64,000 bases of DNA, taken from NCBI GenBank assembly GCA_963737265.1, contig CAVTRY010000018.1, forward strand, positions 241,414 through 305,413, in the 5' to 3' direction. Made by a program: the position numbers and the translations under genes. Shown in pieces: positions 1 through 64,000 of this stretch. This stretch comes from an uncultured delta proteobacterium. Lineage in GTDB: Bacteria > Myxococcota_A > Polyangia > Fen-1088. The notes beneath the pieces were generated by a model. It was not told where the DNA came from. It searched no databases and was given only the letters and a program-made list of their open reading frames with translations. Position 1 is the stretch's first letter; every line of letters begins with the position of its first letter.

Positions 1-360
1 TGCGCACCATGGGTAGATCGCGACGAAGCTCTTCGACGAGCCCGACGAGATTGGCCACCTTGCGCTCGGCGAGCAGGTTCACCTGCAAGTCGAGGTGCGA
101 GCGCTCTTCGGCGTTGCGCGTCTGCCGGTTGGCCGTAATGAGGACGAGCGTGGTCATCAATAGCGCGGACAGCGCGACCATTCCTTGCAGCCAGAAGAAA
201 GGAGGCGGGTCGATGCTGTGCCAACCGAACAGCTTGGCCCCGACGCCGTTGAGCGCGACCCATGCGACGACGACGGACAAGGTCAGATAGACAGTGCGCG
301 GCTTCCCCAGCGCGGCGGTCAGCACCTCTATCATCCGCTGGTGTTTGTCCAGGCGTTGTA
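1..360 (-). CDS. DUF1003-family membrane protein, runs off the window edge; start approximate
   Basis: Manual minus-strand translation: HQRMIEVLTAALGKPRTVYLTLSVVVAWVALN...IDPPPFFWLQGMVALSALLMTTLVLITANRQ...HLDLQVNLLAERKVA, typical of DUF1003. Confidence 0.75.
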
Positions 361-497
361 CCGGACACCTGACCCAACCCCCACCAACCTTCTGACACCG
401 CGCTCTGCCCCGGTCAAGGCGAGAGGGGGTTCGATTTCCGCGTCGACATCGCGTACCTTACGCGCGCGGCTCGGCCGCAACCCCGAACCATGGAACC

Positions 498-2448
498 ATG
501 ATCGCCACTACGAATCTCGCCAAGGAATACGGCGCCCGCGTGCTGTTCGCGGACGTGTCGCTGCAGCTTGGCGCCGGTGCTCGCTACGGCCTCGTGGGCG
601 CGAATGGCTCGGGCAAGACGACCTTCTTGAAGGTTCTGGCCGGAGACGAGGAGGCCTCGGCGGGAACGGTGTCCATCCCCGCGTGCGCCCGCATCGGCGT
701 GCTCAGGCAGGATCGCTTCCTCGACGACGGCGAAATCATCCTGGATCTGGCCATGCGTGGCGATGGGGTGGTGTGGAACGCGCTCACCGAGCAGCGGCGC
801 ATGGTGGCTGCGGGTGGCGACGTGGACGCCGGACGCATGGCGGATCTTGAAGATCTCATCGCCGCGCACGACGGCTACACCCTGGAGGCGCGCGCCAGCG
901 AGGTGCTGGAAGGCCTGGCAATCGCGACGCGCTACCATCGCGCGCCGCTGTCCACGTTGTCGGGCGGTTTCAAGCTGCGCGTGTTGCTGGCCCAGGTGCT
1001 GGTGGGCGGCGTGGACGTGTTGCTGCTCGAACGAGCCGACCAACCATCTCGACATCCTCACCATCCGCTGGCTGGAAAAGTTTCTCGCCGGCTACACCGG
1101 CTGCGCGGTGATCATCTCGCACGACCAGCGCTTCCTCGACAACGTCACCAGCCACACCCTCGACGTGGACTACCAGACCATCACGCTCTACAAGGGCAAC
1201 TACTCGAAGGCGATGGTGGAAAAGGCCGGCGTGCGCCAACGGGCCGAAACGGGCGTGGTGCGCGCGCAGGAGGAGATTGCGCGCAAACGGGCCTTCGTCG
1301 AGCGCTTCGGCGCCAAGAACACCAAGGCCACGCAGGCGCAAAGCCGACTCAAGCAGATCGAGAAGATCGAAGTCGCCACCCTGGTCGAAAGCTCGCGGCG
1401 CACGCCACGCTTTCACGTTGTGCCCGAGCGGCCGAGCGGGCGCGAGGTGCTGGAGCTGCAAGGGGTGAGCAAGGCCTACGGCGACAAGCGCGTGCTGATT
1501 GACGTATCGCTGACGGTGAGGCGGGGCGAGCGGGTGGGCATCATCGGACCCAACGGCCTCGGCAAGTCGACCCTGTTGCGGATCGTCGTGGAACGCTTGG
1601 CGGCGGACGTGGGACGGGTCAAATGGGGGCACGAGACGAGGTTCGGCTATTTTCCGCAGGATCACCGCGAGGTCTTGGATGACGCCGAGGTCACGCCGCT
1701 GCAGTCGATGGAAGCCCTGTGCCCGGGGGAAAGCCCTACCTTCGTGCGCTCGCAGCTTGGGCGGGTTCTATTTTCGGGCGAGGATGTGGACAAGCGCGTG
1801 GGCCTGCTCTCGGGCGGCGAGGCGGCGCGCCTGATCTTCGCGTTGCTGGCCGTGCGCAAGCCCAACGTGCTGGTGCTGGACGAGCCGACCAACCACCTCG
1901 ATTTGGAGGCCATCCACGCCCTGGTGGAGGCGCTCAAGGCGTACACCGGTACGGTTGTCTTCGTCTCGCACGACCGCTGGTTCGTGAGCGAGCTGGCGAC
2001 CCGGATCGTGGAAATCACCGGCGCCGGGCCGCGCGACTTTCCCGGGACGTACGCGGAGTACCTGGCCAAGCTTGGCGACGACCACCTCGACGGGGAAGCG
2101 GTGGCGCTCAAGGCAAGGGCGGCCAAGGCCGAGCCGTCACCGGCGAAGGAAAGCGCGGCGGGCGAGGGAAAGATCGACTCCTGGGAAGAGCAGAAAAGAC
2201 GGCGCAATCGCGCGAGCCAGTTGCCCAAGCTGCGCGACAAGGTGTTGGCGGACATTGCGGCGGTGGAGGCACGCAAGGCCGAGATTCAGGCGATCTACGC
2301 CGATTCGACCTTCTTTCAGCGCGCGAGCCCCGACGAGATCGACGCGCTGGTGAAGGAGCACGATTCGCTGGCGCCGCGGATCGACAGCCTGATGAGCGCA
2401 TGGGAAGAGATCGAGCGCGAGATCGAAGCGGCGGGTAGTCCATCATGA
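498..2448 (+). CDS. ABC-F family ATPase (two ABC domains), split by a +1 base near 1030
   Basis: Walker A motifs GANGSGKTT and GPNGLGKST, two LSGG signatures. The first DEPTNHLD is split across ORFs 498..1502 and 757..2448 (ctcgaacgagccgacc has one extra a). Confidence 0.9.
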
Positions 2449-2775
2449 GAAGGGATCCGAACACCGTCATCTGGACCATCGACGGCAGCGAGCGCTTCCG
2501 CCACACCGGCCGGCGGGTGTCCCGCAGGTGGAGATGTGCGTCATCGCGAACCTGGCCATCGGCGGCACTTGGCCGGGCGCGCCCTTTCGGCCGAAGCAAA
2601 CGAAGCAAACAGGGCGTCTTGTCACCGGCGAGACTCTCAGGTACTGTTTGCGCCAGTATTCCACATGTGAATCGGACCCAACCACCGCGCAGGTGTGGTC
2701 GCCACCTGCCATTGCGCTCAGCGAAGGGTCGGACGCTGATCGGAACCGTTCACCAATCCTGCAAGGAGTGTCGGC

Positions 2776-5700
2776 ATGCAAAGGTTTCCCGGATGGGCAA
2801 TTTTGATAGTGGGCGCTTCCGGTTGGCTGGTTTCGTGCAGCGGCACGAAGGCTGGGGGAAACGTGCCCGGCACTGGCGGGAGCGGCGACGCGGCCGTGGT
2901 CGCCACTGGCGGTGCTACCAGCTCGGGCGGACAAACCGGTGCCATGTCCAGCGGTGGAGGCAATAGCAGCGGGGGGAATGGCGGCGGTGGTGCGTCTTCC
3001 GCTGGTGGAAGCTCGGGCAGCGGAGGTACTTCGAGCCTGAGCGGCGGAGGCGCTTCTCCAAGCGGCGGAACCACAGGTGCGGGCGGAAACGGTGCGGGCG
3101 GAAACAGTGCGGGCGGCGGCGGTAGCGGCGGCGCAACCGGCGGCGCAGCTGGTGGCGGAAGTGGCGGCGGAAACGGTGGGGCCAAAGACGGTGGCGCCAC
3201 GACGTCGGCTGGCGTCACCCTAAGCGTGGGAGGCGGCACCTTGAAGATCGAGCTGTGCGCGGACAACGTGATTCGCGTGGCCTTTGCCAAGAGTGCAGAC
3301 TTCTTCACCCGGGCCAGCTTGATCACGGCGGCGAAGCAGTGCGTGCCAACCTTGGCCACCGCCACGACCGTCGGCAACCTGACCCAGATCGCCACCGACA
3401 AGCTGACCGTGCAGGTCGATACAACGACCGGCCAAGTGACCTTCCTCGATCCCACCGGCCAAACCATTTTGGCCGAAAATACTGCCGGCGGCCGCACCCT
3501 GACCGCCGCGACGGTGCAGGGTGAGGCCACCACCAGCGTTCGCCAGGAATGGGCGCCCAACGCCAGCGAGTCGCTCTACGGACTAGGTCAGCACCAGCAC
3601 GGTCTTATCGACATCAAGGGTACCGATCTGGATCTGCACCAGTACAACACCGAGGTCTACATTCCCTACCTGGTGTCGAGCAACGGCTACGGCATCCTGT
3701 GGGACAATACCTCGTTCACACGCTTCGGCGATCTGACCGACGCTGTGCCCTTGCCTGGAGCCACCGGTCTCTACGCGACGACCGGCGTCCCCGGCGATGT
3801 CAACCCCGGCAACGGCAATGTGAACTGGACGGGCACGATCACGCCCACGGTGACGGGCGATTACACCTTCCGCACCTACTCGACGAGCACTGTCCAGCTT
3901 AGCGTGAACAACCAAATGGTGATCAATCACTGGCGGCAAAGCTGGCTGCCTAACGAGGACATCGCCCACGTGACCCTCACCGCCGGGCAAGCGGTGAAAG
4001 TGCAGCTGCAATGGATCGGTGAGGGCGTTAACATCATTCGCCTGCTGTGGAAGCCGCCCGTCGCCAACCGCACCACCTCGTTCTGGTCCCAGGTGGCCGA
4101 CGGCACCGACTATTACTTCGTGTACGGACCGGAGATCGACGATGTGGTCGCGGGCTACCGGCAGCTGACCGGAAAGGCGACCATGCTGCCCCGGTGGGCC
4201 TACGGGTTCTGGCAATCCCGCGACCACTACCAAACAGCGCAGGATATCACAGGCGTGCTCGATGGCTATCGCAGTCGCAACGCCCCCATCGACAACATCG
4301 TGCAGGACTGGCAGTACTGGGTGGCCAATCAGTGGGGCTCGCACCAGTTCGATCCGAGCCGTTATCCAGATCCGGCTGGCCTGGTCAAAACCGTCCACAA
4401 CACGTACAACGCCCATCTCATGATTTCGGTATGGCCCAAGTTCTACCCCACCACCCAGAACTACAAAGATCTGAACGCCAAGGGCTATGTCTACACACCG
4501 AACATCACCCAGGGCATCAAGGACTTCCTGGGCAATAATTTCACTTTCTACGATGCATTTAGTTCCGGCGCGCGGACCATGTACTGGTCGCAGATCAATA
4601 CGTCGCTGTTCTCTCTGGGCATGGACGCCTGGTGGCTGGACGCAACCGAGCCGGAGGTCGTCGAAGGCCCCTTCACCAGCATCAGCTCGCAGGTGACGAC
4701 CAACCAGACCCACATGAATCCGACCGCTCTCGGCTCGGGTTCGCGCATGCTCGACGCATTCGCCCTGGTCAACAGCCAAGCGGTGTACGAAGGCCAGCGC
4801 TCCACTACCGCCAACCAGCGCGTTTTCACCTTGACCCGAAACGGCTTTGCAGGGCAGCAGCGCTACTCGGCTACGACCTGGTCGGGCGACATCTCATCGA
4901 CCTGGACGGCGATGAAGAAGCAGATCCCGGCGGGCCTCGGCTTCGCGGTATCGGGCATGCCGTACTGGACGTTCGATAGTGGCGGGTACGCGGTGCCGGC
5001 CCGCTTCGCCAATCCTTCCGCAGCAGACACTACCGAATGGCAGGAACTGAACGCCCGCTGGTTCGAGTTTGCGACCTTCCTGCCCATCATGCGCGTGCAC
5101 GGCCAGGCGCCCTACCGCGAGATATGGCAGTTCGGCGGCAACACCAGCTCAGCTTATGCGGCGATGCTCAAGTTCGATAAGCTGCGCTACAACATGCTTC
5201 CCTATGTGTATTCGCTGGCCGGGGCGGTCACCCAGCACGCGGGAACCATGATGCGCCCCCTGGTCATGGACTTCCGCACCGACACCACCGCGCGAGAGAT
5301 CGGGGACGAATACATGTTCGGTCCCGCGTTCCTGGTTGCGCCGGTCACCACCTACCAGGCGACCTCGCGGTCGGTGTATCTGCCAAGCGCCCCAGGCGGC
5401 TGGTACCTCTTCTGGACCGGCGCGACTGCCGCGGGCGGCGCGAGCATCTCCGCCCCAGCCCCGTTCGACGCCATGCCGGTCTACGTGCGCGCGGGATCGA
5501 TCGTGCCGCTCGGCCCGGATCTGCAGTACACCGCGGAGAAGCCCGCGGATCCCATTACCTTGTATGTCTACGGCGGTGCCGACGGGGCCTTCACGCTGTA
5601 CGAGGATCAGGGGACGACCAATGACTACGAAACCTCGGCATTCACCGAGATAGCTCTCAAGTGGACCGATGCCACCAAGACGCTCACCATCGGGGCGCGC

Positions 5701-5847
5701 TCGGGTTCATTTACCGGGATGCTCGCCTCGCGCACCTTCCAGGTCGTTCGCATCGCCTCGGGCAAGGCCGTGGGGTACCCCTCAAGCGCAACGCCGGACA
5801 AGACGGTGACCTACACGGGCGCGGCGGTGGACGTCGTGCTGAACTAG
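2776..5847 (+). CDS. GH31 glycoside hydrolase (alpha-xylosidase-like) lipoprotein with PA14-like insert and Gly/Ser-rich linker
   Basis: Lipobox-like GWLVSC; ~130 aa Gly-rich linker; GH31 motifs IVQDWQYW, WWLDATEP, TWSGDI, YWTFDSGGY, MRVHG. Confidence 0.88.
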   Translation: MQRFPGWAILIVGASGWLVSCSGTKAGGNVPGTGGSGDAAVVATGGATSSGGQTGAMSSGGGNSSGGNGGGGASSAGGSSGSGGTSSLSGGGASPSGGTTGAGGNGAGGNSAGGGGSGGATGGAAGGGSGGGNGGAKDGGATTSAGVTLSVGGGTLKIELCADNVIRVAFAKSADFFTRASLITAAKQCVPTLATATTVGNLTQIATDKLTVQVDTTTGQVTFLDPTGQTILAENTAGGRTLTAATVQGEATTSVRQEWAPNASESLYGLGQHQHGLIDIKGTDLDLHQYNTEVYIPYLVSSNGYGILWDNTSFTRFGDLTDAVPLPGATGLYATTGVPGDVNPGNGNVNWTGTITPTVTGDYTFRTYSTSTVQLSVNNQMVINHWRQSWLPNEDIAHVTLTAGQAVKVQLQWIGEGVNIIRLLWKPPVANRTTSFWSQVADGTDYYFVYGPEIDDVVAGYRQLTGKATMLPRWAYGFWQSRDHYQTAQDITGVLDGYRSRNAPIDNIVQDWQYWVANQWGSHQFDPSRYPDPAGLVKTVHNTYNAHLMISVWPKFYPTTQNYKDLNAKGYVYTPNITQGIKDFLGNNFTFYDAFSSGARTMYWSQINTSLFSLGMDAWWLDATEPEVVEGPFTSISSQVTTNQTHMNPTALGSGSRMLDAFALVNSQAVYEGQRSTTANQRVFTLTRNGFAGQQRYSATTWSGDISSTWTAMKKQIPAGLGFAVSGMPYWTFDSGGYAVPARFANPSAADTTEWQELNARWFEFATFLPIMRVHGQAPYREIWQFGGNTSSAYAAMLKFDKLRYNMLPYVYSLAGAVTQHAGTMMRPLVMDFRTDTTAREIGDEYMFGPAFLVAPVTTYQATSRSVYLPSAPGGWYLFWTGATAAGGASISAPAPFDAMPVYVRAGSIVPLGPDLQYTAEKPADPITLYVYGGADGAFTLYEDQGTTNDYETSAFTEIALKWTDATKTLTIGARSGSFTGMLASRTFQVVRIASGKAVGYPSSATPDKTVTYTGAAVDVVLN

Positions 5848-5866
5848 CCCGGATTTCCAGACGGCA

Positions 5867-7159
5867 CTAAATATGCGTGCGAATCAGCGACTGCACGCCG
5901 ACCACGACGGCGAGGGCTCGGATCTCGCCGACGGCCTTTTGGAAATCGGATTCGGTGACTTCGTGGGTGAAGATGACCAGCTCGACGGAGGCGCCGGTCG
6001 CTTCTTGCTGCGTGACCGCGCTGATGCTGACGCCGCAATCCCCGAAGATCTTCGTGATGGATGCGAGCACGCCGGGCTGATCCTTGACGTCGAGGCGCAG
6101 GTAGAACTGGGTTTTGACCTGGCCCATGGGAACTACGGCCTTTTTGCGCGAGCCGAAGTTCATGCGCGGACTGGTGCCGCCGCCGGCCTGGTGCATGGCC
6201 AAATCGATGATGTCGCCCACGATGGCGGACGCCGTCGGCAATTGGCCAGCGCCGCGGCCGTAGAACATGACGTCACCCACGTAGTTGCCGCGCGCGAAGA
6301 CGGCGTTGAAGGAATCGCTGACGGCGGCGAGGGGATGGCTTTTCGGGACCATCACGGGATGCACGCGCAGCTCGACATGATCGTTGCCGTGCGCGGCGCC
6401 GATGGCGAGCAACTTGATGACGTAGCCGTAGCTCTTGGCGATGGCGATGTCGCGCGCTGAAATGTTGCGAATGCCCTCGGTGTGGATTTCGCGGTAGTCG
6501 AAGTAGCTGTCGAAGGCCAGCGACGCGAGGATGGACAGCTTGTAGGCGGCATCGTGGCCGTCCACGTCGGCGGTTGGATCGGCCTCGGCGTAGCCCAAAC
6601 GCTGCGCCTCGGCCAGCACGTCGGCGAATTCGGCGCCCTCGCGATCCATCTTGGTCAGGATGAAGTTGGTCGTGCCGTTGACGATGCCGAGGATCTTCTC
6701 GAAACGGTTGGCGGCCAGCGATTGACCGAAGGCGTGAATCACTGGAATGCCACCACACGAGCTGGCCTCGAAATGAAGCGTGACGTTGTGCTTGCGCGCC
6801 AGGGCGAACAGGTGCGGTCCCTGCTTGGCGATGAGCTCTTTGTTGGCCGTCACCACGTGCCTGCCGGAGATAAGAGCAGCCTCGATGAAGGACTGCGCCG
6901 GCTTGGTCCCGCCGATGACTTCCACCACGACGTTGATGTCAGGGTCGGCCAGAAGACTCTTGGCGTCATTCGTCAGCAGCGCTTCGGGCAGGCCGGTCGA
7001 CGCACGTTTCGTCGGGTCCAAATCCGCGGCCTTGACGAGCTCGATGGCAACGCCCGTCTTGCGGAACAGATATTCCTTTTCCGCAACGAGCAATTTCACG
7101 ACGCCACTCCCGACGGTTCCGCAGCCGATGACTCCAACCCCTAATTTTGCGTTGGCCAT
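5867..7159 (-). CDS. hom: Homoserine dehydrogenase with C-terminal ACT domain
   Basis: GCGTVGSG, VVTANK, GILNGT-like GIVNGTTNFIL, GYAEADPTADVDG, GRGAG, ACT motif DQPGVL. Confidence 0.95.
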   Translation of the reverse strand: MANAKLGVGVIGCGTVGSGVVKLLVAEKEYLFRKTGVAIELVKAADLDPTKRASTGLPEALLTNDAKSLLADPDINVVVEVIGGTKPAQSFIEAALISGRHVVTANKELIAKQGPHLFALARKHNVTLHFEASSCGGIPVIHAFGQSLAANRFEKILGIVNGTTNFILTKMDREGAEFADVLAEAQRLGYAEADPTADVDGHDAAYKLSILASLAFDSYFDYREIHTEGIRNISARDIAIAKSYGYVIKLLAIGAAHGNDHVELRVHPVMVPKSHPLAAVSDSFNAVFARGNYVGDVMFYGRGAGQLPTASAIVGDIIDLAMHQAGGGTSPRMNFGSRKKAVVPMGQVKTQFYLRLDVKDQPGVLASITKIFGDCGVSISAVTQQEATGASVELVIFTHEVTESDFQKAVGEIRALAVVVGVQSLIRTHI

Positions 7160-7285
7160 TCCGATTCTCCTAGTTTTGCCCATCGTGCGGCAGTTTGGGC
7201 GCGCCCGCGGCGAGCCAAGACCTATCGCTCTTTTCGCTCAAGTTCAACCGTTCCGACTAGGTTAGCGCGGCGGGCTGGCCAGTGA

Positions 7286-7314
7286 TTGCGTAAGAAACTC
7301 GGTCGTGCTAAGAA
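7286..7314 (+). promoter_or_regulatory. Candidate sigma70 promoter for the rimP-nusA-infB operon
   Basis: TTGCGT-17 bp-TAAGAA with TG just upstream of the -10. Confidence 0.4.
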
Positions 7315-7346
7315 GCCCGAACAGTATAAGGCACACCCAAACGCAG

Positions 7347-7374
7347 GGCGGGCCATCGAGCCCGCCTTTTTTTT
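7347..7374 (+). terminator. Intrinsic terminator-like hairpin in the rimP leader (attenuator)
   Basis: GGCGGGC-CATCGA-GCCCGCC followed by T8, ~60 nt before the rimP start. Confidence 0.75.
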
Positions 7375-7433
7375 GTCCAAAAACACCCGACAGCATCCAA
7401 AACAAGCAGAGAAACCGGTCAGGTACGAAAAGA

Positions 7434-8033
7434 ATGCGCAAAGAAATCGACGAGCTCTGGAGGCTGCTTGAGCCCCCCATCCAGGGAGCCGGCCTGGAGC
7501 TTGTCGAGCTGCAATGGAACCGCGAAGTCGAAGGCTGGGTGATGCGCGTATTTATCGACCGACCCGAAGGTCCGCAGGTGCCCGGCGCCGACGACACGGA
7601 CGCGTCGGTTTTCGGCGCCATGCTGGTAAGCCATGAGGACTGCGAGCGCGTCAGCCACGATCTTTCGGCCACGCTCGACGTGGCGGATTGTATACATCAC
7701 ACCTATCGATTGGAGGTCAGTTCACCCGGCATCGACAGACCTTTGCGCCGACAGAGCGATTTTGCGCGATTCGCCGGCGAGAAGGCAAGAATTAGAACAT
7801 TAGATCCGGTGGAAGGACGGCGGAACTTTTCCGGCGTTCTTGCCGGCGCCAAGGACGGACAGGTGCAGATTGACTGTGACGGCAGGTCGTACCAACTGCC
7901 CATCACGGCCATCGTGCGTGCCAACCTGATTCCGGACTGGGACGCCGAATTTCACCGGCCAGCAGGGGCTGTCCCCACGGCCCCGAAAGGCCGCAACCGA
8001 GGCCCCCACACGACACCGAGGAGTGCGTCATGA
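7434..8033 (+). CDS. rimP: Ribosome maturation factor RimP
   Basis: [20 protein letters not shown]; lies upstream of nusA. Confidence 0.93.
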
Positions 8034-9442
8034 GCGACGGTACAAGTCTGAGCCTGGTCCTCGATCAGGTTTCCAAAGATAAGAACATCGAACGCAAGAT
8101 TCTGGTTGAAGCCCTCGAACAGGCCATCCTGACCGCGGCCAAGAAAACCTTCGGCGAAGACCGCGAGATGGAAGCGAAATTCAACGAGGCGACCGGGCGA
8201 GTCGATCTGTCCCAGATCATCGTCGTTGCCGATCCGGTCACCTCGCCGGCGAAGGAGATTACGCTCGAAGAGGCGAACCAGTTCAACTTGCAGGCCGATG
8301 TCGGCGACGAGTTGCTGTTTCAGATCTTCTACGACGACAAGGATCAGGCCAGGGCCGAGGAGCAAGACGGCAAATACGGGGCGCTGCTCAAGCTCAACCG
8401 AGCGTGGAAGACGTTCGGCCGATTTGCCGCCCAGACCGCAAAGCAGGTCATCTTGCAAAGGGTGCGCGAAGCCGAGCGCGACAATGTATTCAACCAGTAT
8501 CGCGACAAGAAGGGCGAGCTGATCTCGGGCATCGTGCGCCGCTTCGAGCGCGGCAATATCGTGGTCGATCTCGGTGGCCCCGAGGCGATCCTGCCGGTGC
8601 GCGAGCAGGTGCAGCGGGAATCCTACCGGGCCGGCGACCGCATCGTGGCCTACGTCGTCGACATCGACAAGTCGGCGCGCGGGCCGCAGATCATCATCTC
8701 GCGCGCGCACAAGGGCCTGCTCGAAAAGCTCTTCGAGATGGAGGTCCCGGAAATTTACGACAAGATCGTGCGCGTCGAGGCGTCGGCGCGTGAAGCCGGG
8801 GCGCGCTCGAAGATCGCGGTTCAGTCGCGCGACCGCGACGTGGATCCCGTGGGCGCCTGCGTGGGCATGAAGGGCTCGCGCGTGCAGGCGGTGGTGCAGG
8901 AGCTACGCGGCGAAAAGATCGACATCGTTCCCTACGATCCCGATCCCGCGCGTTTCGTGTGCAACGCCATCGCGCCCGCCGAGGTGTCACGCGTGCTCAT
9001 CGACGCCGCCAACCACACCATGCAGCTCATCGTGCCCGACGACAAGCTGTCGCTCGCTATCGGCAAGAAGGGGCAAAACGTTCGGCTTGCCTCGCAGCTC
9101 ACCGGCTGGCGAATCGATATCCACTCGGAAAGCAAGGTGCGCGAGATGGAGGATCGGGCGCGCGCCTCGTTGGCGGCGATTCCCGGTGTGTCCGCCGAAT
9201 TGGCCGAAACCCTGTTCCGCGCCGATTGGCGTTCGGCGGCCGAGGTGGCCAGAACTGCGCCCGCCGAGCTGGCCGCGATTCCGGGCGTGGGCTCGGAAGC
9301 GGCCGCAGCTCGAATCATCGAGGCTGCCGCTGGCGCCGCCGAGGAGGAGAAGGTCCGCGCCCAGGCCGAGCGTGACGCAGCCGCGGTGACCGCAGCCGAG
9401 GTCGCGGCTGCCGCAGCCGCCCCCATCGAGGAACACGCATGA
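8030..9442 (+). CDS. nusA: Transcription termination factor NusA
   Basis: [16 protein letters not shown]1/KH domains, [23 protein letters not shown]. Confidence 0.97.
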
Positions 9443-9457
9443 CAGAAGGCGAACCTC

Positions 9458-9769
9458 ATGGGGCGCGCGCCCGAACGGACGTGCATCGGATGCCGGACGG
9501 TTTGTCCGGCTTCCGAGCTGGTCCGTCTGATCGCGCCCGATGGCAGGGTTTGCGTGGCACGATTTGGGCCGGGGCAGACCCTTGCGAATGGACGCACAGA
9601 GAAGCGCGGGCGCGGCGCCTGGGTTCATCCTCGCTGTATGGCCGCCGCCTTGAAGGCCATGGGCCGGGCTTTTCGCCGGCAGGTCGAGGTTTTGGATCAA
9701 AAGACTCTCTTGGCTCAGGTGCATTCTGCATCCGGGCAGTCGATCAACGCGCAGGGTGACTTACGATGA
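9458..9769 (+). CDS. ylxR: YlxR/DUF448 RNA-binding protein
   Basis: PERTCIGCR and GRGAWV; between nusA and infB. Confidence 0.85.
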
Positions 9770-12522
9770 TTGGAAGCGGATTTGATCGAAGAGATTCCGG
9801 CGCCGACGGGGCCGGCTCCTCCAGCGCGGGCGCGAAGGTTCGCGTCTACGAGTTGGCCAAGGACTGCAATCTGGCACCCAAGGACCTCGTGGCGAAGATT
9901 CGCACGCTCGGCATCGACGTGGCCAACCACATGTCCCATCTCGATGTTGCCGACGCGGATCGCGTCCGGCGCACAATTGAGCGCGAGCGGCAGGAATCCC
10001 TGGTGGAGACGCGTATCAACGACACCGTGATTCGTCGCCGTTCGCGTTTGCCTGCTGGCGCGCCCGCGGTGCGGCCGCAACCGGTCGCGGTTTCTTCGCC
10101 GAGACCCGCCGGACTCCCGCCTTCGCCCACGCCCACGCCTACGCCCGAACCGGCGGTTCCCGCGACGCGCGTCGTGTTCGCGGTGCCCGAGCCGGATGAA
10201 CCGGCTCCTCCGGCGGTGGAGCCACCATGTCCCGAGGTCGAGCCAGCCGCACCGGCAGTGGAACCGGTTGTCGTCGCGCCCGCGCCGGTCGAACCGCTTG
10301 CGGCCGAGGCGGTCGCTGCGGAATCGCCCAAGGAAATACCGCCAGAGCGCGCTCCGGCGCCCGTCGCTCCGGCGCCCGCCGCGCCGGCGCCCGCCGCGCC
10401 GGCGTCCGTATTGCCTCCCGTCCAGTACGCCAGGCCGGCAGCGACTCTGCCAGCCGTCACCAAGATCCCCCAGCCGGTCGTCACGGGCTCGGCTGCCACC
10501 GGACAGTTCATCCAGCTTCCGGGCATGCCCGGTCGAGACGGCTCGGTTCCCAAAATCGAAATCACGAATCGCGACGAGGAACTGCGCCGGCTCGGACGCA
10601 GCGGACTGGTTTCGCGCGGTCCGGGCGGGCGCGACTGGCGCACGCCCGGTGGAGCGCCAGGGCAGCGTCCAGGCGGCCCGCCCAGGAAGAGAGTCGCGGC
10701 GGCCGGAAAGAAGACGAAGCAGACCCAGATTACGACGCCAGCCGAACACAAGCGCGTGATTCGCATGGGCGAAACCATTGCGGTGTCCGACCTCGCGCAA
10801 AAGATGGGCGTGAAGAGCAACGAGGTCATCAAGAAGCTGTGGGCGCTCGGTATGATGGGCGTCAACATCAACCAGAGCGTCGACCAGGACACCGCTGGTT
10901 TGATTGCCGGTGAATTCGGCTACCAAATCGAATCGACGGCCTTCCGCGAGGATGAGTTCATCTCCGAGGGACAGACCGACAACCCCGAGGACTTGGTGCC
11001 GCGTGCGCCCGTCATCACGGTCATGGGCCACGTCGATCACGGCAAGACATCGCTGCTCGATGCCATCCGCAAGGCCAACGTCGCCGCGGGCGAGGCGGGC
11101 GGCATCACCCAGCACATCGGCGCCTACAAGGTCCACACCGCGACCGGCGATGTCGTCTTCTTGGATACGCCCGGCCACGAGGCCTTCACCGCTATGCGCG
11201 CACGCGGCGCCCAGATGACCGACATCGTGGTCATCGTGGTGGCGGCCGAGGAAGGCCCCATGCCGCAAACCATCGAGGCCATCAAGCACGCGCAGGCCGC
11301 CGAGGTTCCCATCCTGGTGGCCATCAACAAGGTCGACAAGCCCGGCGCCAATCCGGCCGGCGTGCGCACCAAGCTGATGGAGTACGGACTCGTGGCCGAG
11401 GAGCTGGGCGGCGAAACTATCTACGTCGACGTCTCGGCCAAGACCAAGGTCGGCATCGACAAGCTGCTCGAAATGCTGGCCTTGCAGGCCGAGGTGCTCG
11501 AGCTCAAGGCCAATCCCAACAAGCCGGCGCGCGGCAACGTGGTCGAGGCCCGTCTCGACAGGTCGCGCGGGGCCATCGCCTCAGTGCTGGTCAAGGAAGG
11601 TACCCTGCGGCTCGGCGACCTGGTAGTCGCGGGCGAGGCCTACGGAAAGTTGCGCGCCATGCTCGGCGACAAGGGCCAGATCATCACGGAGGCGGGACCG
11701 TCGACGCCGGTGGAATTGCTGGGCCTCGAAGGCGTGCCCGACGCGGGCGAGCTGTTCAACGTCGTGACCGATGAGAAGTCGGCCAAGGCATTGGTCGAAC
11801 ACCGCCGCGAGCAGCGCAAGCGCAAGGAAGCCAGCGCCAACACGCGCGTCTCGCTCGAGAACATCCTCGACCGAATCAAGGAAGGCGCGGTCAAAGAGGT
11901 GCGCATCGTGCTCAAGGCCGATGTGCAGGGATCGGTCGAAGCCATTGCGAATGCGCTTCGTAACCTGTCCACGCCCACCGTCGGCGTCAGCGTCATTTCG
12001 TCCGGGGTCGGTGGCATCACCGAATCGGACGTGACCTTGGCCAAGGCATCGTCGGCCATCGTGATCGGCTTCAACGTTCGTCCCGCCGGCAAGTCGCGCG
12101 CCCTCGCCGATCAAGAAGGCGTGGACATCAAGCTCTACCAAATCATCTACGACGCCATCGACGACGTGAAAAAAGCGATGGTCGGTATGCTCGCGCCGGT
12201 CATGCGCGAGAAGGTCATCGGCAAGGCCGAGATCCGCCAGGTCTTCCACATCGCCAAGGCCGGCACGGTCGCCGGCTGCACAGTGGTGGACGGCAAGCTC
12301 ACGCGCAAGGCCCAGGTTCGCTTGGTGCGAGATTCGGTCGTTGTCTTCACCGGCAAGCTGGCTTCGCTGCGACGATTCAAAGAAGACGCCAGCGAGGTTA
12401 CCAATGGTTACGAGTGTGGCATCACCATCGACGGCTACGGCGACGTGAAGGAACACGACATCATCGAAGCCTTCGAGGTGGAGACCCTAGCTGCGGTCGC
12501 TCGACGCCGCCATCACGGATAA
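9766..12522 (+). CDS. infB: Translation initiation factor IF-2 (last ~10 codons possibly frameshifted)
   Basis: [40 protein letters not shown]. Confidence 0.98.
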
Positions 12523-12567
12523 GTCCGGCCGCCGCTAGTATGCGGCGGTCGCGCACCGTCTCCTTCC

Positions 12568-12891
12568 ATGACCGTCGGAATTGCGCGCCTGACGCTGTTC
12601 TTGCCCAACTCGCATTCGCTCAAAGAAAAGCGCATGGTTCTTCGCCGGATCAAGGACCGCGCGCGGCAGAAATTCAACCTCAGCATCGCCGAGGTTGGCG
12701 ACAACGACCTGTGGCAGCGCGTGGTTCTGGGCGTGGCGCTCGTGGGCAATGACCGGCGCTTCGTCGAGTCGGCGCTGGACGAGATCGTCCGTTTCGTGCG
12801 TGACGAGGCCGAGGTAACCAATGTCGAACGCGAGCTACAGACCTTCAACGACGCTTTGGCCGAAAACGATCTAGGATTCACCCCACGATGA
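12568..12891 (+). CDS. DUF503 (YlxP) family protein
   Basis: HSLKEKR, FNLSIAEVG, DLWQR; conserved position between infB and rbfA. Confidence 0.88.
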   Translation: MTVGIARLTLFLPNSHSLKEKRMVLRRIKDRARQKFNLSIAEVGDNDLWQRVVLGVALVGNDRRFVESALDEIVRFVRDEAEVTNVERELQTFNDALAENDLGFTPR

Positions 12892-13282
12892 CCCAACGAA
12901 CCGAACGCGTGGCTGGCGAAATCCGGGAAATCCTGGGCGAGATCGTCGTGCACCAGGAAATCAAGGATCCACGCGTGCGCAGCGCCGGAATCATTACCTT
13001 CACCCATGTTCGCGTGTCGGGCGACTTGCGCCAGGCCAGGGCGTTTTTCACCGCTCACGGCCTCGACGACGAAAGCCTCGGGCGCGTACGCCAGGGCCTG
13101 ACCAGCGCCGCCGGCTACATGCGGCGGCGAATCGCGGAACGGTTGCGCCTGAAGAGCACGCCGGCGCCTGACCTTCGAGGTGGACCAGCGTGTTCGAGCA
13201 GGAGGCGCACATCGACGCTCTTTTGCGCCAAGTGGCCACGACCGAGCCGAGTGAAAGCGACTCGGGCAAGAAGAGCGATTGA
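12888..13282 (+). CDS. rbfA: Ribosome-binding factor A, apparently with two +1 insertions near 13168 and 13185
   Basis: RTERVAGEIR, IKDPR, VSGDLRQA. Removing two bases restores TPALTFEVDSVFEQEAHIDALL ending at TGA 13280-13282, which overlaps the truB TTG. Confidence 0.88.
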
Positions 13283-14184
13283 GTATCATCGTCATCGACA
13301 AGCCGACCGGGCCGAGCTCGTTTTCCGTGGTTTGGCGCGTGCGTTCGCTGCTGGGCAGGCCGCGCGAGAAGGTGGGACACGGCGGAACGCTCGATCCGTT
13401 CGCGAGTGGGGTTTTGCCCATCTGCTTCGGCGAGGCAACCAAGATCCTCACCTTTCTGCTCGACGCGGACAAGTCCTACGAGGCGGTGGTGCGTTTTGGC
13501 GTCGAGACCGATACCCTCGACGTCACAGGGCAGACCGTCGCGGAGCATGCGACGGCTGGCCTGTCGACGGCGGCGATCGAAGCCGCCGTGGAGCCGTTCT
13601 GCGGCCCCATCGAACAGGTGCCGCCCATGTATTCGGCGCTGAAACGCGACGGCCGGCCACTTTATGCCTACGCCCGCGCGGGACAGACGGTGGAGCGCAA
13701 GGCGCGCAAGGTGACGATTCATGAGCTTACGTTGCTGGACTTTGAAGCACCCGACCGCGCCCGCCTGCGCATTCGCTGCTCCAAGGGCACGTACATTCGG
13801 TCGCTGGCTGCCGACTTGGGACAGCGATTGGGCGTCGGGGCACACCTTGTCGAGCTTCGCCGGACGGCCTCGGGCCCGTTCAGCTTGGAGCGAGCCATCA
13901 CGCTCGATGATCTAGATGCGCGCATTTCCGACAAACAGCCGCTGCCGCTGTTGTCGCTGCTGGAGGCACTGGCCCACCTCCCGACCGCGCCCGTCGACCA
14001 GAGCCAGGCCCTCGTGCTTGAGCGCGGACAGCGCATGGACTGGGCGGCGCTCTGCCAAGGGCGCGATCTCAGCGGGCCGGTGTGCGCGGTTTACCAGGGA
14101 GAAAACGGGCCGTCGCTGGTCGCCGTGGTCGCGCAAGGACGCGAAGGCAACGTGAAGATCCTGCGTGGCTTCAGTAAGGCGTAG
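13279..14184 (+). CDS. truB: tRNA pseudouridine-55 synthase
   Basis: IDKPTG, KVGHGGTLDPFASGVL, QVPPMYSA, CSKGTYIRSL. Confidence 0.97.
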   Translation: MSIIVIDKPTGPSSFSVVWRVRSLLGRPREKVGHGGTLDPFASGVLPICFGEATKILTFLLDADKSYEAVVRFGVETDTLDVTGQTVAEHATAGLSTAAIEAAVEPFCGPIEQVPPMYSALKRDGRPLYAYARAGQTVERKARKVTIHELTLLDFEAPDRARLRIRCSKGTYIRSLAADLGQRLGVGAHLVELRRTASGPFSLERAITLDDLDARISDKQPLPLLSLLEALAHLPTAPVDQSQALVLERGQRMDWAALCQGRDLSGPVCAVYQGENGPSLVAVVAQGREGNVKILRGFSKA

Positions 14185-14303
14185 CCACGCGCCCCGCGTT
14201 CGCTCGCGAAGTGCAGCCCGACGAAGACCTTGGCCGCGATAATCAGACAGACACTTTTGCTCCGACCTCGTAGCCAGTCACGGACGCGAGAACTGCGAGC
14301 ATG

Positions 14304-14711
14304 CTACTTCGCTACCATCTCGGGGGAGCTGTTGCGGGCAGCGTCGCCCACGATGCGACGAACTGCTCCGACGAGAAGATCGGCCTGGAAGGGTTTGACG
14401 ATCCATCCACGGGCGCCCGCGCGCTTCGCCCGTGCGATGAGATCTGGGGTGCCATCGGTCGTCAACATAACCACGGGTACCGAGGGAGCGCGATGTTCGC
14501 CCTTGAACTTTTCGAGAAACTCGATGCCGTCCATGCGCGGCATGTTCACATCGCAGAGGATCATCGAGATTTCTGCGTGTGCGCCTACGGCATCGAGTCC
14601 CGCCAGCCCATCACCAGCTTGAATAACATCGTAGCCGGCGGCGATCAAAACCGCCGATACCTGTTGGCGAACCGTCAGAGAGTCATCAATAACAAGGACG
14701 CTTGCTTTCAT
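14304..14711 (-). CDS. Single-domain CheY-like response regulator
   Basis: VLVIDDS, CDVNMPRMDG, MLTT, GWIVKPF. Confidence 0.9.
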   Translation of the reverse strand: MKASVLVIDDSLTVRQQVSAVLIAAGYDVIQAGDGLAGLDAVGAHAEISMILCDVNMPRMDGIEFLEKFKGEHRAPSVPVVMLTTDGTPDLIARAKRAGARGWIVKPFQADLLVGAVRRIVGDAARNSSPEMVAK

Positions 14712-14727
14712 GGTGGATCACTCGCTC

Positions 14728-15270
14728 CTAGAACACGACGATGCTACCCTCGGAGAGCGCCGCCTCGGACGAGGAGCCTGGTTGGTCGGCGAGGCTGAAG
14801 CCCGCTCGGACGTCCAGCTCCAGCCAAGTTTCGATATGCATGTCGTCTATCCCGATAACGATCGGCGTTGGGATCTGCTTCTGCGTCTTGGTGATCCGCA
14901 CCTGTTCCGCAACCATGCTTTGCGGCGAACCGACTGCAATCGCAAGGCCATATGCGAGCACGCGATTCTTGAAACGCCCGACTGCTTGGTTGGCTAATTC
15001 CCGTGCCCAATCCGCCAGGTCCCTATTGTTTCCTTCCGCCGGAATGGGGTGCAGTCGTGCGAACACGCGCGGTGGACCAAGCAGGGTAAATGAGCCGCGC
15101 ACATCGTCGCTGCCGAATCCGACGAAGGCCGCCAGAACCTCACCCAACCCAACCTCGGACTCGCGCCCGGGCAAGAGAATCGGCTGGGCGCCGAGGTCGC
15201 GCACAAGCTCCGTCAGACAGACGGCGAGAATTTCGTTGAGGCGTTGTTCGGTGAATTTCCCAGACATCAT
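14728..15270 (-). CDS. CheX-like chemotaxis phosphatase domain protein
   Basis: DWARELANQAVG (ExxN motif), followed by GSP; adjacent to the CheY-like gene. Confidence 0.7.
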   Translation of the reverse strand: MMSGKFTEQRLNEILAVCLTELVRDLGAQPILLPGRESEVGLGEVLAAFVGFGSDDVRGSFTLLGPPRVFARLHPIPAEGNNRDLADWARELANQAVGRFKNRVLAYGLAIAVGSPQSMVAEQVRITKTQKQIPTPIVIGIDDMHIETWLELDVRAGFSLADQPGSSSEAALSEGSIVVF

Positions 15271-15315
15271 AACTCTCGCCTTCGTATTTCGACTTGTTGC
15301 CCCTGAACCTGTAGC

Positions 15316-16785
15316 TCAAGCGATCCCCTTTTTTTTGGTTCCGTCTTCCCCTGCAATCGGCAGTGTGAGAGTCCTGCGCATGGACTCGCCGGGCCGCGGC
15401 CGCGCGCCCATCACGACTCGATTTCTCCCGCCTGCTTTTGCCTGATACATGGCTTGATCGGCTCGGTCGAGCAATTGGTCCGCACTTTCCCCCGCAGTCA
15501 TGCTGCAGGCGCCAATGGAAATCGTCACCCGAACCTCTTGGCCATCTTCGTCTTCCATGACCATTCCTTGCACGGCGGCCCGAATCCGCTCGGCGGCCAT
15601 CTGGGCTCCTGCCTCCTCTGCGCCCGACAGGGCGACGACAAACTCTTCACCACCCCAGCGCCCAACGATATCCACCTTGCGCGCTTGGTGCTGAAGCAAA
15701 CGCGCCAACGCGGACAGAACGCTGTCGCCGGCGGCGTGGCCGAGTCTGTCGTTGATCGACTTGAAATGGTCAACGTCGAGTAGCAGCAGCGAGAGGGCGT
15801 AGGCATGACGAATGCTGCGCGCGCGCTCCAGGTCAAGCGCGTTCAGGAACGCCCGTCGATTCATAAGACCGGTCAAGGGATCGGTGGTCGCCGCGCGCTG
15901 CGCTTCTTCCACCAGGGAGGTGATTCGCAAAGGTCCGCCCAATTCGCGCGAGATGATGTCGATGATGCGCGGGTCTTGAGGAGCGCCGTGGTCATTCTCG
16001 CAAAGCGCAATGCGAGCGATCGTGGCCGGGCCGAAGTTGATGCCGCGGACGAGCGATGGAAAGCAGCGTTCGTTCGACGCTGCGTCCTCGTCCACGATAC
16101 GAAGAACGCTGTGGCCGGGTGGAATTTCCAATACCTTGCGCGCCTCGTTTTCGCTCTCTTCGGCAACAGCCGGGTGGCAATGCAATCCGATATGAGAAGG
16201 CGTGCCCACGGCAAGGGCCAGCCAGCGGTACGACACGACTTGGGAAACGAACTGGACCAACGCGTCGAAAAGATGGGCGAAGTCACCACACGTCGACAGT
16301 GCGCGTACCTCGGACGACAGCACGGACTCAAACAGGGCGGCATCGAGATGCGCCGCAATGCGATCGCGAATATCGGAATCGGCGCCCTGCAGTTGCGTAA
16401 AAAAGGCGTCGTCGTCGACTGGACCAATGCACTTGGTGAGCGCCAGGACCAGGTTTCGCATCTGCCCTTTGACGACGTACGCCGCCGCGCCGGCGCGTTC
16501 GGCCCAGAAGCGATTGCGTGGATTGTCAGGCCCGCGCAAGATGACCGGGACGCGTTCGGTGGCGGCCTCGCCGCCCAGCAGGCGAGTCAGTTGTACGCCG
16601 GAAATCCCGTTCATCCACAAATCCGCGACGACGGCGGAAGGCGGGCTATTGAGTGCCGCGTGAGCGCCGTCGATGGGCCCCACGAATGCCGTGACCCTGT
16701 ACCCCTGCATGGATAGCCGCTCGACCAACACGTCGCGCTCCTCATCGTCGGGATCGATGATAAGGATGGGCTGACCGCTCGTCAT
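15316..16785 (-). CDS. REC-GGDEF diguanylate cyclase
   Basis: N-terminal REC (ADLWM), TDPLTGLMNRR, DVDHFKSIND, I-site RKVD, GGEEF. Confidence 0.92.
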   Translation of the reverse strand: MTSGQPILIIDPDDEERDVLVERLSMQGYRVTAFVGPIDGAHAALNSPPSAVVADLWMNGISGVQLTRLLGGEAATERVPVILRGPDNPRNRFWAERAGAAAYVVKGQMRNLVLALTKCIGPVDDDAFFTQLQGADSDIRDRIAAHLDAALFESVLSSEVRALSTCGDFAHLFDALVQFVSQVVSYRWLALAVGTPSHIGLHCHPAVAEESENEARKVLEIPPGHSVLRIVDEDAASNERCFPSLVRGINFGPATIARIALCENDHGAPQDPRIIDIISRELGGPLRITSLVEEAQRAATTDPLTGLMNRRAFLNALDLERARSIRHAYALSLLLLDVDHFKSINDRLGHAAGDSVLSALARLLQHQARKVDIVGRWGGEEFVVALSGAEEAGAQMAAERIRAAVQGMVMEDEDGQEVRVTISIGACSMTAGESADQLLDRADQAMYQAKAGGRNRVVMGARPRPGESMRRTLTLPIAGEDGTKKKGIA

Positions 16786-17347
16786 GGCATTCTGATCGGT
16801 AGGAACCTCGGAGCCGTTAAGGACACACAGCCACCGACAAGGGAGCGGATTGACGTCGCATCGGGGTAGCCTAGTAAGAGCTTGTCGGTAAATTGCATGC
16901 CGCCCGAAGGGCCGGCACGCGGCTGGCGGTTCGCGGGCCGCGCGAGCGAGGGCGTGAGCGAGTTCGTGGGCGGCAAGCGACAGGCGGAAAGCGTGGGCGA
17001 GGGCGTGAGCGCTCCGCGAGTCGCGGACCGCACACGTCACCCATGTTCCCGCTTGCACAGCTTGCACAGCACGCAAGACGCGCACGCGAGCCGCGACACG
17101 CAGGTCGCTCTTGCTACCGCGACCGCTCACGCTGGCCGATCTGCGCTGAACCGGAAGGCCCTCCCGCCCATGTGGGCCAGCCGTGTGAGCATCCCCTACG
17201 GGGGAAATCGGGAAGTTGGCCGCGCTGGCAGCGTGGCATGACCTGGCATCGCGATCTGCTCCCTGAATTCCCCGACAGACTCAAGCTAATCCCTGGCCGC
17301 GCGCCGCAAGCGCGCTAGGATTCGATCGTAAAGGAAGGATTTTCTAG

Positions 17348-18772
17348 ATGTTGCCCCTCTCGCCCAAGCTCAGCCAGCATTCCGAGGACTTTATCGACGA
17401 CGCCCATCTCGAAAAGCTGGCAGGCGGCGTCGGCCTGGTCGATGTGGCGCGCCTGCGCGACGTGATCGCCAAGGCGCTCGACAAGCAGGCGCTTTCGGTC
17501 GACGAGGCGGCGGTGCTGCTACATGCGCGCGATCCGGAGCTGCGCGAAGAGGTTTTCTCGGCGGCGCGCGAGCTCAAGCAGCGCGTGTACGGCAACCGCA
17601 TCGTGCTGTTCGCGCCGCTCTACCTCGGCAATATGTGCGTGAACAACTGCGCCTATTGCGGCTTTCAGAACAAGAACAAGGACATGGTCCGCCGCACGCT
17701 TGGTATCGACGAGATCCGCGAGCAAGTGGTGGCGATGGAGAAGCAGGGGCACAAGCGCCTCATCGTCGTGTTTGGCGAGCATCCGCGCTACGACGCCGAC
17801 TTCATCGCGACCTGCATTCGCGATATCTACGATGTCCACACCGGGCACGGCGAAATCCGCCGCGTGAACGTCAACGCCGCACCCTTCGATCACGCGGGCT
17901 TTAGGACCATCAAGGCCGCCGGCATCGGCACCTACCAGATCTTCATGGAAACCTACCACCACAAGACCTACGCGCGCGTGCACCCGGCCGGCACGCCCAA
18001 GGGCGACTACCAGTGGCGGCTCGATGCCTTGAGCCGCGCCTTCGAGGTGGGACAGGACGACCTTGGCATCGGCGCGCTTTTTGGTTTGGCGGACTGGCGC
18101 TTCGACGTGCTGGGTCTCGTCAACCACGCCGTCTTTCTGAAAGATCGCTACGGCTGCGGCCCGCACACCATCAGTTTCCCGCGGCTGCGCCCAGCCTCGG
18201 GCGTCGATCTCGGCGACGGCAATCTGGTCAACGACGAAGACTTCAAGTTTCTCATCGCCGTGCTGCGCCTAGCGGTGCCTTACACGGGCCTCATCCTCAC
18301 CGCGCGCGAGACGGCCGAGCTGCGCAAGACCGCCATGGAATTCGGCGTCTCGCAAATCGATGCCGGCTCGTGCGTGGAGCTCGGCGGCTACACCGAACAG
18401 ACCTGCGGTCAGCGCATGGAGCGCGAGCAATTCACCCTGGGCGACACACGCACGCTCGATAAGGTCATCGGCGAGCTGACGGAACAAGGCCATGTGCCCA
18501 GCTTCTGCACCGCTTGCTATCGCCTCGGCCGCACCGGCGAACATTTTATGGAATTCGCCATTCCCGGCTTCATCAAGCGCTTCTGTGCTCCCAACGCGCT
18601 GACCACGTTCATGGAATATCTCGTCGACTACGCCTCGCCGGAAACCGCCAAGTCGGGCCTGGCGCAGATCCAGGCCGAGCTCGACAAGATGGCGGACTCG
18701 CCGATGAAGCAGCAGGTCCTCGATCGCTTGGCCCGCATCCGCGAGACCAACGAACGGGACATGGTGTTCTAA
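17348..18772 (+). CDS. hydG: [FeFe]-hydrogenase maturation radical SAM enzyme HydG
   Basis: FAPLYLGNMCVNNCAYCGF (CX3CX2C), HTISFPRL, and C-terminal CTAC-X22-C, which distinguishes HydG from ThiH. Confidence 0.88.
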   Translation: MLPLSPKLSQHSEDFIDDAHLEKLAGGVGLVDVARLRDVIAKALDKQALSVDEAAVLLHARDPELREEVFSAARELKQRVYGNRIVLFAPLYLGNMCVNNCAYCGFQNKNKDMVRRTLGIDEIREQVVAMEKQGHKRLIVVFGEHPRYDADFIATCIRDIYDVHTGHGEIRRVNVNAAPFDHAGFRTIKAAGIGTYQIFMETYHHKTYARVHPAGTPKGDYQWRLDALSRAFEVGQDDLGIGALFGLADWRFDVLGLVNHAVFLKDRYGCGPHTISFPRLRPASGVDLGDGNLVNDEDFKFLIAVLRLAVPYTGLILTARETAELRKTAMEFGVSQIDAGSCVELGGYTEQTCGQRMEREQFTLGDTRTLDKVIGELTEQGHVPSFCTACYRLGRTGEHFMEFAIPGFIKRFCAPNALTTFMEYLVDYASPETAKSGLAQIQAELDKMADSPMKQQVLDRLARIRETNERDMVF

Positions 18773-18987
18773 GCGCGGCTCTCGTGCGCGTGGTCGGTGC
18801 GCGCAACGCACCTAGCTTGGATTCGGCTGTTCACCTGCCGTTCCAGCTCGCATTTTTGCGGCGCCCGGGGCCTTGGGAAAAAACGCAGGCGGGCCGTGGG
18901 TTTCCCGATTCCGCCGGGGCGTTCGGAGCTATAGTCCTGGCCCTGTCTGACCCTCACCAAGCAGGCTCGGAGGATGGGATATCCGAC

Positions 18988-30224
<11,237 letters not shown>

Positions 30225-30266
30225 CGAGTTGGACGAGGTCGCGCGCCCGGCTTCACTCGTCCGGAT

Positions 30267-31482
30267 TCACTCGATCGTTCGGCGGGATACGGCATCGACG
30301 TGTTCGACGACGGCGCGTGCGTTCATTGTCCGGGCGTAGACGTAGAGGGCCGCGGACGAGTCGTCGCCGAGGGCCTCCTCGCTGACTCGCAACGCTTTGC
30401 TGACCGCGAATACCATTCGTTCAGGCAGACCCGCGTTGGTCATCTCGACGCGCTTCCAAACCGCGTCGCGACTCCAAAAGCCGAGCACTTCCAGAAACAC
30501 GCGCTGGCCGTGCTCGCGGTGGACGAATTGCAAGTCAGGCACGCACACGCCGAGGCCCGGCAGATCCAAGATCGCGTCGGCCAACGATACCTCCCAAGGC
30601 GACGGGTGCTTGCGCAGGTCGCCGAGCAGGGTTACCACCTCGTCGGGCAGGGCGGCCGGATTGCCAATTGGCTCGCCCGGCAGCGCGGGGGCATTTCCCC
30701 GCAGCTGGCAGCGCAGCGGGCGGCGCTCTCGACCCCAGCGCACGTTGGACGTTACACTCCATCGATCGCAGGCCATGATCGCGGGCAGGGCCAGCGCGAG
30801 CTTGAGGCCATACTTGGTGGTCTGCTCAAATAGGCTGAAGGGTCCGTCGATGTCGATGGCATAGCCTGCCCCTCCATCGAGCTTGGTCACGGTGTAGAGA
30901 AGTCGATGAAACTTGAGCTTGCGAAAGAGCGCACGGTAGCCGGCGGGCGTGCTGCTTTGCACGCGGGCCTGCATGCGGACGGCACGCAGGAGAACTGCTT
31001 GATGCTGGGCCAACTCGAAATTCGCAAGCAGATCGTCGGCGGTTGGCAGGGCGGCCCGACGGAGGACGTGGGCGCTCGGAAGATCGGCGTACAGCGCCTG
31101 TTCGAGGGCATCGACTTCCACGCCGCGGTGGTGGGCGATCTCTTGCAGCACGGTGTCTCGTGCGAAATCGCGCTCGCTTCCGCAACGCACGGTGGCCGCT
31201 CGCGCGAAGACCTCACGGCGTAACTCAGTCGGATCCACCGCGGAGCCGTCGTCGAATTCGCACGTATCCAGGGCGAGCTTGAATAGGGCGCGCGCCAGGC
31301 GGTTTTCCGTCGGTGCGACCGCCACTTGGCTCCAAGCTTCGAGGAGCGCCCCGCGCGGTTGCCCAAGATGAGCGCGGACTAGGGCGAGCGCGGTGGATGC
31401 CAGCTCGTTGGCGCGCGGTCGCTCGGCATCGGCCAGCGGCACGACATGTAGCAGATCGCCCCGGCGGCGAACGTGGACCAGG

Positions 31483-31496
<14 letters not shown>
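30267..31496 (-). CDS. DUF790 family protein (Bax1-like PD-(D/E)XK nuclease)
   Basis: MLTADLV start, LYADL, IDGPFSLF..TTKYG, VPDLQF...FLEVLGFW. Confidence 0.85.
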
Positions 31497-32889
<1,393 letters not shown>

Positions 32890-32931
32890 GCCAGCCAGTT
32901 TGGCATAGCTCGCCCGGTATTCAGCCAACGA

Positions 32932-33501
32932 TTAGGGTCTGGCGCTAACGTCGGCCTGGCCCACGATGGCGATTAAGTCGTCGACCGCGACGAAGAGTAG
33001 GCTGGGGCGCTCAATCTTGTGGGCGGTCAAGCTTTCGGAAAACTCGAAACTCACATGAAAGTGGACGCCGTCTTTGGTCTCAAGCGTGAGGTCGATGGGA
33101 TGGCTGACCGACACGCCGTGAAGCTCCACCGACGCCTGGACGTTGATTTTGGTTGTGCCGGCAGTGGTTGGCAATTTGAAGCCGGGAAGAGCCGCACGCA
33201 CAGAGGCCCAAGGGTATTTCTCGCCCTCGACGACTTCCATCATGTGCGCGTCGCGATTGGTGTTGCCGCTGTCGAAGGTGCCGACTTGGGCACGCGCCAT
33301 GACCTTCAATCCCGACGCATCCACGCTTCCGCGGACCGCCATGGCCTTGCTTACGCCAGCGAATTTGTGGAATTTGTGCACCATCTGGAATTCGACTGAA
33401 CCGCTTCCGGAAAGCTGGGTCGTCTGCGCAGCGGCGGGCGTTGGCCGTGCTAGGGCTGCGGCCACTAGCAGTAGGAGGGGAAAGTAGCGCTTGCAAACCA
33501 T
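32932..33501 (-). CDS. YceI-family secreted lipid/polyisoprenoid-binding protein
   Basis: Signal peptide, FDSGNTNRDAHM, LHGV. Confidence 0.8.
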   Translation of the reverse strand: MVCKRYFPLLLLVAAALARPTPAAAQTTQLSGSGSVEFQMVHKFHKFAGVSKAMAVRGSVDASGLKVMARAQVGTFDSGNTNRDAHMMEVVEGEKYPWASVRAALPGFKLPTTAGTTKINVQASVELHGVSVSHPIDLTLETKDGVHFHVSFEFSESLTAHKIERPSLLFVAVDDLIAIVGQADVSARP

Positions 33502-33724
33502 GATCTTGATTCCTTTCGGTGCGGTCAAAATTCCAGCCCCGCCCAATTGTCCGCCAAGAGGAATGTACCCTGTGATGGGATCCATCAGGCTCACGATCGA
33601 CTTTAGGGCCCGTTCCACTTGAACTATGATGATTCACCCTGGTGATGCGTTTCATGTTTGGCATGCGTCGGTTAGCGAAAACTCGAGGATCTTCTAATTC
33701 GGAGAGCGTCTTCCGCATTTCCTT

Positions 33725-35218
33725 ATGAAGTCTCTCGGGTGGGGTCTTATCGCTGGTCTGTTGTTTTCGCTCGTCGCGTGGGACTTTGCCGTCGCGACGA
33801 CCTTTCTCGGCGACGACTACATCTTTCGCGCCTTCGCTCGTTTTGAGCCGAGCCCGCTCGCCGCCTTCGTGGCCGACAAGCACGGCGGCGAGTACTATCG
33901 ACCGATCGCCATGCTGCTCTGGTGGGTCGTCGAGCGGAGCTCGGGCGGCGGCGTCTGGGCGTACGCGCTCACCGCGCTTCTTCTCCACACTCTGTGTGCC
34001 GTTCTTCTCGGGGTGGTTGGCCATGGCCTGGGATTTTCGCGACCGGCTGCGCTTTTCGCAGGCGTCCTGTTCTTCGCCGCGCCGGCCGAACGCGAAGCCG
34101 CGCTGTGGTTTTCCGCCAGTGCCGATCTGCTTTCCTCGGCCTGCATGTTGGGCGCCATTGCGTGCTGGCTTTCGGGCCAGCGATGGCGGCGTGCTGCTTC
34201 GGCTGTGCTGACGGCGATCGCGTTGCTTTGCAAGGAAACGGCCTTGGTCCTTCCCTTGCTGCTTGCCTCGGCCAGCTTGTTTTCCGCCCGACACCAGGGC
34301 AGGGCGCTTGCGCTTCGACGACTGCTGGCCGCGATCGCCCCTCACGCCGCCATCGTGATTGTGTACCTCGTCGCGCGCTCGCTGGTCTTGCGTGGGATCG
34401 GCGGCGCCAACGATCCTGTTGCACCCTGGTGGGGACGGTGCGTGCAGCTCGTGGGCGGGTTGGTTCACGCCGTAACCGCCTACGCGCCTCTGCCCGAGTG
34501 GGTGGCGTGGCTGGCGGGTGTCTCGATAATCGGTTGGGCGGCGACGGTGGCGTTGCGCAAGAGCCCGTGGGCCGGATTCGCCGTCACTTGGGTGATCGCC
34601 ACTCTCCTGCCGTTGCCTGCGGCGGGATGGGTCGTAGGGGCTCGCTACTACTATCTGCCGGCTGCTGGCCTCGTGCTCCTGCTTGCCATGGCACTCCAGG
34701 CTACGAGCCGTCTTGCTGCGGCGTTTGCCCTGGCCTTCTTTCTCGGGCTCGGCCTTCTGTCGGGGCATCAGCGAGCGGGTGAGGTGGCCCTGTACCGTCA
34801 GGCCGTCGCTGCGGCACAAGCCGCGGTTGCTGATGGGATAACCAAGGGACACCGGCTGTTCCTGGTGCGAGGCGCGGTGAAGGACCTGGACCTCGCCATC
34901 AAGCTCGATTCACGCAGTCCGTCCGCGGTTCAGACGACCGTCTCGATACCCGATGTCCCAGCATCTTTCGTCTGGATGCCGCCCGACCTTGCCGATCGCC
35001 TGGACTTTCTCCTCGCGTGTCCCGCTCTGCCGCCGTCGGGCGCCTATCGCTTTGGCGGCGAGAAAATCGTGGGTCTGGCACGCAGGGACGAAGCACCAGA
35101 CCTGGATGACGTGCTTGCCCGCCTGCCCGAGCTGCGAATGATTCAGATACTCCCCGACCGCGGGCGCTTTACCTGGCAGGATCGAACGGAAGCCTTCAGG
35201 CGCGCGGAACAAGAGTAG
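33725..35218 (+). CDS. Multi-pass membrane protein, GT-C/PMT-like glycosyltransferase fold
   Basis: FLGDDY, YYRP, ALLCKE, RYYYLP motifs and many hydrophobic helices. Confidence 0.6.
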   Translation: MKSLGWGLIAGLLFSLVAWDFAVATTFLGDDYIFRAFARFEPSPLAAFVADKHGGEYYRPIAMLLWWVVERSSGGGVWAYALTALLLHTLCAVLLGVVGHGLGFSRPAALFAGVLFFAAPAEREAALWFSASADLLSSACMLGAIACWLSGQRWRRAASAVLTAIALLCKETALVLPLLLASASLFSARHQGRALALRRLLAAIAPHAAIVIVYLVARSLVLRGIGGANDPVAPWWGRCVQLVGGLVHAVTAYAPLPEWVAWLAGVSIIGWAATVALRKSPWAGFAVTWVIATLLPLPAAGWVVGARYYYLPAAGLVLLLAMALQATSRLAAAFALAFFLGLGLLSGHQRAGEVALYRQAVAAAQAAVADGITKGHRLFLVRGAVKDLDLAIKLDSRSPSAVQTTVSIPDVPASFVWMPPDLADRLDFLLACPALPPSGAYRFGGEKIVGLARRDEAPDLDDVLARLPELRMIQILPDRGRFTWQDRTEAFRRAEQE

Positions 35219-35280
35219 ATGTTGTCTTCTCGTCGCTCGCGGCTTGGCGTACCATGATTGTGCCGCTGCGGGCGCACACC

Positions 35281-36165
35281 ATGGCAAAAGCACAAACCAA
35301 TCATATTGAACTGACCAAGGCAGCCATCGCTCTCGCATCGAAGCGAACCTTCGACCACCTGCTCTACGTCGGCGATCTGCTGCTGCCCGAGGAGGTTTTT
35401 CGTGGCAAGCCGGGCGCGCGCAAGAAGCTCGTGCAAGCCGTGGTCAGCGAAGCCCAGCGCGCCGTGGTCGAGGCCGCGGGTGTCCCAGTCATCCCCTTGC
35501 CGCAGTACGATCTCGGCCGCACCGAAAAACTCAAGCTGGCGCTGGTGAGCGGTATCGCGCGCGGGATCTATTCCGAAGGCGATGTCGTGGTGGCGCTTCT
35601 GTCCGCGCGGCCCGTGGGCAAGCCCGATTCCATCCTCGTCGTCAACGTCGGTCCGGATGAAGAGGACGTGGGCTTTGGCTTTTTGCACACCGAAGGCGTT
35701 TCGCCCGAAATCCTGGAGGCGCTCATCGACCTGGCGGTCACCATCGGCGTGGAAGGGTGGGAAGGCCGCCCGGTGGGCTCGCTGTTCGTCATCGGCGACT
35801 CCAACAAAGTCATGGAGCAGTCGCGGCCACTCAGTCTCAATCCATTCCAGGGCTACTCCGAAGACGAGCGCAACATGCTGAACCCGGAAGTGAAACGTGC
35901 GTTGCGCGCGTTCGCCGTTCTCGATGGCGCCTTCGTGCTGCGCGAAGACGGCGTGGTGCTGGCCGCGGGTCGCTACCTCAACTTCGAAGAGAAGGACGTG
36001 CGCATTCCGCTTGGGCTCGGTTCGCGCCACATGGCGGCCGCTGGCATCACCCACGAAACCGAGGCCATCGCGGTCGTGATCTCGCAGACCTCGGGCGCGG
36101 TTCGCGTGTTCCGCCACGGGCGCGCAGTGCTTGAGCTGGCGTCCCGAATTCGACGGTCGTCCTAG
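35281..36165 (+). CDS. Diadenylate cyclase (DisA_N/DAC domain) with N-terminal extra domain, DacZ-like
   Basis: EGWEGRPVGSLF, LDGAF, GLGSRHMAAA, ISQTSG. Confidence 0.82.
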   Translation: MAKAQTNHIELTKAAIALASKRTFDHLLYVGDLLLPEEVFRGKPGARKKLVQAVVSEAQRAVVEAAGVPVIPLPQYDLGRTEKLKLALVSGIARGIYSEGDVVVALLSARPVGKPDSILVVNVGPDEEDVGFGFLHTEGVSPEILEALIDLAVTIGVEGWEGRPVGSLFVIGDSNKVMEQSRPLSLNPFQGYSEDERNMLNPEVKRALRAFAVLDGAFVLREDGVVLAAGRYLNFEEKDVRIPLGLGSRHMAAAGITHETEAIAVVISQTSGAVRVFRHGRAVLELASRIRRSS

Positions 36166-37437
36166 TCCATCGCTTGACGGATCTTCGTCTCCAGCTCGGC
36201 CGGGGTGAGCTCGGATTGCTGGCGCGTCGTTAGATCGCGCAGGATGAGCTTGCCGGTTGCGAGCTCGTTGTCGCCCACGATGAGCGCCAGTCGGGCGCGC
36301 AGGGCATCGGCGCGCTTGAGCTGCGCCTTGAGGCCGACCTCGCGGTGTTCGATTTCGACTCGGATGCCGGCCAGACGTAGCCTTTGCGCGATGGGCAGGG
36401 CGAAAGCACGCGCTTTTTCGCCCAGGGTAGCGATGAAAAGTGTCAGGCCCGGATCGAAGCTTTCGGCGGGCGCCGTCATGGCGAGCAGGATGCGCTCGAC
36501 GCCCATGCCGAACCCCATCGCCGGGACTTCCGGTCCACCGAGCGACGAGACGAGCTTGTCGTAGCGCCCGCCACCGCATACCGTATTTTGCGCGCCGAGG
36601 TCGCCGACCTTGGCTTTGATTTCGAAGATCGTGCCGGTGTAGTAGTCGAGGCCGCGCACGAGACGCGGATCGAGAACGCTCGCGACGCCCAGGGCGGCGA
36701 GGTGGCCGCGCACGGCTTCGAAGTGCTGCTTGGAAGCTTCGCCGAGAACATCGAGCAAAATGGGCGCGTTTTGCGCCAAGGCTTGCACGTCCGGATCCTT
36801 CGAAATCGAGGATGCGCAGCGGGTTGGTGGTGAGGCGTTGGCGCGAAAACTCGTCGAGCTTGTCTGCATGCTGGGAAAAATAGCCGCGCAGGGCTTCGCG
36901 ATAGGCGATGCGCTCGTCGGGTGCGCCCAGACTGTTGATCGCGACTTCGATGTCGTCCGGCTTGATGCCCAAGTCCGCGAGCAGGGCCACCAGCATGGCG
37001 ATCATTTCGGCGTCGATGGCTGGTCCGGGCAGGCCGAAGACCTCCGCACCGATTTGGTGAAACTGGCGCAAGCGGCCGCGCTGGGCGCGTTCGTGTCTGA
37101 ACATCGGTCCGACGTAGTACCAGCGCGTGACCGGCTCGCGGTTCCATTGCGAGCGGGAAATATAGGCGCGCACCGCCGACGCGGTTCCCTCCGGCCGCAT
37201 GCTGACCGAGCTGCCGTCGCGGTCGTCGAAGGTGTACATCTGCTTTTCCACCACCTCGGTGGCCTCGCCCACCGAGCGCAGGAAGAGCGGCGTGTATTCC
37301 AAAATCGGCGTGCGCAGCTCGCGGTAGGAAAACGCGTCGAGCAGCGAGCGCGCCTTTTCTTCGACGTACTGCCACTTCGCCACCTCGGGTGGCAAGATGT
37401 CGTTCATTCCCTTGACGTTGGCCGGTAGCTCGGACAC
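36162..37437 (-). CDS. hisS: Histidyl-tRNA synthetase, +1 insertion near 36803
   Basis: KGMNDILP, RPEGTAS, FRHERAQRGRLRQFHQ, LVRGLDYY, GGGRYD; split over two frames. Confidence 0.95.
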
Positions 37438-37499
37438 CGGGGCTTTATAGCATTTCGCCCGAGCTCGCGATCTACTCGACGCGGACGACCGCCGCGCCC
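37411..37499 (+). repeat. Left 89-bp direct repeat bounding the CRISPR island
   Basis: 85/89 identical to 55698-55786 by manual alignment. Confidence 0.93.
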
Positions 37500-37582
37500 C
37501 ACATGATCGCCACATCTGCGCGCCGAGTGCCTGGTTTGACGTGTTCCGCGCGAACCGTCATTCGGGTGTACACTGGTGCGGC

Positions 37583-38605
37583 ATGACCGCTGACAGATCT
37601 GTCCATCGAGGTGCACAGTTCGTCCGGCAGTGGCGTCTGCTGCGCACATTAGAGAGGGCGACGCGCGGAATGACCGTCGCCCAGCTTAAGGAAGCGATCG
37701 AAGAGAAGCAGTCCACGCGCACCCTGTATCGCGACCTCGAAGTCCTGCAGCAGGCAGGCTTTCCCCTGACCAACGAAGACGGGCGCTGGCGACTGCTCGA
37801 AACCAGCGAGAGCTCGTGGGCCATACCCGTGAATCCCACCGAAGTCGTGGCCCTGATGCTGACCGAAGATCTGCTGGCCCCCGTCGAGGGAAGCTGGCTG
37901 GCCGAGCCCCTGGCTAACCTGCGCGCCCGCCTTTCGGCCACCTTAACCCCGACCGGCCGCCGCTACTGCGCCGAGCTTCGCAAAGCCAACGTCGCCACGG
38001 TCTTCGGCAGCGGCCACTACGGCGAAAAGCGCGCCGAGCTGGAATCTATCCACGAAGCCATCGAAAAACAACAGCGCGTGCGCATCACCTACGCCACCCC
38101 CGGCAAGCGCCCCGAAGAACGCACCATCGATCCCTACTGCACTTGGTTCGCCGCCGGCCGCGTGTACGTCGTCGCCTACTGCCACAAAGCCGAAGACACC
38201 CGCACCTTCGCCGTCCAGCGCATCAGTCACGCCCAAGTCCTCGACGAATCCTTCGATCCCGATCCCGCCTTCGATCCCGCCGCCTTCACCCGCAAAGGCT
38301 TCGGCGTCTACCACGGCCCCGTCTACCGCGTGACCATCGACTTCGCCCCCCGCGTCGCCCACCTCATCCGCGAGCGCCGCTTCCACGTCAGCCAGCAAGT
38401 GACCGACGTTGGCCGTGGCGTGCGCCTCAAAATGGAAGCAGCCGGCCTACCCGAAATCGCCGCCTGGGTCGCGGGATTCGGCGGCGACGCGCGCGTCGTG
38501 GCGCCCAACGAATTGGTCGAGGCGGTCAAGGGCATGCACCGGCGAGGGTTGGAAGTTGGCGTGACGGGGAAGGACGTGACCTCGGATGACACGAGGGAGA
38601 GGTAG
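37583..38605 (+). CDS. HTH-WYL-WCX transcriptional regulator
   Basis: STRTLYRDLEVLQQAGFP HTH; RTIDPY...VYVVAYCH...RTFAVQRI WYL; WVAGFG WCX. Confidence 0.92.
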   Translation: MTADRSVHRGAQFVRQWRLLRTLERATRGMTVAQLKEAIEEKQSTRTLYRDLEVLQQAGFPLTNEDGRWRLLETSESSWAIPVNPTEVVALMLTEDLLAPVEGSWLAEPLANLRARLSATLTPTGRRYCAELRKANVATVFGSGHYGEKRAELESIHEAIEKQQRVRITYATPGKRPEERTIDPYCTWFAAGRVYVVAYCHKAEDTRTFAVQRISHAQVLDESFDPDPAFDPAAFTRKGFGVYHGPVYRVTIDFAPRVAHLIRERRFHVSQQVTDVGRGVRLKMEAAGLPEIAAWVAGFGGDARVVAPNELVEAVKGMHRRGLEVGVTGKDVTSDDTRER

Positions 38606-38623
38606 CTTGAGGGAAGAGACCTG

Positions 38624-38926
38624 ATGAAGAAGCCCACGGTCCAAACGAACACCCGAACCAAGGCCACAACGAATCCACCTAGGGATGCCCGGATGGTCCG
38701 CGGACGCTCGCGCGAGGAGGCACTGTTCCCAGTGGCCCCGATGCGATCGGATCTTCCCAAGGACTACGCCGCGGCCCTGGCTGAAATCAAAGACCGCGTT
38801 CGGCAAGAACGCCTGCGTGTCGTTCTGGCCGCGAATTCGGCCATGGTCTTACTTTATTGGGACATCGGACGGGTGATTCTCGATCGACAGGCACGCGAGG
38901 GCTGGGGCGCGCGCGTCATCGATCGT
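38624..38926 (+). pseudogene. Truncated DUF1016/YhcG N-terminal fragment
   Basis: AANSAMVLLYWDIGRVILDRQAREGWGARVIDR is typical of DUF1016_N and breaks off abruptly. Confidence 0.8.
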
Positions 38927-39215
38927 CGGTTCGGACGCAGGGATGCGCAGACAGGCCGAGCTGAACCTTGTCGACTGGTCGAAGCCGTACATCGAATCGA
39001 ACTACCCTGGCGAGGTCGATGAGCGCATCATGACCCGACTGGGTGAAGGCGACCGCCGAGTCGCATTTGACCCGGCCTTCATAGGCCCCTTCGGCCTGCC
39101 CGTATCCGAATTGAACCTCAAAGCTTTCTGGGCGCGAGGAGTCCCGAGCGAAGAAGACCAGGCATCATCCGTGACATCGCACGATAGCGAGACCCGTTTC
39201 CGCTTCGGGGGTTGA
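38922..39215 (+). pseudogene. cas3: Probable C-terminal remnant of type I-E cas3
   Basis: AELNLVDWSKPY...IMTRLGEGDRRVAF...GPFG...RFRFGG resembles the Cas3 C-terminus (TRLG motif) and sits in the expected position. No HD or helicase motifs. Confidence 0.6.
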
Positions 39216-39435
39216 GCAAACCGACGACGAGGCCCGCATCGCGTGGGAGCAGACCGTCCAGGACATCGCCTCGGCGGAACTACAATGTGCCATCGAACGA
39301 TCCTGTGTGCCGGCTGTCCGACGGTACAAAGCCATCAGCGATGCCGAACGGAAGTTTCGCGGCTGTCTCAGGCTTCATTTTCCAGACCTAGTAACCGCTA
39401 CTAGCAGCGGCGACGACAAGGAGGCAACACCATGA
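39211..39435 (+). pseudogene. cas8e: Probable C-terminal remnant of cas8e (cse1/casA), no start codon
   Basis: VEQTDDEARIAWEQTVQDIASAELQCAIERSCVPAVRRYKAISDAERKFRGCLRLHFPDL; its TGA overlaps the cse2 ATG (ATGA); in-frame stop upstream at 39172. Confidence 0.65.
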
Positions 39436-39968
39436 CGACGGATAGCACCCAAGATGGGAACGGCGGAATCGATGGTCTCGTACATCGAATAGCAACCCTG
39501 CTAAAGCACGGGGGCAATGTGCTAACGACCGGGGACGTGGCGCTGCTACGCCGGATGGACCCTCGGCATCCGCCGTCGGCGTTCTTCAAACTGGAAGGCA
39601 CAGTGCTGGATGCGGTGCTGCCCGGGGAAGTCCATGCGCGAGAGGAGCGCGAGACGCGCTGGGCGGCGGTGGTGGTCGGACTCGCCCATCTCGGAGATCT
39701 GCACCGACCGGAGCGACGTCTCGGCGAAGCGCTTGCCGACGCCCACTTTTCCGAGCGGCGCTTCGCGCAGCTGCTCCGAGCAGACGCAGAACAACTCATC
39801 GACGAGATACCAATGGTCGCGCGCTACCTAGCTGCCAAGGGTGTGCCAGCTAATTTTTCCGCGGCCGCTTGGCTGATCCTGTCAGCCGGTCAGACCAACG
39901 AAGAGAGGGAGAGACGCAACATCGCCCGAGACTATTACGGTGCGATTGCACGCCAGACAAACGACTGA
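39432..39968 (+). CDS. cse2: Type I-E small subunit Cse2/CasB (Cas11)
   Basis: GDVALLRR, LGEALA, SERRFAQLLRA, IARDYY; immediately upstream of cas7. Confidence 0.85.
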   Translation: MTTDSTQDGNGGIDGLVHRIATLLKHGGNVLTTGDVALLRRMDPRHPPSAFFKLEGTVLDAVLPGEVHAREERETRWAAVVVGLAHLGDLHRPERRLGEALADAHFSERRFAQLLRADAEQLIDEIPMVARYLAAKGVPANFSAAAWLILSAGQTNEERERRNIARDYYGAIARQTND

Positions 39969-39994
39969 CTCAACACGAACGGAGGAGGCAACCG

Positions 39995-41287
39995 ATGTCC
40001 GCACAATTTCTACAAATCCACACGCTCACCAGTTATCCCGCGTCACTTCTGAACCGCGATGATGCGGGCTTTGCGAAGCGCATGCCGTTCGGCGGCGCAG
40101 TCCGCACCCGGATCTCTTCACAGTGTTTGAAAAGCCACTGGCGGGCCTTTGATGGCGAGAACAGTCTAGACGCCATTCAAGCGCCGGAATCCGTCCGATC
40201 GCGGGTGTCGTTTGAAGTGCATATCGTCAAGCCGCTCGTCAAGGACGGCGTTCCCGAGAACATCGCGCTCGCGGCAGCTGAAAAGCTCATAGGCAAGGTC
40301 TTTGGTGGCGAGGCAAAGAAGGAAAAAGCGGACAAGAACAAGGGCAGGAAGAAGACTCAGAGTGCGCCCGCAACGGTCCAGGTTGGCAGCGGTGACACAG
40401 CGGTGCCAGCGGCGGCCACCCCGGACGACTCCTCCACACCAGCAGAGCCTCTCACCAGCGATGCGGCCAAGACCGCCCAGGTCACGGTCCTTGGACAGCC
40501 AGAACTCGACTACTTGCTCCAAATCGCTCGCGAGGCGATCAAGACCACAGGAAACGACGTCGCAAGAATGGAGAAGGCGATCGACGATCGACTCGGCGAC
40601 AAGGACATGAAGAAGAACATCAAGGCCCTCAAGCCAGGCTCCCTGTCGGCAGGCCTTGGGGCAGCCCTTTTTGGGCGAATGGTGACAGGCGATATCCTTA
40701 CGCGCACAGACGCTGCGATCCATGTTGCCCACGCATTGACCGTTCACTCGCAGATGACGGAGAGCGACTACTTCTCGGCTATCGATGACCTCATTCGGGA
40801 AGATGGAGAACAGGAATCCGGCCACATCAACGCCAGCGAGTTGACTAGCGGACTCTTCTACGGATACGTGGTTGTGGACATAAACGGACTCGTCCAGAAT
40901 CTCGGAGGAGATCACAAGCTTGCTGCCGATGTTGTCGAGAAGCTGATACACATCGTCGCCAAGGTCAGCCCGGGCGCAAAGTTGGGCTCGACTGCGCCCT
41001 ACGCCTATAGCCATTTTGTCCTGGGCGAGAGTGGAAATGCCCAGCCACGCACTCTTCAGAATGCCTTCCTCGATCCGGTTCGCACGCAAGGAAATGTCGT
41101 CCAGAATGCCGAACAGGCGATGGCCAAGCACTTGCGCGAATTGGACGAAATGTATGGGAAGAGCGAGGTGCGCGCGCACGCGGGCCTGGGAGAAACGGAC
41201 AAGCTCTTCGAGGGCAAGACCAACCTGGTGAAACTGGCTGAGTGGGCCAAGCAACAAATCACAGGCAAGAACCAGCCGGGGATCTGA
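39995..41287 (+). CDS. cas7: Type I-E Cas7 (Cse4/CasC)
   Basis: QIHTLTSYPASLLNRDDAG, RISSQCLK, ALFGRM, VAHA, DYFSAIDD. Confidence 0.95.
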   Translation: MSAQFLQIHTLTSYPASLLNRDDAGFAKRMPFGGAVRTRISSQCLKSHWRAFDGENSLDAIQAPESVRSRVSFEVHIVKPLVKDGVPENIALAAAEKLIGKVFGGEAKKEKADKNKGRKKTQSAPATVQVGSGDTAVPAAATPDDSSTPAEPLTSDAAKTAQVTVLGQPELDYLLQIAREAIKTTGNDVARMEKAIDDRLGDKDMKKNIKALKPGSLSAGLGAALFGRMVTGDILTRTDAAIHVAHALTVHSQMTESDYFSAIDDLIREDGEQESGHINASELTSGLFYGYVVVDINGLVQNLGGDHKLAADVVEKLIHIVAKVSPGAKLGSTAPYAYSHFVLGESGNAQPRTLQNAFLDPVRTQGNVVQNAEQAMAKHLRELDEMYGKSEVRAHAGLGETDKLFEGKTNLVKLAEWAKQQITGKNQPGI

Positions 41288-42018
41288 TGCAAGTACTCGT
41301 ACTTCGCCTCGACGCACCCCTCGTCAGTTTCGGCGCCCCGATGGTCGACCAGAACGGTGTGGTCCAAGCCTTTCCACCGCTCTCGCTTTTGACAGGCATG
41401 ATAGGCAACGCCCTCGGATGGGGCCATCGAGATGTCGACAAGCTGACCGCCATGCAGAGCCGTCTTCGGTTCGCTTCGCGTATCGACAGGCGCGGCGAGG
41501 CGCTGATCGACTATCAGATCGTCGATCTTGGTCATGAATGGATGAAACCCGAAAATGCTGGTTGGACAACCCGAGGAACGATCGCCAGCCGCACTAGTGG
41601 CAGCAAGGAGAAATCGCATATCCGATATCGCCACTACCGTGCCGACAGCCTGCACACCGTGACGCTAACCCTTGTTGGCGAAGAAAGCCCAACTGTCGAC
41701 GAGGTCGCGCGAGCCCTCACCGAACCCGCACGGCCGCTGTTCATCGGAAGGAAATGTTGCATTCCCGCATCTCGCCTCCTGCTGGACACTATCGATGCGC
41801 CCTCCCTGGTGGCAGCACTGGCTGGCGTTCCGCGATCGGCTCGTGCCGATAGCGGCCCGTTGTCGGCTTGCTGGTGGGAAGGGGATGACCCAACCGGTAC
41901 GGTGGGAGACTCGCGAGTTGTCCCGGTGACGGACGAGCGAGACTGGAAGAATCAGATTCACACCGGGCGACGCCTCATGCGCGAGGGGCGCGTCGATCCG
42001 CCGGAGGCCCAACCGTGA
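41287..42018 (+). CDS. cas5: Type I-E Cas5 (CasD)
   Basis: LVLRLDAPLVSFG, GMIGNALG, RHYRAD, PLFIGRKCC. Confidence 0.93.
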   Translation: MQVLVLRLDAPLVSFGAPMVDQNGVVQAFPPLSLLTGMIGNALGWGHRDVDKLTAMQSRLRFASRIDRRGEALIDYQIVDLGHEWMKPENAGWTTRGTIASRTSGSKEKSHIRYRHYRADSLHTVTLTLVGEESPTVDEVARALTEPARPLFIGRKCCIPASRLLLDTIDAPSLVAALAGVPRSARADSGPLSACWWEGDDPTGTVGDSRVVPVTDERDWKNQIHTGRRLMREGRVDPPEAQP

Positions 42019-42767
42019 CTGAAGAAGAGGTCCATCTCGTAAAGGTTCCCCTGCGCGCCGATCGCGTCGCGGCCATCGCCCGAAGACGTCAGGTGCCAGT
42101 TCGGGATCTCGATGCCGACTACCTGGCTCACTGCCTGCTTCGTGAGTTGTGGCAAGAAGCGGCCCCGGCGCCGTTCGTCCTGAAGGGAAATGGCCGTGTT
42201 ATCGACGTTCTTGGCTACTCCCGGGCAGGGCGCGAGGCCCTCATCGACCGGGCGAGGACATTCGGCGATCCGGCAGTCCTCGACGCCATCGACGATCTCG
42301 ATGCAGTTGCTGCGAAGGAAATGCCGCGCCTAGAGCCTGGACGCCGGGTCGGATTCCGGGTGCGTGCGTGTCCAGTGGTACGTTTGGCGAAAGGGCGTTG
42401 TGACCATCGGGCGGGTGCCGAGATTGACGCCTTTCTCGCTCGATGCTTCAAGCTCGGGCCGAGTCAGAAGGTTGATCGACAGGAGGTCTACCGGGCGTGG
42501 CTGGCCAAGCGCTTCGAGAACCAGGAAGTGACCGGGGTCGAATTGGTGAACAGCCGGATAATCGGGATTGCCAGAGAACGGTTCATCCGTCGCACACACG
42601 GAGAGCAACGTGAGGCTCGCCGGATTGAGCGTCCAGATGTAACCTTTGGAGGTGATTTCATCGTCACCAATGGCGAAACGCTTCTGCGATTCCTCGCCCA
42701 CGGCCTTGGCAGACACCGTGCCTTCGGGTTCGGTGCCATCATGCTCGTGCCGCCGGGCGAACAATAG
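42015..42767 (+). CDS. cas6e: Type I-E Cas6 (Cse3/CasE)
   Basis: FRVRACP and C-terminal G-rich loop GLGRHRAFGFG. Confidence 0.92.
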   Translation: MTEEEVHLVKVPLRADRVAAIARRRQVPVRDLDADYLAHCLLRELWQEAAPAPFVLKGNGRVIDVLGYSRAGREALIDRARTFGDPAVLDAIDDLDAVAAKEMPRLEPGRRVGFRVRACPVVRLAKGRCDHRAGAEIDAFLARCFKLGPSQKVDRQEVYRAWLAKRFENQEVTGVELVNSRIIGIARERFIRRTHGEQREARRIERPDVTFGGDFIVTNGETLLRFLAHGLGRHRAFGFGAIMLVPPGEQ

Positions 42768-42788
42768 GCGAAGCATCGACGGGGGATT

Positions 42789-43745
42789 GTGCTCAAAGGC
42801 CGCCTCGGTTTAGAGACCGCGCGCATTCCCCATGCCGATCGCCACGGGTGCATCTGGCTTGGACGGGGCGTTCTTTCAGTCGAAGACGGAACCCTGCGGT
42901 TTGTAACGGCAGGGGGAGCGGGTCTTGCGGCAGGTTCTTACGGAATTCCATTTCAAACAGTCAGCGCCATCTTCCTTGAGCCCGGCACCACAATCAGTCA
43001 CGACGCCCTCAGACTGCTAGCCAGAAACGGAACGGGCCTGGTTTTCACGGGTGAAGACGGCGTTCGTTTCTATGCATCGCTGCCCTTCGGCCGCGATGAA
43101 AGCGCCCTGGCTCGCGCGCAGGTCCGGCTGTGGACCGACGAGGAGAAGCGCCGAACTGTAGCCCGGAAAATGTACGCAAGGCGGCTGGGCGAGATCCTCC
43201 CATCGGCCGACCTGAATGTTCTACGAGGCATCGAGGGGGCACGGGTACGAGTGCTGTACCGGACGCTTGCGCGCCAGTTCGACGTTCAATGGGCAGGTCG
43301 GAACTACGACCGCGACGATCCGGACGCTACCGATCTGGTCAACCAAGCCGTCAACCACGCCTCGGCTGCCATACGCGCTGCTGCGATGATCGCCGTAGCG
43401 GCAACGTCCACGATTCCCCAGCTCGGCTTCATCCATGAAGACTCCGCCAATGCCTTCTCCCTCGATATCGCTGATCTATTCCGCGAGTCCGTCTGCCTGC
43501 CCGCCGCCTTTCGGGCCGTGAAGCAATTCGAGAGCGACCCGGCCCAGCCTCTTGAGCGCCACGCGCGCCGATGGGCTGGACGCAGCCTGCGCGATGACAA
43601 GGTGATCCCGTCGATGATAGACGCGATCAAGGCAGTGCTGGTTGATGATGGATGCCCCTCGTCAACAACCGCAAAGCCGGGGGTCTCGACGCCAACAGAG
43701 CCAGAAGGATCGAACAAAGACTCTGAGCCGAGTCCAGCGCCATGA
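42789..43745 (+). CDS. cas1: Type I-E Cas1
   Basis: LEPGTTISHDA, LRGIEGARV, NQAVN, LGFIH, DIADLF. Confidence 0.95.
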   Translation: MLKGRLGLETARIPHADRHGCIWLGRGVLSVEDGTLRFVTAGGAGLAAGSYGIPFQTVSAIFLEPGTTISHDALRLLARNGTGLVFTGEDGVRFYASLPFGRDESALARAQVRLWTDEEKRRTVARKMYARRLGEILPSADLNVLRGIEGARVRVLYRTLARQFDVQWAGRNYDRDDPDATDLVNQAVNHASAAIRAAAMIAVAATSTIPQLGFIHEDSANAFSLDIADLFRESVCLPAAFRAVKQFESDPAQPLERHARRWAGRSLRDDKVIPSMIDAIKAVLVDDGCPSSTTAKPGVSTPTEPEGSNKDSEPSPAP

Positions 43746-44053
43746 CGATCGTCGTGACCCGGAACGCGCCCGACAGGTACCGGGGCTTCTTGGCGAGTTG
43801 CATGCTCGAGCTTGCCCCTGGCGTCTACGCGAGTCCGGAGATGTCCCGTGCAGTTCGCGACCGAATCTGGACCGTTTGTTGCGAGTGGGCTGGGTTACTG
43901 CCCAAGGACGGAGGCGTACTTATGACCTTTCGTGACAGGGAGAGCCCCAGTGGCCTCGCCGTCCTAACTCTCGGCTGGCCGAAAAAGGAACTCGTCGAGT
44001 TGGACGGCATCTGGATTGACCGCTCCCCTCCGGGATCTCTGAAAATCGAATAG
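43742..44053 (+). CDS. cas2: Type I-E Cas2 (no DnaQ fusion)
   Basis: MTIVVT...RGFLASCMLELAPGVY...VRDRIW...ELDGIW. Confidence 0.92.
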   Translation: MTIVVTRNAPDRYRGFLASCMLELAPGVYASPEMSRAVRDRIWTVCCEWAGLLPKDGGVLMTFRDRESPSGLAVLTLGWPKKELVELDGIWIDRSPPGSLKIE

Positions 44054-44142
44054 TTCATCGAGACGCATACGTCATCCACGGTCCAGCGCCGTCCGATCTG
44101 TCGCCAGAGTGTTCAGACTGGGCTATCCTGAACACTCTTACA
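44054..44142 (+). promoter_or_regulatory. Short CRISPR leader containing a perfect 11-bp inverted repeat
   Basis: Between the cas2 stop and the first repeat; AGAGTGTTCAG-N11-CTGAACACTCT at 44106-44138. Confidence 0.75.
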
Positions 44143-46305
44143 GGTTCCCCCGCGTCCGCGGGGATGGTCCCTTAACCTGGCAATCGTGAACCTTCGTCGC
44201 GATGGTTCCCCCGCGTCCGCGGGGATGGTCCCGCGAGGAGGATTCGATTGCTTGATCACCGTGAGGTTCCCCCGCGTCCGCGGGGATGGTCCCATCTTTC
44301 TCGGCGTTACGGTTCGAGTCCGTTCGGTTCCCCCGCGTCCGCGGGGATGGTCCCTATATACGCCAGACGCGTTAGATGAAGGTCGTGGTTCCCCCGCGTC
44401 CGCGGGGATGGTCCCATGTAGCGCAAGCAGCGACGTGGCAGGGGATTGGTTCCCCCGCGTCCGCGGGGATGGTCCCTTTGCGGGGCCTGGGCAGGCGCAC
44501 TGGGCGTCGGTTCCCCCGCGTCCGCGGGGATGGTCCAGCCAAGCAGCTCGTCGACGAGATGCTGCGCGAGGTTCCCCCGCGTCCGCGGGGATGGTCCCTA
44601 TCCAGCGCTGGCGGCCGCGGTTCCGATCCAGGTTCCCCCGCGTCCGCGGGGATGGTCCCTTAAGGCTCGCCTGCCAGAGCGCGATTCCCCCGGTTCCCCC
44701 GCGTCCGCGGGGATGGTCCCATCGAGCTAAATCCGCGCGAGCTGGCCGACCTGGTTCCCCCGCGTCCGCGGGGATGGTCCCTCGGCGTACTGCGCCTTGT
44801 TCATCTTGCTGACGGTTCCCCCGCGTCCGCGGGGATGGTCCTTGTAGGTGGTTTAAGAGAGATGTTTTGGCTAAGGTTCCCCCGCGTCCGCGGGGATGGT
44901 CCCTGCACCGCCGCGGCTTCTTCCCCCTTTGCCACGGTTCCCCCGCGTCCGCGGGGATGGTCCTATTGACCAAGATCCTTGCCGCGCATCGTAGCGGGTT
45001 CCCCCGCGTCCGCGGGGATGGTCCCTTCCCGCGAGTCGGCGGCCTGGCTATTGTGGCGGTTCCCCCGCGTCCGCGGGGATGGTCCCCCCAATTGCACGTA
45101 GCCCCAGGGGCGCAGCTTGGTTCCCCCGCGTCCGCGGGGATGGTCCCCATCGTAGCGGACCCGAAGATACTGCACCGAAGGTTCCCCCGCGTCCGCGGGG
45201 ATGGTCCCCCCCAAGCTGCCCGCATCCTGGCAGCCAGCGAGGTTCCCCCGCGTCCGCGGGGATGGTCCCACACGAAAGTCAGGTCGCGGGCGATATCGTG
45301 CGGTTCCCCCGCGTCCGCGGGGATGGTCCCGTCATCGGATTGCCCAAGCCCAGCGCATGGCCGGTTCCCCCGCGTCCGCGGGGATGGTCCCTCTTCCCTG
45401 TGTGTTGCCATGACTAGACCTCCGGTTCCCCCGCGTCCGCGGGGATGGTCCCTCGCTATCGACCATGTGGTCATAAAGAAAATCGGTTCCCCCGCGTCCG
45501 CGGGGATGGTCCCTCACCGCGTGCCCCTTTTTGCGACACCACCTTGGTTCCCCCGCGTCCGCGGGGATGGTCCCCCAAGTCCTCGAAGGTCCACAAAGAC
45601 TACGTTGGTTCCCCCGCGTCCGCGGGGATGGTCCCGCTGATGTTCGCCGAGGACAGAGCGGGCAGGCGGTTCCCCCGCGTCCGCGGGGATGGTCCACAGC
45701 CCGCCGCCATCGCACGCCCCTTTGCTTTGGTTCCCCCGCGTCCGCGGGGATGGTCCCACGAATTCGGCGAGCGCGCTATGGCACGACACGGTTCCCCCGC
45801 GTCCGCGGGGATGGTCCCCGGATATGCATGTTCTTTTCCATGAGTATGGCGGTTCCCCCGCGTCCGCGGGGATGGTCCCTCGATAGCCATCGGCGCCGGG
45901 ATGGATGTCGTGGTTCCCCCGCGTCCGCGGGGATGGTCCTTCGAGGCGTTTGTCAAAAGAGGACTCGCCAAGGGTTCCCCCGCGTCCGCGGGGATGGTCC
46001 CAAAAAGGCGGCATCGTTACGGTAGCTAGCCCGGGTTCCCCCGCGTCCGCGGGGATGGTCCCAAGCACATTGCCATCGAGAGTGGCCAGAAAATGGTTCC
46101 CCCGCGTCCGCGGGGATGGTCCTGAGTGCCGCATAAGCACATTTGTTCAGTGGTTGGTTCCCCCGCGTCCGCGGGGATGGTCCCTCGATGAAGGAACAGC
46201 GCGTAGCGGGACAAGTGGTTCCCCCGCGTCCGCGGGGATGGTCCCGGTCGCTCGCGATACTAGGTCGTGAGGGTCTTGGTTCCCCCGCGTCCGCGGGGAT
46301 GGTCC
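44143..46305 (+). CRISPR. Array 1, leader-proximal part: 36 repeats GGTTCCCCCGCGTCCGCGGGGATGGTCC(C)
   Basis: Exact 61-bp periodicity from 44143 to 46278, unique 33-nt spacers. Confidence 0.98.
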
Positions 46306-46308
46306 CCC

Positions 46309-47596
46309 CAGGGTCATCGCATCATCCCACATCGGGTTGGGCCATGAGGACTTGCAGAATGAAGTCCTGATCCCATGCCGCGCGCATTCGGCGAAGCCTG
46401 ATGCTGAGCTTGCAGTCTTTGACTGATTTGAGGAGGTTGAGTGAGATGTGGCGCATCACTGCAAAGTTCTGGGCGGCGTTGCCGGCGCGAACACGGCATT
46501 CGTCCTCACGGAAAGTGACGTCGAGAACCCAGTGCAATTCATTTTCGATTCCCCAGTGCTTCCGAGCGGCGTCGAGAGCGGCATCTGCTGGGAGGTTCTT
46601 TCGCGAACTGATGTAGTAGCGGCACTCGGTTGAAGTGTGCCCCGAGACCGTGCGCTCGGACTCGATCAATACCAAGCTGCTCAGACCCGTCCATTCCTGG
46701 TACTGGGAGATGCTCTCGACCATGTTTGTGGTCCAGCACCGGCGAACCTCGGTTCGTCCGTGCCCAACATCGCGTGTCTCGTGAAAATCCACGTCCAATC
46801 CCGTCGGGTCGCGACGACAATGCGCGAAGATTGTCGTCACTTCAGCGCTGAGCGTGGGTTGGTTCTCCTTCACCGCGAGCAGGTAATCCGCGTCGGCGTC
46901 CTGGATATCTGCGGTGATCTGCTTCTGGCAGCCCATCGCATCGATAGTTACTAGACAGCCCTTGATCTTCAGGAGCTTGAGCAACCGCGGAATGGCAGTG
47001 ATCTCGTTGGATTTCTCCTCTGTCTTGACCTGCCCAAGAACCACGTGGTTGTTGGTGGCCCAGGCACTAACCATGTGGACGAAAGCGTGGCTGCCGGCCT
47101 CTTGGAAGGATCGTCGCAGCGTCTTGCCGTCGATGGCCACGACCTCGCCTTTCGTGAGTCGCGCCACGCTCAAGATCCACTGCCGGAACCTCTCAGCCAG
47201 GGCATCTGGATTCAGGGCTGCAAACACCCTCCCGATGGTGTCGTGTGTGGGAATCCCGCCGCGCAGACCGATAAACGTTCGTAACCAGGCTTCTCTTGCC
47301 CGCCCATAGGTCTCGATAGCACAGAAGGAGTCAGCACCACAGACCACGGCACACAACGATAGCATCAGGATGTCCGTCAGCGCGTGGTGCCGCGTCCGCT
47401 CCACCCGCGGATCCGGCACCGACGCGAAGTACTCCAGGATCGATGCCGCCAGCTCTTCCTTTTCTCGTTCCGCCACGGTTGTTCGCTTCATGACTTACGA
47501 ACAAGCCACGATATCGCCCTTCAATCAAAAAACGTTCCTCTCTGGTGCGCCGGCTATACCACGAAGATCGTTCGGGATTTAGATGCGATGACCCTG
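46309..47596 (-). mobile_element. ISAs1-family insertion sequence
   Basis: 15-bp terminal inverted repeats CAGGGTCATCGCATC / GATGCGATGACCCTG enclosing a transposase. Confidence 0.92.
46322..47491 (-). CDS. ISAs1-family DDE transposase
   Basis: VPDPRV, PTHDT, AIDGKTLR, KSNEITAIP, TIDAMGCQ, HWGIENELHWVLDVTFRED. Confidence 0.96.
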   Translation of the reverse strand: MKRTTVAEREKEELAASILEYFASVPDPRVERTRHHALTDILMLSLCAVVCGADSFCAIETYGRAREAWLRTFIGLRGGIPTHDTIGRVFAALNPDALAERFRQWILSVARLTKGEVVAIDGKTLRRSFQEAGSHAFVHMVSAWATNNHVVLGQVKTEEKSNEITAIPRLLKLLKIKGCLVTIDAMGCQKQITADIQDADADYLLAVKENQPTLSAEVTTIFAHCRRDPTGLDVDFHETRDVGHGRTEVRRCWTTNMVESISQYQEWTGLSSLVLIESERTVSGHTSTECRYYISSRKNLPADAALDAARKHWGIENELHWVLDVTFREDECRVRAGNAAQNFAVMRHISLNLLKSVKDCKLSIRLRRMRAAWDQDFILQVLMAQPDVG

Positions 47597-47908
47597 TGTG
47601 CGATCCTCGTATTCGCTGGACTCGTATTTGCTGGACTCATCATGACGTACAATGTTCGTGCTGAAGAAAACCGTGTGACGGTGCGTGGTCTGAGCCAACG
47701 ACTGCAGCTCACGGGATGGCAGGCAAGCTGGCAGGTGCAAGGCGAGTTCATACCGCCGGTCTATCCCTTGCCCGGGGGCAAGATCCTGGCCATTGTGAAG
47801 AACCTGGAAACGGATGCCCTCGCTCTCATGCTTTGGGACAGAGAGGGGCACGAGCTGGGACGAAGCCCTCTCGACATCGTCGGCAGGGCCAACGCATCTA
47901 AATTGTAA
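47588..47908 (+). CDS. Small cargo ORF (106 aa) with a signal-peptide-like N-terminus, function unknown
   Basis: MTLCAILVFAGLVFAGLIMTYNVRAEE...; its ATG lies inside the IS terminal repeat. Confidence 0.4.
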   Translation: MTLCAILVFAGLVFAGLIMTYNVRAEENRVTVRGLSQRLQLTGWQASWQVQGEFIPPVYPLPGGKILAIVKNLETDALALMLWDREGHELGRSPLDIVGRANASKL

Positions 47909-48046
47909 GTGATCTTGCGGAGATGCCGATAGTTATGCCGGTCTCCGCGCCCGTGCGCGCTGCCGAACCTGCCTGCACACCGGCGCGCGCACCGACCCCA
48001 GGGGAAAACCTTCCAGAAATGGCCGAGACTCTGATGGATCCTGCGT

Positions 48047-48072
48047 CGATGTAGGATGATGCGATGGCCCTG
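48047..48072 (+). repeat. Third ISAs1 end (copy of the transposase-distal end) followed by the 10-bp target duplication
   Basis: CGATGTAGGATGATGCGATGGCCCTG matches the reverse complement of 46309-46334 at 24/26; ATGGTCCCCC at 46299-46308 and 48073-48082. Confidence 0.88.
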
Positions 48073-48112
48073 ATGGTCCCCCCCTCTCGCGCTCCGGCCC
48101 CCCCTCCGGTAA

Positions 48113-51100
48113 GGTTCCCCCGCGTCCGCGGGGATGGTCCCAGCAGGCGCGAGGGCCAGAGCATAGGCAAGGTGGTTCCCCCGCGTCCGCGGGGATGGTC
48201 CCCTGTGGAGCCGATGGTTGCTCTTTTCCAGCAAGGTTCCCCCGCGTCCGCGGGGATGGTCCCACCGCGCTCGAAGACCAGTTGGAGCTTGGTGGGGTTC
48301 CCCCGCGTCCGCGGGGATGGTCCCGACCTTTTCGCGGTCGTGTTGCTTGGTTCCACGGTTCCCCCGCGTCCGCGGGGATGGTCCCAGCTCCTCGTCGCGT
48401 GCCCAAGGTTCGTCAGTGGTTCCCCCGCGTCCGCGGGGATGGTCCCACTTACAATCAGTTGTCGATATTTCTCTCGACGGTTCCCCCGCGTCCGCGGGGA
48501 TGGTCCCGAGGCAGCCAGCAGCCCGGTCCCGATGCCCACGGTTCCCCCGCGTCCGCGGGGATGGTCCCAACGACGTGAAACAGAAGCACCTGAAGGCGTC
48601 GGTTCCCCCGCGTCCGCGGGGATGGTCCCTTTCTGGCCGATATGGGACTTCGACCGTCTGGGGTTCCCCCGCGTCCGCGGGGATGGTCCCTGTCCGGCGG
48701 ATTGCATCGAGCAAGGGAAGTTGGTTCCCCCGCGTCCGCGGGGATGGTCCCTTCGTCGATTGCTTTACCTGTCTCGATGGCGCGGTTCCCCCGCGTCCGC
48801 GGGGATGGTCCCAAGTCATGCGCCACCGGGGTGCCACAAGGATTGGTTCCCCCGCGTCCGCGGGGATGGTCCCTACTTGAAGGCGTTGCGGATGGATATT
48901 CCAAAGGTTCCCCCGCGTCCGCGGGGATGGTCCCTCTGCGGGGCCTGGGCAGGCGCACTGGGCGTCGGTTCCCCCGCGTCCGCGGGGATGGTCCCGACAT
49001 CACCAAGGGCTTTATCAAGGGTACCGCGGTTCCCCCGCGTCCGCGGGGATGGTCCCGCCGTTGGTATTCAGTCGCAGAACGCCTCGACGGTTCCCCCGCG
49101 TCCGCGGGGATGGTCCCCTGACCTTTGCGACTCAGCGGCTCGAACGAGCGGTTCCCCCGCGTCCGCGGGGATGGTCCCCTTTCGCCCCCGTATCTACTCA
49201 TGGTCGCAAAGGTTCCCCCGCGTCCGCGGGGATGGTCCGCACGGATTCGATCCGACATGGATGCCGTCACAGGTTCCCCCGCGTCCGCGGGGATGGTCCC
49301 CGCCAGCACGACTTCGAGCGCAGCTAATTCCTGGTTCCCCCGCGTCCGCGGGGATGGTCCTATGCAGGGCTTCCGGCCGAGGCATCCGCCGACGGTTCCC
49401 CCGCGTCCGCGGGGATGGTCCCGGTACCGGAAGACGTGGTCATGGACCCAAGATGGTTCCCCCGCGTCCGCGGGGATGGTCCCTCCACCGAGCAAGTGAC
49501 GGCGCTGGCGGCCTGGGTTCCCCCGCGTCCGCGGGGATGGTCCCTTCGCCGAAGAGCTGATCGTCCTGCTGGTCAAGGTTCCCCCGCGTCCGCGGGGATG
49601 GTCCGCAGGTCGAGGCGCTGCTGAAAGCGTGGCACTTGGTTCCCCCGCGTCCGCGGGGATGGTCCCCACCTCGAACTTTTTCCACTATTGTCGTTCCCGG
49701 TTCCCCCGCGTCCGCGGGGATGGTCCCCATGGCAGAAACGAAAAAAGGCAGCCGACGTAGGTTCCCCCGCGTCCGCGGGGATGGTCCCTGTGGATAGGGG
49801 ATTTGCAGTCGGACCGCGAGGGTTCCCCCGCGTCCGCGGGGATGGTCCCGATTATCACCGTTGGGGTAGATGCCCTGCTCGGGTTCCCCCGCGTCCGCGG
49901 GGATGGTCCCATCATCGACAAGCTTCCGGAGACGAAGACGGCGGTTCCCCCGCGTCCGCGGGGATGGTCCCAACGAAATCAATCAGGACCCGCGATTTGA
50001 CGAGGTTCCCCCGCGTCCGCGGGGATGGTCCAGGCGAGCGGCGTCCGCGTTGGCGCGGTTCAGGGGTTCCCCCGCGTCCGCGGGGATGGTCCCCGCGTAC
50101 GTCCCGCAGTCGCTACCACCGGCAGGGTTCCCCCGCGTCCGCGGGGATGGTCCCACCTGGTCCACAGACAGACACCGCGAGTCCCGGGTTCCCCCGCGTC
50201 CGCGGGGATGGTCCCCGGGGCAAGCCCGAATTCTACGTCCTATCCGCGGTTCCCCCGCGTCCGCGGGGATGGTCCCTAGAAGAGAACAAGATCCTAGAAA
50301 AGGCCGACGGTTCCCCCGCGTCCGCGGGGATGGTCCCTACGCTGCTACTAGCCGCCGACGAATCGCCGCGGTTCCCCCGCGTCCGCGGGGATGGTCCCAC
50401 ATCATCTTCTACCGTGCTATCCTCTCCAGCGGTTCCCCCGCGTCCGCGGGGATGGTCCCAGGTACGGCAGCCACGGGTAATCTTTGGGATAGGTTCCCCC
50501 GCGTCCGCGGGGATGGTCCCTTGCGCGCCGTCGTGCAAGGCGAGTCGACGATCGGTTCCCCCGCGTCCGCGGGGATGGTCCCGCGACCAGCGCTTGGCTT
50601 CCTACCGCGCGGGCGGTTCCCCCGCGTCCGCGGGGATGGTCCCTATACCACACCCACGATTGTACCGTTGCGGGTGGTTCCCCCGCGTCCGCGGGGATGG
50701 TCCCGAGCGAGCGACAACAAGCCCGCTTCGGCTGAGGGTTCCCCCGCGTCCGCGGGGATGGTCCCTGCAATGTCCCCCAGGATCAGAGACCCCACCGGGT
50801 TCCCCCGCGTCCGCGGGGATGGTCCCCGCTCACCAGAGCAGCTGGAATGCCTGCGCAAGGTTCCCCCGCGTCCGCGGGGATGGTCCCCGAAACCGCCCGA
50901 ATTAGTCAAGAGCCGTCGAGGTTCCCCCGCGTCCGCGGGGATGGTCCCGCTTTCCACAAAGGCAGTCTACTGGCCAGTGCGGTTCCCCCGCGTCCGCGGG
51001 GATGGTCCCCGAGTATCGGCACGGCCGAGCAAGACGAGGTTGGTTCCCCCGCGTCCGCGGGGATGGTCCTTATTCACGAGGCAGCGGCACAATGACGGTG

Positions 51101-52960
51101 CCGGTTCCCCCGCGTCCGCGGGGATGGTCCCGCTATGCCGGGCCCGAAACGTGGCCGCTCACGGGTTCCCCCGCGTCCGCGGGGATGGTCCCCGACGTTG
51201 CTGTGTGGACATTGTCCGGCACCCGGTTCCCCCGCGTCCGCGGGGATGGTCCCGCGCAGGCGGTGGACGCCGCAGGCTCCACGCAGGTTCCCCCGCGTCC
51301 GCGGGGATGGTCCCGCCCTGGTGCCCCCAGCAGGATTGACCGCGCTGGTTCCCCCGCGTCCGCGGGGATGGTCCCTCGCGCAGTAGCGTGCGAAACTTCG
51401 CGCCTTGGGTTCCCCCGCGTCCGCGGGGATGGTCCCTATAGCCGCTGAGTGGGCGATGTACCATGGCGGGTTCCCCCGCGTCCGCGGGGATGGTCCTTCC
51501 ATCGCGGTTTTCATCGCCGCGCCTCCACGGGTTCCCCCGCGTCCGCGGGGATGGTCCCAAGTCGGTGCAGGCGAGCGAAATTGCGCAACGGGTTCCCCCG
51601 CGTCCGCGGGGATGGTCCCTTGACAAAATGAAGGCGCGCCTTGTTGGCGTAGGTTCCCCCGCGTCCGCGGGGATGGTCCCTGTGGCTAATGGTGTTTACG
51701 GCGACTATGCAAGGTTCCCCCGCGTCCGCGGGGATGGTCCCTCAAAGACGTTGCCCAGGCTGTCTCGTCGAAGGGTTCCCCCGCGTCCGCGGGGATGGTC
51801 CCATCAGAACGAAACGGCAACTCTGCAAACTAGCGGTTCCCCCGCGTCCGCGGGGATGGTCCCCCACTGCGCGAGTGCGCGCAGCTCGGCCGGAAGGTTC
51901 CCCCGCGTCCGCGGGGATGGTCCCGGCACGGGCGCGGTATTGCCTGGCACTTTCGGGGTTCCCCCGCGTCCGCGGGGATGGTCCTTGGCATTGATAGGGC
52001 TGGCAAGTGCTGACAAAGGTTCCCCCGCGTCCGCGGGGATGGTCCCGAGGAGTCGTATCCGTCGTATGAATCGCGTGCGGTTCCCCCGCGTCCGCGGGGA
52101 TGGTCCCGATGACGCGTTGCTGGACGATACCAGTTACCGGGTTCCCCCGCGTCCGCGGGGATGGTCCCAAGTACGCGTTTCATGACAAATGCTCCTTTTT
52201 GGTTCCCCCGCGTCCGCGGGGATGGTCCCTACCACCTCAAGTCAAAGGACCGACACCATGAGGTTCCCCCGCGTCCGCGGGGATGGTCCCTTTGAGGGTG
52301 GCGCCAGTTAGTAGGCGATGTAGGTTCCCCCGCGTCCGCGGGGATGGTCCCAAAATGGAGGCTGTCTTGGTGGCTGATTTGTCGGTTCCCCCGCGTCCGC
52401 GGGGATGGTCCCTACGCGGGTCTGGGTGCTGGAGTCTCGACAGTGGTTCCCCCGCGTCCGCGGGGATGGTCCCTGCCGTCGACCAAATCGAGATAGCCGC
52501 AAATTGGTTCCCCCGCGTCCGCGGGGATGGTCCCCTCGAGGGCGCCGCTTTCCACGACTAGACCTTGGTTCCCCCGCGTCCGCAGGGATGGTCCTTGCAG
52601 ATGCGCACAATTGCCGCAGCAATGCCAGGTTCCCCCGCGTCCGCGGGGATGGTCCCTTCCATGCTTATCCGGTTCACACACTCCACAAGGTTCCCCCGCG
52701 TCCGCGGGGATGGTCCCCGTGGATGCAGCGTGCTGGTGGATCCATCAGTGGTTCCCCCGCGTCCGCGGGGATGGTCCCCTTCGGCTCTGACGCTTGCGGA
52801 GCTTGGCGCCGGTTCCCCCGCGTCCGCGGGGATGGTCCGTGTCGAAAACGGCGCGCGCTTCGGCGGTCAGCGGTTCCCCCGCGTCCGCGGGGATGGTCCC
52901 AGGAGTTGATGCCTGTCGGCGAAGGGCGCGAAGGTTCCCCCGCGTCCGCGGGGATGGTCC
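48113..52960 (+). CRISPR. Array 1, distal part: 80 further repeats of the same sequence
   Basis: 61-bp period, one 62-bp unit at 50492-50554, one variant repeat at 52567. Confidence 0.98.
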
Positions 52961-53035
52961 CATTTGTACGCGGGCCTGCTAACGTGCTGGACGTCAACTA
53001 CATTCACCCGGTGACGTCAATTACATCGCCCCGCT

Positions 53036-54231
53036 CCGTTCCCCGCGCACGCGGGGATGAACCGAAGGCTGACCATGTCATTGATTTGTTGCTGGACCGT
53101 TCCCCGCGCACGCGGGGATGAACCGACTCGCAATCGACCGTCGGGTGTGCTGTGCGCCCGTTCCCCGCGCACGCGGGGATGAACCGACCAGAGCGGAGGG
53201 GGGCGGGCAATTCCGCCGCCGTTCCCCGCGCACGCGGGGATGAACCGGCCAGCTCCGTTGTTGAGTCGGCCCTAGCGCGCCGTTCCCCGCGCACGCGGGG
53301 ATGAACCGGTCGGGCAGCAGGAACAAAAGTTCGACGCGAACCGTTCCCCGCGCACGCGGGGATGAACCGGTTTATTGGCTGCGAGTTCCCGCGACCGTTG
53401 ACCGTTCCCCGCGCACGCGGGGATGAACCGGCTTGGGGGGGATGGACAACATCGAGGTCATCCCGTTCCCCGCGCACGCGGGGATGAACCGCACGCCTCA
53501 GAGCTAATCGAGTCCGTGAAGCGCCGTTCCCCGCGCACGCGGGGATGAACCTTCAGCGCCGCTACGGCGCGCTTATCGGCCACGTGGGGCAGCCGTTCCC
53601 CGCGCACGCGGGGATGAACCGGATGGTCTCGGGGAACACTCCAAAGTCGGTTGCCGTTCCCCGCGCACGCGGGGATGAACCGATTTCGTTTGCGGCCGGC
53701 CCGACTAGCGTTTGCCGTTCCCCGCGCACGCGGGGATGAACCGGATATCGACAGAGCTGGCGAGGTGATGCTTGCCCGTTCCCCGCGCACGCGGGGATGA
53801 ACCGAGGCGCTGCAGATCGATGATGCTCGGCGCAAGCCGTTCCCCGCGCACGCGGGGATGAACCGGAGGTGCATCATGATCGGACTCGGTGACATCTCCG
53901 TTCCCCGCGCACGTGGGGATGAACCGACCACGATGAAGACGCGGAGGCTTGCGCAGATCCGTTCCCCGCGCACGCGGGGATGAACCGAGGTGGAGGAACG
54001 CAGGCGCGCAGCTCGTCGGCCGTTCCCCGCGCACGCGGGGATGAACCGTTGCGCGCGTGGCGGATTGAGAATGCTCGCCACCGTTCCCCGCGCACGCGGG
54101 GATGAACCGATGCAGTGGTAGCGCTGGTGCAGCTCGCTCACCCGTTCCCCGCGCACGCGGGGATGAACCGCCAGGCATGGCAAGTAGGTCGCTGACCGGG
54201 AGCCGTTCCCCGCGCGCGCGGGGATGAACCC
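53036..54231 (+). CRISPR. Array 2: 20 repeats CCGTTCCCCGCGCACGCGGGGATGAACC(G), 19 spacers
   Basis: 61-bp period, one 41-nt spacer, degenerate terminal repeat at 54203. Confidence 0.97.
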
Positions 54232-54688
54232 CGGTCACCGCGTCCTGGTCCTCGCACGCGCTCGCGCGCGGGTGCGGGCACATGAGCGCCGGCCAGCGCC
54301 GCGCTCGCGCTGGCAAGGCCCAGTCCGCTCCATCGTGCAGGCGCCCAGCGCCGCGATCTTCGCCCGAGCACCGTCGCGCGCGTGCCCCCTGCCGGGCGCA
54401 CGCGCGCACGACTCCATCGAAGAAAGCGGCGCCACACGGTAGACGCTCCCATGCCGCGGCGCCTCGCTCGCAAGTGCCCTCAGGGGAGAAAGCGGCGGTC
54501 AAGTTGTGCTTGCATCGGACGCCTCGGCATGGTCGCTGCATCGGGAAAGGCGGCGACGACAGCTCACGGACGCCAGCGCCACGATCGTGCACAAAGCGGC
54601 GGCGCGCGCCTGGCGCAGACATCAAGAGCTGGAAACACCCGTGCAGAATGATGCTTCATCGCGCTCGTGGGCGCGCTACACTTGGAAC

Positions 54689-54928
54689 ATGCTGCAGTCG
54701 CAGGAAATCTTGGAAGCCGCGCTCGAGCTTCCCGAGAAAGATCGGGAGACGCTCGTCGACAAACTGGCCGCGAGCTTGCACGGCGGTTTTGCCTCGGCGG
54801 AAATCGAGCAGGCATGGGCTGTCGAGATCGAACGACGCTGCGCCGATGTCGACGCTGGCCGCGCTGTCCTTCGCGACTGGGACGAGGTCCGAGACGAGAT
54901 CCTTGCCGACCTCCGTGCCCGACCCTAA
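54689..54928 (+). CDS. Addiction-module antitoxin (TIGR02574-like)
   Basis: ILEAALELPEKDRETLVDKLAASL...AWAVEIERR...DWDEVR. Confidence 0.82.
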   Translation: MLQSQEILEAALELPEKDRETLVDKLAASLHGGFASAEIEQAWAVEIERRCADVDAGRAVLRDWDEVRDEILADLRARP

Positions 54929-55340
54929 GAAGCCATACAGCATTCACGCCGAGGTGACGCTGGACTTGCGCCTGGCGGCTCGCTGGTACGAGCAGCGGCA
55001 GCGTGGCCTTGGTGCGCAATTTGTCCTCGCCGTGGACGACGCCATCGCCACGATCGTCGCGGCCCCGCAGCGGTGGACCGTCTTCGCTGGGGCTCGCCGC
55101 TACATCCTCAGGCGATTTCCCTTCTCGGTCATCTATCGCGTCGTCGATGTACGGATCCAAGTCGTCGCCGTCGCTCACCACAGCCGGCGTCCAGTCTACT
55201 GGGACGCCCTCTCTGAATCTGGACGCCGTGGCATCCGGGCCGGCTCGCCGCTGGCTCGCTGGCGATGGGCTCGCCGCGCGGCTCACCGGCGCCACCGCCG
55301 GCCTTACCGACTTCCTTCCTTTAGCTGCCTTTCCCGGTAG
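54915..55340 (+). CDS. RelE/ParE-family toxin, possibly with C-terminal read-through
   Basis: AARWYEQRQRGLGAQF, RRFPFSVIY, VAVAHHSRRPVYW; GTG start overlaps the antitoxin. Confidence 0.82.
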   Translation: MPDPKKPYSIHAEVTLDLRLAARWYEQRQRGLGAQFVLAVDDAIATIVAAPQRWTVFAGARRYILRRFPFSVIYRVVDVRIQVVAVAHHSRRPVYWDALSESGRRGIRAGSPLARWRWARRAAHRRHRRPYRLPSFSCLSR

Positions 55341-55697
55341 AATCGCCAGCACGACGATGGTCCTGGCTCAGCAGGAAGCGAACGAAACGCAATCGTTTAG
55401 CGACCTTCCTGGATCACCAAGGCAAATCGCTCAGAGCAGAGACGACGTAGCACATGCCATCATCAATGCGATTTATTCGGTGGTCGAGCCCTTGGAGAAG
55501 GGCGTCGTTTTCTACGAGACGAACTAGCGAGGTGTCCCTCCAGGTGTCCCTCCGTATCTATCCGGTAGTTCGCATCTGGCTTGGCCATTGCGGATGCGCG
55601 ACAGTGGGTGACGAGGTGAGCAATGGCAGCAAGCGCAGAAACATCGAGAGAAGAGGGAATTGAAAGACGGCCCCCGAGGGGGTGTTGGACAGCGAAG

Positions 55698-55786
55698 CTT
55701 GACGTTGGCCGGTAGCTCAGACACCGGGGCCTTATAGCCTTTCGCCCGAGCTTGCGATCTACTCGACGCGGACGACCGCCGCGCCC
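55698..55786 (+). repeat. Right 89-bp direct repeat (cinA 3' end plus a dead copy of the hisS start)
   Basis: 85/89 identical to 37411-37499. Confidence 0.93.
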
Positions 55787-56508
55787 AGGGCGGCGACGAT
55801 CTGTTCGCACGCGCAAACCACCGTGGCTTCGTTGCGGCCGTCGAGGGTAATGAGAACCTTGTGATCGGTCGCGTCGATATGGGGATAGGAACCGATGGCG
55901 ACGGTGGGAAAATCGGTGGCGGCCCGGTCGAGAATACCGGCGATGGCGCCTTCACCTTCGCGCGAGAACACCGATCGGCCAAAGAACGGCGAGGCGCGAA
56001 AGCGGTCGCGGAGCATGGCGAATTTTCGCTGCAAGATGGATGGCACGCCCGGCAGGACATAGACGTTGCGGATCGCGACCACAGGCCAGCGTGAACCCTG
56101 GATGCCGTCCCCGTGCAAGAGCTGGGAGCCCTGGGGAATGTCGGCCATGCGCAGGTCACGCTCGTAGAAGCGCTCGCCGCTCACGTCGCGAATCAGGGCC
56201 GCCAACCCGGGGTCGCGTACCACGGGCACGGAAAAGGCGGTGGCGATGGCCGCGATGGTGACGTCGTCGTGCGTGGGGCCAATTCCGCCGGTGGTGAAGA
56301 CGTGGTCGAATCGGCCGCATACCGCACGCACTGTTTCCGCAATTTCGGCCAGCACGTCAGGGACGATGTCGATGCGGCGGACCGCCACGCCGAGCGCGCG
56401 CAGCTCGCGCACGAGGAAGCGAGCATTCAGCTCTTCGACTTTGCCGGACAGGATCTCATCGCCGATGACGACGATGGCGGCGGTTGGCGCGTGGTCGGGG
56501 TCACCCAT
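55759..56508 (-). CDS. CinA N-terminal-like / molybdopterin-binding (MoCF) domain protein
   Basis: IGDEILSG, TTGGIGPTHDDVT, LPGVP, IGSYP. Confidence 0.88.
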   Translation of the reverse strand: MGDPDHAPTAAIVVIGDEILSGKVEELNARFLVRELRALGVAVRRIDIVPDVLAEIAETVRAVCGRFDHVFTTGGIGPTHDDVTIAAIATAFSVPVVRDPGLAALIRDVSGERFYERDLRMADIPQGSQLLHGDGIQGSRWPVVAIRNVYVLPGVPSILQRKFAMLRDRFRASPFFGRSVFSREGEGAIAGILDRAATDFPTVAIGSYPHIDATDHKVLITLDGRNEATVVCACEQIVAALGAAVVRVE

Positions 56509-56544
56509 GATGTGCGTGCAACCATACCGGGGTTCCGCCGTCTT

Positions 56545-59500
56545 TCAAAACACCTCGGACCAGGAATAGCGCGAAAAATTGCCTGTAGCCGAGCTGGTTG
56601 GAATCGCCCGTCCCGCCGTGACCGTGTCTGGCGCCAAGCTGGTGATATCGATCGCCCCGCTGGATCCGAAGAGGTAGATGCGTCCACCGATGAGTACCGG
56701 GGAGGTCACCGGCTCGTTGGCCGCAACCGTGCCGAGGCGCTGGGTGACGATGCCGGCGGCCGACATTTGATGAATCGTGAGATAGGTCTGTCCGCGCGTG
56801 CAACCGTCGGGCGCGGGCACATACCACATGGTCATGACCTGGAATCCGGAGGCGTCCGAGAGCAATACTCCGAGCGGCGTCGAGGTTGGCCGCGCATTGG
56901 TGGGCATGGCGGTTTGACAGGTGATGTTGCCGTGACTGTCGATCTGCGTGACACCGCAAATCTCGTTGTTGTTGCCAACGGTCAGCGTGATCTGTCCGCC
57001 GTTGCCCCACGAGGTGTCCTTGACGATGGCAGTGAGCGCGCCGTTGCTGTCGGTCTGCGCGTCTTCTTTCCAAAACACCATCTTCGACGGTGGCAGAGCG
57101 GTAGTGTCCAGGTCGAGGTTGGAATTGGTCACTTGCACGGGGAAGATTTGGTGTGCGTGCGATGTGGTCGTCGAATCGCGGTCAAGCTGAACCACGGTGG
57201 GCGAGAAGTGCAGGGGATGGTCGCAGGTTAGCGATTGGTCCAAGGTAAGGCCGGAGCCGAACACGTAGCGGAAAAGCTGACCCGAGGTGTCGCCGAAGTA
57301 GCCGGCCAGCAGCTTGTCGTCCTGTCCGGTGGCAAAGTCGCGCGCGGTGGCGACATCGGTCAGCGCGGCGTAGTCCTGCACGCACGTGGCGCCCGGCGCA
57401 ACCGTGTTGGTCGTCAGCAGCGCGCCCGTTGCCGCCGAGGCGGTAATCAGCGCCCGGCCTTGTGTCGTGCTGCCAGCGGCGACCGGATAGCCGGAGGCGA
57501 AGATAACCTCGTAGTCATCCAGGCTGGCCGTTCTGTTGAGGAAGAAGGCGGGCAGCGAGATGGTGTTGCCGAGCACGGTGCTGTAGGCCGAGGCGCTCGT
57601 GCCGTAGCCAGTGTGCCATTGCACGGTGACGGGCGGATCGGCGATATCGGTGGCCGCGAACGGCGCGGTCACGTCGAGCATGAAGGTGTTACTGCCGCCA
57701 TAGCCCTCGGGCATGAGGAGCAAGGTCTTCCACTGCGCGGTGGCGGCGTCACTGCAATTCTTAACACATAGGGACTTCGCCTTGGGTGAGTCTGCGAGTC
57801 CGAAAATATGACTGTAAGGGTCGGGTTTTTGCCCACCTTGCGAGTATTGCTGGCGCACGATGGGCATCATATCCGGCGGTAGGAAGGCGAAGGCTTCGCT
57901 GCCGGCCTGGTGCAGCGTCGACCCGAGGGTCGTGTTTTCGAGAAAGAACGCATGAAGGAGTCCGTCGGACGAGCCCACGTAGATGAGGTGGGGCCGGTTC
58001 TGGTACTGCAGGAAGAACGCGTTGCCTCCGGGCTCGGAGATGTTGCCGGGACTCGCAATGTCGATGGGGGTCGAGTTGATAATCGCACCCAGGATGGCCG
58101 GATTCTTATAGGTCGGGTCGCCGAGCAACCAGTGCGCGACGGAGGAGGCTTCATCGGGGGTCGCACCAAGTCCCATGGTGGCGAGCTGGCTGCTGTTGCT
58201 AACCGCGTGCGTCGTCTGATCGACGGCGATTTTGACCATGTTCGTGCCATCCCAGCTGTAGATCTTGCGCTGCCACCAGTTCGCTGCCGCAAGGTTCTGG
58301 TAAGCGTCCCAGGTGAGGGTCGGCGAGGCGCCGCTCAGATCGTAGGCCAGGAGATGCCCCTTCCATTCCGGGAAGTCCATGCGCGAGTCGAGCGCGTACT
58401 TGCCTTCGGCGACGGTGGTGGCTTGCTGCGTGCCGGCCGAGGTACTGGTGGGAGCCGTCGAGTAGCTACCCTTGACAGCGTTGTAGATCACCAGCTGCAA
58501 GGCCGTGTTGAGGTCGCTTTCGTTTTGCGCCAAGTACGCGAAGGGGGCCACGCCGTCGCCACCGGCATCGGTGCCGCCAGCGCGGGCGATGTTGTCGTTG
58601 ATGGTCTTCGGGGATCCAGCGCTGGTGTCGCCCGAGAAGCCCACCACGAAGGTCCTGACGCCCAGGTTCTGGAGCAGATTGTAGGCCGCCAAAACCGACT
58701 TGCAGGTGCAGCCCGCGGCGGCCGGGTTCGTGGCTGCACAGACCGCGGCGTCGCAGTTGTTGTCCCCCGGACCATTGGCCGCGCCGTCGGTGATGAGCAA
58801 AACGTAGTTGTCCCGACAGGCCAGGTGATCCTGCGCAATTCCCGCGCTGCTGTTGCCGTTCTTCACGGCGTTCATGTAGTCGTACGCGCTGGTGTTAACG
58901 GTTTTCGAGACATCGTTCTGCAGCGTGCATCCGGTGGGCGTGCCCCAATAGAAGATGAGGCCTCCGTTGGCGGCCGGGGCCATGGCTTGCGAGATGGCGG
59001 TGGCCGCCGTCTGCGAGATCGTCGCATCGTCGGCCGTGCTCAAAAACGGCGCTAGTTGCGTGTCCCAGCGGCCGCCGCAATCCGCGGCGCACGTATTGCC
59101 GCAGTCGGGGAAGTCGAGTGGGGGTGCCTTGCCGCCGTTGTAGTAGTTGTTGAGCGGCTGGTAGTAACTGTAGTTTTGCCCAACCACGGTGATGTTTTGC
59201 CCGGCATAGGTGTTCTGTGCGCTCATGGTGGTCGAATTGCCGCCAGTACTGCCGGTGTATTGGTAGTAGGCACCCTCGAAGCTTCCCAATCCCAGGGCGC
59301 CGGGCATGTCGCAGGTAGTGCCGCACCAGTTGGCGTCGAGCTCGGTCCATGTGTTGTAGGTGGCTCGCACGCGATAGCGGCTGTTGGTGGTATCTTGCAA
59401 GGTCATGCTGATTCCGTCGATCGTGCACGCTTGCGCAGGTCCATTCTGATTGTCGAAGCAGTGCGCGGATGCGATCTTGTCTTGGGACTCATACACAGTG

Positions 59501-61660
59501 ATGACTCCGGTCGAGCCCGACGTGTTCAGGAAATATGGAAAATACCCGTGCTGGTAGAAGGTCATTAGCCCAAAGTTCAGCATCTGGTAGTTGTTGTTGA
59601 CGATGGCGCTGATGGCGCGCTTGGCGATCACCGCGCGCGAGGTCGCCGGCCCGCAGGCGTCGCCGGCGATGGTGCAGTCCGAGTCCTTCTTGCACACCAT
59701 CTGCGTGATGAGGCACATTCGGATGGGGCCCGGCGTGCCGTTGCTGCTGGGCACACAGGTGTCGCTGCTGCTTACCGGAAGAAGGCAGGGGTTGGCCGGC
59801 GGAATCACACAGGTGTTCACCGGCGTGCTGCAGGTATTCGTTACGGCCGTGCACGTGTTGTCGGTCTTGTACACGCAGGTGTCCTGCGGCAGGTTACAGA
59901 TATTTGCGGTGCCGTTGCAAGTTTGCGCCGTGAAGACACAGCTTTGCGACTGCGGGCACTTCATGTAGCTGTTGTTGCACTTGGCCCCGCTGCCAGAGCA
60001 GACGCCGTAGGGCGGCGGCAGACAGTCGGTGTCGATACGGCAGGCTATCGTTCGTGGCACTGCACGTCCTATAGCTGGGGCAATCGGTGTCGGCGGTGCA
60101 GCCACTGTGGGGAGTTCCCCCCAAACTGCAGCTTCCGCTGGTTCCAGTCGGCGGACAATCCGCAGCCGACGAACAGGCCGTCGAGGTCGAGTGGGCGCAC
60201 ACATTGATGTTGGGGCAGTTTCCGCCCGGATTGGTGCACGAGACGGCGCTGTTGTACTTGCACTGACCCACGGTGGCGCAGGGGTTGCTGCCGCCACAAG
60301 GAACGCCGGTGGCCGAGCAGATACTGGATTGCACCGGACAATCGGAGGTTTGCGAGCAGTTGGCTTTGGTGAATGAGCAGAAGGTGTCGACCGAGGTCTG
60401 GGTGCCGGTCGAGGTCTGGGTGCTGGTCAGTGTCTGAGTGCTGGTCAAAGTCTGGGTGCTGGTGGTTGTCTGGGTGCTGGTAGATGTCTGGGTGCTGCTG
60501 GAGGTTTGGGTGCTGGTAGAGGTTTGGGTGCTGGTCAAGGTCTGGGTGCTGGTGGAGGTCTGGGTGCTGGTCAAGGTCTGGCCGCCGGCGACGGTCCAGG
60601 TTTCAGACTTAGTGCAGGTGGCCGAGCTCAACGCTGTCGCGGTGGCGGCGGCGGTGTATGTTCCGAGGTACCATGTTGAAACCTGAGAAACAGTTGAGGT
60701 CGCCGCGCCGCTTTCCATGTATACCGTTGCGGTGTCGGTGGAAGTTGCAGTGCCACTGACCGTCCCGGTCGCGGTGAACGCCTTCGTTGCCGTGCCGTTG
60801 TATGTGGCGGTTACACAACTGGTGGCGTTCGCAGTCGTTCCACCCGCGAGATAGTCGGTGGTGGTGTATGTGTGAGTACTGTGATGGGAATTGGTCGTGT
60901 ACGAGGCTGTGATGATGCTCGTAACGGTGCCGGTGATCGTCACGGTTGCCGATGCCGTCAATTTTTGAGTCGCCGTACCGGTGTTGGTCGCGGTTTGGGT
61001 GTTAGTCGCGGTTTGCGTGTTGGTCGCGGTCTTGGTGTTGGTCGCGGTTTGGGTGCTGGTCGCGGTTTGGCTGTTGGTTGCGGTCTTGGTGTTGGTCGCG
61101 GTTTGGGTGCTGGTCGTGGAATTCGTGTTGGACAGGGTATTCGTGCTGGTCAGGGTCTGCGTGTTGGTCGTGGTTTGCGTGCAATTCCAGATCGGGGCGG
61201 AGCAAACCCCGGGATCTTGCGGGCAATCGTTGATTGACGCACATCGGGTGCTGCCGTCCTCCTGACAGTAACCATTTCGGCAGTCGTCGTCCGACTGACA
61301 GGTTCTGCCCCATTTCGCGCAGACGCCTAGGACGCCGCCGTTGCGGCAGTTGGAACCGTTGTCGCAGTCGACCCCCACTTCGGTCGGGTTGGAGAACTGG
61401 CCGCCGGGTACGCCGGTCATCGAGCCCGAGGTGTCGAGCACGATGAGCATGTTGGCCTTGTGAAGCTGGCGTTCGATCACCACCAGGGGATTGACGCGTG
61501 CCTGGGCGGGCGGCGTTGGCCAGGAAGACCCTACCAACGCCGTCAGCAGGGCCGCGACGCCAAGGAGCGAGCGACGCACCCCGCGAGTCGCTCGGCCTCG
61601 GATCTTGGTGCGCTGGGGCGGACTCAAGTCTCCAGTCATCGGCCGAAATCTTCTTTTCAT
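56545..61660 (-). CDS. pilY1: PilY1-like adhesin (~1700 aa): split vWA, Cys-rich and Thr-rich repeats, C-terminal propeller; +1 insertion near 60044
   Basis: Signal peptide, MIDAS LDTSGSM, later NFGLMTF and VLLITDG, PilY1-type [29 protein letters not shown]. Confidence 0.75.
60396..60580 (-). repeat. 18-bp-unit tandem repeat encoding TQT(S/L/T)TS
   Basis: Repeated ggtctgggtgctggt units. Confidence 0.85.
60980..61180 (-). repeat. 18-bp-unit tandem repeat encoding T(Q/K)TATN
   Basis: Repeated gttggtcgcggtttgggt units. Confidence 0.85.
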
Positions 61661-61710
61661 TGACGAACCTACCCGCCAAGCTGGCTACTTCTTGCAAGGC
61701 TTGATGAACG

Positions 61711-61763
61711 TTTTTATATAATATAGAAAGTAATGTAGATTACGTAAAGTAATATAGATAAAA
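61711..61763. promoter_or_regulatory. AT-rich patch with direct repeats upstream of pilY1
   Basis: TAAT(A/G)TAGA at 61719, 61731 and 61750; AAAGTAATRTAGAT twice, 19 bp apart. Confidence 0.55.
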
Positions 61764-61880
61764 CCTTGGTTGAAGACGAGGACTTGGCGAATCCGCGTCT
61801 GGCGTGCGCCAGGCGCTAGGAAGCGATCCAGCAACCGCCGGGCCAACCCTCGGAAGACTTGCGACGGGCGCCGCGGAGCG

Positions 61881-62450
61881 CTAGGCCTTGCGGCCCTTGG
61901 CTTCGAGAGCGGTTTCGACCAGGCGGATTTCGACCATCAGGTCGTTCGCCAAGCGCTCCAGGGCGGCGCGCAGATTGGCGAGATCGGAATCGGTCGGCAG
62001 ACGAACCCGGGCCCTGGCGACGAAGAGCATCTCACCCGACATCGGGGCGCTTGTGCGGTCGGTGGACAATTCCTCCACGTTGGCGCCGCTGCCCGCGAGC
62101 AACTGAGAAATCTCGCGCACGATGCCCGGCCGATCGAGGCCGACGAGCTCCAGATCGAGCGTTCGTCCCGGGCTCGCTTCGTTGGCGGTAGCCATGGAGA
62201 TCGGGCTCGCCGCGCCGCTTGTCTCGCCCACCACCTTGAGTCCTCGTTCTTCGAGGGCAGTGAGCGCCGCCAGCAAGTCGGGGGCCTTGTCGTGGGCTAT
62301 CTCGACGCGAAGGATGCCGGCGAATTTCCCGGCCAGGTGGGCCATGCGGCTTTCGAGCCAGTTGCCGCCGTGGCTGGCGACCACCGCCGCAACTTGCTCC
62401 ACCAGGCCCGGGCGATCCGGGCCGATTAGGGTCACAACGAGGTCGCTCAT
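61881..62450 (-). CDS. Tandem-ACT protein, GcvR-like
   Basis: LIGPDRPGLV, GNWLESRM, GLDRPGIV, ANVEEL. Confidence 0.88.
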   Translation of the reverse strand: MSDLVVTLIGPDRPGLVEQVAAVVASHGGNWLESRMAHLAGKFAGILRVEIAHDKAPDLLAALTALEERGLKVVGETSGAASPISMATANEASPGRTLDLELVGLDRPGIVREISQLLAGSGANVEELSTDRTSAPMSGEMLFVARARVRLPTDSDLANLRAALERLANDLMVEIRLVETALEAKGRKA

Positions 62451-62461
62451 GGCAGGCCCGG

Positions 62462-62935
62462 TCAGACGCGCAGGTGAAGCGGCAGGTTCTTTTCGATGGC
62501 CTCGCCACACGCATCCGTGACGAGCTGCCAGATATTGCGCATCTGCGCTTCGATCACGCTGCCCTCGTCCAGCTCCTCGCCGGCCTCGTCCTCATCCTCG
62601 TCTTCCTCGAATTCCTCGTCCTCGATGGACAGCTCTTCCTTCATCTCTTCAAGGGTCTCCTGCAGAGTCATGGCGGACGCTACCCGAAATTCACCCACGG
62701 TCAGGGTGCCGTCAAACTCGAGCGGCAGGTAGATGTCGGCGGCGATGTCGTGTGCATCCAGGCGATCTAAAAATTCCGTCATGGCCTCCTCGCTCAGGCG
62801 TTTGGCGAAGGTTTGCGTGGTGTGGTCATCCGAGGCTGGCAGGTGCGATCCAGCTTGTTCGAGCTGCCGCCCCAGAGCCTTGGTTTCTTCTTCGTCCAGT
62901 CGGTCCGAGAGAGGACCAAGTTCGATTGCCGACAT
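62462..62935 (-). CDS. Hypothetical acidic protein
   Basis: Open frame with a GC-consistent sequence and a D/E-rich tract; stop lies 11 bp before the GcvR-like start. Confidence 0.65.
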   Translation of the reverse strand: MSAIELGPLSDRLDEEETKALGRQLEQAGSHLPASDDHTTQTFAKRLSEEAMTEFLDRLDAHDIAADIYLPLEFDGTLTVGEFRVASAMTLQETLEEMKEELSIEDEEFEEDEDEDEAGEELDEGSVIEAQMRNIWQLVTDACGEAIEKNLPLHLRV

Positions 62936-63044
62936 GACCCATACGGTGCCGCAGCGGAGGCGTGCCGTCAACGCCGGCAAACCAGGTTTTCTTCAAGGAG
63001 CGACGGAATCGCCCGTTCGACATCTGATTATCAACCGGGTATGG

Positions 63045-64000
63045 ATGCCGGAAGACATGACACCGACTTCCGAGCCAAACGTAGCCTGGATAATATCGTG
63101 CATACAGTCGACCCGCGACGCGGCCAGCCGCGGGCTGGCTGGGGGTACGCCGGGACTGGAGCTGGCGCGCGCCTTGACCAAAGATGTCGAGACGGTATTG
63201 CGCGCAGTTCTTGCCTTTCACTTTGCCGGGGCTGGGCTCGGCGAATCGTCGGGTATCGCGGTGCTTGCCACCGGCAGCTTCGGCCGGTGCGAATTGGCTC
63301 CCTATTCGGACCTCGATCTGCTCTTTCTGTGCGCGAAGAAGCCGGACGTCGAGGTGGAGTCCCTGGCCCGATCCATCCTGATGCCGCTTTGGGATGCCAA
63401 GATCGATGCCGGCCATGCCGTGCGTTCGCTGGCCGATGGTCTTGCCCTGCCGGCCAAAGATCTGGCCGCCGCCACCGCGCTGCTTGACGCCCGCTTTCTG
63501 GTTGGCGACCAGCAGCTTGCAGCCGATTTCATCGCTCGCTACCAGGCGCGCGTGGCTGGCTCGACCCCGGACAGCTTTGTGGCCAGGTTGCGCCAAGAGC
63601 AGGAGAGCCGTCACTCGCGCTTTGGCGACACCATCTTCATGCTCGAGCCGGATCTGAAAAGCGGCCCTGGCGGCATCCGCGACCTTTGCGTCGGACGCTG
63701 GGCCGCGCAGGCGTTTTTTCATACATCGTCCCCGTCTCGCCTGCACGAGCTGGGCGAGATGTCGGTTCGGCAATCGGACGCCCTGTCGCAAGCCCTCGAC
63801 TTTATGCTCAGGTTGAGGTTGGCGTTGCAGCTCTGTGCGGGCCGGCGGCAGGACCAGCTGCGCTTCGAGCTGCAGGAGAAGATCGCCCCCATCTTCCACC
63901 CCGGCGGCAACGTCGAGGACGACGACGACAGGCCCGCGGTCACGCCCGCGGTGGAAGCCCTGATGCACGATTTTCAAACCCACGCCCGCACCATCCAGCG
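63045..64000 (+). CDS. glnD: PII uridylyltransferase GlnD, N-terminal part; runs off the window
   Basis: Manual translation: AVLATGSFGRCELAPYSDLDLLFL, LWDAKIDAGHAVRS, LEPDLKSGPGGIRDL. Confidence 0.88.
   Translation, partial: MPEDMTPTSEPNVAWIISCIQSTRDAASRGLAGGTPGLELARALTKDVETVLRAVLAFHFAGAGLGESSGIAVLATGSFGRCELAPYSDLDLLFLCAKKPDVEVESLARSILMPLWDAKIDAGHAVRSLADGLALPAKDLAAATALLDARFLVGDQQLAADFIARYQARVAGSTPDSFVARLRQEQESRHSRFGDTIFMLEPDLKSGPGGIRDLCVGRWAAQAFFHTSSPSRLHELGEMSVRQSDALSQALDFMLRLRLALQLCAGRRQDQLRFELQEKIAPIFHPGGNVEDDDDRPAVTPAVEALMHDFQTHARTIQ

What the first reader, a model, noticed from the sequence alone, without database searches (positions are those of the whole stretch)
38624..44053. Type I-E system that appears to have lost cas3 and cas8e but keeps all crRNA-processing and adaptation genes and ~134 spacers
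Seen: between WYL and cse2 there are only ~800 bp, made of three fused fragments. A DUF1016 N-terminus joins at ~38922-38926 to a ~97-codon piece resembling the Cas3 C-terminus, which joins at the G-run ~39207-39211 to a start-less 74-codon piece whose stop overlaps the cse2 ATG, as cas8e would. That implies two separate deletions. cse2, cas7, cas5, cas6, cas1 and cas2 are uninterrupted. Established: Cas8e reads the PAM and recruits Cas3, the nuclease. Inference: interference is removed while crRNA production and naive acquisition remain. This could be escape from autoimmunity, a record-only system, a Cas5/6/7/11 complex repurposed for RNA-guided regulation, or reliance on a second I-E locus in trans.
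Basis: partly seen in the sequence, partly recalled or inferred. Interest (0 to 1): 0.82.

Follow-up and report, generated by a model that had tools for sequence, protein, structure and literature searches.

The report
Decaying I-E CRISPR locus, cas3/cas8e deleted
A type I-E CRISPR-Cas operon has lost its nuclease gene (cas3) and its target-recognition gene (cas8e) through two recent deletions and keeps the rest, an ordinary case of a defence system caught early in decay.

Summary
A same-genus genome (G039) carries the intact syntenic operon: WYL, DUF1016/YhcG, DnaQ-like exonuclease, cas3, cas8e, cse2, cas7, cas5, cas6e, cas1, cas2. Against it the window lacks 3,679 bp (junction 38922/38925) and 1,359 bp (junction 39210/39211). 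What remains is DUF1016 codons 1-101, Cas3 residues ~742-837 and Cas8e residues 441-514.

No other I-E cas3 or cas8e was found in the 99.5%-complete assembly. The trans-complementation idea is therefore not supported. Complete I-C and I-G systems lie elsewhere in the genome.

cse2 to cas2 are intact (dN/dS 0.07-0.17). The dead stubs look just as clean (dN/dS 0.12-0.32, no stops or indels). The deletions are therefore recent, and intactness is not evidence of retained function.

All 8 of 8 genome loci and 50 of 50 assessable metagenome loci of this family keep a full cas8e. The window's state is a singleton.

No self-targeting or anti-cas spacers were found. The 134 spacers lie in two arrays with different repeats, 115 and 19. 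The first array is split by a multicopy IS; the second is an orphan of another I-E subtype.

Verdict: a real, ordinary, recently decayed locus. Interest is low.

The parts
37541..38605 (+). WYL-domain transcriptional regulator (HTH-WYL-WCX), intact. It is the first gene of the syntenic block shared with congener G039.
   Evidence: Pfam WYL 4.6e-22 and WCX 2.2e-17. It is 82-86% identical to the G039 counterpart.
38624..38926 (+). Remnant of the DUF1016/YhcG (PD-(D/E)xK nuclease) gene: codons 1-101 of about 389. The ORF runs on out of frame to 39022.
   Evidence: Pfam DUF1016_N profile positions 1-51 of 137 only. It is 86% identical to G039 DUF1016 residues 1-101. Window 38680-38927 is 99.2% identical to a full-length paralogue on contig C8.
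38922..38927 (.). Deletion junction 1. Relative to G039 it removes 3,679 bp: DUF1016 residues 102-389, a 218-aa DnaQ-like (RNase_T) exonuclease gene, and Cas3 residues 1-741.
   Evidence: blastn blocks and junction alignment. With the C8 paralogue as left parent, a 3-nt microhomology GTC lies at 38925-38927.
38925..39212 (+). Cas3 C-terminal remnant, matching G039 Cas3 residues ~742-837 of 866. An ATG at 38943 opens a 90-aa ORF ending at 39215.
   Evidence: tblastn 95.8% identity over 96 aa; blastn 95.8%. There is no Pfam or NCBIfam hit for the stub itself.
39207..39213 (.). Deletion junction 2, at a run of five G. Relative to G039 it removes 1,359 bp: Cas3 residues 838-866 and Cas8e residues 1-440.
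39214..39435 (+). Cas8e (Cse1/CasA) C-terminal remnant: 73 codons and a stop, matching residues 441-514. It has no start codon at its 5' end, and its TGA overlaps the cse2 ATG.
   Evidence: tblastn 63.5% to G039 Cas8e. It aligns along its whole length with 31 Cas8e tails. By my count from that printed alignment it is about 82% identical to P0006.
39432..39968 (+). cse2 (cas11e), intact. It has its own AAGGAGG ribosome-binding site 7 nt upstream.
   Evidence: Pfam CRISPR_Cse2 6e-13, sequence, dN/dS 0.13 against G039.
39995..41287 (+). cas7e (cse4/casC), intact.
   Evidence: Pfam Cas_CT1975 7.7e-94, TIGR01869 1.1e-82, dN/dS 0.16.
41287..42018 (+). cas5e, intact, 243 aa, with no fused nuclease domain.
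   Evidence: Pfam Cas_Cas5d 2e-34 is the only hit; dN/dS 0.17.
42015..42767 (+). cas6e (cse3/casE), intact.
   Evidence: Pfam CRISPR_assoc 1.3e-21, TIGR01907 4e-9, PDB 5u07 Cse3 3.9e-4, dN/dS 0.17.
42789..43745 (+). cas1e, intact.
   Evidence: TIGR03638 1.1e-82. It aligns with E. coli Cas1 (5ds4, E 1.2e-44), and the GIEG, GF(I/V)H and DIAD motifs are conserved. dN/dS 0.07.
43742..44053 (+). cas2e, intact.
   Evidence: TIGR01873 3.8e-23, Pfam Cas_Cas2CT1978 1.2e-24.
44054..44142 (+). Leader of array 1.
   Evidence: Its position between cas2 and the first repeat. Window 44110-44171 is 91.9% identical to the G039 leader and first repeat.
44143..52961 (+). CRISPR array 1: 116 repeats of 29 nt (GGTTCCCCCGCGTCCGCGGGGATGGTCCC) and 115 spacers. 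It runs in the same orientation as the cas operon.
   Evidence: 101 of 116 repeats are identical; every one of the 15 variant repeats differs at the last base, and one of them also differs at position 18.
46307..48072 (-). IS composite inserted 2 nt into spacer 36. It consists of an ISAs1-family IS (transposase ORF 46322-47491), about 290 bp, and a 189-bp multicopy element. The 10-bp target duplication is ATGGTCCCCC.
   Evidence: NF033564 transpos_ISAs1 2.8e-125. A 100% identical 1,767-bp copy lies on C12, and further copies at 99.7% identity or more lie on six more contigs. I read the flanks from the output.
53036..54231 (+). CRISPR array 2: 20 repeats of a different I-E-type repeat (CCGTTCCCCGCGCACGCGGGGATGAACCG) and 19 spacers. 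The last repeat is degenerate. It is an orphan, because no cognate cas operon is in the genome.
   Evidence: The cognate complete I-E operon exists in congener G036 (L031), but its Cas3 and Cas8e find nothing in this genome.

Best explanation
This is a type I-E CRISPR-Cas locus caught early in decay.

Its ancestor had the operon still seen in a same-genus genome: WYL, DUF1016/YhcG nuclease, DnaQ-like exonuclease, cas3, cas8e, cse2, cas7, cas5, cas6e, cas1, cas2, leader and array. Two illegitimate-recombination deletions with only 3-6 nt of microhomology at the ends removed 3.7 kb and 1.4 kb. They left a 286-bp island from the 3' part of cas3 between them.

Shown:
- the deletions and what they removed
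- the absence of another I-E cas3 or cas8e from the assembly
- the integrity of cse2 to cas2

Inferred from the established E. coli I-E mechanism (Cse1 recruits Cas3: introduction of PMC3338789; PAM reading by Cas8e is recalled): without Cas8e the complex can neither read the PAM nor recruit Cas3, and there is no Cas3. dsDNA interference and primed adaptation are therefore abolished.

The upstream part of the operon and the cse2 ribosome-binding site survive. Cas6e could therefore still cut pre-crRNA, a Cas5-Cas6-Cas7-Cse2 particle could still assemble, and Cas1-Cas2 could still integrate spacers naively. None of this is shown.

Nothing indicates that this residual activity is selected for. 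The remaining genes are intact because too little time has passed for them to break. The host is not left undefended, since it carries complete I-C and I-G systems with arrays of 66 and 114 repeats.
For: Deletion polarity and extent:
- Three collinear blastn blocks against G039.
- In G039 the missing DNA encodes full DUF1016 (389 aa), an RNase_T/DnaQ-like exonuclease (218 aa), Cas3 (866 aa; Cas3_HD 1.1e-32, TIGR01587 2.1e-48) and Cse1 (514 aa).

No trans copy:
- tblastn of G039 Cas3, Cas8e and the exonuclease against all 25 contigs finds only the stubs, plus one weak hit of Cas3 (26% identity, E 4e-4) on the C21 I-G Cas3.
- The Cas3_HD profile finds only the I-C and I-G Cas3 above its cut-off.
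- The Cas3 and Cas8e of the second I-E subtype (from G036) find nothing.
- The window's own Cas1, Cas7, Cas5, Cas6 and Cse2 find no paralogue.

Recency:
- The stubs have no stop or indel in their native frames. Their dN/dS against G039 is 0.27, 0.12 and 0.32, compared with 0.07-0.17 for the intact cas genes.
- The IS in the array is 100% identical to another copy.

Singleton state:
- 8 of 8 related genome loci have full cas3 and cas8e. One of the eight, L035, duplicates G039.
- 50 of the 80 metagenome loci have at least 2.3 kb upstream of cas7; all 50 have a Cas8e at 80% coverage or more.
- 33 of the 34 loci with at least 5 kb upstream have Cas3 at 80% or more.

Reality of the sequence:
- The joins are between unique, non-repeated sequences.
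- An exact 184-nt contig from another run crosses junction 1.
- The apparently conflicting contig ends in run X1 match the C8 paralogue exactly.

Partial deletion and IS-driven erosion of cas-E genes in natural strains is in print: passages of PMC3903273, including a partially deleted cas3 in a Shigella strain, and passages of PMC8616872 on degenerating and incomplete systems.
Against: - No raw reads were available, and no contig of the two runs whose laid contigs are at least 99% identical to the window covers junction 2. Junction 2 therefore rests on the assembly alone.
- The assembly has 25 contigs and 7.6% estimated contamination. An unassembled plasmid or island carrying cas3 and cas8e cannot be excluded.
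- Pairwise dN/dS averages over the whole divergence from G039, so it can neither date the deletions nor exclude selection acting now.
- The decayed locus has 115 spacers, while the intact G039 locus has a single spacer. That is not what one would naively expect, although it only shows that this locus was once very active.
- No expression data of any kind were available.
Confidence: 0.82

Rival explanations
1. The truncated operon is retained because it still does something. It could be a memory-only system that keeps acquiring spacers. Or it could be a Cas8e-less Cas5-Cas6-Cas7-Cse2-crRNA particle used for PAM-independent binding of single-stranded RNA or DNA, that is, for regulation.
For: - cse2 to cas2 are all open, with dN/dS of 0.07-0.17.
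- The Cas1 catalytic motifs are conserved.
- cse2 has its own strong ribosome-binding site, and no + strand terminator-like site lies between WYL and cse2.
- The two arrays are large, and 101 of 116 repeats in array 1 are identical.
- Non-canonical roles of partial CRISPR-Cas systems are discussed in print (passages of PMC8616872).
Against: - The dead stubs are equally clean, so intactness carries no information.
- 58 of 58 assessable relatives keep cas8e, so there is no recurrence and no lineage with this architecture.
- No spacer matches the host genome, so there is no candidate regulatory target.
- An IS interrupts the array after 36 repeats.
- Cas5 and Cas7 carry no extra domains that could replace a large subunit.
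Confidence: 0.07
2. Interference is supplied in trans by a cognate cas3-cas8e pair located elsewhere: on an unassembled replicon, or belonging to the second I-E subtype whose orphan arrays (repeat R2) sit beside array 1 and on contig C23.
For: - R2-type arrays exist in the genome: 20 repeats in the window and 3 on C23.
- A complete R2-type I-E operon exists in congener G036.
- The assembly is in 25 contigs.
Against: - No I-E Cas3 or Cas8e of either subtype was found by tblastn or by profile in the 99.5%-complete assembly.
- No second Cas1e or Cas7e was found.
- The syntenic site itself shows the genes were deleted, not moved.
- The I-C and I-G Cas3 have their own Cas8c and GSU0054-type partners. 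Recruitment of Cas3 in I-E goes through Cse1 (introduction of PMC3338789).
Confidence: 0.04
3. The deletions were positively selected, as an escape from self-targeting or from targeting of a beneficial mobile element, or because another CRISPR system targeted these cas genes. This concerns the cause of the loss and is compatible with the best explanation.
For: - The deletions remove exactly the two genes needed for killing and spare the rest.
- Anti-cas spacers in orphan arrays are a published route to cas loss in E. coli I-F (passage of PMC8616872 citing Almendros 2016).
Against: - None of the 133 spacers searched has a near-full match elsewhere in the genome; the best is 22 of 24 nt.
- None of the 310 spacers from the R1, R2, I-C and I-G arrays matches G039, G036 or the other related I-E loci beyond 14-19 nt, with one 22-nt hit carrying 2 mismatches.
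- The deletions also removed DUF1016 and the exonuclease gene, so they are not surgically precise.
Confidence: 0.1
4. Assembly artefact: the two junctions are misjoins.
For: - Junction 1 lies at the end of a 248-bp stretch that is 99.2% identical to a paralogue on C8.
- Junction 2 has no independent contig support.
Against: - A misjoin at the paralogue would continue into C8 sequence. Here it continues into the exact collinear cas3 3' region of the I-E operon.
- Two misjoins that both restore operon order and orientation are very unlikely.
- An exact 184-nt contig from run X12 crosses junction 1.
- Neither deleted segment turns up anywhere in the assembly, nor as a loose contig end in X1 or X12.
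Confidence: 0.03

Closest known systems
Canonical type I-E CRISPR-Cas (E. coli K-12 and Thermobifida fusca type), and specifically the intact orthologous operon in congener G039 (L010)
   Same: Same gene order and families for cse2, cas7, cas5, cas6e, cas1 and cas2, at 83-94% protein identity to G039. Same 29-nt repeats, 32-nt spacers and leader next to cas2. Variation at the last repeat base is as described for the PAM-derived base in E. coli (PMC3338789, section 9 read in passages).
   Different: cas3 and cas8e are reduced to remnants of 96 and 73 codons. The DUF1016 gene and the DnaQ-like exonuclease gene upstream are also truncated or lost.
Eroded cas-E loci of natural E. coli and Shigella strains (IS insertions, partial deletions, partially deleted cas3)
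   Same: Piecemeal loss of I-E cas genes by deletion and IS activity, while arrays persist (passages of PMC3903273).
   Different: Here the deletions are not IS-flanked; they have short microhomologies. They remove cas8e and cas3 together while sparing all downstream genes. The host is a soil-type bacterium with two further type I systems.
Cas3-less derived I-E variants: I-E2 (Cas5-HNH), I-E3 (Cas11 fused to a PD-(D/E)xK nuclease) and I-E5 (transposon-associated)
   Same: I-E effector genes without a functional cas3 (passages of PMC12669027).
   Different: Each of those variants is defined by a compensating nuclease or a transposon association, and as far as I recall they keep the large subunit. 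Here Cas5 (243 aa) and Cse2 (178 aa) carry no extra domain and cas8e is gone.
Metagenome locus L072, same I-E family
   Same: Only a C-terminal Cas3 remnant is left directly upstream of the effector genes: a 151-aa ORF matching Cas3 residues 768-863.
   Different: L072 keeps a full-length cas8e. It sits head to head with a second I-E-like locus that has a Cse1-Cse2 fusion. No cas1-sized ORF follows cas6e on the + strand in the ORF list.

Membership tests
Type I-E CRISPR-Cas (complete, interference-competent) | Large subunit Cas8e (Cse1/CasA) present | tested here: not met
   Only residues 441-514 remain. The PF09481 profile finds nothing in the genome, although that profile also misses the G039 orthologue. 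tblastn with the G039 and G036 Cas8e finds only the stub.
Type I-E CRISPR-Cas (complete, interference-competent) | Cas3 helicase-nuclease (HD and SF2 domains) present | tested here: not met
   Only residues ~742-837 remain. The two Cas3 genes in the genome belong to the I-C and I-G loci.
Type I-E CRISPR-Cas (complete, interference-competent) | Cse2/Cas11e, Cas7e, Cas5e and Cas6e present and uninterrupted | tested here: met
   Pfam and NCBIfam hits. Full-length alignment to G039 without stops.
Type I-E CRISPR-Cas (complete, interference-competent) | Cas1e-Cas2e adaptation module | tested here: met
   TIGR03638 1.1e-82 and TIGR01873 3.8e-23. Cas1 motifs are conserved against 5ds4; the catalytic residue numbering is recalled, not from a call.
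Type I-E CRISPR-Cas (complete, interference-competent) | I-E type array: 29-nt palindromic repeat, 32-33-nt spacers, leader beside cas2 | tested here: met
   116 repeats; 114 spacers measured at 32-33 nt by the script, plus one 32-nt spacer read from the sequence after the IS.
I-E2 (HNH-Cascade) and I-E3 (Cas11-PD-(D/E)xK) Cas3-less variants | A nuclease domain fused to Cas5 or Cas11 | tested here: not met
   Cas5 is 243 aa and Cse2 is 178 aa, each with a single Cas-family Pfam domain (Cse2 also has one sub-threshold DUF6191 hit). Definitions come from passages of PMC12669027.
CRISPR-associated transposon (I-E5 and other CASTs) | Transposition genes (TnsB/TnsC/TniQ or equivalent) flanking the effector genes | not tested
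   No dedicated search was run. The only transposase seen near the locus is the ISAs1-family gene inside the array. The 5' neighbour of the operon, WYL, belongs to the block syntenic with G039.
Partial or degenerate CRISPR-Cas locus | Recognisable truncated remnants of signature genes at the syntenic position of an intact orthologous locus | tested here: met

The most novel reading that the evidence does not exclude
The cas3/cas8e-less operon is not junk. It is a functioning memory and crRNA module. Cas1-Cas2 keep adding spacers naively, Cas6e matures crRNAs from the 115-spacer array and possibly from the adjacent orphan 19-spacer array of the other I-E subtype, and a large-subunit-free Cas5-Cas6-Cas7-Cse2 particle binds single-stranded RNA or DNA without needing a PAM. 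That would be a natural first step towards a nuclease-free, regulatory type I-E derivative.
Probability: 0.05. Interest if true: 0.7.

Novelty: new member of a known kind. Interest (0 to 1): 0.22.

Why it matters
It is a clean natural snapshot of how a multi-gene defence operon begins to fall apart. Two microhomology deletions took out exactly the interference genes. The adaptation and crRNA-processing genes have not yet had time to decay, and the host keeps two other type I systems.

It is useful as a caution: intact remaining genes do not imply retained function when the pseudogene stubs next to them are equally clean.

It could also serve as natural material for asking what a Cas8e-less Cascade does in vivo. 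It does not open a new kind of system.

Tried and rejected
- Direct family searches of the stubs gave nothing. Pfam and NCBIfam at E up to 1 or 10 found no hit for the Cas3 or Cas8e remnants. Identification came only through the congener.
- Neither Pfam Cse1 (PF09481) nor a PDB sequence search recognises the G039 large subunit. The zero PF09481 hits in the genome are therefore weak evidence by themselves, and I replaced that search with tblastn.
- The order-level search covered the same 89 genomes as the family-level search and added nothing.
- No RNA holder was listed for the stretch.
- Parts without contig cover in the two runs whose laid contigs are at least 99% identical to the window: 38928-38998 in X1, and 39176-39518 in both X1 and X12. 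Junction 2 is therefore unverified by independent data. The single joint reported in X2 (39242 to 39657, side 22 nt) comes from a run holding a relative, and I ignored it.
- Self-targeting was tested and not found. Anti-cas spacers were tested and not found.
- I looked for a shift towards non-consensus last-repeat bases in the leader-proximal spacers, which could be a sign of naive-only acquisition after the loss. By my count from the positions, 6 of the first 36 repeats and 9 of the remaining 80 are non-consensus, and the first six repeats are all consensus. I ran no statistical test. There is no sign of a shift.
- I considered whether the higher identity of the Cas3 island (95.8% against about 85%) means it is conserved for a function such as an internal promoter. 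cas6e has an equally low dS (0.17), so mosaic recombination explains it. The sigma-70 scan found no promoter-like site in 37200-39600; other promoter types are not covered.
- I considered that the C8 WYL'-DUF1016 module is the translocated missing piece. This is rejected. C8 holds DUF1016 from codon 19 to the end, overlapping the window's remnant by 248 bp, and it contains no exonuclease gene or I-E cas3.
- Supplementary files of the papers were not consulted. The supplements of PMC3903273 and PMC12669027 may list further partial I-E arrangements.
- I did not use structure prediction, complex prediction, the protein-atlas search or the search of protein representatives. The question was settled by synteny.

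Full report
**What is at the coordinates.**
On the + strand the window encodes a WYL regulator (37541-38605). An 826-bp interval follows, then cse2 (39432-39968), cas7 (39995-41287), cas5 (41287-42018), cas6e (42015-42767), cas1 (42789-43745) and cas2 (43742-44053). All carry the expected I-E family hits. In the interval, ORF 38624-39022 matches only the first 51 of 137 positions of Pfam DUF1016_N. The other two pieces hit no family.

**The intact comparator.**
A search of the 89 genomes of the host's family with the window's Cas7 found one other carrier, the same-genus genome G039. Its contig (L010) carries, in the same order, WYL, a full DUF1016/YhcG PD-(D/E)xK nuclease (389 aa), an RNase_T/DnaQ-like exonuclease (218 aa), Cas3 (866 aa), a 514-aa protein, cse2, cas7, cas5, cas6e, cas1 and cas2.

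The 514-aa protein is Cse1/CasA. It hits TIGR02547 at E 1.5e-9, below that model's cut-off. It has 989 homologues, many of which their sources name CasA or Cse1. Pfam and PDB sequence searches miss it.

**The two deletions.**
blastn gives three collinear blocks:

| Window | L010 (G039) | Identity |
|---|---|---|
| 37549-38922 | 12301-10929 | 84.9% |
| 38925-39210 | 7249-6964 | 95.8% |
| 39211-44057 | 5604-807 | 85.3% |

The window therefore lacks 3,679 bp, covering DUF1016 residues 102-389, the exonuclease gene and Cas3 residues 1-741. It also lacks 1,359 bp, covering Cas3 residues 838-866 and Cas8e residues 1-440. The remnants are Cas3 residues ~742-837 (95.8% identity) and Cas8e residues 441-514 (63.5% to G039), as shown. 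By my count from the alignment, the Cas8e remnant is about 82% identical to the metagenomic Cas8e P0006.

The junction sequences show only short microhomology. At junction 1 it is GTC, when the 99.2%-identical C8 paralogue is used as the left parent.

**Is it an assembly artefact?**
Only Logan contigs were available.
- Runs X1 and X12 hold exact pieces of the window.
- One 184-nt X12 contig spans 38899-39082 without a difference. It crosses junction 1 with fewer than the 31 nt per side that the tool asks for.
- Two X1 contigs appear to run on into an intact DUF1016. They match the C8 paralogue exactly, so they do not conflict.
- Run X2 holds a G039-like intact cas3 that continues past 39210.
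- Junction 2 is not covered in X1 or X12.

The joins connect unique sequences in operon order and orientation, which misassembly would not produce. I put the artefact reading at about 3%.

**Is there a second copy?**
The assembly is 6.55 Mb in 25 contigs, with 99.49% completeness and 7.6% contamination.
- tblastn with the G039 Cas3, Cas8e and exonuclease finds only the stubs, plus one weak Cas3 hit (E 4e-4) on the I-G Cas3.
- The Cas3_HD profile finds two genes above its cut-off. One is the Cas3 of a complete I-C locus on C8, with cas3, cas5, cas8c, cas7, cas4, cas1 and a 66-repeat array. The other is the Cas3 of an I-G locus on C21, with WYL, cas3, GSU0053, GSU0054, cas4-cas1, cas2 and a 114-repeat array.
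- The window's own Cas proteins find no paralogue.

The second array in the window has a different repeat (R2). The cognate complete R2-type I-E operon exists in congener G036. Its Cas3 and Cas8e find nothing in this genome. The R2 arrays here, 20 repeats in the window and 3 on C23, are therefore orphans.

**Are the remaining genes retained by selection?**
Nei-Gojobori dN/dS against G039:

| Gene or stub | dN/dS |
|---|---|
| cse2 | 0.13 |
| cas7 | 0.16 |
| cas5 | 0.17 |
| cas6e | 0.17 |
| cas1 | 0.07 |
| cas2 | 0.11 |
| DUF1016 stub | 0.27 |
| Cas3 stub | 0.12 |
| Cas8e stub | 0.32 |

The three stubs, which cannot be functional genes, have no stop or indel in their original frames. Nearly all of the divergence therefore predates the deletions, and the deletions are recent. 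The integrity of cse2-cas2 is what one expects by default.

dS varies between segments from 0.16 to 0.69. This indicates mosaic recombination among I-E loci, and it also accounts for the high identity of the Cas3 island.

**Is the architecture recurrent?**
- In 8 of 8 related loci from species-representative genomes, full cas3 and cas8e precede cse2. One of the eight duplicates G039.
- Of 80 metagenome loci, 50 have at least 2.3 kb upstream of cas7, and all 50 encode a Cas8e at 80% coverage or more.
- Of the 34 loci with at least 5 kb upstream, 33 have Cas3 at 80% or more.
- The exception, L072, keeps only a C-terminal Cas3 remnant but has a full cas8e.

No other cas8e-less locus was seen.

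**Why were the genes lost?**
No spacer matches the genome outside the arrays; the best of 133 is 22 of 24 nt. None of 310 spacers from all four array types matches the related I-E cas loci beyond chance-length hits. Neither autoimmunity nor anti-cas targeting has support in this genome. The published precedent for anti-cas targeting is cited in PMC8616872.

**Arrays.**
Array 1 has 116 repeats and 115 spacers. In 15 repeats the last base is not the consensus C, and one of these also differs at position 18. This parallels the PAM-derived last repeat base of E. coli I-E (PMC3338789, passages).

A 1.77-kb composite of an ISAs1-family IS and a 189-bp multicopy element sits 2 nt into spacer 36, with a 10-bp target duplication. 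It is 100% identical to a copy on C12. Spacers 6 and 50 share 30 nt with a 2-nt offset.

The intact G039 locus has only two repeats and one spacer.

**Mechanistic reading.**
- *Shown:* the gene content described above.
- *Established elsewhere:* Cse1 recruits Cas3 (PMC3338789 introduction). Cas3-less I-E derivatives compensate with fused nucleases (PMC12669027 passages).
- *Inferred:* there is no dsDNA interference and no priming here. Residual crRNA processing, assembly of a Cas8e-less particle and naive acquisition are possible, because the operon's 5' end, the cse2 ribosome-binding site and all the catalytic genes survive.

The weaker dsDNA binding of Cascade lacking Cse1 is recalled from the literature and was not retrieved. 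Searches found no usable open text.

**Comparison and novelty.**
The locus fails the membership test for a complete I-E system because cas3 and cas8e are not met. It also fails for the I-E2 and I-E3 variants, since no fused nuclease is present. It fits the known category of partial, degenerating CRISPR-Cas loci, which is documented for I-E in enterobacteria (PMC3903273 passages). It is a new member of a known kind.

Searches for this exact configuration in print returned nothing specific. They cover only the open-access library.

**Verdict.**
The more exciting alternatives are unsupported. Interest is low (0.22). The boldest reading that I cannot exclude is a functioning, nuclease-free Cas8e-less module, at about 5%.

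Noticed in passing
G000:C8:24492-25957 (L006 about 10490-11960, minus strand): Upstream of the I-C cas3 sits a second, rearranged copy of the WYL-DUF1016 module. A WYL N-terminal fragment (about 115 codons, 89.5% identical to the window) is joined directly to DUF1016 from codon 19 onward. That DUF1016 is full-length to its end and 99.2% identical to window 38680-38927. An IS91-family transposase gene lies next to it. A third WYL N-terminal fragment lies at C23:541145-541375. The cas-adjacent regulator/nuclease module has been copied and cut several times in this genome.
   Followed up: partly
L010 9481-10137 (G039); L031 9640-10218 (G036); L036, L037 and L040 downstream of cas2: A stand-alone DnaQ-like (RNase_T, DEDDh) exonuclease gene accompanies I-E loci of both subtypes in this group. 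It lies upstream of cas3 in G039 and G036 (67% identical between the two subtypes) and downstream of cas2 on the opposite strand in three more distant loci. It may be a free-standing counterpart of the Cas2-DnaQ fusions used for prespacer trimming (recalled). It is deleted in the window and has no other copy in the genome.
   Followed up: partly
L072 1172-12694: This metagenome contig carries two head-to-head I-E-like loci. One has a 715-aa Cse1-Cse2 fusion followed by Cas7. The other has only a Cas3 C-terminal remnant (151-aa ORF), a full cas8e, cse2, cas7, cas5 and cas6e, and no cas1-sized ORF after it on the + strand. A PLD-like nuclease gene lies between the two loci.
   Followed up: partly
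window 46307-48072; copies on C11, C12, C13, C15, C16, C17 and C20: An ISAs1-family IS of about 1.29 kb is present in about ten copies at 99.7% identity or more. A 189-bp element is present in about 20 copies across the genome. A 1,767-bp composite of both occurs three times. This points to a recent IS expansion, which probably explains the contig breaks.
   Followed up: partly
window 44477-44508 and 48935-48966: Spacers 6 and 50 of array 1 share 30 identical nucleotides offset by 2 nt. The same protospacer region was therefore sampled twice with a shifted frame.
   Followed up: no
L010 741-802 and 11252-12309 (G039): The congener with the intact I-E operon has only two repeats and one spacer. 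Its WYL gene aligns to the window's in two different frames, which suggests a frameshift or sequencing error. This is the opposite pattern to the window, which has an intact WYL, 115 spacers and a broken effector.
   Followed up: no
window 52962-53035: Only 74 bp separate the last repeat of array 1 from the first repeat of the orphan R2 array. Both arrays have the same orientation. If the R2 array is transcribed, it would be by read-through from array 1 or from a very short leader.
   Followed up: no
window 56545-61660, minus strand: Two very large ORFs (1,250 aa and 588 aa) are rich in Cys, Thr and Ser, with 18-bp tandem repeats encoding TQT/STQ-like runs. They look like secreted or surface proteins unrelated to the CRISPR locus.
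   Followed up: no

Follow-up and report, generated by a model that had tools for sequence, protein, structure and literature searches.

The window, by which we mean the whole 64,000-nucleotide stretch of DNA analysed here from an uncultured delta proteobacterium, carries an 18.2-kb island (37501-55697) that is inserted between hisS and a cinA-like gene and has 89-bp direct repeats on either side (Table 1). Of 12 congener loci examined, 11 show the empty site, with hisS immediately next to the cinA-like gene. From left to right, the island comprises a transcriptional regulator, three gene fragments, a type I-E cas operon, a leader and two CRISPR arrays, and it ends with a mosaic of fragments from an integrase-bearing element. 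Those fragments are truncated exactly at the end of the second array, with homology beginning at its last repeat, and no integrase is left in the island, which holds only pieces of an element whose version in the congener G036 encodes a tyrosine recombinase.

Table 1. Features of the CRISPR-Cas island and its borders, in window coordinates.
Feature	Coordinates	Strand	Basis or remarks
Left copy of 89-bp direct repeat	37412..37500		hisS-upstream intergenic region and last ~28 bp of cinA-like gene; 95.5% identity to 55698-55786
HTH-WYL-WCX transcriptional regulator	37541..38605	+	Pfam WYL 77.9 bits, WCX 63.3 bits; 85% nt identity to G089:C38
DUF1016 / PDDEXK-like gene, N-terminal fragment (~100 aa)	38624..38926	+	DUF1016_N; 86% identity to aa 1-101 of 389-aa G089 protein
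I-E cas3 fragment, aa 742-837 of 866, rest deleted	38922..39209	+	tblastn, 95.8% identity to intact G089 gene
cse1/cas8e fragment, aa 441-514 of 514, rest deleted	39211..39432	+	63.5% identity; G089 ORF matches casA_cse1
cse2 (casB)	39405..39965	+	Pfam CRISPR_Cse2, 49.7 bits; 76% identity to G089 Cse2
cas7e (casC)	39869..41287	+	TIGR01869, 278 bits
cas5e (casD)	41242..42018	+	TIGR01868, 143 bits
cas6e (casE)	42015..42767	+	Pfam CRISPR_assoc, 77.6 bits; TIGR01907 37.1 bits, under cut-off 45.2
cas1e	42789..43745	+	TIGR03638, 277 bits
cas2e	43742..44053	+	TIGR01873, 81.5 bits
Leader of array 1	44054..44142	+	44110-44171 92% identical to G089 (L057) leader and first repeat
Array 1, leader-proximal block, 36 repeats	44143..46305	+	repeat search
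ISAs1-family insertion sequence	46307..48073	-	transposase 46322-47491, NF033564, 417.7 bits
Array 1, distal block, 80 repeats, last one perfect	48113..52960	+	repeat search
23 nt after repeat 116: usual 29th repeat base C and 22 nt of truncated spacer/trailer	52961..52983	+	sequence read
Solo 49-bp terminus of multi-copy IS21-family element, istB-proximal end	52984..53032		genome copies
GCT, 3 bases between IS fragment and first array 2 repeat; putative illegitimate junction	53033..53035	+	sequence read
Array 2, 20 repeats of other I-E clade, no leader	53036..54230	+	repeat search
Mosaic of fragments of integrase-bearing repeated element of congeners G035 and G036	54229..55697		sequence comparison
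Right copy of 89-bp direct repeat	55698..55786		runs on into intact cinA-like gene (55759-56508, - strand)

Profile searches recovered all six backbone and adaptation genes of the resident system (Cse2, Cas7e, Cas5e, Cas6e, Cas1e and Cas2e), while the large subunit Cse1/Cas8e and the Cas3 helicase-nuclease, both needed for a complete type I-E system, were found as fragments only. A complete counterpart exists in G089, whose I-E locus has the same operon at 85% nucleotide identity and a Cas1 at 92% amino acid identity. The Cse1 family models had no match in the genome, but they are weak and responded only in Thermus among 14 control genomes, so that the deletion of cse1 is deduced from the comparison with the G089 homologue, of which only residues 441-514 of 514 are left here. 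The remaining Cas3 genes are those of I-C (C8) and I-G (C21) loci elsewhere in the genome. With cas3 and cse1 gone from the resident system, gene content predicts that neither array can direct interference.

The repeat search of the window gave 116 matches to GGTTCCCCCGCGTCCGCGGGGATGGTCC, all on the + strand (array 1, 44143-52960), 115 of them exact and one with a single mismatch (52567), and the same search of shuffled sequence gave none. Array 2 consists of 20 matches to CCGTTCCCCGCGCACGCGGGGATGAACC, also all on the + strand (53036-54230), 18 of which are exact; the copies with one mismatch are those at 53898 and 54203, the latter being the terminal repeat, a variant identical to the G036 repeat consensus. 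The preliminary description of this DNA had reported 116 repeats, 75 bp and then 20 repeats of a second type in the same orientation, with a perfect final repeat in array 1, and the match counts agree with it, the last array 1 repeat (52933-52960) being indeed perfect. Array 1 is however not continuous, as its repeats are divided into 36 and 80 by an ISAs1-family element of 1,767 bp (46307-48073), which sits at a repeat/spacer boundary with a 10-bp duplication (ATGGTCCCCC) on each side, and of which other copies with 100% and 99.9% identity are found on C12 and C13.

Both arrays have a period of 61 bp and a repeat length of 29 nt, and array 1 shows the features of a resident I-E array, with a 29-nt hairpin repeat, spacers of about 32 nt and a leader adjoining cas2. 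Folding gave the same 6-bp CCCCGC/GCGGGG stem with a tetraloop in both repeats, which diverge after GGGG (ATGGTCCC in type 1, ATGAACCG in type 2), so that three of the eight 5′-handle bases differ, in line with the shared hairpin and distinct handles described earlier. The arrays also differ in the bases around the repeat/spacer boundary: most spacers begin with G in array 2 (18 of 19) but with C in array 1 (99 of 114), which indicates acquisition by machineries with different PAM rules. The last repeat base is G in 18 of 19 array 2 units, as in 110 of 111 units in G036, and is usually C (the 29th base) in array 1, whose handle is GGTCC(C). Canonical type I-E systems, as in E. coli and Thermus, have 29-nt repeats ending in GGGGATAAACCG, with an 8-nt 5′ handle left by Cas6e. 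Array 2 and G036 resemble them in their 29-nt repeats, 32-nt spacers, GAACCG-type handle and last base G, whereas the resident system of array 1 represents a sister clade, with the GGTCC(C) handle, the last base C and cas6e placed after cas5.

In regards to the origin of the two arrays, array 1 goes with the resident cas genes (cse2-cas7-cas5-cas6e-cas1-cas2). Its leader and operon are 85-92% identical to the complete I-E locus of G089, where a leader with 92% identity to that of array 1 precedes two repeats of GTTTCCCCCGCGCTCGCGGGGATGGTCC, and repeats with type-1-like handles were found with every close Cas1 relative. When Cas1 relatedness was set against repeat type, a comparison that the preliminary description had proposed, the GAACC handle occurred in none of the 44 array-bearing loci whose Cas1 is at least 53% identical and in six of the seven with 32-39% identity, and no locus among these 51 combined both repeat classes. 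Array 2 is assigned by its repeats to a distinct I-E clade, which is still complete in the congener G036. There, 113 repeats of GTTCCCCGCGCGCGCGGGGATGAACC lie directly after a complete I-E operon of the order cas3-cse1-cse2-cas6e-cas7-cas5-cas1-cas2, in which each cas gene scores above its curated NCBIfam cut-off (cas3 through the cas3_core and cas3_HD domain models). The G036 Cas1 is 35.9% identical to that of the window, the two Cas6e proteins can be aligned over 38 residues only, and cas6e precedes cas7 in G036, in contrast to its position after cas5 in the resident operon.

A search for a cas operon cognate to the second repeat elsewhere in the genome, by tblastn with the window Cas proteins and the G036 ORFs, found only the genes of the window, and the genome is rated 99.49% complete; the cognate cas genes of array 2 are thus absent, as in orphan arrays. 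The array 2 spacers have nothing in common with those in G036, G033 or C23, so that a G036-like ancestor of array 2 is at most conjectural. A mini-array of three type-2 repeats is present at C23:32778-32925. Its upstream flank was considered as a homologue of the gap, but only short words such as TGTACGC were common to both, and we treated these as chance. The flank of the G036 type-2 locus was likewise considered as syntenic with the window or with the 32-kb region of C23, and it matched C23:503-509 kb and the I-G neighbourhood on C21 instead.

The gap between the arrays (52961-53035, 75 bp) interrupts the 61-bp period. The 23-nt stub that follows repeat 116 had no match elsewhere, but bases 24-72 of the gap are 100% identical to nine other sites in the genome, each of which is the precise end of an element of 2,494 bp bordered by unrelated DNA, and all of which run on into ATTGTTGTCGG, the interior of the element, where the window reads GCT and then array 2. 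The outer tip of this 49-bp terminus points toward array 1. The source element has the features of the IS21 family (IstA and IstB, about 2-2.5 kb, repeated terminal motifs): it encodes IstA (NF033546, 171 bits) and IstB (NF038214, 241 bits), both above cut-off, and its terminus contains GACGTCAA(C/T)TACAT twice. The genome holds 19 uninterrupted copies with at least 99.8% identity, two split copies and three short fragments. No target-site duplication could be recovered for the insertion at the gap, since the other IS end is gone. Such a terminus at this position suggests that the arrays were joined by a rearrangement, and we take the gap for the trace of an IS that inserted here and was later cut short by a deletion, not for a leader. 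The earlier proposal that both arrays form one array with one trailer is not compatible with a 75-bp non-repeat segment containing an IS21-family terminus, nor with the broken periodicity.

We compared the array 1 leader with the leaders of its Cas1 relatives, and the gap resembled neither the array 1 leader, nor the conserved leaders of more than 30 Cas1-clade relatives, nor the G036 leader of type-2 arrays. The preliminary description was accordingly right that a second leader is not evident. Array 2 thus appears to be without a functional leader, as is characteristic of orphan arrays, and it is predicted that it cannot take up new spacers. A consensus scan of 52700-53300 found no sigma-70-like promoter or terminator. 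A promoter supplied by the IS21 end was also considered and rejected, as the fragment is the istB-proximal end and the consensus scan gave no promoter. Array 2 has no detectable promoter of its own, and its transcription could be possible only via read-through over 8.8 kb, including an antisense IS.

These results bear on the idea that array 2 is independent and live, with the 75 bp serving as a minimal leader or promoter and the type-1 Cas1-Cas2 and Cas6e acting in trans. The period and repeat length common to both arrays would suit it, as would the 18 perfect repeats out of 20 in array 2, but two thirds of the supposed leader belongs to an IS terminus of which about 20 other identical copies exist, the gap has no similarity to leaders of either clade, the first spacer bases follow different PAM rules, and the two repeat classes are never combined in the 51 loci of Cas1 relatives. 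We consider it extremely improbable.

Our data instead point, with good probability, to a composite type I-E CRISPR-Cas island that is in decay and whose two arrays, unrelated to each other, came together through a deletion associated with an IS21 element. What was observed is how the locus is built, that the gap derives from an IS, to which clade each repeat belongs, that the genome has no second cas set, and that cas3 and cse1 carry deletions; from these we infer in which order the events took place and what the deleted DNA contained. An IS21-family element would have inserted 23 nt past the present repeat 116, and a later illegitimate deletion would have extended from IS base 50 rightward to 3 nt before an array 2 repeat, removing the remainder of the IS and whatever intervened. 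The true degenerate end of array 1 was probably lost as well, together with the leader and the leader-proximal part of array 2, and possibly also the cas operon of array 2. Loss of the array 1 end and the array 2 head fits the perfect last repeat and the missing second leader. Intermediate forms, for example one with a complete IS at 52984 or with a type-2 cas operon separating the two arrays, were not found, and for this reason the content of the deletion is given here as conjecture; exact scans of metagenomes gave no match to the first spacer of array 2 or to the 23-nt stub after array 1.

With no leader, no cognate cas set and the repeat of another clade, array 2 appears to be a leaderless orphan, the retained remnant of a second I-E system. 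The preliminary description had proposed that a different I-E clade took the place of an older I-E system in situ while the memory of the latter was kept; the retained remnant of another clade stands, while replacement in situ has no advantage, as two tandem systems followed by an IS-associated deletion fit equally well. The right end of array 2 is a breakpoint too, so that a single deletion does not account for the whole history, and arrival of array 2 as a fragment is conceivable.

The joining of the arrays could also be an artefact, in which array 1 with a full IS copy and a truncated IS end with array 2 were falsely assembled via the 49-bp IS terminus. That sequence is present about 20 times in the genome, which is rated 7.6% contaminated and may be a metagenome bin. 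On the other hand, nineteen of the 2.5-kb IS copies (at least 99.8% identity) have been resolved within contigs that reach 1.4 Mb, showing that the assembler bridges repeats far longer than 49 bp. The contig is also collinear on a large scale, with the island lying between two genes, hisS and the cinA-like gene, that adjoin each other in 11 of 12 congener loci, so that a second, compensating false join would be needed. Among the public runs listed, which include no RNA run, X1 contains 35% of the sampled words of 52600-53400 as well as exact spacer units of both arrays. For 52300-54700, runs X1, X9, X10 and X2 gave short Logan contigs ending at every repeat and IS terminus, with none listed across 52961-53035, and the assembly is the sole support for the junction between the arrays. 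Given the resolved IS copies, the collinear flanks and the spacer units of both arrays in X1, we find a chimeric join very improbable.

A further reading keeps the in situ replacement and makes array 2 a working memory, with one pre-crRNA running over both arrays, the resident Cas6e cutting both repeats and two crRNA classes in use. The arrays have the same orientation with no terminator-like site found in the gap, their repeats share an identical stem sequence, and array 2 itself lacks both a promoter and a leader, all of which would suit a joint transcript. The spacer at 53865 of array 2 moreover agrees at 29 of 33 bases with one from the I-G array of this genome, indicating that the array 2 memory concerns invaders relevant to the lineage. 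But the genome has neither cas3 nor cse1 for any I-E interference, three of the eight handle bases differ between the repeats, an alignment of the two clades' Cas6e proteins covers no more than 38 residues, the transcript would need to cross a 1.77-kb IS with an antisense gene in array 1, and the join is an IS scar rather than a tidy replacement. We thus hold this reading to be improbable. It is similarly doubtful that read-through from the array 1 leader or the ISAs1 element crosses the scar and that the clade-1 Cas6e, by recognising the stem common to both repeats, also cuts clade-2 repeats to give crRNAs with a foreign 5′ handle (AUGAACCG). If true, this would be a cross-clade reuse of CRISPR memory within subtype I-E, with residual Cascade binding, gene silencing without Cas3 or priming as possible uses. 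Functional reuse of the array 2 memory nevertheless seems unlikely.

Orphan arrays are reportedly known from E. coli, in the CRISPR4 arrays treated by Almendros and colleagues in 2016. A limited search of main texts, which does not establish absence, found no account of arrays of two I-E clades fused via an IS remnant. In one study, arrays far from the cas locus are reported to tend toward different repeats and leaderless arrays to be shorter (PMC12814883). Array 2 is alike in having no leader or cognate cas genes, a non-resident repeat and a short length (20 repeats against 116), but differs in that it is not remote, lying 75 bp from an array that has the same subtype and orientation but is of a different clade, and in that its join bears a datable scar, the IS21 terminus. 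A second study describes 28 natural cases of cas genes hit by an IS, and notes that IS also enter CRISPR loci (PMC10359306, Nat Commun 2023). Here, similarly, an ISAs1-family copy lies inside array 1, an IS21 remnant at its end, and cas3 and cse1 are deleted; as a difference, the IS are in or beside the arrays, the cas losses are deletions and not simple insertions, and one IS is reduced to a 49-bp terminus. In Pseudomonas aeruginosa, isolated CRISPR arrays gained by horizontal transfer are described, with use of the array by the resident I-F system (PMC13142298, bioRxiv 2026). Array 2 is also extra to a standard locus architecture, but any use of it here would be hypothetical and the effector genes are missing.

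The gap is a leftover IS end and not a control region, which would make array 2 an orphaned remnant in a decaying immune locus. This is ordinary genome erosion and reveals no new mechanism. For annotation, it calls for caution, as an array caller would merge both arrays or pair array 2 with the wrong cas genes. The locus is nonetheless a clear worked example of CRISPR erosion and of the origin of an orphan array, as the precise 49-bp IS21 scar would record the event that took the leader and cas genes of array 2 and joined it to a neighbour of another clade, and it offers a natural substrate for testing the tolerance of Cas6e and Cascade for the repeats of a sister I-E clade.

The two arrays stand on the forward strand in one orientation, 75 bp apart. 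Repeat matching and folding agree with the preliminary description as to two repeat types, the gap, the orientation and the common hairpin, since array 1 consists of copies of GGTTCCCCCGCGTCCGCGGGGATGGTCC (115 exact, one with a single mismatch at 52567; no matches in shuffled sequence) and array 2 of copies of CCGTTCCCCGCGCACGCGGGGATGAACC (18 exact, one-mismatch copies at 53898 and, as the last repeat, at 54203), and both repeats fold into a six-pair CCCCGC/GCGGGG stem with a tetraloop. The 61-bp period does not continue across the gap. Upstream of array 1 are cse2, cas7e, cas5e, cas6e, cas1e and cas2e, and the best Cas1 match in the species-representative collection (92% amino acid identity) comes from locus L057 of genome G089, whose cse2-to-cas2 region has 85% DNA identity to the window, with a homologous leader and two GTTTCCCCCGCGCTCGCGGGGATGGTCC repeats behind it. 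For hisS the identity between G089 and the window is 79%, within the 77-85% range of the 12 congeners. Among 74 loci fetched with Cas1, 51 had an array of at least three repeats. The GAACC handle occurred in none of the 44 array-bearing loci with Cas1 at least 53% identical, their handles being GGACC, AGACC, CGACC, GGTCC and similar, and in six of the seven with Cas1 32-39% identical; no locus among the 51 combined both classes. Given the G089 locus, and because the handle class follows Cas1 identity, a comparison proposed in the preliminary description, repeat 1 can be assigned to the resident clade and repeat 2 to another, E. coli-like clade.

Features of the two-array locus and of related sites in the same genome
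Feature	Position	Length	Remarks
Direct repeat	37412-37500 and 55698-55786	89 bp	95.5% identical; encloses the WYL gene through the mosaic after array 2
WYL-domain regulator gene	37541-38605
Cas3 remnant	38922-39209		residues 742-837
Cse1 remnant	39211-39432		residues 441-514
Array 1 leader	44054-44142	89 bp
Array 1	44143-52960		116 repeats, + strand
Array 1 spacer 6	44476-44508
ISAs1-family element	46307-48073	1,767 bp	divides array 1 into 36 + 80 repeats; transposase 417.7 bits
Array 1 spacer 49	48934-48966
Inter-array gap	52961-53035	75 bp
Gap, part 1		23 nt	after repeat 116; usual 29th base C + 22 nt of cut-off spacer or trailer
Gap, part 2		49 nt	IS21 terminus, outer tip towards array 1
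Gap, part 3		3 nt	GCT
Array 2	53036-54230		20 repeats, + strand
Array 2 spacer 14	53865-53897
Segment directly after array 2	54229-54623	393 bp
IS21-family copy in I-C array (L143)	G000:C8:5520-8015
Orphan type-2 mini-array	G000:C23:32778-32925		three repeats, first and third degenerate
I-G array spacer	G000:C21:274826-274858

When 88 family relatives were scanned with at most two mismatches, repeat 1 was found in no genome and repeat 2 in two, the congeners G033 (6 matches) and G036 (113 matches). The G036 array is preceded by a complete I-E operon (cas3-cse1-cse2-cas6e-cas7-cas5-cas1-cas2), every gene of which meets its curated NCBIfam cut-off, cas3 through the cas3_core and cas3_HD domain models. 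Compared with the window, identity is 35.9% for Cas1, 34% for Cas2, 30-38% for Cas7 and 28% for Cas5, and Cas6e is alignable over 38 residues only. The cas6e gene lies between cse2 and cas7 in this operon (L039) and after cas5 in the window and G089, so that gene order differs between two I-E clades of one genus. The G036 array also carries a block of about nine spacers twice (spacers 8-16 = 30-38). Of the places in which the preliminary description suggested looking for a cas operon cognate to repeat 2, the relatives thus yielded the complete G036 set; the own genome (rated 99.49% complete) lacks a further I-E set, since the window's Cas proteins and all G036 ORFs, used as tblastn queries, found the window's genes only. 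No cas genes adjoin the G033 array, and neither cas genes nor an AT-rich leader were found beside the own-genome mini-array on contig C23, so that orphan type-2 arrays are recurrent in the genus.

The last repeat of array 2, the variant CGCGCGCGCGGGG, equals the G036 consensus. In I-E systems the base following the 28-nt repeat derives from the PAM; this base is G in 18 of the 19 units of array 2 and in 110 of the 111 of G036, as against C in 99 of the 114 units of array 1, and under this rule the two arrays would have been filled by machineries differing in PAM preference. Within array 1, spacers 6 and 49 share 30 of 33 bases, only the first three differing; they look like the products of a single protospacer acquired twice, independently or by slippage. 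Spacer 14 of array 2 and a spacer of the own I-G array agree at 29 of 33 bases on opposite strands, and in array 1 spacers 76 and 114 are similar to two G036 type-2 spacers (23/25 and 27/29); the same invaders were evidently sampled by different systems within the genus.

A search of the gap against genomes of the family showed that its bases 24-72 recur with 100% identity at nine other own-genome sites and with 83-98% identity at sites in relatives, many of the latter lying at contig ends. The nine sites start at the same base and their outside DNA is unrelated; past the matching stretch all nine read ATTGTTGTCGG..., and the window reads GCT and then the first repeat of array 2. The source element (2,494 bp) encodes IstA, an IS21-family transposase (171 bits), and IstB (241 bits), the window's fragment being its istB-proximal terminus. 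In the own genome 19 copies of at least 99.8% identity are uninterrupted and two are split, and there are three short fragments, one of them in the window. We read the left junction of the gap as a normal insertion junction and the right one as an illegitimate join within the IS. That the arrays were brought together by the assembly through this 49-bp repeat is highly unlikely, since the assembly resolved repeats of 2.5 kb and synteny is regained on both sides of the island.

As for leaders, the repeat-proximal part of that of array 1 is 92% identical to the G089 leader, those of more distant Cas1-clade relatives have a common TCTTTGACA motif and a ...CAGA end, and the G036 type-2 leader ends in ...TTGATGTTGCAAGGTTGGAGCAAGA, a near-identical sequence standing ahead of a type-2 repeat on a contig of the public sequencing run X2. 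The gap is unlike all of these, the G036 motif was not found beside any repeat in the own genome, and a consensus scan of 52700-53300 gave no promoter-like or terminator-like site. The gap is thus, as judged from its sequence, not a leader, as the preliminary description had it in noting no evident second one, and an independent, live array 2 using the gap as its leader is scarcely credible.

In 11 of 12 congener loci hisS directly adjoins a cinA-like gene and nothing separates the two (the twelfth is too short to show hisS), which indicates that the 18.2-kb island between them here is an insertion specific to the own genome. No integrase is left within the island, only fragments of an element that bears a tyrosine recombinase in G036. 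The segment directly after array 2 is 92-93% identical to one found twice each in congeners G035 and G036, lying downstream of the tyrosine-recombinase gene in G036, and in both genomes the homology extends upstream past the window's switch to array 2. With the IS21 join on the left and this broken homology on the right, both ends of array 2 are rearrangement junctions.

Ahead of cse2, G089 carries a WYL regulator, DUF1016, a DnaQ-like exonuclease, cas3 (866 aa) and cse1 (514 aa), of which all that is left in the window is the WYL gene, some 100 codons from the start of DUF1016, and pieces of cas3 and cse1. Set against the intact G089 genes, the surviving pieces indicate that two deletions removed cas3 and cse1. 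The remaining Cas3 genes of the own genome are those of the I-C locus on C8 and the I-G locus on C21; I-E interference should be dead, and by model coverage both Cas6e (processing) and Cas1-Cas2 (adaptation) look intact. The cas3 fragment (38925-39210) has 96% DNA identity to G089, compared with 85% in flanking homologous stretches. The ISAs1-family element within array 1 is flanked by a 10-bp duplication, ATGGTCCCCC, its insertion point being a repeat/spacer boundary, and copies on contigs C12 and C13 are 100% and 99.9% identical, respectively; about 480 bp of it (about 47600-47880) are absent from most other copies. A putative reuse of array 2 by read-through and cross-processing is improbable, given that cas3 and cse1 are missing, that Cas6e has diverged between the clades and that an IS sits in array 1.

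Besides the I-E system, the own genome holds a I-C (C8:16-26 kb, ~68 repeats) and a I-G system (C21:263-282 kb, ~79 repeats), and a WYL-domain regulator precedes each of the three. Upstream of the I-C cas3 lies a WYL/DUF1016 module with 89-99% DNA identity to the window's and a different internal deletion. The I-C array is interrupted within a repeat, after 16 nt, by a complete copy of the IS21-family element whose terminus lies in the gap; since the other side lacks the remainder of the repeat and no target duplication is present, this array appears to have been likewise truncated by an IS21-associated event. The same end of the element faces the array in both cases.

Array 2 is most probably a fossil produced by IS21 insertion and deletion, which cannot grow and has neither a detectable promoter of its own nor an effector. 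The starting point would have been one island that contained the resident type-1 locus together with a type-2 array, whether or not the latter had cas genes of its own; an IS21 copy would have inserted just past repeat 116, and a deletion from the IS interior to just ahead of a type-2 repeat would have removed the DNA between. We infer both the sequence of these events and what the deletion removed. Such an insertion and deletion would explain why array 1 ends in a perfect repeat, why array 2 has no leader and why there is only one degenerate trailer end. Arrays that are orphaned or lack a leader have been described, and arrays distant from cas loci tend to differ in their repeats (PMC12814883); IS-mediated inactivation of CRISPR-Cas is likewise known (PMC10359306), and the present locus is a clean instance of both. 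The unusual feature here is the head-to-tail arrangement of arrays from two clades of a single subtype, linked by a recognisable IS remnant.
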